Positions 1 through 64,000 of a stretch of 64,000 nucleotides of DNA are shown here, one piece after another; within the stretch, counting starts at the first letter, position 1, and the number at the start of each line of letters is the position of its first letter. The position numbers and the translations under genes were made by a program. The notes beneath the pieces were generated by a model. It saw nothing but the letters and a program-made list of their open reading frames with translations, was not told the origin of the DNA and did not search any database. Source of the DNA: Eledone cirrhosa (lineage: Eukaryota). Location: assembly GCA_964016885.1 (NCBI GenBank), contig OZ024743.1, positions 34,906,001 through 34,970,000 of the forward strand, written 5' to 3'.

Positions 1-115
1 GGAAGGCAACGTTAACCCCAGTAGGATTTGAACTTAAAGTAAAAACATAGAACAAATACTAGAACAAAGTATTTGTCCAATGTTCTAACAACTCTATCAA
101 TCCAATGTTCTGATA

Positions 116-304
116 ATAATTGTTTCTACTTTTGGCACAAGGCCAGCAATTACCCAGTGTATTACTGGTACTTTATTTTATCGACCCCCGTAAGGATGAA
201 AGACAAAGTCAACCTCGGCGGGATTTGAACTCAGATCGTAACGGGACGTAACTATGCTGGAAAGCATGGCGGCCGACCCTCTACCGATACTGCCAATCCA
301 CCCT
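116..304 (-). mobile_element. tRNA-headed SINE family A (representative; others at ~23427-23625 +, 21785-21990 -, 24310-24527 -, 40055-40452 - tandem pair, 59455-59810 - tandem pair, 62280-62480 +)
   Basis: B-box-like GAGTTCAAATCC, core GAGGTTRACTTTGCCTTTCATCC...GTCGATAAAATAAAGTACCAG, and tail GGCCTTGTGCCAAAAGTAGAAACAATTATT repeated across the window. Confidence 0.85.
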
Positions 305-507
305 GATAATAATGACTTCCCTTCTCCTACCATCTAAATTATCCCCACCCACCCTCTAATACTCACTGCCCACACATAAAGTGGGATATCTCAGTCCTGT
401 ATATACCCATCAAACGAGTCCCCCTCTCACACACTCCACAATAAGTTTCTAGTCATTATTTTCCCCTTTTTCAAGGACACCTCCGTGGCCCAAACACTTA
501 CTTTCAT

Positions 508-543
<36 letters not shown>

Positions 544-1184
544 TCCATTCTGGCAAGCAGAATGTAACTGCTATTGCCCCCTCCCCTCTAGTGTCACTTT
601 TACCATGCTCTCATCCCCCCCCCCCCCCAATTCCCATCACTGCCTGGCTGAAGATACAATAGCCCTAGTGCTGGCACCACAATAAATTGCACCCAGCCTA
701 TGCTGTAAAGTGGTAGTGTTGATGTCACAATAAAATACATTCAGTACACATGGTTAGCGTTAGAAAGGGCATTAAGCTGTAGAAACCATGCCAAAATGAA
801 AGATATAGGTATATTATCTGACTTGTCAAATGTCAGAACATGACAACCTGTCTAAACCCATGTCTGCATGGAAAAAGGATATAAAACAGAGGTTCACTTT
901 CTATGCTAGCATAAGTTGGATAGGTTATCATGGTCATAGTTCTTCTTTAGAATTACTGCCTTTCTAGATACCTTGCTCATTTCAAGCATTTCATAATAAT
1001 AACGGTTTCTAATTTAGACAATAAGACAGAAGTTTGGGCTGTGAAGATAAGTTGATTACATCAAACTCAGTCTTGACTAGCACTTTATTTTATGGACTCA
1101 GTAAAGATGAAATGCAAAGTTCATTTCGGGAGAATTTAATGTTTAGTTAGGATAAATGGTTGAATGGAAAAAAATAGGATTCAG

Positions 1185-1385
1185 TTGTTGTTGCTGTTTA
1201 GCCCAAGGTCAATCCTGGTTGAGTAGAAATATTATCAGAGGCATTCCAGCCATGCCTGTCCTGTCATTTTCCTTTGTGCAAATAACCAAGAACCACATTA
1301 TCCAACGTGTCCTGATAGATATGATTTAAGGAAGATTTAATTGTTATTTCTAGCAGAAAGGAGTGGAGACTCTCTCGTTGGTCCG
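1185..1385. repeat. Interspersed repeat family C (others at ~2340-2510, 6470-6680, 13655-13765; reversed at 55080-55320 and 60200-60360)
   Basis: Shared TTGTTTAGCCC...GAGCAGACCTATGATCAAAG...ACATTATCCAATGTGTCC...GCTATTTCTAGCAGG motifs. Confidence 0.7.
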
Positions 1386-2796
1386 AAATAATTCAATTCA
1401 TATGGAAAGGAAAATGGAATAGCAATAGGCTTAGGATAGCTTAAAGATATAGAACAGACCAAGGACTGCTCAAATAGTTATGACACAGGGGGAATTTGTA
1501 ACGTAGACTTGTCCAGTACATGCTATCAAGGTAAACAAATGGTTTGACGGTGTGACGATGGTGAGTTATTGGGGTTGCAGTTATAATTTTCTTTGGTGCA
1601 GCAGTCCGTATTTGCAGACACTTTTTCCGATACGATAGTTCCCTGTGTTAACAACGGCTTATATTCCTTTCACACATTAATTATACAAAAACCTCTGATT
1701 TAGATAGCTTTATTTGATGCCCCAGTCTTTGCACGTGTTTGTCTATCCAGGCATCGCACAATTAGTTACCATATCTTCGGAGAATTAAAAAACAAAATCC
1801 AAACGGAGAAAAAAAAAACGATATGGATGGAGACACTGATAGACCACAAAACAATATTGAGAAAGCTTTGATTTTTTAGTTACTTTATTGCCGAGGTAAC
1901 ATAAGCAACTAGTAGTTGCTATCCTGTTGCATTAGTTGAAATCATGATTTAGTGTGTGCAGCGGGTTTTACATAGAAATGGAATTGGATAGCGTAAATAT
2001 ACTTGAGGGTGACAAAATTACATACAGACTATTAACACAAGAGAGAGAGCACTGCACATAAGTTTCTCTAATGCGTTTCACTACTATATATAACTGGCCA
2101 CTATAGACTAAGTGTATGAATAAACTACATTTACACGGCATAGGTAATACATCTCATGTACTTTCCATAGTCATTTGCGTGTTCCTCTCAACTTCTAATT
2201 ACCTACGATTACTAACAAATAATATAGGGGGGGGGGGGGGGGTAGTTACAAAATTATGAATGTATGTGTATATAAATGTACACACACGCATTCAAAGGGT
2301 TTTCTTTAATATCAGACACAATTTCTATTTTAGTTTGGTTCCGGTTGTTGTCGCTGTCGAGCACTGATTGAGTAGGACTATGGCCAAATGTGTTCAGCCA
2401 AAGCATATCTAGAACTACATTAGCCAATGAGTCCTTCCTTTTTTTTTAAATATGATTTTAGGGGGAAAATCTAGCTGCTATTTCTAGCAAGTCAGACGAT
2501 CGTTTACTGGTTAACTCTAGTACTAACGTGAGATAGAATTAGTGTAGCCCTTATGTTGTTTTATGTATAGAACAATGAGTACATATACCGGTAGGCAAAA
2601 ATGCGCATATTTTCTTTGTCCGAGTATATTTAACATTCATTCTTTTCGTTAATTTATTTCATACAGACATTGGTCATAACCACAACTAAGCCAGCTAATT
2701 TCTAATTAGATGTAGAGCACCTTAACTGGATAAATGTCTCGAGTAGATGAATTAAGATGTGCCTTGTGATGAGGTTCATGTGTGTCTAGTTACCAT

Positions 2797-2840
<44 letters not shown>

Positions 2841-2922
2841 TATACAGACACTTACTCTAAAAAAAAGCATGGTTAAATTTTCCGAAATAACGAGAATATA
2901 TATTCCATTAACGTTAACTTAC

Positions 2923-2982
2923 TCGAGGCGGTGGTACATAATTTGATCCACGAGATACAACGGGTCTTCCTCTATATGACAT
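2923..2982 (-). CDS. Putative first coding exon of an unidentified divergent gene (MSYRGRPVVSRGSNYVPPPR)
   Basis: Minus strand reads GGA-ATG plus 20 open codons, ending CGA|GTAAGT (consensus donor at 2922-2917), in CpG-containing non-repeat sequence. No downstream exon was identified in the window. Confidence 0.5.
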
Positions 2983-3979
2983 TCCTTTTGCCGGATCAGT
3001 GTTGAGAAATAATTAAAATCCTATAACAAATCACAGCATCTGGGCGGCATTGCCTATGCTGTGCAAACCTTGTTGATCAACCGGTGTAAAATAAAAATGT
3101 GGACATCCAAAATATTCCTAATGGGATTTCGTGTATATTTGCTTTTAAACGACCCTTTCTCGTGAAAAAAACGATTTAACTCAGAATAAAAAATATATAT
3201 AACCCTTCATGTTATTATATTTGAGTCATAAAACTTTTCTAGCTAATAATTTCGATTGGGTTCCCATGAGGTAGACCGGATCTAATATTTCTGAGGCAAA
3301 TCTTCATATAGTATTGCCGGCGAACAAAGTTTATTAATTGATTTCTATTTTCACTTGCAATTATTTCGCTTTGTTGATGTCAAATATGTCACGATCCCCT
3401 TCCTAGAGCCTTTTCTTTTCTTTTTTATCTTATTGCAGAAGATTTATATATTTGGACAATGTATTATTCGACAATACATTGTAATAAACATAAAACTAGG
3501 ACTAAAATTAAAAAAAATTTTTTTTTCATTCAGGAATTTATTAATAATATAAGAATTCAAAAATCTAATATTCGGTTAGCGAACGGTTATTGTTATATAT
3601 TGACTGGATTTCATTTAGCACCACATACTCAAGGATAATGCAGTATCATTAACAATAGAACTCAAATAAGAAAATGAAAATATTTCGCCCCATTCACCGA
3701 ATGGCTTGCTCATGTACGTACGTACAAGCCGACAAGGAAACCTTAAACCTAACCTTTACACAAACTAGCCCTAACGAAATGGATCCGGTGAATCAGATGA
3801 GATATTTCCGTTTTATTTCGAAATCTATTTTCAATGATGGATAGTATATGGGTACTGCCAAATGCGAAGTGAAATGGTGATAACTTTTCCTTTCTCCAGT
3901 ACAATGGCTCGGGAATTTACCGGCTTGAAGCCTATGCTTATTCTGATAAGTAGATCCGTAAGGCAAATGATCTCTCATG

Positions 3980-4675
3980 ATGTCGTCGTCGTAATCTTCT
4001 TCTTCTGCTGCTTGAGAGGGTCGTGAAGGCAGAGTCCTCAAATACTCTTTCCAGCGGGTCCTGTCAGAAGCAACCATCTCCAACTGATCTGGTTTGATCC
4101 TGAAGCTCATGGATGTTATCTAACCATTTTGTTCGGAGTCTACCCCTGGGTCTCCTACTTGTTAGTTTTGCCCGTAAAATCTGTCCAGCGACATTCTAAC
4201 CACATGCCCATAGTATCGGAGCTGTGATCTCTCAATTCGGAGAAGTAGCGGCTCTACTTGGAAATGACTCTGATCTCCGAGCTACGCACTTTATCGAGTA
4301 ATGTTACTCCATAGACCTTTCGGAGGAATCCAATTTCTGCCGCTTGTATTCGCGATCGTATTCTTTCGGTCAATACCCAAGTTTCATGGCCATAGGTAAA
4401 GGTTGACACGAAAACCGAATTGAAGACAGCGAGTTTGGTTTTTACGCCTGAATACTGAATGCTGAAGCTGGCACATTACTGCACCAACTTTTCCAATTCT
4501 TGCACTTAATTAAGCCTCCTGCCTTCCATCACTCGTAAACATGGTCCGTAGATACTTGAACTTCTCTACCTGCTTCAGGGGAACTCCATTCATATGTAAC
4601 GTGCACTGCACAGACCTCCTTGAGAGGGCGAATGTCTCAGTTTTCGCAGCACTGATTTTCATTCGACCTGACTGG
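3980..4675 (-). mobile_element. 5'-truncated, decayed RTE-clade LINE (Rex3/Expander-like) RT C-terminus
   Basis: Minus translation gives MKISAAKTE...QVEKFKYL...PTFTYGHETWVLTERIRSRIQAAEIGFLR...QLRYYGHVVRM...RPRGR...DRTRWKEYLRTLPSRP, followed by a (GAA)n-like tail. Contains stops and frameshifts. Confidence 0.8.
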
Positions 4676-5509
4676 TAATAACATCACAAACATGTTCATA
4701 GCAAGTTCAAAAAGTATCACTGAAATAGCATATCTAATGATAATTTACTCTTTAGGTATGTGTCGCTCAAAGGTTGTAGGCTCAGCAGACGCTCGGGTTA
4801 AAGTTATTGTTCAGAATGGGGCACGGTGCCTCTTCAAACAGCTTATAGGATATGAATCCATAGACATTTTCGTGGTCCATGCACAGCACTGCTATATCCC
4901 TCGTGTCTTGAGCTTCCCTAATCAACTAGGTGACCCCACCTAAATGCTCTAGATATCCCTGCATCCTCGGAATATCTCTTTTCTAAACCGAGGTATCAAT
5001 GAAGGAGTTCCTCAAGCACCAAACGTTAGCTTGGGCACTAATTTAACTGACGATGTTCAGTTACTCAATGTGGATCTGAGGGTTTATCTCCGTGCGCAGT
5101 TGCACCGTCTGTACGCGTTTCATTTCAGCCTGATCGATCTTGAGAGTTTCATAATATTTAAAGGACCACAAGTAATCTATTATACCTAGATTCAATTTTC
5201 AACCAGGGACCCCATACAAACTTAATGCTTGATACCATGTAGGTTCTTACACATTTTACCATAAATGCATTCCATAATTATCAGTTTATTTGTATTGTCA
5301 TGTGTCGGTATCTGTTGGTCCCTCCGAATGTGATTCTTATCGCCCTCTCTCGAGAATCACTGGGTCTATCTTCCCTCAGGTTAATTTGTAGCTTTCTGTG
5401 GGTTCTTCCTTCAGAAGATGCTGAGGGGGTTCCTTATCCTCACTGTTCTGTTGCGGTCTCTCCAAACTGTTCTCTCTTGGTCACTGGTTGTTCCAGACGA
5501 AGGTATTTA

Positions 5510-5850
5510 TGGACATATCATTGGATGCTTTGGTCTTTCAACAACGAAATGCCCTCACCCTGGTCACCTAGCTGGGGTTGATCAAGCTCCGGTTGTGTCC
5601 AGGTAGCATGACCTCATCCATGGTTCACATCTCCTTATCCATAGCTACCTTGCAACAACTTCTGATGTTGTAGTGGCAAACTTAATTATTGAGTCCTGTG
5701 GTGTCCAGTACCTTGTAGCCGCTGTTGGGAGACAAGCCTGCAAACTCTCAGCATCTTACAACAATTGGCTCACTCTACATTAATTGTTTAGGCATACTTC
5801 CACTAGTTATGCATATTTATCTCTTTTCTTTTCGTTGGCTTCCTTTGCGC
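5510..5850 (-). mobile_element. 3' fragment of a restriction-like-endonuclease non-LTR retrotransposon (HERO-like)
   Basis: Minus strand gives EANEKKRDKYA*LVE...EPIVVRC...FAG...LWIRRCEPW, then a 3' UTR CTTGATCAACCCCAGCTAGGTGACCAGGGTGAGGGC...TTGAAAGACC that resembles HERO 3' ends as I remember them. Confidence 0.65.
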
Positions 5851-6196
5851 GATACGAAATTACATATAAGTTTTAACGTAGTTGGGTCCCTTTATTTCTG
5901 AAAATAATTATTTAAATACTAATTAATCAAGAATATACATTTATAACATTATTGTAATATTTGAGATTTTAATTCTCAAAAGGTTAAAAAAATAAAGTTA
6001 ATTAAAAATTCGTAAATCTCATTTTTTCAAAACCGGTGTTAACAGAAAAATATTCCTGGTCGAAGTGTTACTTTCTCTTGTATCTGTTATTTGCCACCGC
6101 CTTCATGTAAATACATACATATACAACTATTTAATTATCTCTCATAAGGGACAAGCGACATAACCGCTTTGTTTAAATAAATTTTAAATTTCGAAG

Positions 6197-17235
<11,039 letters not shown>

Positions 17236-17371
17236 TTAAAACAAATCGACCCCTATTCTCAACAATCAGACTTTATTTTTCCAACACAACCATGTTATAT
17301 TTATTCATTTCAAGTTTGTACAGCTTCAAACGTTTTGAACTATGGCTTGAAGAAGCCTAACCATTGTGAGA

Positions 17372-17377
17372 AATAAA
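17372..17377 (+). terminator. Candidate polyadenylation signal of RABGGTB
   Basis: AATAAA about 140 nt after the stop codon, with a GT-rich stretch downstream. Confidence 0.45.
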
Positions 17378-17925
17378 TTTAAAATTATGTAAGAGATTGT
17401 CTGTGTGCATATATCTGAAAAAGTTTTATGATTGACTGAATTATTGCTGACATAAAGAGAGAATATTGATGTCAGTGGAATAGCATAACAATGGAGTCTG
17501 TCACAACAACAATTAAATAGCAACCAAATTCCCCTCAAATCACGCTCTACTCTCTTGTGTGTGTATTTGGGGGAGATTCCTACGTGGCAGCTATATCTAT
17601 TAGAAATAACAGCCAAATCTTCCTCATATTACACTCTTCTGTTTTATGTATGTATAATTGTATATATGAACCAATGAGGGAGACCTCTTTGTGGAAACTC
17701 AACTTGACAGAAATAGCAGTCATATCATCTTAAAATTACACCCTACTATTTCATTGTGTCTAATGCCCTAATGATTCTGCTAATCCATTGTTCTGTTACA
17801 CAAGCCAGAAATTTGATGGGAAGGGATAGTTGATTAATATCATCCTAATACTTAACCAGTACTTATTTTATTGACCCTGTATGTTTGGGTCTAGGTGTGT
17901 TTGTCATCATCATCATCATCATCGT

Positions 17926-18137
17926 TTAATCCTTTAGCATTTACATTACTCTATATTTATTGTATTTTCGTGGTATAGGCTTTATCTCACATAATATCGA
18001 ACCTGAGATTTTGATATTATTTATTTTGAGAACAATACCTTAACACAAGTATGAGTCGCAGGTTATAGCTAGTTTAAACAGAAAGAGGTGTGAGAATTCT
18101 GGCCGCATACGGCCGGTTTAAATGCTAAAGAGGTTAA
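17926..18137 (+). mobile_element. piggyBac-type MITE copy inserted in a SINE tail
   Basis: Splits the CATCGTTTAA/tGTCCATTTCCCATGC SINE tail at TTAA. Confidence 0.82.
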
Positions 18138-18289
18138 TGTCCATTTCCCATGCTTGCAAGGGTCAGATGGGTTTTCACGTTATGAGACAATTCAAGTCAG
18201 GAGACCATGTCTTGCTTATATGGATCTGTATTTTGGATTAGTTTCTACAGCTGGATGCCCTTCCTAACACCAATCACATTACAGTGTGG

Positions 18290-18630
18290 ACTGAGTGCTT
18301 GTTATCGTGTCGCCAAAACGACCATCTAACTGGGTGAACTGGTGGACGATTTTTGTCATGTCACCTTACAGAGTGGAATGAGTGCTTTTTGTCGTGTCAG
18401 CAGCACAACTATCTTACAGGGTGGATTGGCTGCTTTTTGTCATGTCACTATCACAATCACCTTACGAGGAGAAACTGGGCACTTTTTGTCATGTCACTAG
18501 CATGACTACCTTACAGTGTGGACTGGGCGCTTTTTTTCGTGTCACTAGCATGATCACCTAACAAGGTGAACAGGACACTTTTTATTGTGTTACCAACACA
18601 ATCACCTTACAGGGTGGACTGGGTTCTTTT
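18290..18630. repeat. Minisatellite, ~45-bp unit, inside a SINE-B copy
   Basis: Repeated ACCTTACAGNGTGGACTGGGYGCTTTTTGTCATGTCACTAGCA. Confidence 0.8.
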
Positions 18631-19403
18631 TATCATGTCCCGATGTGCAATTAAGTGTGAGAGAAAGGCAGAGCTTGGATGAGCTGAGAGAGAGGCTAGG
18701 TTGAAGAGGAATCCGAAGAGAAGACTGCATTGGTATGGACATGTGATGCTCATGGACAATGATCATTGGGTGAGTAAATGCCAGTGGAAGGAAGCCATAG
18801 TAGAGGTAGACCAAGAAAGACCTGGACTGAGGTTATGAGAGTTGACCTCAAATTACTGAGACTCAGAGGAGATGACAAATGAACGCAATGAGTGGAGAGA
18901 TGCCATGCTGACAAGGACCTACATAAGAATGGAAAAACTGACGTAAATAGGATGGTGATTATGTATGTTTGTGCAGTGATACACATGTAATATTAAATAT
19001 TCACCCTTGCTCATTCACACATATATATATATGGGAAAAGGAAAAAGAGAGTGGCGAGATATAAAAGAGGAATAGTTAGCAATAGACAGTGTAAATGAGT
19101 AATGGAAAGAGGTAAAAAGTACAAAGTGTGGCAGAAATGGAGGAACAAAAGATTGTTATATAAAATGGAGATACACACAAACTTTTAGAAATACTTATTA
19201 AATGTAGAAGAGGCAGTGCCCATGCCCTTTGCAGGCTCTTGTAGACCAACTAGGTTGATGCTGTTGATATTCAGTTTAAATTGATGCTTATGGGACAAAA
19301 ACAAGAATATTCACACATTGAATATAAACATGCTCTAAATAATATATTCATACAAAGTTGCAATAATTATTTTTTTAGAAATTGTCCACTGAGTCATCTC
19401 TTT

Positions 19404-19431
19404 CCAGTGCAACGTCGGGTGCTACCGCTAG
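19404..19431 (+). mobile_element. Helitron-like 3' terminus
   Basis: CCAGTGCAACGTCGGGTGCTACCGCTAG|T resembles the end of the 26336-26982 element. Confidence 0.55.
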
Positions 19432-19841
19432 TAACTTAGTATTTTTATTTTTACTAACAGTAAATATTAAGGGAGATAACTGTGTTTATTTTGCTTTACT
19501 GAATGCCCTTTTGATTGAACATTCGGAAGAATTGACGTACGATTTATATACAGGTACATAAACAGAAGTATTAGGACAGAGGATCGCAAAATTATTTTGA
19601 TTTTAGATAAATGTTCTGTATATCTTAATGCTGAATGATGCTAGAAAATGGTCATACCTTTCGTTATTTACACCCCCCCCCCCCTTAAAACATAATAATA
19701 TGATTCATAGCTGATTTGCGTGAAAAGCACTATAAATATTTATATCTCTACTTGGAGCTTTTAAAAATTATATATACCTTTTTATTGTGTATGATTTAAA
19801 AACATTAGTCTTCACTATATAGATCTATGATTTTCTATGTA

Positions 19842-19890
19842 CTAATAATCCGGCACTTCGTTTAGTCCGGAAAAATTCCGACATGGCACC
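19842..19890 (+). mobile_element. Remnant of the Tigger left terminal/subterminal repeat
   Basis: TAATCCGGCAC...TAGTCCGGAAA is typical of Tigger-like ends. I see no clean TA-CAGT terminus and no matching right TIR. Confidence 0.45.
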
Positions 19891-20006
19891 TGAAATTTCT
19901 TCGACCGTCAGACTTGGGTGCAACTATTTACTCTACCATTGTGATTGTTGGTTCTCAATTTTGTGCGATATTTTAAAAGTAATTTTACTGACATTTAACC
20001 TTAGAT

Positions 20007-21632
20007 ATGGCTTCTAAGAAAGATGCAAGTGTCGGTTGTGGTGTAAAACGTAAACACCAGTCTATATCGATACAAGATAAAGTAGAACTATTGCATAAAC
20101 TGGACAGTGGCGTTTCAATACGGAAACTGTGCGAAATATATGGTATCGGTTCATCAACTGTTTATGATATTAAGAAGCAAAGAGAGAAGCTATTGAAATT
20201 CTACGCCGACAGTGGTTGTAAGAAGCAAATGAGTAGAAGAAAAACTATGAAAGGCGTTAAGAGTATTGAACATGAGCGACTTATGAAAGAGTGGATTAAT
20301 CAACGTCAGGACGAGGGAGAGGAATTACCTAGCAGTATGTTAATGGAACAAGCTAAGGTTTTCCATCGTCAACTTAATTTAGAATATGAATGCGACTATA
20401 GTGAAGGGTGGCTTCATAGGTTTAAGAAGCGTCACGGAATTTCCTTTCAGAAAGTGTGTGGGGAAAAATCATCTGTAAAACACGAAGGAATTGTCGAGTA
20501 CGTTGAGAAATTTTCTAAACTTATAGCTGAAGAAAACCTCACACCCGAACAAGTGTATAATGCTGATGAAACAACATTATATTGGCGATGTATACCTAAG
20601 GACATTTTAAGAAAAGACGAAGAAGGGTTAAAACGATCTAAGGAAACTGTCACCATTCTAGGCTGCTCAAACGCAGCAGGCACCCATCGATGTAAGCCAC
20701 TTGTTGTAGGAAAAGGTAAATGTCCTATTACTTTGAAAGACATGAAAGATTACCCAATAATATACCGCACAAATAAAAATGGTAACATTACCACAGGGAT
20801 TACCCTAGAATGGTTACAAAAATATTTTGTGCCAGAAGCCAGAGCGCATTGTACATCTATAGGTCTACCAGAGGATTGTAAAATTCTTCTGATTTTGGAT
20901 AACTGTTCCACTCACCCTAATGCTGAATTATGCCAGAAAAATGTCTTTACCTTGTATTTACCACCAAAGTGTACATCACATATCCAACCGCAGGAGCAAG
21001 GAATACTTCACTGTATGAAAACAGAGTATCGCTTACTTTTCATGAGACATATATTAGATGTAGTAAATGCTGAGAGGCCTTTAGAGACGTTTTTGATAGA
21101 ATTTAACATAGAAGACCTGCTTTATTATGTTGCTAATGCTTGGCAGAACCTGCCAACATCAATACTAAAAGCAGGTTGGTATAAGTTATGGCCAGATTTG
21201 ATGTTTGAAGAAAAGCGTCGTGATGACTTAAGAGCATTCCATCTAAGAAAGGAAAAAGAAGTTGTTGATGAGTTGCTGGATTATGCAGAGAACGTTACAG
21301 GATATGTTGCAAAGACCGTAGCTGATAAACTTAATAATGAAAACCTGTCTGAATGGCTAAGTATCGACGAAGTATCACCTATTGTCTATCACTATATTGA
21401 CCCTGATATTATAGATGCTTCTCAAATATCTGGTACAAACGAGGAAAATACTGAAGAATGCAATAATGAAGGTAAAGAAGAAGACGAAAGATTTAGTATT
21501 GATAAGATAATTGATTTATTGGCTGAAGTAATTACAGGGTTAGAACAACGTACCTTTATGACTGAACAAGAGCTAATGAATCTGTATTTGATATATGAAA
21601 AACTACAAGTGGAAAGATCAAAGCAACTGTAA
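20007..21632 (+). CDS. Tigger/pogo transposase-derived protein (JRK/TIGD/CENP-B-like), intact single-exon ORF, 541 aa
   Basis: KRKHQSISIQDKVELL...YGIGSSTVYDIKK (HTH-psq); SEGWLHRFKKRHGI (CENP-B-type HTH); DDE_1 motifs VYNADET, LILDNCSTH and IQPQEQGI; acidic C-terminal region. Confidence 0.92.
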   Translation: MASKKDASVGCGVKRKHQSISIQDKVELLHKLDSGVSIRKLCEIYGIGSSTVYDIKKQREKLLKFYADSGCKKQMSRRKTMKGVKSIEHERLMKEWINQRQDEGEELPSSMLMEQAKVFHRQLNLEYECDYSEGWLHRFKKRHGISFQKVCGEKSSVKHEGIVEYVEKFSKLIAEENLTPEQVYNADETTLYWRCIPKDILRKDEEGLKRSKETVTILGCSNAAGTHRCKPLVVGKGKCPITLKDMKDYPIIYRTNKNGNITTGITLEWLQKYFVPEARAHCTSIGLPEDCKILLILDNCSTHPNAELCQKNVFTLYLPPKCTSHIQPQEQGILHCMKTEYRLLFMRHILDVVNAERPLETFLIEFNIEDLLYYVANAWQNLPTSILKAGWYKLWPDLMFEEKRRDDLRAFHLRKEKEVVDELLDYAENVTGYVAKTVADKLNNENLSEWLSIDEVSPIVYHYIDPDIIDASQISGTNEENTEECNNEGKEEDERFSIDKIIDLLAEVITGLEQRTFMTEQELMNLYLIYEKLQVERSKQL

Positions 21633-22700
21633 CGAATTTTCTGGGAGGAAGTGAAATTCCCAACCTGAAACAGTTCTTGTAACAGACAACTTTCTATTGA
21701 ATTGACAGACCATCTCTGGTCGTTTCACATTCTGGATTTATCTTTATTTATAAAGATTAACAAGATGAATCGATAAGGCATAATAATGGTTTCTGATTTA
21801 GGCACAAGGCCAACAATTTTGATGGACTGGGAAGTCAGTTAAATCAGATCCAGTGCACTACTGGTACTTTATAATATCGATCCTGTATGGATGAAAGGTA
21901 AAGCTAACCTCGTGCATGAGGTTGAACTCAGAAAGAAGTGCTGAACACAAATACTGCTAAACATTTGTCCCATGCTCTAACAACTACCAACACTACATGC
22001 GTAAAACTAAAACCTTACTATTGTGCTGTTCCTGAGCAAAGCACATAACTCTGAGTACTTCAGTGCACTTGACTGACATACAAGTTTCACTCCCTACATC
22101 ATAGTTGAATGTTAAGTGTTACAAGTAAAACTATCTCAGTCATGCTAGCACAAGAAAGAGGGGCATTAAAAAGGATATGTTTAATGTATTTGCATCTGAA
22201 AACTCTAATTTCAAATGTACCACAACATATTTAATGCATGCTGAAACTTAACTATAAATCACACATTAACATTCCAATTTCCATAAATCTGGAGTTACAT
22301 CGAAAACTTAAACTTTCCACCTTTGGTGTTGATAATATTTAAAACATTTCTGTATGTACAAATATTGATAAACATGTATTATTTTGACTCAGCTAACTAA
22401 AATGAATCATTGTTTTATTATTTCATCAAAGGGTGTAATTTACATACCACTAATGTAGTTTTGAATAGTATTACATATGGTGGGTACTAACATACTTAAG
22501 ATAGTGAGCCGAGAAATGTTAATGAATTAAAATTACCTGGTAATGATGAAAAAAAATAATAATCATCTTAATTATTTTTCTGATCAAGAAAGGTAAGGAA
22601 TACAACCCTGAAATTCAAATTCATTAAAAACAGAATGCAGTAGAGAGTAAGTTTGATTTTTGTCAGTAAATTAACAACAACTGTTCACTACACAGTTCAC

Positions 22701-23749
22701 TTAAGCCTTTAGCATTCACATTACTCTATATTTACTACTGTACTTTCACAGAAAAGGTTTTATCTCACATAGCTATGGTGCGGCCACACTTAAAATTTGC
22801 ATCACCAGTCTGGAACCCCTATCTTGCTCGGGACATTGACCTCCTGGAAACTGTTCAGAGACGTGCAACCAAGCGAATACCTTCCATCAGGTATCTACCA
22901 TATTCTGAACGCCTTACTTCCCTGGGCATGGATACATTGAAGCTCCAACGTCTGGCAACTAACTTGGTAAACACCCACAAAATTATTAAACATCTTGCCA
23001 ATAACAACCCTGAGCACCTTTTTGAATTCCATGTGTCTAACACCCATGGACATGCCTACAAAGTCAGAAAACAGCAAAGCTCCCATGACTTTCAGAAACA
23101 TTTTTTCACGCTCAGAGTTGCTGAAGCATGGAACAAACTGCCTGCATCAGTTGTTAGCTGCCGAGACACTGCATCTTTTAAAACCTCCATGCTTTCTAAA
23201 ATTCGCCAACACTACACCTGATATCCCCCCTCCATACACACACATGTATATCATGACTCATATACTGTTCACTTTCCTAACATTTGTATATTATTCTATG
23301 TACTATACATGCACCTTTGATGAGTTGTAGTGCACCTGAGCACTACACAATAATTTCCATTATATTCCAGACCCATGCTAGCGTGGAAAATGGACGTTAA
23401 ACGACGATGATGATGATGATTATATAAGGGTGGTGGATTGGCAGTATCAGTAGAGGGTCGGACGCGATGCTTTGACGCATAGAGTTACGCCCCTTTCCAT
23501 TCTGAGTTCAAATCCCGCCGAGGTTAACTTTGCCTTTCATCCTTACGGAGTCAATAAAATAAAGTACCAGTAATGCACTGGGTATTTGCTGACCTTGTGC
23601 CAAAAGTAGAAACAATTATTATTATATAATTATCTCAGTATCGAATCTATGAGAACAATACCTTAACATCAGTATGAGTGGCTGGTTACGACTGGTTTGA
23701 AAAGAAAGGGGTGAGAGAATTCTGGCCGGTTTAAATGCTAAAGGGTTAA
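22701..23749 (+). mobile_element. piggyBac-type MITE interrupted by a CR1 3' fragment and SINEs
   Basis: Left part 22701-22771 and right part ~23626-23749 are collinear with intact copies. Confidence 0.78.
22768..23362 (+). mobile_element. 5'-truncated CR1-like LINE (RT C-terminus plus 3' UTR)
   Basis: MVRPHLKFASPVWNPY...LETVQRRATKRIP...FFTLRVAEAWNKLP, closely similar to the element at 46.5-49.9 kb. Confidence 0.9.
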
Positions 23750-25714
23750 CTCTCACTGGGCCACTCAACTTAGCTGTAAATAGGTAATATGAGATAGGTA
23801 CAACTCACCACCATAGCAATAAACAATAATAAATATTTTGTTGACTTGTGTTGTTGAGTTCAAAGTATGTGTTCTTGGAAAATGCTATGAGAATCCACTT
23901 CCGTGTTTTGTCTCCTGAAACTACTGAAGATACATCATCTAAAGAATCACTAAGGTTATATTGAGGGTGAAGTTTTAAATATACATTTCTGAAAGGTATG
24001 TGAGTTTCACAATCCAATTTCCCCTCTCCTAAAATATGTAGTTGGGTATAGATTTAAGCAAGTGACGGTAAAGAGTAAGTACTTGGTAATAGACAATTCT
24101 TAAAGTTGGGTTCAATTCCCAATTGAAATTAGTTTCTTATCCATCTAACTTCATTCCTTATTGAGTCATGTTTGTTACATAACCTCATCTCTTTTCTCCA
24201 CACATTTTTGCTATTGGGGTTCTTGTAAGAAATCTATATGGTTTTATTTCTGAGATTAATCAACTTATAGCATGTTCTTCATGGACAGCTATTTGATTAA
24301 TTAATCTAAATAATTGTCTCTACTTTAGGTACAAGGCCAGCAATTGAAAGGGGGCGGGGTCAATTAAATCGACTACAGTGCATTACAGGTGTTTTATTTT
24401 ATCAACCCTGTAAGGATGAAAGGCAAAGCTAATCTCAGGGGGATTTGAACCGAGAGCGTAAAGGGACATAACTATGTCGCTAAGCAATTTGTCCGACACT
24501 CTACTGATACTGCCAATCCACCACTCTTAATCTAAATAATACAAAGTATATTAGATTAATAGTTCTAGCAGTCCTTACAATGATTAATTTCTTTGTAATA
24601 TATACATATATATATATCATCTTTATCATCATCATTTTTATGTCTGCTTTTCCATGCTTGCATGGGTTGGATGGCTCCTCAGCACGGCATCTCTCCACAT
24701 GTTGCGATCCTTTGTCATCACCTCTGTGTGTCTGTAATTTGAGGTCATCCTGTTGAGTCATTTTTGTATGCCATGATTCTGCCCTTCCTTACAGAGTCAA
24801 AACAGCCTATATTTGGTATTTTCTGGCATGTTTACATGCCTACATATTAGATATATGTATATATTCATATATGTTGGTGCAGTCTCAGTTACACACTCTG
24901 TATTTATACAGATATAACTTTATATATATGAAGGAGAAGCTGGATTTAAAGGAACCCAAGGTGGTGTGCAGGAGAGAGGACATCTGATATGCACGTATGA
25001 TGATCGATGGATGAAGAAGTGCCAGTGGATGGAAGCCACAGTAAAGGTAGACCAAGAAAGACCTGGGCAGAGGTAGCAAGAACTGACCTCAAATTGCTAA
25101 TAATCACAGAGATGACAAAGGGATGCGGCAAGTTGTGAGATGGTGAGCTGAAAAGGACCCATCCAACCCATGCAAGCGGGAAAAATGGACATAAAAACGA
25201 CGACAATGATGATGATGTTGATGATTATTTGTGGTGTTTCCCTCGAATATCTTAATGACTCCATTCTGACAGAGATCATTGCATGTATAGGGACTGCCTC
25301 AGATAATTCTACTTGTGTTGCCAGGATGCAACTACAACTTCGATATAAAACATGAAACAATATTATCCTCCTAGTTTTAATTAACTTATTTAAGAGCTTA
25401 AATTAAGGATGAGTGAATATCTGTTTTTTCACACAATGAATTCCCGCTACGATAGTGCTAAGTGGCTTTCCTCTATGAAGACCATGTGATACAACAATAC
25501 TATTGGATTATTACCTACTGTGACAGCCAGATAGAAGTTGGGTATAAATTGAAAGAATGCCTGCTGTTGATGATTTAGCCTGTTCTAATTATGTACAACT
25601 GTTAGATGCACTTACAGCTTATGAATGCATACTAGTAAATTGTGATGCATCAGAAACCATGAAAATCTAGGTCAGAAATTCTTTCCCTTTGTATACATTG
25701 TTGTTATATATATA

Positions 25715-25745
25715 CTAGACCACCCATGACCCAACGGGTCACATT
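25715..25745 (-). mobile_element. Helitron-like 3' terminus
   Basis: Minus strand: TGACCC-GTT-GGGTCA hairpin, short spacer, CTAG|T. Confidence 0.6.
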
Positions 25746-26335
25746 CACTTCAAAATATTTTTTTTAAATCTTGTTCACTTAAAAATAATTTTTAAATAAT
25801 TAAAATATACAGACATGTATATAATGTGAACTGAAACTGGAAGACCCATATATATGTGTGTGTATGTATATATATAAATGTGTGTGTGTATATCTATATA
25901 TATAAAACTGATGTTGTCTGTGTGTGTCCTCATTTTTGCAAAGTCTATACAAATCCACATTTCTACTCCGATTGACTTCAAACTTGCATTTATATATTCC
26001 GTGTGGTCTAAAGATATTAACTGCAGCTTTTATTTTTCAATTGTTAACAGGGTGTTAGGCACCAGTTATCCATCTCCGTAGCGCTCTTATAATATCTGTC
26101 TGTATGCCTGGCTGTCTGCATTACGACATTCTGACAAACATTGATCACGTATTATGTTCGCTATTTTCCGTTCTTTACCAGGGAACGTCTTCATGAAACA
26201 AAGTATCGTCTTCCTGTTGCAACGTTTTTCGAAATATTTACTTCTACGTTCACAGATTGATGTTTTTAGTTTCAGAAGATCCCGTTAAGGGTGAAAGCAA
26301 CGATTCATTGCTTAAACTTTAATGTGTTATTTTAA

Positions 26336-26982
26336 TCTACATATGTATATATATAAAACTGAGGAAGGATGTATGTATGTATGTGTGTGTGTGTGTGTGA
26401 AACCCAAGAAGTACCCAACCAATCTTTTTCAAACTTTACATGTGTATTACTTATGTTTCAGGGAGTGTTGTGCACATAAAAAAATTCAACTTTTTGATTC
26501 CCTAGGGCCCACATTAGGTGAAAAACTGCATTTTTTTTCCAGCTTTTTATGCGATTTTTGAGGCGTTACGTCAGACCGATTTCCTTGAAATTGTAATTAT
26601 GTATTAGTCAGTCTCTTCATACCGTGAGCAAAGAAAATCCAACTTTTTTATGTCCTAGGGCCTGCATTAGGTGAAAAACTTCATTTTTTTCAGTTTTTTA
26701 GGGCTTTTTTGAGGCGTTACGTCTAGCCGATTTTCCCGAAATTTCAAGGCATATTATGCACATAAAAAAATTCATTTTCTTGATCCCCTAGGGCCTGCAT
26801 TAGGTGAAAACCTGCCTTTTTCCTGCTTCATCGAAGAAAATCTTAGATTATCCAGCCATCAGAGTATTCGGTTTATTTTCTTTACATATTGTCCAGGCAG
26901 CAGTTTTTCCACAATTAGGTCTTGTTGACGGCCCGCATTCCAAAAATACCTTATCCCATGCAACGCCAGGTACCACTGCTAG
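26336..26982 (+). mobile_element. Non-autonomous Helitron with internal ~140-bp tandem repeats
   Basis: A|TCTACATATGTATATATATAAAA 5' end; CCCATGCAACGCCAGG...CTAG|T 3' end; three internal CCTAGGGCC...TTAGGTGAAAA units. Confidence 0.75.
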
Positions 26983-27559
26983 TATATAAATATATGTGGG
27001 GTGTCTGTGATTTTTATATGCACTGGTCATAGACACACACACACACATATATATAAACAACACCATCAGCTCTCTCTTTCTCTTCAGTTCTCCTGTCCCT
27101 CTCTCTATGTCTCTCTTTCAATCTACTCTCTCACAACCACTATCTCTTTCTCTCTATCCTTCTCTTTCTCTGTGTATCAAGGTACCCAGAAAACCCCATA
27201 TCTCAGGAACCTGTGCTTCAATTTACGCAAAACTTGTTTTATTCCATTTGTATTCCCATTTCACGCTCAACTTCCTTTCAAAGTATTTTTCCATTATGCG
27301 CCCTTTTTGGCTGTATTACATTACAGACAAGCAAGCAATCACAGAGTTTTAGCAATATATAGATAACTACCATACACCCACCTTGTATATTATTTTTGGT
27401 GTTTCCTTCGAATATGTAAATGAGTTCACTCTAATGAAGGAAATTAATTTATTTTTCACATCATAGAGTGTATAATGACTTCCTCAGATATTACTACTTG
27501 TGTTGCTAAGAAGATGCAACAACAACTTTAATGTAACACTTGAAAATATTATATAATCA

Positions 27560-29465
27560 TCACCATTTAACATCTGCTTTCCCTGCTAGTAAGGGTTGGA
27601 TGAGTCTACATAGACCAAGTCAGTACTGAAGCAAGGCCTCTGACATCCCAGACAGGCCAAGGATCTGTATTTCGCTTGCAAATGTTAATTATTGAGTGCA
27701 GAGAAGTTGTGTCATTTTACACAAACTAAAGGATCCTCCTAACACCTTCTTTGACAAGCTCTCTATGGCTGGATGCCCTTCCTATCACCAATCACTTTAC
27801 AGTGTGTGCTGGGTGAATTTATTGTGTAGCTCACCAACACCAAAGAGGTTGTGTCTTGGACACAGCTGAAGGGTCCTCTCAACCCTTTAACCCTTTAGCA
27901 TTTAAATTACTCTATATTTTCTATTGTATTTTCATGGTAAAGTCTTTATCTCACATAATATCGAATATATAAGATTTTGATATTTATTTTGAGAACAATA
28001 CTCTAACATCAGTATGAGTGGCCAGTTACAGCTGATTTGAACAGAAAAGGTGAGAGAATTCTGGTCAGATATGGCCAGTTTAAATGCTAAAGGGTTAAGG
28101 CAAGGTTTCTACAGCAAGGTGCCTTTCCTGTCGCCAACTGCCCATACAGAGTGTACCGGGTGCATTTTGTGGCATCATCACTAGAAAGGTTATTGGTCAT
28201 ATACCCAACTGTAGAGTCCTCTCCACTTTAGGAATGGAGTATTAGGGGAGAGAGATAAGTATTAAGTGATAGGTGTTTGTGAGGATAGGTAGGGGTGGCT
28301 GATTAGTGTATGTGGTCAATATGGTGGGGAAGTGATGGCTCGATAGGTAGGAGGTAAGGGATAGTGTAGCTGGTTAGTGTATGGGGAGAGGGGACGTAGT
28401 GGTGTGGGAAATATGGTCGATAGAGAGGTGGGGGGTGTTAAGGGGTAGTAATGGTGGTGAACAAGGGGTAGAGAGAGTAGATACTAGGGTGCAACGGTGA
28501 GGATATCTAAGATCTTTAAAGTGGGATAGTAGTTAAGGAGTGGGCATGGATGGTGAGTGCAGTAGTAGTGAGGATAGATGGTGGGGAGCGGTCAGGTCAT
28601 ACTGTATGCTTCTGACTAGGTCTTCCTCATCACAGCATAGTGCCAGCAATCTCGATCTTTTGTCATCTCAGTTGTGAAACTTAGTTTCTTCCTGGGTCTG
28701 CCTTTTCCTCAGGTTCCAGCCACTGGGATAGCTCTGTATTTCTTTATGCAGCTGCTATCCGCCATATGCATCACATGTCCATACCAGTGCAATCTTCTCT
28801 CTTGTACATTATATCCAATTCCTCTTATGCTAAGTTTTCCTCTCAGTTCACTTATGCTACATCATTCATGCACACTAACATTACACATTCATCAGAACAT
28901 ACTCGCTTCATTTCTCTCCAGCCTTCTGCAGTTAAGGTCCATGTTTCACTGCCATATAGCATTGCAATTTGCATGCAAGATCATAGTCTACCCTTCACTC
29001 AGAATGGGAAGCCCTTTGTTATCAGCAGAGGTATTAGCTCTCTAAACTTCTTCCAGCCTATTCTGATCCTGACTTTCACATTTCCAGGGCATCCTCCTCC
29101 ACTGTTAATTTGATCGCCTTAGTAACAGAAGTTGTTGACAACTTCTAAGGAGACTCCCTGGCAGCTGAAGGAATCTTCTTCACATGAGTTTTTAGTGCTT
29201 ACTTCTCCTGTGCATCTGCCACATACAATCTTATGTGCATAGATTGCACTGTGTACACCTTATAGAATTTCTGACACATCGGACAAGGTCATTTCCCTGA
29301 TGGTATCACTCTCTTATCCTCTTTCCTACTTATTAGCACTTTTGTCTTTACTTAGTTTAGCTTTAAGCCTTTCAAGTTTCTAACTCTTCTACAGATTTGG
29401 CTGTAAAGATTAAGGCATCAGCATATAAGAGCTTCTACAGTGTGCCAGTTTTTAAACTCCTTAGT
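27560..29465 (-). mobile_element. Old decayed RTE LINE 3' part (RT end, PHD-like finger remnant, C-rich 3' UTR, SINE-shared tail)
   Basis: Minus translation gives EFKTG...ELLYADAL, GDQINSGGGC...RIRIGWKKFRELIPLL, RWYGHVM, homologous to 52700-53700. Many indels. Confidence 0.82.
27887..28098 (+). mobile_element. piggyBac-type MITE copy
   Basis: Perfect TTAACCCTTTAGCATTTAAA / TTTAAATGCTAAAGGGTTAA ends. Confidence 0.88.
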
Positions 29466-29550
29466 GAAAGATGTCAAATATTAAACAAAAATGATGTTTA
29501 ATTCAACATAAATATATGAAGTAAGTGTATCATTTTCTACCGGTTTCTGC

Positions 29551-29770
29551 TTAACCCTTTAGCATTTACATTACTCTCTATATATTATTGTATTTTTGTG
29601 GTAAAGGTTACATAATTATCTCACATAATATCGAATCTATGAGATTTTGATATTATTTATTTTGAGAACAATACCTTAACATCAGTATGAGTGGCTGGTT
29701 ACAGCCAGTTTAAACATAAAGAGGTGAGAGAATTCTGGCCAGTTACAGCCAGTTTAAATGCTAAAGGGTT
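29551..29770 (+). mobile_element. piggyBac-type MITE copy
   Basis: Same TIRs and body. Confidence 0.85.
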
Positions 29771-29793
29771 GGTGCATAAATAAACCACTCTTA

Positions 29794-29830
<37 letters not shown>

Positions 29831-29834
29831 ACAA

Positions 29835-32800
29835 CAATAAAATTCAATATAATGTTTTATTTATTAAGACATGCAATCTGTTTTTTTTTTTTAATTTACT
29901 GTTTTTAATCCTGGGTATTCATTAGTATAAGGGGAGGGGAATAAAGTTAGGAATTTAACATATTTTACAGAAATATATAGCAACACTGCTGCTTTTTATT
30001 AATAGCTTGAACAGGAGTTATATTACAGGGTCTAATATATTTGGCAGCAACAAACGGTGTGTATACACAATTTATATACAGTTGCCAATTTACATATATG
30101 CATGTGGTGTCTTGATGAAACAACTATACATATATATACATATATATATATATATAGAAAGAAAGAGGATTATAAAATTTAGCACTCTTACAGTAATGGT
30201 GATGACACTCAAAAAGAAAACTGATTTCAAATATAAATGAATAGCAGAAGGAGACATAAAAGAAAATGAAAAGAGAAAAGAGAAAGAGAGAGAGTAAGCA
30301 GAAAAGCAAACATAAAAAAAAAGGAAATAAACCAAATATGAAGGGATCTGGCAGATAAAAAAAGCACCCTAATAAACTAAAAATTGTAAAGAAGTCTGTT
30401 ATGATTTAGAGAATGAAGTGATAGATGAAGATAAGAGAAATGCCCAGGAATGCGAGGTGATCAATCATCAACAATGTATCTGGTGCTTGGCTGCTAATGT
30501 GGAAATAAATATAGGCAAATCTTAAATAGAACAAAAAAAATTAAGTATGTAGGTAGTTCATGAGGAAACAGATTACATAAAATGAGTAGTAATGAACTTG
30601 ACAATGATAATAGAAAACCCTAGCTTAGATTTTCATGACCCTTTTTCTCTGAGATTAATGAACTAGCAAGAAATCATTGATATGAAGGCAGACAACGCTC
30701 TCTCTCTCTCTCTCACTGACACACACACACCAAACTCACAACAACATCAGCTAACTGACCAGGAAGTAAAGACATCATCGTTATTTAACATCTGGATGTG
30801 TTTACTTATATGGCAACTTGTATTAAAATATTTAACTATCAAGATGTAATATCTAATTATAAGATTACCAACTGGTAACCACTAATATAGTGGTGCCTAA
30901 CAGATTAAATCCCAAACTAGTAACAGGCAGACAATCAAATGGTGTGAGTGAGAAATGGTATAACAGAGGTCCTTCTAAAGAAAGACAGCATAGATAAATT
31001 TTGAAGAGAATTCTTGTGAAAATGTGTGGATTTCTTAAACAATTGGAGAAAAGAGAAAAACTAGCCGTTGCATTTTTTAAAAAATGGCAAACTGTATCAA
31101 CAATGTTGCATATTGTCAAAAATACTTCAAATAGCCAGTAAAAAATGGACACTAAATTTAGAACAAATATATGTGCTAAAACCTAAATGCCTAAGATAAG
31201 AAGATTTGTGATAAAAGATCTTTGTTCAAATAGGCAAGGTCATAGGAAGATATCAGTAAAGTAAAACTAGTTCCATTACATGAGTACAAACATTGTTGGA
31301 ACAGTGCTATAGTCTGGTACATACACATACTTACTATAGCTCACATTGTCAAATGGTTATAACATTTCCAACCATTTACATCACTGTACAAAGTCTCTAG
31401 TCTCCTTCATACACAGACCTGTTTTACTCACATATATGTATATATCACTCTGTGATCAAGATAACTGTGTATTCTTATAATTATCATTGTTGTTTTAACA
31501 TTCAACACTGGACGGTTGTGAAACACAGCTTATCTATCATGTTTCCACGTCCCTGACTTTATGTAGCCCAGGTCTCTTTAAATTTTGCTGTATTACAGTC
31601 CCTTCTAATCATCAACTCATAGTACTTTCTTACACTACAGTCATCATTCTTTTGAAGTATATATCAATGGCAACAAACTCATCACTCTTGCAGATATCAC
31701 AAATGTCTTTTAGACCCACTTACTTTCTCAACTCATATTGCACAATTTCAAAGATTGAAAGAAAAAAAAAAGCAATAAGTTCCAATATTCTTGAAGGAGA
31801 CAAACAACCGAGTTGTCAAGAGACTGTAGATGTATAAAGTTTAAAAACAACTCCTCCCATTATTAACAGGATAACATAATGTAGAAATAAACTACTGGTT
31901 AATCTTTAGGTAAAACACATTTGTGTCTACCAGTTACTTTACTTATATATCAATTTAATTACACTCCAGCTAATTCTAATAATGAGTTGAACATGACAAA
32001 CTGATAATGTTCAGTCAATCAAATGTAGATTATTGAAAATACCAATAAAATCCCTATAAAGCAGTATATCAATAAGTGTAGCCATAGACTGTTAGAATTG
32101 ACTACAACTTTAAAAAAACTATCAGCAGGTATTTTTTTAATAAAAAGAACAGTTGTTCTTAAATACATTCAATGGAAACTTTTCTGTCAGTTCTAGAGAG
32201 AATTAGTTAAAAGCCTTCTGCATCTATTTATGCAATATCTTTAATAGCCTATGTACTACAATAATTAATTCTTAAAATCCTATAATGATTTAGTAGAAAA
32301 TATCTTTAAAAAAAAAAACAGGTTTGCTGATTCAAAGGTTTATAGTATCTTTACTACTAGACAGTTCATTGTGAAAATGTTCAATATTAGAGAAAATACT
32401 TTAAGAGGTATTCAGTAAAAATAGTTTTGGAAGTTTGCATGTTAAACATGCTGCCATACAAGTCTAAAAATTAACAGAAATATCAAGTAAAAGCTCTGTT
32501 ATTCTAGAAATTTCTGAAGTTGGTTCAGTTACAGGACATTTTAGCAGTGAATTTGGCAATATCTTTTGGATATCTTTCATATAACTATTACTGATACAGG
32601 TAGAAAGAATTCAGCACTTTCACTGTAACTATAAACTAAAGTGTGTGAGTGGTTAAAGAAAGGTTGTGTCTAGAATAATTCACCATAAAATGCCCATACA
32701 AGAGAAAGTCAGTAAGTAATATTAACAGATGAATTTGACATAAAAAAGTTCATTGAAATGTTAATCATGAGGAGGAACATACTGTTGATGGATTAAACAG

Positions 32801-35800
32801 CAGTAACAAACAAATCAATAAACTTTTATAACAGTAGGATATTTAGAAAGATTCAGTCAGTTTTGATTTTTTACTTTTAAATGGAAGACAGATTTATATA
32901 ATGGTAGCAGAGAAAAATCTTGTAAACAAATAGAAAAAAAAATTAAGGAAGATAATTTTCTTTGTTAACAAAGGGAAATTTGGAGCTTTGTCATTTTGTC
33001 TCAAAATAAGCATTGAAATGTTTTCACAAGACCTACACAACCTGATTGTTATTAACAATAACAATTTAACACAGTTATCACATGTTAGTTAAACTACAAA
33101 CATAACACAACCATAAACAAATGGGTTGTAACAGTGATCTCACATTAGGAAAACTATACCTATGCAACTGTAATGACTACAACATAACTGCAAAGGGGAC
33201 TGTAGCATAGCGTTTTAGCATATATGTGTATCTGCACTGAGGAATGGCTGTTGATATTTGGTGGGTGTGCAGAGGAGCAACAACAAAAGAGGTGTTGATG
33301 GGTTGAGGGTTAAATAAAACAAACTAGCAACAAGTGAAGTTAGCAGAAATATGAGTAGCCAACGAAAAGTGAAATGTTGCATAGGTAAAGTGAAGGTGAT
33401 ACTGTAGGCAGGTTAACAATGGTTTAGGAAATACAATGGTTGAAATCTAGGTTGGTATCATGATCGCCATTGTTATTATTAATATTAGTACTGAATTAGT
33501 AGCTTATATGTCTAAAACAATTTCAATGCACAAAGGGTAAAAGCTTATTCTTGCAAGCAAAGTGCATAAACAGGAGTTTAGTTTAGCAATGGACCATCAG
33601 TTTGTGGAAATTAGTAATGTTTAGTTGTAAATTATCTACAAACATGGGATTGAAGCAACAAGTGGCTAATAGTAACCACTAACAAGTGAAATATTTTATT
33701 TTGCTTGCCAAACTATTAAAGTTCTAAAATGACTTTTGGGAAGACAGTTTCAATAAGGATGCTTAAACAAAAAGAAATGAAGTGATTTGTTTGAAAACAA
33801 AAATAAATGCAATAATGGCAGCTGAAATATAAAAGCCTAGTTTGAGACAATGACAAAGCCCTTACAGGTTGTTATCATACAAATCAGCATAATTGACTTT
33901 CAATTATAACATAAATAACAAAAATAAATTCAAGTAAAAAGATGACCTTTCAGAGTTTTCAGTCAGTGAGGAAACATTGTGATAAAAAATTAAAATAAAT
34001 GACATTTTAAGGAAGACATTTACCTTTAAAAAGGTTTTTAAAACTTTTAAAGAAGTTTATCAAATTAATATTTAATAAATCATAACAAAATGTTGACTCA
34101 TTTTTACTCAAGAAAAAAACATCTGAACAGTTGTCTCTATGTGGCTTCTTTCCTATTTATAACTGAGCTAGTTCACAATAAGTTTATATCTTACCAGTGA
34201 AATACGACTAACAATTTAAGAAACCTATATTTAGATCTGGCTCTAATTTATGCTGAAATAGAGATGTGAATAGAATTATATAATAGAAGAACATCATTAT
34301 GGCTAGGTTTTGATCAATTGTCATAGACTATGTTTAATATTTTTTCAAACTATCAGGTTGTAGTATTTTATCAATAAACACACTGCCTTTGATAACAAAC
34401 TTATTCATTTACTATTTCACTGAGACATCTTGGAGATACAACTAAAAAAATAGTCATAATATTTCTAGCTTAGTTGACACCCTATGTTCAATGAAAACTT
34501 TATTGAATGAGAACTTATCAAAAAATAATAATCTCTCAAATGAATAAATGGCCTGTAATTCTAAATTTCTAAATCCATAGTAAAAGAAGAGACAGAAAAA
34601 AATCAGATTAAAACTTATTTATGTAGAGGCAAGACAAAACGTATAATGATGATTGAGGTTTTACTTGATAGCCATATTTAAAAATATAAAGAAACAGGTA
34701 AGAAAATTAAAGCAGCACTATAAAAGACTAAAGTGGCAGAGTTGGGAGAGCTGTAATATAGGTTAAATCATGTGGTAAACTATTCAACTAGAGCCAAACT
34801 GTACTATGAAAGGTGACATTTCCAATTCAGAGAGAAGTCTTAGCTGTAAGTGAAACTTCATTCACAAACTAAGAGATTTACATATATATATAGAGGGTTT
34901 GCTAATTGGGATTATACAAACCTAGTAAAAAATAAAAAAGATCCCTAAATCATTCAGCACAGGTACTTGACAATGGAAAGTCTCTGTGTAGAAATGACTG
35001 AATAATTAGCAAACCCTATACAAATCAACAAATTTCAGTAATTTCAATATAAATACTGAAATCTGTCTCACACTATGAGCTAACCATTGCTATTTAGAGA
35101 TATATTATGGATCCAATGAATTAAAAGATAAAGTGTTGACAAAGTTATTACTGAATAAAAAAGCTGGTGGTAGTTTTTATCTCTAAACAGAAGCCAGTGT
35201 GATGATCTAATCTGTTAAATATCAATATTATACTAATTCACATTGTTTCACATTTTGGTCACCAATGTGGCTTAACATAATAGTTAGTTGAAAATTAAGA
35301 AAATTCCAAAAATTTCAACAAGTACAACCATAGTATTTAAATGTCACAATTTGATGGAAGAACAAAGTTTAACAATAGAAACTAAATATGGAAGCACATC
35401 AGCTATACGTAATAAACTGGAGGATAACAGATCAAGTGAAGCTACAAATAATATGTTGAAATAAAACAAAGAGCTACTTCAAAAATGTTTCACAATAAAA
35501 AATATATTTGACAAGGAGGTAACAAAATTTTTTAAATTAAAATTATAAGTGCTTTCTTTTCTAACTGGTCTTACTTTTCATCATCATCATCATCATTTTA
35601 CGTCCGCTTTTCCCTGCTTGCAAGGGTGGGACTTTTCTACCTTGAAATTATTGGTTTGGCTAACTTCTCAAGTAATGCCTCTAATACAACAAAAAATGGT
35701 GTAATTCAAAGATGAGCTGGCAACAGACTGAGTAAAAAGACAGCAGACTCTCAGCATCTGTTGGAATGATGCAGTTAGACTCTTTAGAGCAGTATATGAT

Positions 35801-38062
35801 AATGTGCTCTAATTGTCTTATGTGCCTCACACTCAAACTGAAATCTTATGGAAGACAGAATAGCTTAACAAGTAATTTTTAAGTGGACATAAGACTGTAA
35901 TCATTTATAATTAAAAATCAGATTTAACAATACCAAATTGGTGAAAAGATGAAAACAAAATGAATTGTATAAAACTAAATATATAAAGAAGTAGAGTACT
36001 AACTAAATCTTCTGGAGCGCAAGTTTTATTATGTGCCACTACTATTATGCATGGCTCTATGGCATACACATATATATAACAAGTTAGATTGGTGCTATTA
36101 GAGAGATCAATGCAAAAATTCTTCTGTAAATATTCTAGTAAAGGAGAGACCTAAACCCATTAAACTACAATATGGATAATCAAAAGGTAAATGCAATGTT
36201 TAGAAGAAATGTCTTCAAGATGAGACATTGTAATTTTTTCATAATAATATATCTATATAATGAATGAACATGGAAACAATGTCTAATTCTACATTTGGTA
36301 AACATTCTACTATAGAAGGTCAGTCCCAAATTTTTTTTTTAAATGTTGTAAAGGTAAGATTAAAGTTGTATACATTTAAATGTATGTATACATAAAAAAA
36401 ATAATAATAATAATTTCAACCACAATCTCAAACCAATGGAAAAAATGTTAGCCAATTTTTCCTGTTTATTTTGAAGAATTGCAGTTGAAGTAAAATACAT
36501 ATAGAACAATTTTTTCTCTTTCTCATCAAGTGACATGTACATACAGTCAGGGTGGGGTTGAATTCATGTGAAATAAAACTTCTATGAGTTCAATCTTAGA
36601 CTAAGTTTATGCACATATCTATATTATTTGATGACCACAGACCAAAACTATCTAACACATGGTATTTGTACATCTACCTCCCAAAGATAAGATTAACAGC
36701 CCCCAAATCCTTTCCTTTATACTAACTCTAAATAATATTAACATAGCATCAAGTAAAAATATAAAAAAGTAACACAAGGTTTTAAAGAAAATCACTCTGA
36801 AAGTTTGATAATTAAGAAAAACATAACAATATATATATATATGTGTGTGTGTGTGCTAGAATGTATAATGAGATAGATTTGCTGCCTTGTGAATATTAGT
36901 AATAGAAAGCTCCACACATATATGAATATTTGAATGTTGCAATGTATCCATCTGCACACAAGCATACACATACACACACACATGCATACATACATGTACA
37001 CATATGCATACGCACACATACATGTACACACATATGCATACACATACACAAACATGTACAGATATATGTACACACACACATATGTCCATTATTAATGCTT
37101 CTACTCAGAAATATATTTAACTAGAGCAAATATACTATATTAAAAATTTAACAAACATCAGTGCTTGTACCACAGCAAAAAAAGAAACATTGCAGAGAGA
37201 CTAGAATGATAGAAATGTCGCTGCAGTTTTTTATGATGCCTATTTAAATATTGAGGAAATAATAGTACTAGATGAAGAGCAAAGAATTAAAAACTTTTAG
37301 TGAATGGAACCAAAGCTATGGACATTAGAGAATAAGCTAGTACTACGTAACTGGAGAAAAAATACAACAAAACTAAAAAGCATGGAACAGCTGGTTTCAA
37401 TGACTTTGTGGATTGTGTAACTGAGATACACATTACATGTATGTGTATAAATATATCTCTATGGAGAGTATGTATTTGTGTGGGTATATATGCACATGCA
37501 TACTTATATGTATGTATATTTGTGTGTGTAGTTTGTATATATAAACACAAAACTTGTAAACATTGAGAAAAATTCAAAAAGGTAATATATGTGTGTAAAA
37601 TAAGAATTATTAGAACATTACTATTATTATTATGTTTTTCTTTCAATGCTGACGTAAGCATTGCACCTGTTTTCAACCACACCATCATCACTGTAAGCCA
37701 CTGATATAGCAAGTAGCCAACTGCAGAAATGATGTCCTTTATTGAAGAGTAAGTCGTCACAAAGCTTTTTTCAATTGATCAACTCCAATTCAAACAATCA
37801 ATCAATCACTCGCTACCATATAAAAAAATTCTTTAGTTTGTGGTGGGGAAAGGTGCAAGTGGATTGGGCAGTTGGGACAAGAAGACACTGCATTGGAATG
37901 TTGTTCTCGTTAACATTCATACTCCCTTCACATTCGTTCAAGCAGTTCAAGTCTCATTCATTTTCACTCAGTTTCCATTCATCTAACTCTTCAATTGTTG
38001 TAATGAAAATAATGTTAATAATAATAATAATAATAATTATAACAGCAGTTCAGATTTCAATT
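29835..38062 (-). other. Candidate ~8.2-kb 3' UTR of the myomegalin-like gene
   Basis: Almost free of interspersed repeats, U-rich on the minus strand, and ends at overlapping AATAAA hexamers (~29856-29865) followed by a GT/T-rich tract. Confidence 0.55.
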
Positions 38063-38142
38063 TTACGAGAGCTGGGATGTTACAGCTGTCTGCTCAACTC
38101 TGGTTTCTGTATTGTTCTTGAAAATATTTTCTGTCTCTTTCA
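38063..38142 (-). CDS. Myomegalin-like probable last coding exon
   Basis: Strong pyrimidine tract, ttag|(M)KETENIFKNNTETRVEQTAVTSQLS*; phase matches the previous exon. Confidence 0.7.
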
Positions 38143-41100
38143 CTAAAAGGGTTAAAGAAGGAAAAAGAAGGAAACAATATAAAAAATGTTAAGACAAAGA
38201 TATAAGAATGACAAGTAAATCAAAGAAATATTCTGATTATTCATACTGAACGTGAGGCTAAGAGGAAGATAGTCTCCATAGAAGTAATCAGTGTGATAGT
38301 TAATTCAGCTGATCATCCATGTTGGAGGAAAACATGGACAACACAGAGAAGGTTGTAGTCCGTAAATAGATTTCGAACTGAGTCCGTAATTAGATTTTGA
38401 CCACCAGTTGAGGCCAATTGGCTTCACTTATAACTGTTAATGTTCTTCTAGAATATTACAATATCTATTTACTCCGCTTAAAAATTTGTGGCCATGAGTT
38501 ATCATCCCCATCGTCATTTTACATCTGTTTTTCCATACCAGCATGGGTTGGACATGTTGTAACAGGCCAAGCTAGTAATTTATCCAAGTTATAGTTCTCT
38601 GAGGCCATTTTTATGGTTGGATGCTCTTCCAAATGCCAATCACTTTGCAGTGTGTACTGGGTGCATGTTATCATAGCACCAGCACTAGAGATGTCTTATC
38701 CTTGACACGACTGGAGACTGGTTTCTGCAGTTGGATACTTTTACAAACCACATGTAAACTGTATTAATCTGTATAAGAATTCCTCATTCAAAATTACTAA
38801 GACTGAAGAAGCAAAACATGATCTTTATCTAATTCTACACCAATGAGTTTTAGAAAGTTAGAAACCACATACTATGCCGTAATAGATCATCCTCAACAGA
38901 ATGTGTTGGACCATTTTCTTCTGTAGTTCGTACTTTCTCTGGAGAATTAAGATATCTGTTCTGGATTTCATTTATTTCTGACAGTAAGTCTTCGTTCTAC
39001 AGAAAAATAAAATAAAATCAACAAAAATAAAGTAAAATAAATAAATAAATCTTAAGATGCGATTACTTATTTTTAATTTATAGCAAACAATATCTTTTAA
39101 ATTCAGTGAAACTTTCAATTGTTATTATTCAACAAAAATGACAGAAACAGTAGACTGCTGGCCTAAATGCTTTGTAGAATTCAATCAAGTTTCTTTATAG
39201 CCTCAGTTCAAATCTTTGTCTTTCATTTTGTTATTACAGCTCATTTATAGGTTTAAACTGGTCTACAAGGCTGCAGCTCAGGCATTTTAATGACAGGGGT
39301 CACAGTCCTACAATTAACTTCATCCTACTGAAGTTTATCAGTAATGTGGCTTTCTGTCTAAGTTAGAGATCAATATTCATTAAAAGGAAAGGGAGATGAT
39401 GTCATAAATATACTGGCACTTTTGTAATACTATTTAGGAGGTTGCAGTGAAGGTAAAATAAATCAAAATACAACATACATAAATTTACACTGTCACCTGT
39501 CCCTGCGATTTGATAGTCCCTTTAACTTTAGGACTTGTCCTAATGCTGTTCTTAACATAAAACATGGCATCTGGTTTTCTTTTCTAGTAGCCTATGAAAC
39601 AGTTTGATTTCTGCATTTCTTAATTATGCAAAAGCCCCACAACATACACTTCAGCATGGAATATGTTCACATATTGATAGAGTGGATGATTGGCAAAAGA
39701 CACAGTGATGAGAAATATCTATTTGATCTACAAGTTAATATTCTAAAAAAAAACCTGGTCAGTTGCAACTTACCCCAGTGAAAAGAAATGAAAGATAATT
39801 CTATAATCCTTAGCCCTTAAAACACATCACTGGGTATACATGCACAATCACAATACAAGCTATTCGGTGAAGAATTAAAGCTAAAATTTGGTAAATCATC
39901 CAGGAGGAAGGGAGAATATCATTATTCATATTTTTAGAATCTACTAAAATTTTGAACCTCATAATAATCAAAACACAATTCCCCAAATCATTTTTGTCTT
40001 TCTATTTCTACAAGCATGGAAAAGTATCAGTCTCTTTTGTAAGAAGATGATGGTTACTAATTTAGGCACAAAGCCAGTAAATCTGGAGGAGGGGAAAATT
40101 GATTAAATCAACCTCACTACTTGACTGGGACTTTATTTTATCAAGCATTGAAGGGTGAAAGGCAAGGTTTACCTCAGTGGAATTTGAACTCTGAATGTAA
40201 AAAGCCAGAACAAGTACTGAAAGCCGTTTTGTTCGATGTGCCACCATCCTATTACTACAATAAGAATTGATTCTACTTTTGGCACAAGGCCAGCAATTAT
40301 CCCAGTGCATTACTGGCACTTTATTTTATCGATCCTGTAAGGATGAAAGGCAGTTAACCTTAGTGAGATTTGAACTCAGACCGTAAAGGGACGTCACTAT
40401 GCTGAAAAGCATGGCATCTGACCCTCTACCGATACTGCCAATCCACCGCTCTTAATAATAATAATTAAAGTTCATTGGATCATCTAAAACATTCATAAAA
40501 TGATTGATCTTACCTTCTTGTTTTGTAATAACTTGGACATTTGCCCTTTCTTGTAACGCGCAGGAAGTTGTGATAACCAGAAATTCCCAATAAGACGACT
40601 TTCTTCATTCAAGCAGATGTTCACATTATTAACCAGAAGAGATAATTCTCGTAAAATGCTGTACTCTGGATTCTATAAGGAAGTGTTATTGAGAGGAAAA
40701 TAAATAAAAGCTTTTATATTTACATAAACATGCTAATAGAGATAAAATTCAAATAGGTTTATCATTAATATGTAGTTAAAGCTATTTAATAGACACAACA
40801 TTAATATTATGACATTTTCAATGGTGTGTCTCAAGTACAACTGAATCATCATCATCATCATCATCAACGTTTAACGTCCGTGTTCCACGCTTGCATGGGT
40901 TTGGACGGGGGTAGTCCCACTTGAGGCAAGAGTGATTGTCTTGCTCGCATAGGACTGTCTGGCAGGTTTTCTACAGTTGGATGCCCTTCCTAACACCAAC
41001 CACATTTACAGTGTGGGTCTGGGAGGTTTTTACCGTGTTGCCTACACGGCCACATTACAGCGTGGACTGTGTGTTTTTTTGTCGTGACACCTACACGATC

Positions 41101-44100
41101 TCATTTGTTTCGGCCTGGATGGCGCGGCACCAACATAACTTTACATAGAACGGGGTGGTGTGGATGGGGTGGGGGTGGTGGCGGGACGGGGTGTAGTTTG
41201 TTAGAGATGCCTACTGGCAAGGCGGGTCTTCTCTGTTACTGAGTACCGCCAAAGGTCACGGTCCAGTGACATTGTCTTGGAGAGGTGTAAGTGTGTGAGG
41301 TCGGAGTTTATCAGCTCATCCCATGTTTTTCTAGGTCTGCCTATTCCGTGGCTACCGTCTATCTTTATTGCCCTGCACTTTGTAATACAGCTATCGACTT
41401 TCATGCGCATCACGTGTCCATACCAACGCAGCCTTCTCTCGAGTAAACAACATCTGATCCCTCTTATCTCTAAATTTCATCTTTATTGCAGTGTAGCCAA
41501 AGATAAGTCATCTTAGTTGAGTCTAACTTTTTCCAAGATATACTCACAAAGAGGAGGCTGAAAATGGCATTGTAACCCAACAAAACATTTTTCAGTTTTA
41601 TAGTGGGTCACTACTTACAACAGTGAGACACTCCCTTATAGTAACTACTGAAAGGTAGGTAGACTAGGGTATTGAGGATTAAATGTGCTGACACAGCACA
41701 GGGATACAAATAGCTAAACTTTTAACTGATAGACCGTGTATCAGAGAGTATCTGAGAAAACTAGTGACGGTCTCTTGGTAAATGCAAACTGTTCACAAAA
41801 TGGAAGATGCTAGTTAACCTGCAGAAAGACAATGCAGGGTTTACGCAAAACAACACACCCCTCTTCTTTTTCACAGCAAACTAACTTGTTCCCACTTTGT
41901 GAAATGTTTATATTTACTATATCAATTTGACAAAATGCGAAAAAATATATATATAATGCCGATAGTGATAAAATATACTGATGGCAAATGTACAATAACA
42001 TACTATATATTAACTCTTTAACCCTTTAGTATTTACTATATATACTATTGTATTTTCATGGTAAAGGCTTTATCTCAGATAATATCGAATCTATGAGATT
42101 TTGATAATATTTTGAGAACAATACCTTAACATGAGTATGAGTGGCTGGTTACAGCCTGTTTGAACAGAAAAGGTGAGAGAATTCTGGCTGGATACGGCTG
42201 ATTTAAATACTAAAGGGTTAAAGATCTAAATCTCATTTGACATAACAACACTATAATCTCTGACAATAGAATCATCTTTTAATTAATGGTAAGAGGAAGG
42301 AAAGGAGAAATAAATTGAAGCACTAATTACCTTGTAGAGCTGTGATGGTAATGAAAGATTGGAAAAGAAATGGAAAGAAAACAGGATTAATATTGGTTTG
42401 TTCAATTTTAAAGGAGAAATCAATGACAAATACAACTACATTTAAAAATACAATGCAGAATAAGTAATCATGCTAAGAGAAGCCAAGTGAAAAATCAATT
42501 ATACTAAGCTTTTAACTAGATAGTCAGGAATTCAAATTTTAATATCATTAATGGGATATACTTCAACCTGATTAACAACAACAGATTTTCCATTCCTATT
42601 TTACAGTTACTGAGTGGTAAGTAAAAAGGACAACCAGTTTCACTCTGATCCACCCCTACCCCATCCATCTTCACAAGCCTTAGTCTCTCTCCCCTGCCCA
42701 TTTGATTTAGCTCCTCCATCTATTCCCCTCTGCCTTAGTCTTCCCCTTATTCACATATGACCCTTCAAGACCACCCAATGAACTAACGTTTACTCTTTCC
42801 TTCTCTCACCCAACCAACAACAAGTTGGAAAGACAAGTGCACTCTTCAATGTACAATCAAATGTCACTCATTCTCTTCAAGGACACTCCCATGACCAAAA
42901 ACTTACTCTCCCTTTCCATCTCCTATTGTGAGATGAGTCCTTCCCTTGGCAAGTAAAATGCTGTAAAGTGGTTGGCATTATGAAGGGCATCCAACCATAG
43001 AAACCATACCAAAATGGAAGATACGAGGAAGCCGTGGACCTTTGGTTTGTCCAATTTCAGAACATGACGACTTGTCTAATCCATGCCAGCATGGAAAACA
43101 TATATTAAAAAATGTCTAAATGTCTGTGATAACTTGCTAATGAAATTATAATTTGAATATTGATTACAATTACCTAAAACTTTCACTGTAAAAAGGTGAC
43201 TACAACTGACATCAACCCTTTCGTGAACTGTGAATGTCTACAGAGCTGGTGCTAGCCTATGGCTTCTATTGTGTTGGATATTAGTCTAATACAAGTAGCC
43301 AACCTCAGAAATAAGGTATCAATTCCTACACAGCTAGGTAAATTGAGACAAAGCAAAATTAAATGTCTCACCCAGTCATAACAAAATGCATGTAGCATAT
43401 TTGAACACGCAATCAATGACTTGATAGTCCAATACAATTTACTTGACTCATCCATTGATAAAGAATGTGACTATTTGTTTGAACTGATGAGAAGTGTAGG
43501 ATTCAGTGAACATCAACACCTCAAATGCACATTGTGGCTCGTGAATTAGTGCTGGTGCCACACTAAAATGCACATGGTACACTCTGTAAAGAAGTCGGCA
43601 TTAGGAAGGACATTCAGGCATATATTTTGACAAAATATAGAATGTATGATAAAAGCATGGTATCAAAACTATTCTTGTCTCAAACCGTGACAACCAATAT
43701 AACCCATGCCAGCATGGAAAGCAGATGTAAAATGATGTTAATGATGAGGCCATTTTTTTTAAACAAGAAGCCTAGAAAAAATTTAAACAAGTCGAACCTC
43801 CATACATTGACAATAAAGTGGGTTGGATAAGATAAAAGAAGAAAATATACATACCTCTTTAGTTGGGTGAGATTTGTGAATCTTGATACGGTCATGCAAT
43901 CGGGCTTGTAAGTTACGAACTACACATGACATCTCACTGTTTTCTTTACGTAGTAGCTCATAGTCATCTAGTTTGCCAATAGCAAATAAGGAACGCAAAT
44001 CTGAGCTGATACGCACTGGTGAATTTGCTACAAAAATAGAAGTAAAAGTTATTGTTCAATAATATTTCTCTCTATGTAGAAAGTAATATAATCATTATTC

Positions 44101-47100
44101 ATTGAACAAGTCAGTAGGAGGTGAACTCTAATTCAATGTAACAAACAGTGAATTCTCAAGCTCAATCCTCAACATGACAGTCCATTTCATTCAGAAGTTG
44201 AAATATTACAGTAAAATTTAACCCTTTTGAAACCTACATACTTGAAACAAAGCCATTTAATTTTAAAGTGTTCCTTATTTAAATAAAAACATTCATCAAG
44301 TTATGCTATGTCACACGAGTGAATGTTACAAAAAAACCTTTAGCATGACATACCATAGCTACATTACAATAAATCTGTATCTATCACAATTGTCATAGTA
44401 GTATGAAGGTGAGCCATTTAAAACTTATCTACCAGACAATTTCTCAATCTTCACTTCACCACAGCCAGCAGGATGAAAGATCAAAATTGACTCTGGTGGG
44501 AGTGACTATATCTGGAAATCTAAACAAGGTCGTACACTTGGCTCATTAACCAACTATCTCTTAGTTTAGATAAACATTCTTGGCATGAAATATGATTTTG
44601 TTCAACTTATAGACACCATACATTGCCCACATTAGTAGGATATGATCAGCCTGTCTATAACTGATAGCAGGCTCAGGCCAGATGTGAAATGTAGGTCTCA
44701 CTTCAAATTACTTATCAAATACTTTAGCAATCAGTACTAAATACATATACATGAAGTGTACATGATGTACTTACAAGTAACAAAATAGAATAAAAGTTAA
44801 ACTTGGCTCTTTTCCAGTCATACACCTGTGCTTCAAAAAACATATGGCCAAGCCAGAAATTACAAAGAACAGAGTTAAGTGAATGTCAAAAATAGTTACC
44901 TGGACTCCCAGGTGGGTCAAATGACCAATATGTGATATGATCCTTAGCCATGGATAGAGATGCAGGCCAAGTATAGGACATGCTAGTTTTATTTAATAAA
45001 TCTTCTGTCCACTTAATATCTTTGTTGCCGTTGTTTGATTGGTTGTTTTCTAATTCTGACAACAAAAGGAAAATATTAATGTTACAAACTAATTTGAAAA
45101 TCAATTAAAATTAATATAGGAGAAATATTTACACTAAACAAAGAAAGCGAAAGCAAGAGCTTTAATATTGTCACATCTTCACATGTTTGCTGTAATATTG
45201 TCACTTGTTCATATTTCATCTCTTAATTGTCAAATTTATCGCTGTCACATCTCCACACATTTTAACATGGCGACAGCTCCACTTTAACATGGCAACAGCT
45301 CCACTTTAACATGGCAACAACTCCACTTTAACATGGTGATATCTTCACATTAACATGGTGACATCTTCACAACATTGTCACATACCTACTTTAACATGGA
45401 AACATCTCCACTTTAACATTGTCACGAAACAGCGAATCTAATAAAAGGATATGACAATCTCTTTAGTGATGGTGCTATGGTAAAATGCATCCAGTACATT
45501 CTGCAAAGTGGCTGGTGTTAGAAAGGGCATGCAGCCATAGAAGTCATGTCAAAAAGAGTAAAGAGTACACCATCCTAGTGCTGGTGCCATAACAAAATGA
45601 ACTCAACCATTCCATTCAGAGAAACTATGCTGAAAAGGACTGGAGAGAAATGTTCACTCACGTCAAGGTTGAGACAACCTCTCAAGTGGTGATGCCACCC
45701 AGTACACTGTGCAAAGTGGTTGGCATTAGGAAAGGCATCCAGCCATAGAGACCATGCCAAAATGGAATGTATTTTGATGAAATATCTTCACTAGGCCCAT
45801 CTAGCAGGATAGTTGCTCCAATAAAGTACTGACTTGATCTGGAACAACCCATCCAACCCATACCAGCATGGAAAATAATGATGATATGAATAATGTATTC
45901 TGCATCAATTACTCCAGAACACTATCACAGAGACATTTATGTAACAGAAATCGTGCTACAAGGTATTAAACAGCAAAACCAATAATTTATCCACTGAGTG
46001 GTATGTTGATATTTTTTTAAAGCTACAAACATTAAAAATGATTAGTAATATTTCCAGAATTCTAAATAGAAAGCTATAAAACCTCACCTTTGCTGCAGTT
46101 ATCAGAACCATTTGATTGTGCATTGGGCAAACTAGAATTCAAACTGCCAGCATCATCACAGCTGTCCATTGGTAAGAGTTTTAAACTATTTGTAACATCA
46201 TCATTCATGATATTAGCTAATTGGGAACCAAACAGATTACGAGACAATGATTGATTAGAGTGCTGGGCAACTGGAGGTGATGATGGAGAGTCAATTATGT
46301 CAATTGTCTGCTTTAACAACTCAGAGGTATTATTGCCATAGCTGGATGCTAATTCACTGTCTCCACTGCCATGGGCTACAAAGAAATAGAATGCAATTGT
46401 CAATGTTACACACATGAAAAAGACACCTAAAAAAACAACAATTATATATAATAATAATAATAATAATGAAATATTGTGTACAGTGCTCAGGTGCACTACA
46501 ACTCATCAAAAAGTGTATGTATAGTACATAGGGTAATGTACAAACGTCAGGAAAATGAACAGTGCATGAGTCATGATACACACATGTGTGCATGTGTATG
46601 GAAGGGGTACATCAGGTGTAGTTTTGGCGTATTTCGGGAAGCATGAGTGTCTTAAAGGATGCAGTGTCTCGGCAGCTAACAACTGACGCAGGCAGTTTGT
46701 TCCATGCTTCAGCAACTCTGAGCGTGAAAAAATGTCTACGAAAGTCATGGGAGCTGTGCTGTTTTCTGATTTTGTAGGCATGTCCACGTGTGTTAGACAC
46801 ATGGAGATCAAAAAGGTGCTCAGGGTTGTTGTTGGCGAGATGGTTAATAACTTTGTGGGTATTTACCAAGTCCATTGCCAGACATCGGAGCTTCAATGAA
46901 TCCATGCCCAGAGAAGCAAGGCGTTCAGAGTATGGTAGGTGTCTGATGGAGGGTATGCGCTTGGTTGCACGTCTCTGAACAGTTTCCAGGAGGTCAATGT
47001 TCTGAGCAAGATAGGGGTTCCAGACTGATTCCAAGTGTGGTCGTACCATAGCTGTATACAGTTTTAAATAGATGGCTGGAGAGCGGCTAACAAAGGTCTT

Positions 47101-49013
47101 GCTGAGTGATGCCAAGACACCCTCGGCCTTCTTGACAATCTTAGAGACATGCTTTGTCCAATGCAAATCGCTGCTGACAGTAATGCCCAGGTCACGTTCA
47201 CAAGAGGACTTCTTGATATCAGTGTTGTGGAGGGAGTATGTGGACGCTGGATTTTTCCTCCCAAAATGCATGGTGGTACACTTGTCCACAGCCAGCTTCA
47301 GTTGCCAGTCTGTGATCCATTGCTGCATTGTGTCCAGGTTTGATTGTAGGAAAGAGTTGTAGATTTCAGGATCAGTCCTTTTGATTTCAAGGTACAGCTT
47401 GATGTCATCTGCATATTTCAGTACCGTGGCATTCTGTAAGTTGGCATCTATGTCATTAATATATGCCACAAACAAAAGGGGACCAAGAACAGATCCCTGT
47501 GGTACACCAGATGACATCTCATATGGTGAAGAATGCTGTCCTAGAACCGTGACTACCTCTTTTCGGCTGAGAATGAAGGATTTCAACCAGTCGAAAAGAT
47601 CATCCCTCACACCCATTGCAGAGAGTTTTGCCATAAGTCTTTTGTGTGGCACAGAATTAAAAGCCTTAGCAAAGTCAAGGTAAACAACATCCACCCATGA
47701 GCCGCTGTCAGTGATCCGGGTGATGTCTTCAAGGAACTCGATAAGCTGATCACAGCAGCTGGAGTTAGGGATAAATCCAAACTGTGAGGGCCGGATGAGG
47801 CTGTGAGAGCTCCAGAAGTTCCAAAGTGTTTCTCTGACACTGGATTCCATCAGTTTGGCCATACAGCTAGTAAGACTGACTGGACGATAGTTGACAGGTG
47901 ACATGTGGTGCCCTTTTTGAACAGGGGAATGACACTGGCAGTTTCCACTGCTCCGGAGTAGCACCATTGTTGAGACAATATTGAAAGAAGAAAGAAAGCT
48001 GGCGCAAAAAGAAATACCCGCCACGTTTGAGAAGCAGGTATGTAACACCATCAAGATGAGAGGGGGCATAGTTGCGCTTATTCTTAAGGTGACGTCGCAA
48101 CATTGCAGGTGTAAATTCCATAGTTGTTATGGAATTTGATGTTAGAGATGGTGGAGATGGTACATTCTGGTTTTCAACAGTAAAAATACTTGCATAGCAC
48201 TCAGCAATGAGTTCTGCGCATTCTTTGGGATCGTCATTGATCTGGCTTGTGTGGGGATTGCGAAGAGGACCAACTGGAGAGTGAGGTCTCTGCTTTGAAT
48301 GAACATATTTCCAGAACACCTTACTGTCAGGATTGGTTGCTATGCACTGTTCAAATTCAAGCACTGCCTTCTTTGTCACTTGCTTGAGATGGTTAGAAGA
48401 TTTATTCCGCTTTTTTTCTGTTGGCATCTGATTTATGCAGTTTATATTCCCGTTCAGCGTTCCGACGTTCTTTCCTGGCAAGTCGGACCGCTGAAGTTTC
48501 CCAAATTGCACTTTTGGGGTGGTTCTTTTTCTGCTTACGTGGCACCGATGCTTCACACGCTATCCATATTGAGTCCAGGATGCTCTGGAGTATAGTGTTC
48601 ACATCTCCAGAGTTATACATCTCATGCCAGTTTGGGCGCTATAGCTCAGTGCAGTACAAGTTCCAATCCGCCCTCTTCCAATCAAAGCAAGCGGAAAGCA
48701 CCCTTTGGGGGAACACAGCCTAGGTCTTTGGCTGAGCTGGCAGCAAATGCCTGAAGATCAGCCTTGTCCTGTGGTACCCCAATGGCAATTACTTCATGGG
48801 TAGCAGATTCCACAGTCTTCTCAGTGTGCCCAGATACAGCAAGAGGTACAGGGAGATTCTTTAGCAAGGCATTCTGATAAGACCTCTCATTGTGGAGTCC
48901 TACCCGAATGCTTGCCTTTATTCCTGTTACTTCCCTTCTTAAAGCAGAAATCATTAGTTGCAATTCTGCAAAATCTGTACTGGTCGGTTGTTGTTGTCGT
49001 TGTCGCCGCCGCC

Positions 49014-49103
<90 letters not shown>

Positions 49104-52100
49104 GGTGATGATGATGTTGTTCCTCCACGGGAATGGTAGGGGAAGACACAGTCGCCGGTTGTTGGTGTCGAGATGTACTGGGAGCGGAAGACATGGGTTG
49201 TTGTTGTTTCTGATGTTCTCCCACAGGAACAGCAGCAGAAGCCAGTGTCATAGGTTTTTGCCGTTGTTCAGTAACAATGGTAGAGGAAGATACAGTCATT
49301 GGTTTTTGTTGTTGTTGTTGTTGTTTTTCAATAACATTAGTGGAGGCAGGCACACAGGCCAGGCACTGAAAGGCCCAGGATTTTAGCTGGACCATCTCCC
49401 ATATTCCATCCATCATAGCATTATGATGTCTCTTTCTTTGGCCTGGGATCCTCCGGAAGCCTGTGGCGCATTGAAGGCAGACAGAGATGTGACAGGTTCC
49501 ACATTCGAACCAGCAATTACGGAACGAGTTTTCGGGTTCCGCACAGATATGGCAGATGTGGCTTTCTGGGCAATGTTCTATTTTGGAACATCGACCAGTT
49601 TTGTCGCATACTTCATCGATGGATATCACCATGGCAATTTTGTTATTTCTACCCATCCGTAGAAAAACACAGAATGTAAACAATATAGGTTTAGCGCACT
49701 TGATTACGATAGAAATAAAATGTCTGTTTTCTATTTGTTTTTTTTTGTGTATTTTGTTTCCGTTTTCCTAAATGTTGTGTGTGTGTACAGAAGAGTCTGC
49801 GCATGAAACAAATAAATATGCTGCGTAAGTTAACAAGATAAATGTTTGTTTATGTTTTGTTTTTGTATTTCTGTTTTCCTATGTATTATGTGTGTGTGTA
49901 TGCAACAAGATCTGCACACGAATATATAATTATATATATATATATAATTCTTCGAAGGCATGGGGCGGTCAAACGCCTAACACACACAACCATCATGCGC
50001 CCCCCCCCCCCCTCTCTCTCTCTCTATATATATATATATATGATAGGAATTCACTTCGCCAAATTTCATTGCTTGCTGTCTACCCCACGATATTCATGTA
50101 ACGTAATGTACAGATTTTCCTTCATTTCTCTGCCTCCACAAATCCTAATTCTAGCGTATTTTAATCCTAATTCTAGCGTATTTTCAAAACAATCCATATT
50201 TCGTATCAAGTCCAAATAGCCAATCTATCGCTAAAACAAACTACATTTTTTTGTTTTTATTAATTGTTAAATACGAAAGTTTTTGGTCGTATTGAACAGA
50301 ACAAATTTTGTATTTTTGTTAATCGCTTGTTAAATGCAAGGACCCCATTCAATCATTACCTTCTATCTAGCTACCCAACACCCCTCCCTCCCACCCCCAC
50401 GCACCACCATTGCTATTACGTGGACCAATCATAAAACAGAGCCCCCACGCATCACCAGTATTATTACGCGGACCAATCAGAAGCCAGAGGCCTATACTAT
50501 CGCTTGCCTGGTTGCCTTTCGATATATGATGGATGGATGGACTGCGGAATCCTGGAGAGTGGAGGAGAGAGAGAGAAAAATCTGGACACTCGGCGACAAT
50601 GCCAAAGATAAAGACAAATTCACCTCTTGGACGAGAATGCGAGCACTCCTCATTGTTTCGACCGCGGACGGCTAACATAACCCCATCGCCCCCCGCCCCC
50701 CACCCCCAAACGCAATCCAAAACTTCAGAGTTGGTACCATAAATGTAGGCACCCTAAAGGGTCGCGCTAACGAGGTTGTAGAAATGCTTGAACGTAAGGA
50801 GGTCGATGTTTGTTGTATTCAAGAGACCAGGTGGAGGGGTGGGTCTGCTAGGTTCATTGAGGGTAAAAAACGATGTTATAAGCTTTTCTGGGTGGGAAAC
50901 GACGATGGGCTGGGTGGAGTAGGAATCATGGTAGCAGAAAAGTGGGCAGATAAGATAATAGACGTAAATAGAGTGAACGACAGAATAATTAAAATACGAC
51001 TTGTCCTCAATAGAACTACGGTGACAGTAATATCTGCGTACGCACCCCAATCCGGACTGCCCGGCACTATAAAAGACAGATTCTATGAGACACTGATGCT
51101 AACTACCTCCCAAATATCCGACAGTGACTATATAATTATTGCAGGCGACCTAAATGGTCACGTTGGACAACATTGTGACGGCTACGACGAAATCCATGGA
51201 GGCTATGGGTTTGGTACTAGAAATGAGGAAGGCTCCAGAATCCTGGAATTCTGTGATGCAAATAACCTAACTATCTGTAACACTAACTTCAAAAAACGTG
51301 ACAATCACCTGATCACCTATAGATCCGGGGAACACACAAGCCAGGTAGATTATATCCTTACCAGAAGACGTGACAGAGTGTCTGTTGTAAACACTAAATC
51401 CCTCCCCCATGAAGAATGCACCTCCCAACATAGACTGATAATTAGCGACCTCATAGTCAGGACGAGACGTACTCGACAGCAGAAGAGGACTATCCTCAGG
51501 AGAAAAATATGGAAGCTAAAGGACCCCACAGCCAGGAATAAATTTCAAAGCATATTACTTGATGCTTTTGACAGTAAGGAAGAACATTTAGAGTCGGACA
51601 ATATAGAGGGAGAGTGGGAATTTCTGAAAGCAAACCTGCTGTTGGCGACAGACGAAGTCTGTGGCTGGAGCAGAGTAACATGGTGGTGGAACAGTAAGGT
51701 GGAGGGGTCAATTAAGGCCAAAAAGCAGGCTTGGAAAGTATGGCGGGATGGGGGAAGTAGAGAAGACTATCAAGTGGCCAGGAGGGAAGCTAGGAGACAA
51801 GTGTACTTAGCAAGAAGGGAAGCTGAGGAAAGAAAGTTCAAGCATGTTCTACAACGCGATGACCAAAAACGTGAGGTGTTCAGGATTGCTAGGCAATGCG
51901 TCAAGGAAAACCGTGATATTGTCGGGGAGAAGTGTGTACTAAACGACGATGGCACACTTGCCATCACCGACGCTGATAAGAAGGTAGCTTGGAAGTGTCA
52001 CTATGAAAGGCTACTAAATGAGGAGAATAAATGGGAGAAAGACAGTCTCCCCCATATCGACCCAATAGAGGGACCAGCAGTGTTAGTCGAGGGGAGTATA

Positions 52101-55100
52101 ATAAGTAAGGCAATCAAGGATATGAAGACGGGTAAGGCGGCTGGGCCTTCGGAAATAGTTGCTGAGATGCTGAAGGCATCTGGCACGGTGGGACACACCA
52201 TGGTCACCCGCATAGTTAACCAAGTCGTACAGAATGGGGTTGTTCCGAAGGACTGGCATAGCAGCATCATCGTTAACTGTTATAAGGGTAAAGGAGACGC
52301 CCTAGATAGGAGTAACTATAGAGGCATTAAATTAATCGACCAGGTCATGAAGGTCACGGAAAAAGTAATAGCGCAACTAATCAGAGAGAGAATTGACCTA
52401 GATGAAATGCAGTTCGGGTTTGTGTCAGGCAAAAGTACCACAGACGCTCTTTTCATAGTACGACAACTACAGGAGAAGTACCTAGCTAAAGGTAAACCCC
52501 TCTACTTAGCTTTTGTCGACTTGGAGAAAGCCTTCGACAGAGTCCCCCGCTCCATTATCTGGTGGGCTCTTAGAAAACTAGGCGTTGACGAATGGCTTGT
52601 GAGGGCTATACAACGAATATAGTGAAGAGTTTAGCGTAAAAGTTGGCATCCATCAGGGCTCTGTTCTCAGCCCACTACTATTTATTATTGCCCTTCAGGC
52701 TATAACAGAGGAGTTCAAGACCGGCTGCCCATGGGAACTCCTATACGCAGACGACCTGACACTCATAGCGGAATCAATGGCCGAGCTAGAGAAGAAATTC
52801 CAAACATGGAAGCACGGCCTAGAGTCAAAAGGACTTAAAATTAACCTGGCTAAGACCAAAGTACTAGTTTGTAGGAAAGAAAACAAGGCGGCGGTCCCTT
52901 CTGGGAAATGGTCGTGCTCGGTGTGTAGGAAAGGCGTAGGTAGAAACTCCATTTTATGTCCTAAATGCAAAGTATGGGTGCATAAAAGATGTAGTGGGAT
53001 CACAGGTAAGCTAACTAAGAACATAGATTTTACATGTGGCCGGTGCTCTGGTGCAATAAGTAGCAGCAAGTGCCCACAAAATACTAGCTCTTTCAATTGC
53101 GCAGAGGGTTCTATAGAAATAGTGGACAGCTTCCGTTACCTGGGCGATAAAATCAGCAGTGGGGGAGGGTGCTCTGAAAGTACTGTAGCTAGAGTCAGAA
53201 CTGGTTGGAAAACGTTCAGAGAGCTTATACCACTATTAGCTGCTAAAGGGTTCTCCCTAAAAATGAAAGGCAGGTTGTACGATGCCTGCATACGAACAGC
53301 AATGCTGCATGGCAGTGAGACCTGGGCATTGTGTGCAGAGGATATACGCAGACTAGAGAGGAACGAAGCTTGCATGCTCCGCTGGATGTGTAACAGTAAT
53401 ATACGTGAACGGCAAAGCATAAACGAACTAAGGAAAAAATTAGAGATAAGAGGGATCAGATGTTGTTTACTCGAGAGAAGGCTACGTTGGTATGGACACG
53501 TGATGCGCATGAAAGTCGATAGCTGTATAACAAAGTGCAGGGCAATAAAGATAGACGGTAGTCACGGAATAGGCAGACCTAGAAAAACCTGGGACGAGCT
53601 GATAAACTCCGACACCACACACTTACACCTCTCCAAGACAATGTCACTGGACCGAGACCTTTGGCGGTACTCAGTAACAGAGAAGACCCGCCTTACCTAA
53701 ATATATAGTAAAACCTACTCCAGCCAGTAGGCATCTCTAACAAAATACACCCCGTCCCACCCCCACCACCCCCACCCCCACCCCATCCACACCACCCCGT
53801 TCTATGTAAAGTTATGTTGGGTGCCGCGCCATCGAGGCCGAAACAAATGAGATCGTGTAGGTGTCACGACAAAAAAACACACAGTCCACGCTGTAATGTG
53901 GCCGTGTAGGCAACACGGTAAAAACCTCCCAGACCCACACTGTAAATGTGGTTGGTGTTAGGAAGGGCATCCAACTGTAGAAAACCTGCCAGACAGTCCT
54001 ATGCGAGCAAGACAATCACTCTTGCCTCAAGTGGGACTACCCCCGTCCAAACCCATGCAAGCGTGGAACACGGACGTTAAACGTTGATGATGATGATGAT
54101 GATGATAATTAAAAGGTGTATGTGGGTTAGAAGCGAAGTCAATGTTCAGAGATATTTTACAAATGTACGTAAGATTGGCCGGTATAGTGTCCCACACGAA
54201 ATAGTGTGGTTTCTTTTCACTTGTGTGTATATGCATGTGGTATGTATCTGTATATAGATTTATGTGTATATTGTTGTTTATAGATTTTGTGAAGTACTTA
54301 CTGCGATCCCTAAGGGATGTAGTGATTTGTTGTTTATTTTCCCCGTCCATGTCCACACGTGGTTTGTTGGCGAAAATCAAATCAAATCAAATCAAATGTA
54401 TTTTGTTAAAATAATTCTATGTTGAAGCTGGTACTAGTTGTCAGGGAACAGTCAAAGTATTTGTAATAATGAATATTGTAATCCATCTGACATGTGTTTA
54501 AAGGCAGTTTTTGGTGAAAATATTATATTTTGTTTGGTCAAGACGTGGTCAAACGTCCTTCCTTGTCGCCATTTTAAAACAAACAATTTATATATATTTA
54601 AGAATGAAGGATTATTCAATTGGTTTCAATATGAGCATTCAGTTATTTGATCAACATAATTCTCAAGCCAAATCAGCACAACACAATATATGTCAAGGCT
54701 GAAGCTTTGAATTACTGGTACAATCCATCTGATGGTCCTTCACAGTTCCCATCTACCCAATTTCACAAGTCTGGGGTTGACACAAGTTGATGGAAAAGAC
54801 ACATGCCAAAGATACACAATGGGATTAAGTCCTGGACCTCATGATTGTGAAGCTCTCAGGCACTCAGCCATACCTGTGCCCATACATTTAAAGATACATA
54901 TTTACTCATTCTACATAAACACAAACCAGTTATAATACTAAACATTTATACGAAAATTTAAGTTAAAAAGGAAAATGGTAAAATTACTCAGTATATACAT
55001 TCATACACAAACTATATATAATTACAAGTAATCTATAATAAAACTGATATTTTTCTGGCAAAGATACTACAAGAATAACTTGGATTTAGGAGGGAGCTTC

Positions 55101-58033
55101 TACATTATTACTTGACCTACTAAAATTAGCAACTAAACCTCCCTTAAATCAAACCCTAAAATCTCAAAAAAAAAACAAAAAAAAAAAACAAAAACATTTT
55201 GAATACTTAGTTCAAGATGCAATATATTTGAATAAAAGATAAGATTGCAATGACTAGAATGTCTTTGGTCATAGTTTTGCTGGATTTTGAGCTGACGAGA
55301 AGCTAAACAAAGACAACTATTTAGATGTATATAAATTCACTGAAACAACCCAACCAGATCTACATAAACCAACAATAAAATGTTAGTGTCTAAAACAAAA
55401 TCATTTTTTTTATTTTTTATTGGGAACACTGGCAGAGAAAATGTGTAAGTGTTCAATATGGTAAAATACATGAAACAAGTATAGAAAAATAGGTATGGTA
55501 AAACATGTAGAGAGGTTTTTAAAAAATGGATATGTCTGTTCCAAGCCTGGAGGCTCGTCAGACCAGAGCTTATTCTAGTTCCATTAGCATTAAGTGATTA
55601 AGAATAGAAAATTGCTCTGTGGGCAAGATGTCAGTCCACTGCAGAGTTAACTCTCAACTGCTACTGATAACCATTTTTCAGTTGAGTTGACTGGAACAAT
55701 ATGAAATAAAGTGTTTTGCTCAAGAACCCAATGTGATACACAGTCCAGGAATTGAACCCATTAAATGACAATCATAGGTCCACCACCCTAATCATTTGGC
55801 TGCACCTGTAAAGATGAAGAAAAGAAAAAAAAGAAGCCCTACCTGAATCCACTTGTTGCTCATCATCTGACGGCTGTAATCTGCCTATTTCTAACTGGGT
55901 TTGAACCCCAGATGACAGGTTAGTTGTCTTGTTTGGTTCACTGGTGGTCAGGTTGCTCTTGTTATTCTTGCCTTCAAGTTGACTAGAATTGACCATGCTG
56001 AGATTCAGGGAAGTATTTGTGGTTGATAAGCAGGAGATATTGTTTGATACAAGCAATTCTTCCAGTTTTCGACGTAGTATATTGTTAGTATTGATACAGC
56101 GTTCCATTGATTTACGGAGGTTTCGTAACTCAGCAAGGAACTCACGAATGTCAAACTTCTTTGATTTGCCTGAAGCTGGAAAGAGATAAATTTAAATCTA
56201 GAGAATTTCAGTCAACCACAACAGTAACACTAGATGTATCTTACTATGATAGCATAATGTCTCAGTAAAGGTGAGCTGAACGTTTTTAAATTGTATGTTC
56301 AGTTTTGCATGAGTACACTGTATTTCTGTCATAAAACATTGTGAGTATGAAGCCTGCCATGAAAAATGGTAGCCTTAGTATGCTTGTTGTTGGTGCTTTT
56401 TACATGAGGATGAAGTCAGAGAGTTTTAGGGGAGGAGAAAATGAATGTGCGTGATATTTATCTTTTGCCAAGAGCATTAACAATGTACATGAAATTAGAT
56501 AGTTACAATAAAAATCAAAACCAAAATGCAGACTTTGTACTTCCATATGTAAATACACATTTGCATACATATAGAAGAATAGTATATACAATATAAATCA
56601 AACTTTATGTAATACAGCCCATACAAAATTACAAAGCAGATTAACCATTTTGTGACCATATTCCTAATGATATACATTGCTTATGTGTTTCATTTAATGT
56701 TTGAAATAAAACTTTTGCGGGGCTTGATAAAATAATTGATTTTTTCATTTTAAGATGATGCTTGGAGAGTAACTTAACAAACGTTTCTTAGATAGAATTA
56801 TAGTGGGAGGGTTTAAAGTTCCAAAACAAAATTGTTTGCGCTATAAAACAAAGAGAGTCTCAGGTAGGTTGGTATCAAAATGGTTGGCTGACAATAGACA
56901 TAATTTGGTAGCAAGAAAATTAAACATACATTTATTCTTCACTTCTAGCTGCTCATACATATCCAGTTCTAACTTGAGTGTAGAATTTAAATTCTTATTC
57001 TCAGACAGTTGTTCTCTAAGGTCTTGCAGCTCCAATTCCAATCTGAAGTTAAAGAATATATAAAAATTATTAGTTACAAACAGATAAATAGACAGCCTCT
57101 TCATAAATAATAAAGACCAGGCATTTCAGAAGTGGATAAAACAACCCTCAAACCTTACCCAAATGCTTACAACAGAGTGGACTCTGCTAAACACACCCCA
57201 AAGATGATTTGGTGGTGTTAAACTGGGCAACAGATTTCATCTACCATCCAAGTAGGCCATATTGGGATTTGAACTCAGAACACAAACAGCCTGAACAAAT
57301 ATTAAAAGGCATCCTGTCCGGAGTCATAAGGAACATTGTTTATGCAGGACATAAACAAACTCCATTGGTTAGCAGTCACCTGTATTTTTTAGCAGGTCAA
57401 GTGACTCTATAGACACTCACTTGTTGGCTAGATATCTCTTGAGCTTATTGTTATGTTGTTATAATTTTATTTATTAAAACAAATAAAGAAGCTTTGCCTA
57501 TATAAATAGATAAATATTGTGGCAAAAGATTGTAAAATTAAATATATAAAAGGAAAACAAATCAAAATCAAAGAAATATTTTCTATTTTTCACACACACA
57601 CACACAGATAACCAGACACACAGGCTGTGAATTACATTTTGATCAACCAATAGAATTTCTGAAGCCTCTTCTTTCCCATATTTGTATACCATACCAACTA
57701 TTTAGATAGACAAGGACACTAAGCAACAGAAAATAATTTCAATATAAATAAATAAATATATAAAGAAGTGTGTATCTCACGTTTGTATCTGCGATCGGGC
57801 CTCATTTAACTGATCTTTTAGTTGATCAATTTGAGAATCTTTCTGGAGAAGAAGATTATTTTTGTCCTCCAACTGAGTTGTCTTGTCTTCTAAGTCCTGT
57901 GACAATTGTTCAATTCGATTGTGCCTATGGTCTAATTCAGTTTGCTGACTACTGAGGAGATTTTGTAAATAAGTTAGTTGATGTTTTTGTTCCTCTAGCT
58001 GGGCAATATCCTTAGCTACACTTGTTGGAGATC
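38063..58033 (-). CDS. Myomegalin/CDK5RAP2/centrosomin-family coiled-coil protein, 3' part (5' exons lie outside the window or were not found). Exons: 58033-57781, 57042-56930, 56175-55843, 46375-46088, 45055-44900, 44027-43855, [42339-42331], 40672-40514, 38996-38873, 38142-38063
   Basis: All exons are AG/GT flanked with matching phases. Motifs LAELRNLRKSMERCINTNNILRRKLE, LFAIGKLDDYELLRKE and LNEESRLIGNFWLSQLP resemble remembered PDE4DIP/CDK5RAP2 C-terminal blocks. Confidence 0.8.
38873..38996 (-). CDS. Myomegalin-like exon
   Basis: gtag|NEDLLSEINEIQNRYL...SVEDDLLRH-a|gtatgt. Confidence 0.85.
40514..40672 (-). CDS. Myomegalin-like exon
   Basis: atag|NPEYSILRELSLLVNNVNICLNEESRLIGNFWLSQLPARY...QNKK|gtaaga. 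Confidence 0.9.
40846..41473 (-). mobile_element. 5'-truncated RTE LINE 3' end, near-identical to 53438-54105
   Basis: Its reverse complement matches the ORF end (MRMKVDSCITKCRAIKIDGSHGIGRPRKTW), 3' UTR and (GAT)n tail of the long RTE. Confidence 0.92.
42018..42221 (+). mobile_element. piggyBac-type MITE copy
   Basis: TTAACCCTTTAGTATTTA...TAAATACTAAAGGGTTAA. Confidence 0.88.
42331..42339 (-). CDS. Candidate 9-nt microexon (LYK)
   Basis: Long pyrimidine tract then catcacag|CTCTACAAG|gtaatt. Phase 0-0, between phase-0 neighbours. Confidence 0.6.
43855..44027 (-). CDS. Myomegalin-like exon
   Basis: gtag|NSPVRISSDLRSLFAIGKLDDYELLRKE...HPTKE|gtatgt. Confidence 0.9.
44900..45055 (-). CDS. Myomegalin-like exon
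   Basis: tcag|LENNQSNN...WSFDPPGSP|gtaact, phase 1-1. Confidence 0.82.
45165..45425. repeat. Minisatellite, ~22-bp unit
   Basis: Repeated CCACTTTAACATGGCAACAGCT with degenerate flanking units. Confidence 0.85.
46088..46375 (-). CDS. Myomegalin-like exon (Ser/Asn-rich)
   Basis: gtag|HGSGDSELASS...GSDNCSK|gtgagg, phase 1-1. Confidence 0.85.
46450..49920 (-). mobile_element. CR1-like LINE: ORF1 (PHD finger, polyH/polyQ, coiled coil), endonuclease deleted, frameshifted ORF2 RT, (ATT)n tail
   Basis: ORF1 48682-49683 has CHIC...WFECGTC...CLQC...FQCLAC. RT motifs NYRPVSLTS, VYLDFAKAFNSVPH, GVPQGSVLGPLLF, YADD and ERDLG. Confidence 0.92.
48987..49120 (-). repeat. Compound trinucleotide repeat (CAY/CAA/CAG/CGG) encoding polyH-polyQ-polyR in CR1 ORF1
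   Basis: (TTG)n, (CTG)n and (TGG)n runs on the plus strand, in frame with ORF1. Confidence 0.95.
50330..54105 (+). mobile_element. Near full-length RTE-clade LINE (APE endonuclease + RT + PHD-like Cys/His finger), disabled by a deletion/frameshift at ~52620
   Basis: GTINVGTL, CCIQETRW, SAYAPQ, AGDLNGHVG, QVDYIL, SQHRL (EN). NYRGIKL, FVDLEKAFDRVP, HQGSVLSPLLF, LYADDL (RT). (GAT)n tail. The 5' boundary is approximate. Confidence 0.93.
55545..55805 (-). mobile_element. tRNA-derived SINE (distinct family)
   Basis: GGGTTCAATTCC B-box followed by a TTCTTGAGCAAAACACTTTATTTCA core. Confidence 0.6.
55843..56175 (-). CDS. Myomegalin-like exon
   Basis: ccag|SGKSKKFDIREFLAELRNLRKSMERCINTNNILRRKLEE...QQVDS|gtaggg. 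Confidence 0.9.
56930..57042 (-). CDS. Myomegalin-like exon
   Basis: tcag|LELELQDLREQLSENKNLNSTLKLELDMYEQLEVKNK|gtatgt. Confidence 0.9.
57781..58033 (-). CDS. Myomegalin-like exon (coiled coil)
   Basis: ccag|SPTSVAKDIAQLEEQ...LNEARSQIQ|gtgag. Confidence 0.88.
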
Positions 58034-58196
58034 CTGGAAACAGAACAAACAAAAGAGAAAATATTAAACTACAAAATCATTAGCTAACAGTTTAAAAGAG
58101 AAAAATATATCTACATATCATCCAAGATATAATGTATATTATTTGTACAAGTGCTATTTACATAGTTACAATATAATATATATAAGAGCAAATGCT

Positions 58197-58414
58197 TTAA
58201 CCCTTTAATGTTCAAACCGGCCAGAATTCTCTACCTCTTTCTGTTGAAACTGACTGTAACTGGCCACTCAAACTGATGTTAAGGTATTGTTCTCAAAATA
58301 AATACTTTCAAAATCTCATAGATTCGATATTATGTGAGATAATTATGCAAGATAAAGCCTTTACCATGAAAATATAATAGTATATATAGAATAATGTGAA
58401 TGCTAAAGGGTTAG
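58197..58414 (-). mobile_element. piggyBac-type MITE copy
   Basis: Same family, reverse orientation. Confidence 0.85.
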
Positions 58415-61400
58415 AGCAGGGGATAGAGTCAAAACAAACCAAATTAATCTGTATATTTAATAACCAACTGATGTCAATTTATTTCACTTGTGTCACTGAA
58501 AAAGGCATACATATCACACAATTTCAAATCTTTCCTTATTGAATTTGTAACTTTGGGCATAAGATAAACTTTTTTTTTCTTTTGGTAAGACATATTACCA
58601 ACAGAAAAGACTATTAAGATTCAATCAAGCAAAGAAGGGCTCTGGCATGACTTGCATCAAAGATAGGTTTACCACGTAGGCAATGGAGTGCATGACCAAA
58701 CTAATGGAAGTGCCTTTTGCGTAGTAATTGTTGGAGGTACTTAATCTGGCAGCAATGATGAATTTTGGAGTTTGGCATAAAAAATTGCAGTAATCCATTA
58801 AATATTTCATTAAAATTGTTCAAACCTCCTCTTCACCAGTAATGTAAATAACAATGGCGTAGCTAGAGTATGTGCCATCCAGGACAGTCTTTCAGTTTGC
58901 TTCTCTCCATCCAGGCTTATACATGTGACCCAAAAGTGCCATCCCCATAAAAGTGTTGCCTTCTCATGTCCCCACTAACTATGCTACTGATAAATAGCAA
59001 CAACTGTAAGAAAATGTGCAACTAAAACAATAACAATAAACATAATATAAGAAAACAGTGCCAAAGTAAAGCTATGTAATAATCAAACCAAACATGCAGT
59101 ATAAATGAGAATTATAAAAAATAATTGAAATAAGCAGGGGAAAATAATTGAATTGTGAATAAACTCTGTGCATAAATAAAACTAGGTGAAACTGTTTTTG
59201 TATTATCTAAATAGCAAACATTATAATAACATAAATAATTGGAAGCCCATCATTTATGTATGTGTCTGAGCATCTAAAACACTGTTAAATCGATACATTT
59301 TTTTACCATACTGAAAAGTATGAGTTGGCAGCATGAAGGGTGTAGAAATTTGCCATTGATAAAGCAGAAGCTGAATAGCAGGGATGAAAACAGTATTTTC
59401 TGGATTTCAGTTGAACTGAATGAATCTGATATTAGTCTTGAAGAAAAGGAGAAAATCAATTAAATCAACCCATGTGTTACTGGTACTTTATTTTATCGAC
59501 CTCGTAAGGATAAGGGGCAGAGCTAATTCTAGCAGGATTTGAACTCAGAATATAAAGGGCTGTAACTATATGCAACAAGCATGTTGTCTGATGCTCTACT
59601 GATACTGCCAATCCATAATAATTATTATTTCTACTTTTGGCACAAGACCAGCAATTTGAAGAGAAGGAGAAAGTTGATTAAATTGATTCCAGCACTACTG
59701 GTAGTATATTTTATTGACCCCATAAGAATGAAAAGCAAAGCTAACCTCGACAGGATTTAGGACCATATTTATATGCTGCAATGCTTTACTGATACTTTTA
59801 ATCCACCAGGATGAATTCAGAATAGAAAGTAGCATTAAGAGAACTTTGGTTTACAATGAAATGCAATGCACATTCAGTTAAGAAAGTTCTCTCAAATATA
59901 AATGTCCCAAACTACTTAACTGCAGGTTATCTAAGACAAGATGATAGTGGCAATAATTATATTTTAATGTAATAGAAAGTTTCAATGAATTATTTCAAGA
60001 AAAGTTTTACACAAACTATATAAAAATTCCTGCAATTTTCATGAGGATTTTTTGAAATATATATAAAGCATTGTATTTATAGAGAAAGGAAATGAGATTT
60101 GTGTGACATCTATGGTTTTCTCAAGATCAGTATAAATATAATATTGAATAACTCCAACTAGGAATTGACACTGAGTCACATTTATGGAATATCAAGTGTT
60201 TGATGACCTGCTAGAAACAGCAGCTATATCTTTAAGCCACACACCACTGTCTTCAAAAATAAAGAAGGAAACATTGACTAATGTAGTTGTAGATAAACTA
60301 CACTAGAACACCTTTGATCATAGGTCTGCTCAATTAGAGCTGAGATTAAACTAGATAACAATGTATAGCATCTCTATAACTATGGTAGCAGGAAAAAATC
60401 TAGTTTTCTCAAACTCAACAACTACAGAGGAAAGGAAATTAGATTGTGTGGTGATGTTCATGCCCTTTTTTTAAGGGCATTAAGTTATGTAAGAGGAGTG
60501 GAAATAGCTACACCTAAGAAACAAAGCCAGATTAAAAAACTCAGTACACCAGAAGTTTTATCTCTTAGCATTTGAAACACTGCAGGACATATTGTTTACA
60601 CAGAGCATAAACAAACATCATCAGTATCGGTTGCTGTAAGCGGTATAGTTTGAAAACACAGCAGTCTCTCCTGCCCCCGTGTGTGTGTGTGAAATTGAAC
60701 CAGAAACCACATGGTTGCAAAGCAAACTTCCTAACTACACAGCCATGCCTGTGTTTATTGTGTCGAGTCAGACATTCCTAGTAAATTAAACAGGAATCCA
60801 TTGCTTTATAGTTTGTGAGAGTTATGGAAAAAATTTGACATGGAATTAACAGGGTAAAAGGAAGGAAAGGAGGAACTGTGACAACATCACCGTGGTAAAA
60901 AAGAAAATGGGAAGTGTTAAATATCACATGGAAAACACTCAGGGGGAAAAGAAGATTAAGAATTATTAAAAATTAGAAACAGTTGAATAATTAAACCCAT
61001 GTATAAGTTTTGATTTATTAAACCATTAATTTCATTTATATATAAAATTTAGGTGCTGTGCGTATCCAGTTTAGAATAGGTAGACTGTATCCATGGATGT
61101 CATAAAAAGCGACTAAAAGGGTTGGGACCAAGAAAGGCATATAACCATAAATCATAATTAAAAAAAGAAAAACACCATGATGAGCCCGAATGCCTTTCAT
61201 ATGGTCAGCAAATTAAACAGACGAAAGCAATGAGGGTTTCAGGATGAGGGTAATAATTAAATACAAAATATTTTTTCAACATATTGGAAGAAGAAAAAAA
61301 ATTAATGTGTAAACTAAAAGATCCACTCAAATACAATACCCAATTAGCACTCTAATTGGTTCTTTAAAAACAAACAACAAACATGAAATTGAACTGAAAG

Positions 61401-64000
61401 CTAAGTAAGATATAGCCATTAAAAAAAGAATGGAGGAATCTACAAGTCAATATTATAACTAAATAGAGGCAAGATAGCTGAGTAGATAAGGTATTAAATT
61501 ATCAGTTAAATAAAAGTTTGTGCTCTTAAATCCACTGTAATCGTTTCATAGTGTCTTTAACTCTACATGGCTAAGTCCACTAAACTCCCAGAAATACACA
61601 CAAACTTCAGAGAAATGTTGCCTGTAATACACTAATATCCTATTGACTTATATAGAAACTGAACTTAAGGAACCTATCTTACAGATGAATACCTGCAGTG
61701 GTTTAGAAAAGATTAAACCTTTCACTATAAACTATAGCATGCAAAGGTGAATTAACCCTATTTCTGACAAGTTTTATATCAAGGACACTGCTTAAAAGGA
61801 TTCAAGTCAGAAATGGAGTTGCAGACAAGGTTTAATGGGGATGGATGAAAAAGAAAAAAAAAAAAAAGAAGAAAAAAACAACAAAAAAAAACAAGGAAGG
61901 AAGAAAGCTAAATGCATTTACGCAAACACACACACACAAACACAGGCACACACACAGCACACAAAAATACTAACCACATGATAATTGTTTACACTGTCAT
62001 AATGTCTGGAATACAGAATCCCAAACATCAGTGGCTACAAAACATAAAAACATTTTAATGTTTCTTCTAATATTGTGGAGCAAGTTTCATCTGAGATGGT
62101 TTTCAAGAATTCAGAAATAACAGAAGTTTTCCATTAACAATTCAGAAGAAAAGATAGCATACACATAAAAAAAAAGATTCCTGTTCATTGAAGTTGCTGT
62201 TGGTGTCATCACTACTATTTTACAACAGAATATACATTTTTCAGAGTTTTCTACTGATTATTGTCATATCACTATCATCAAGAGCATCGGACACCTTGCT
62301 TCGCGGCACAGAGTTACATCCCTTTACGTTCTGAGTTCAAATCCTGTCGAGGTTAGCTTTGCCTTTCATCCTTACATGGTTGATAAAATGAAGTACCAGT
62401 AACGCACCAGAGTCGATTTAATCGACTTTCCACCCCACAAAAATTGTTGGCCTTGGGCCTAAATCAGAAACCATTATCATAATAACCACCTCACCACCAT
62501 TGCTGTCAACAAGCTTTCTTTTTTTTCTGCCTCTCATAACTACCACCATTGCTGTCATCACCCTCAGAGAGCTCAAGTGGTTGACTATATTTTCACTCTC
62601 ACCACTTAGGCCAAATTCCTACAGTTACTGTATTACTTGAAGCGGGTTGGATTAAGCAAAAGAAAGATTTGTAAGACACAATTAGCAACAGCAGGTGTAC
62701 CAATCTGCTGGTTTCACCTATATATCAAACTAAAGCAAATGTGAGCCTATTCATTCAATATGTCTGGAATCCTCCTGCATTGTTGGGACATTGTCAAAGC
62801 CTTTTATTTCCCTGTAGTGTAACAACAGCAAGATATTTGAAAGGATCCCCACCCTTCTCCATTCTTTTCACAGGAAGTAGAAAGTCTTAACACTTAAACC
62901 TACCACAAAAGTCATTAGCAGTACTAGTGAAGTGAAAACAGCTTTAGCCAAACATTAAAACCAGATGACAAATTGTTTGTCTGGGATTCATTGTGTTCAT
63001 TTTATTTAACGAAATAATTTCTTTTAACTAAGTTCAAGTTAACTTCTGTGAAGGAAGAGTTAGAGTCAATTAAATTAAATGATAATCTGTTACTGATACA
63101 CATTTTATTATCCCCAGAAAAACAAAGAACAATGTGTTATTTAACTAAATATTAAAATTCTGCCAATTCTCATTCCTCTCCTACCCAATACAATTATATG
63201 AATTTAACAAGTGAAGGTCACTCAAATAACTGGCATGTAATTTCTCGCCAACATTCCAACTACTGGCCCACAAATCTAACCCTCTCTTTCTATGGCTGAT
63301 ATAATGTAACCTCTACTCAGGCTCTTCAAACACATTTGTCTCCTCTTATCATCCCTCATATTGTGCTTCCTCCAACCCCAGGCTCTGTTCAAGCCTATGC
63401 ACCCCCACCTCAGATCATGGACATCTGGAAGCCTCCACCCTGACCTGCTTGTGTTTTTCCTGCAGCCACTGACATGCAGCTGTTCACAAGGAACATTAAG
63501 GCTGTTGATCTCACCATACATACAGGGTCTATGAAGGTCATAAGTAAAGACACCACTCACCCCACTAAGTTGGTTTCTAGCTACACAAATTATCTATCTA
63601 ATTGAACTAGTTAACATGGACATGGGAAGCATAGTTGACTGAATCAACATAAAGTACTTATTTTATGAACCCAACATGAATATGAGATAGGCAAAGTTGC
63701 CCCCTCACCTCTCCCTAAATTTCAACACACTAGATAGTAAGCCAAACACCAGAACACATCTGGGTTAGCTATTTATCTAATCTGTTCCAAACCAAAGTAT
63801 ATTGGGAATTTCAGTTTCTTGAGCTACTTGCAAACACAACTATTCCTTCAAATAAGAGAAAAACATTTTTCTCCGTCTAAATCAGTGATTGGCAAACTAT
63901 GGCGTGCAGCTCCATTCTACCCAGCCTGTGGACATCATTGAATGTGGCATTGCATACAAATATTATTTCATTTTCTTATCAATTTTTGGTTAGTGAACAA

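Follow-up and report, generated by a model that had tools for sequence, protein, structure and literature searches.

A probable domesticated Tigger transposase gene adjoining RABGGTB in octopods

The locus and its transcripts

The stretch of Eledone cirrhosa DNA analysed here (the window; 64,000 nt of contig OZ024743.1, positions 34,906,001 to 34,970,000) contains, on the forward strand, the RABGGTB gene and, downstream of it, a single-exon open reading frame (ORF) of Tigger (pogo) transposase origin (Table 1). RABGGTB was rebuilt as ten exons coding for 332 amino acids (aa), with the donors at 9104 and 13002 in phase 1 and the other seven in phase 0. A 48-bp tandem array (18363-18639, 5.8 copies, 73% matches) lies between the two genes. 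A preliminary description of the window, made from the letters, had singled out the ORF as a 541-codon frame without interruption among transposable elements that are all broken, and both observations hold: the frame is open from its first codon to its last, and the remaining long transposon ORFs, those of LINEs, are split. One of these elements, an RTE-type LINE at 50676-53700 (+), is nearly intact and probably young; it carries a PHD finger in its C-terminal half, and its endonuclease-reverse transcriptase (RT) frame is split by a single frame change near 52603-52622. The second LINE lies in pieces at 46612-49767 (-), with an RT frame of 485 aa and an upstream frame of 324-361 aa, possibly ORF1, which contains cysteine clusters and poly-H/poly-Q tracts and has no Pfam match. 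Exons of a coiled-coil host gene, presumably resembling myomegalin/CDK5RAP2, are found at 43783-58076 (-) and would provide a downstream synteny anchor.

Table 1. Features of RABGGTB and of the transposase-derived gene in the window
Feature	Position	Strand	Remarks
RABGGTB, upstream neighbour and synteny anchor	6073..17377	+	ten coding exons 6197-17235; AATAAA 17372
Decayed left end and subterminal transposon DNA, now likely 5' UTR	19815..20006	+	start approximate
Branch-like TACTGAC and acceptor-like AG	19986-19992, 20003-20004	+	inherited transposon sequence; weak; not conserved in O. bimaculoides; bridged unspliced
Tigger (pogo) transposase-derived gene, single-exon ORF, 541 aa	20007..21632	+	from ORF list, domain and homologue searches
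First helix-turn-helix, CENP-B_N, aa 14-65	20046..20201	+	aa 1-65: 59/65 identical with O. bimaculoides
Second helix-turn-helix, HTH_Tnp_Tc5, aa 90-149	20274..20453	+	44/60 identical with O. bimaculoides
DDE_1 RNase H-like domain	20565..21179	+	triad D187, D298, E330 (DD31E)
C-terminal helix pair past acidic linker, aa 496-541	21498..21626	+	39/46 identical to Octopus
Likely 3' UTR	21633..22170	+	high-copy repeat ~21780-21930; RNA contig ends 22161, ATTAAA at 22165

The gene is transcribed, as seen from contigs at depth 3-6 in one RNA-type run, X4. The run was classed in this way because one of its contigs (1258 nt) joins all ten RABGGTB exons through nine GT-AG joints (6073-17370). Over the transposase gene, the contigs span 19965-20144, 20647-21807, and 21795-22161 (180, 1161, and 367 nt). 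Cover is absent from 19338-19899, from 20145-20646, and beyond 22161, and at depth 3-6 it places neither the start nor the end of the transcript. A poly(A)-type hexamer follows directly after the end of the RABGGTB contig (17372) and of the transposase contigs (22165), which is a weak hint of transcript ends there.

Architecture of the protein

The ORF encodes the Tigger-type architecture of the pogo superfamily, CENP-B_N followed by HTH_Tnp_Tc5 and DDE_1, with the DDE_1 match spanning aa 212-391. It had been described as intact, which is true of the reading frame but needs qualification for the encoded transposase. Compared with the multi-copy relatives of frogs and coelacanth, which carry a DD32D triad and a tail of 70-80 aa, the third catalytic residue is glutamate and the spacer preceding it is one residue short (31, not 32). 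The protein also ends ahead of the tail, a coding remnant of which was sought and not found. The DD32D triad of these relatives, expected of an active Tigger, is absent from all three octopod proteins considered here (this one and the two Octopus orthologues presented below), each of which has DD31E.

The AlphaFold model of the protein (pLDDT 80) begins with two helix-turn-helix (HTH) domains; an RNase H-like core comes next, and an acidic linker, disordered in the model, separates it from a C-terminal pair of helices. Among known structures, it most resembles Mos1 and the DNA-binding domain of CENP-B, the latter (1HLV) with a TM-score of 0.73 over the target and an rmsd of 3.1. Across octopods, the protein is best conserved in aa 1-89, the DDE core, and its C-terminal 46 residues, and least in the linker; within the DDE domain, identity is 84-86% (152/180). 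Two variant sites were seen in related runs, one synonymous (20177) and the other a K321N replacement (20969), in which N is the Octopus residue.

Copy number and transposon ends

The number of copies, proposed earlier as a check, was examined in the 3.0-Gb genome of the species itself by DNA and protein searches that score the best candidates only, among which a near-identical copy would rank first. No near-identical dispersed copy, such as an active Tigger would have, was recovered. The DNA search with the ORF returned 13 non-self matches, the best of them 68% identical over ~555 bases, and in the protein search, in which the best 80 of 739 candidates were scored, the 79 others are 26-38% identical. 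The same genome contains further uninterrupted pogo ORFs, L016 (G000:C3:41986989) and L017 (G000:C12:44607916), of 543 and 586 aa, which are placed on long separate branches and are candidate domesticated genes or recent elements.

The DNA preceding the start codon, from about 19815, was identified as the decayed left end of the element itself because fossil copies of the family align back to approximately this position. It is colinear, by eye, with the cDNA of O. bimaculoides, and RNA cover enters it at 19965. When this left end was used in a DNA search of the own genome, a single non-self match and no MITE family were recovered. The right terminal inverted repeat (TIR) was searched for in 21633-30000 (8.4 kb downstream), with matches of no more than 14 nt. 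The remnant left end without a right TIR, as originally described, was therefore confirmed for this interval; paired TIRs with a TA target duplication, as in an active Tigger, were not found, the decayed left end standing alone. A single copy that has lost its mobility ends is what is expected of a domesticated gene. A short decayed fragment of a second Tigger DDE domain (19577-19680, 78% identical to 20869-20945) is located upstream of the left-end remnant.

Orthologues in Octopus and phylogenetic position

The top protein match is XP_014774435.1 (LOC106872090) of O. bimaculoides, in a cluster that also contains O. vulgaris CAI9719723.1, the same as O. sinensis XP_029633793.1. The window protein is identical to the former at 422/538 positions and to the latter at 430/539 (78-80%), and all three octopod proteins have in common the replacement of the third D by E, the 31-residue spacer, and the same early stop. 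The neighbouring RABGGTB of the window is identical at 318-320 of 332 positions to those of the Octopus species and at 284 of 332 to that of cuttlefish, which would place the DNA in an octopod whose distance to these Octopus species exceeds that between the two.

Synteny downstream of RABGGTB, another of the checks proposed earlier, was read from consecutive accession numbers, on the assumption that accession order follows gene order. In O. vulgaris, RABGGTB (CAI9719722.1) and the transposase gene (CAI9719723.1) are both on a 182,420,136-bp contig; in O. bimaculoides, XP_014774433.1 and XP_014774435.1, respectively, are both on a contig of 168,056,177 bp, and in the EukProt set of this species, they are P006991/2 and P006993. 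Accession order and shared contigs in two Octopus assemblies thus show, indirectly, that the gene occupies the same locus as its Octopus orthologues, adjoining RABGGTB. No additional orthologue from squid, cuttlefish, or another octopod was present among the 103 near-length or 32 shorter matches of a word-based search, which would not by itself indicate absence.

In trees that took in 47 and 25 of the fetched relatives, the window protein and its Octopus orthologues form a clade with 100/100 support on a stem of 0.44, nested among transposon-like sequences. The closest relatives outside octopods, 55-58% identical, are the multi-copy elements of frogs and coelacanth. Orthology to JRK was rejected, as the tree grouping the octopod clade with mammalian JRK failed the AU test (p-AU 1e-46); the label “jerky homolog” denotes similarity only. 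Annotation names several relatives in the Tigger clade as isoforms of unrelated host genes, namely TOM1L2 (turtle), MTERF3 (shark), MIPOL1 (frog), and SMIM8 (rodents), and one, in lobster, is fused to BTB (P0010, P0038, P0129, P0089/P0090, and P0067/P0069 in our set). These isoform names and the built-in AG before the ATG, described below, suggest that the clade may act as an exon trap family-wide.

Selection on the reading frame

The ORF is under purifying selection, as shown by pN/pS relative to fossil copies and by neutral simulation. The first comparison used eight fossil loci and ~609 columns covered by at least three fossils, and changes seen in a single fossil served as the neutral control; L006, L008, L010, L011, and L014, which represent the same places or near-duplicates, were left out. 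The gene lineage gathered 24 nonsynonymous changes, no stop, and 32 synonymous changes (pN/pS 0.19), whereas the fossil-private changes comprise 128 nonsynonymous, 11 stop, and 26 synonymous ones (pN/pS 1.07; Fisher p 8e-9 for the contrast), although this contrast may include selection that acted before the ancestor had ceased to be a mobile subfamily. The pN of the gene lineage (0.05) is lower than that gathered by the dead copies (0.12-0.13), which also carry many frameshifting indels.

In the neutral simulation (kappa 3, AT-rich, no indels), an average of 8.6 stops had arisen once divergence reached the level corresponding to 80% identity, rising to 17 at d = 0.24, and an open frame was kept in 0 of 300 runs at every level of divergence. 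A by-eye alignment with O. bimaculoides shows that the 5' UTR differs at 32 of 157 bases, and the coding sequence shows no difference over its first 41 bases. Neutral evolution to the distance of the UTR would leave an expected protein identity of ~60%, compared with the 78-80% observed.

The gene as a probable domesticated transposase

We consider it very probable that the locus contains a single-copy, octopod-conserved Tigger-derived gene just downstream of RABGGTB, the product of which is likely a stand-alone, non-transposing DNA-binding protein and not a fusion exon. Domestication, one of the two readings offered in the preliminary description, is supported by the single copy, the Octopus orthologues located by RABGGTB according to accession order, purifying selection, and RNA cover. 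A Tigger transposon would have inserted just downstream of RABGGTB and subsequently lost its right end. Transcription may proceed from a promoter of its own, located within the old left end or shortly before it, to a putative poly(A) site near 22170, with expression presumably at a low level. The two HTH domains of this presumed nuclear protein would contact DNA in the manner of CENP-B, with the RNase H fold and the C-terminal helices possibly retained as a scaffold or dimer interface. CENP-B dimerises through its terminal helices; by analogy, the octopod protein possibly does the same. Since no right TIR was found in 21633-30000, the gene would be unable to mobilise itself. The protein probably does not cut DNA, but E330 alone is no proof of inactivity because Tc1 elements are active with E as the last residue of the triad.

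The triad, still D-D-E, the conserved DDE domain, and the well-predicted RNase H fold would also suit a protein retained as a functional nuclease, as a transposase acting in trans, or as a repressor of related Tiggers, instead of as a host DNA-binding regulator. This is decidedly unlikely. The protein's own family consists only of fossils with frameshifts and stops, and neither young copies nor partners were found in the searches. To our knowledge, no transposition has been reported for mammalian JRK. That protein, too, retains a DD32D/E triad (PMC7386202).

The acceptor-like dinucleotide and RABGGTB

The preliminary description had interpreted the sequence before the ATG as an acceptor, serving either a non-coding first exon or an exon of RABGGTB. 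The branch-like heptamer and the AG, two bases before the ATG, are indeed where they were placed, and the donors at 9104 and 13002 are in phase 1, which makes in-frame fusions of 680 and 772 aa conceivable; the phase-0 donors joined to 20005 give a stop after 14 codons. Since RABGGTB has both phase-0 and phase-1 donors, two of the three possible phases would have seemed in frame. The acceptor itself could not be upheld. A crude model trained on the nine RABGGTB acceptors proven by RNA assigns the AG -2.9 and those nine real sites 1.6-11.0. Scores at least as high are reached by 31 of 159 intergenic AGs and by 894 of 3906 AGs in the window; the acceptor-like AG is not more than chance would give. 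Its branch-like A is only 13 nt away, and the usual distance from branch point to AG is 18-40 nt. YYTAG precedes the start codon by two bases in 6 of the 7 fossil loci that could be aligned there, or in 5 of 6 when only independent places are counted (L009 did not align at the start codon), and thus the AG came with the transposon. The cDNA of O. bimaculoides (PMC10027918 supplement), although colinear by eye through the left-end remnant, has neither the AG nor the heptamer. In the E. cirrhosa RNA, the contig 19965-20144 matches over its full length and crosses 20004/20005 without a splice, 40 of its letters lying before that point and 140 after it. The 13 listed joints do not include 20005, and the contig of RABGGTB shows no break at 6199, 9104, or 13002, in what is one low-depth run of contigs from which rare variants are dropped. 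The element is also not intronic, being situated 2.6 kb past the AATAAA of RABGGTB, where the RNA contig of the latter has already ended, and so lies outside the host transcription unit. The AG is therefore best regarded as a relic.

Fusion and spliced forms, taken together, are improbable, although a rare or tissue-specific spliced form may exist, X4 being one run at depth 3-6 and contigs only. The less improbable of the two variants is a domesticated gene with a main mRNA in which a non-coding first exon, such as RABGGTB exon 1 (end 6199), is spliced to 20005 and translation starts at the gene's own ATG. Joining exon 1 to 20005 puts the exon 1 ATG out of frame and leaves that of the transposase usable, the cover of X4 would leave room for a more distant 5' end, and the exon-trap hint from the family would fit. 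We nevertheless judge this very unlikely on account of the unspliced contig across 20004/20005 and the ~310-nt 5' UTR of the O. bimaculoides model (a predicted, RefSeq-type one), which is colinear and without the AG.

Even less probable is an alternative terminal exon of RABGGTB, with exon 4 or 7 spliced to 20005 in at least some tissue of the lineage. The phases of the two donors, the AG here and in the fossil loci, the host-gene isoform names in the clade, and the loss of rare variants from contigs could all be cited for it. As the main product, such a fusion was rejected on the weak and unconserved AG, the unspliced contig, and the position past the poly(A) signal, with RABGGTB itself recovered as one unbroken ten-exon contig. 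The fusion protein would be without the DVCYSWW (238) and DPFHT (287) motifs of RABGGTB, which we take to be the site of zinc ligands, and no protein combining prenyltransferase and pogo domains occurs among 103 matches or among 120 listed of 365. The model for this arrangement is CSB(ERCC6)-PGBD3, in which the start codon of the transposase is likewise preceded at a few bases by an acceptor-like AG, and splicing to it from a host donor of the same strand preserves the frame (PMC2268245). However, PGBD3 is described there as intronic, with an acceptor perfectly conserved across primates and an abundant fusion mRNA, whereas the octopod element is past a poly(A) signal, the O. bimaculoides cDNA lacks its AG, and RNA reads through the site.

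Finally, a young or horizontally acquired transposon copy, open by chance, is ruled out for practical purposes by the lack of near-identical copies among the best-scoring candidates, the decayed left end, the absence of a right end from 21633-30000, the derived marks and RABGGTB adjacency common to Octopus, and the neutral simulations, even if the multi-copy relatives in frogs and coelacanth suggest past horizontal spread of the family.

Comparison with known systems and significance

Reading the locus as a domesticated gene places it beside JRK, JRKL, TIGD2, TIGD7, and CENPBD1, the mammalian genes derived from Tigger (PMC7386202). As in the JRK/TIGD group, the whole transposase has been kept (~520-570 aa, CENP-B_N + HTH_Tnp_Tc5 + DDE_1) in a single copy. 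As in JRK, the third catalytic residue is altered (DD32D/E in JRK; PMC7386202, Table 1), identity between orthologues is ~75-80%, and the selection ratio is near 0.2 (JRK Ka/Ks 0.207, PMC7386202; octopod pN/pS 0.19). Unlike JRK, the octopod gene has DD31E spacing and is nested among transposon-like sequences, as an independent event. The tandem HTH DNA-binding domain followed by an acidic linker and C-terminal helices, as predicted in the model, would resemble CENP-B, which, unlike the octopod Tigger gene, derives from pogoR (PMC7386202).

The O. bimaculoides gene (LOC106872090/XP_014774435) is already listed among transposon-derived transcription factors, on the HTH-Psq sheet of supplement file 3 of PMC10027918, where pogo domestication in Octopus is reported in general terms. 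In the head rows of the two selection matrices of that work, no other octopod is among the compared rows, and the word “synteny” does not occur in its main text. No literature devoted to the octopod gene itself was found in main texts. To the contents of PMC10027918, the present analysis adds orthology, genomic position, the decayed ends, and selection specific to the lineage.

Conservation in the protein is highest in the first HTH region, a hint that the ends of the family are still recognised. In a comparison by eye, the left-end remnant also differs from O. bimaculoides at 7 of its first 59 nt and the remaining UTR at 25 of 98, a weak contrast drawn post hoc. One could imagine an octopod-specific transcription factor that recognises the ends of its own dead Tigger family, regulates itself through the remnant in its 5' UTR, and wires a network of dispersed sites, although we regard this as rather unlikely. 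Lineage-specific networks of this kind have reportedly been proposed for SETMAR and PGBD3.

Outside vertebrates, few domestications of transposases are well supported, and the gene next to RABGGTB would be an example from the octopod lineage in which orthology, position, decayed mobility apparatus, selection, and expression are combined. From a separate insertion, it appears to have converged on the pattern of JRK, with the whole transposase kept, the third residue changed, and the tail lost. An acceptor-like AG before the ATG, a built-in feature of this Tigger family, is by itself no evidence of fusion to a host gene. The protein is a candidate octopod-specific DNA-binding regulator.
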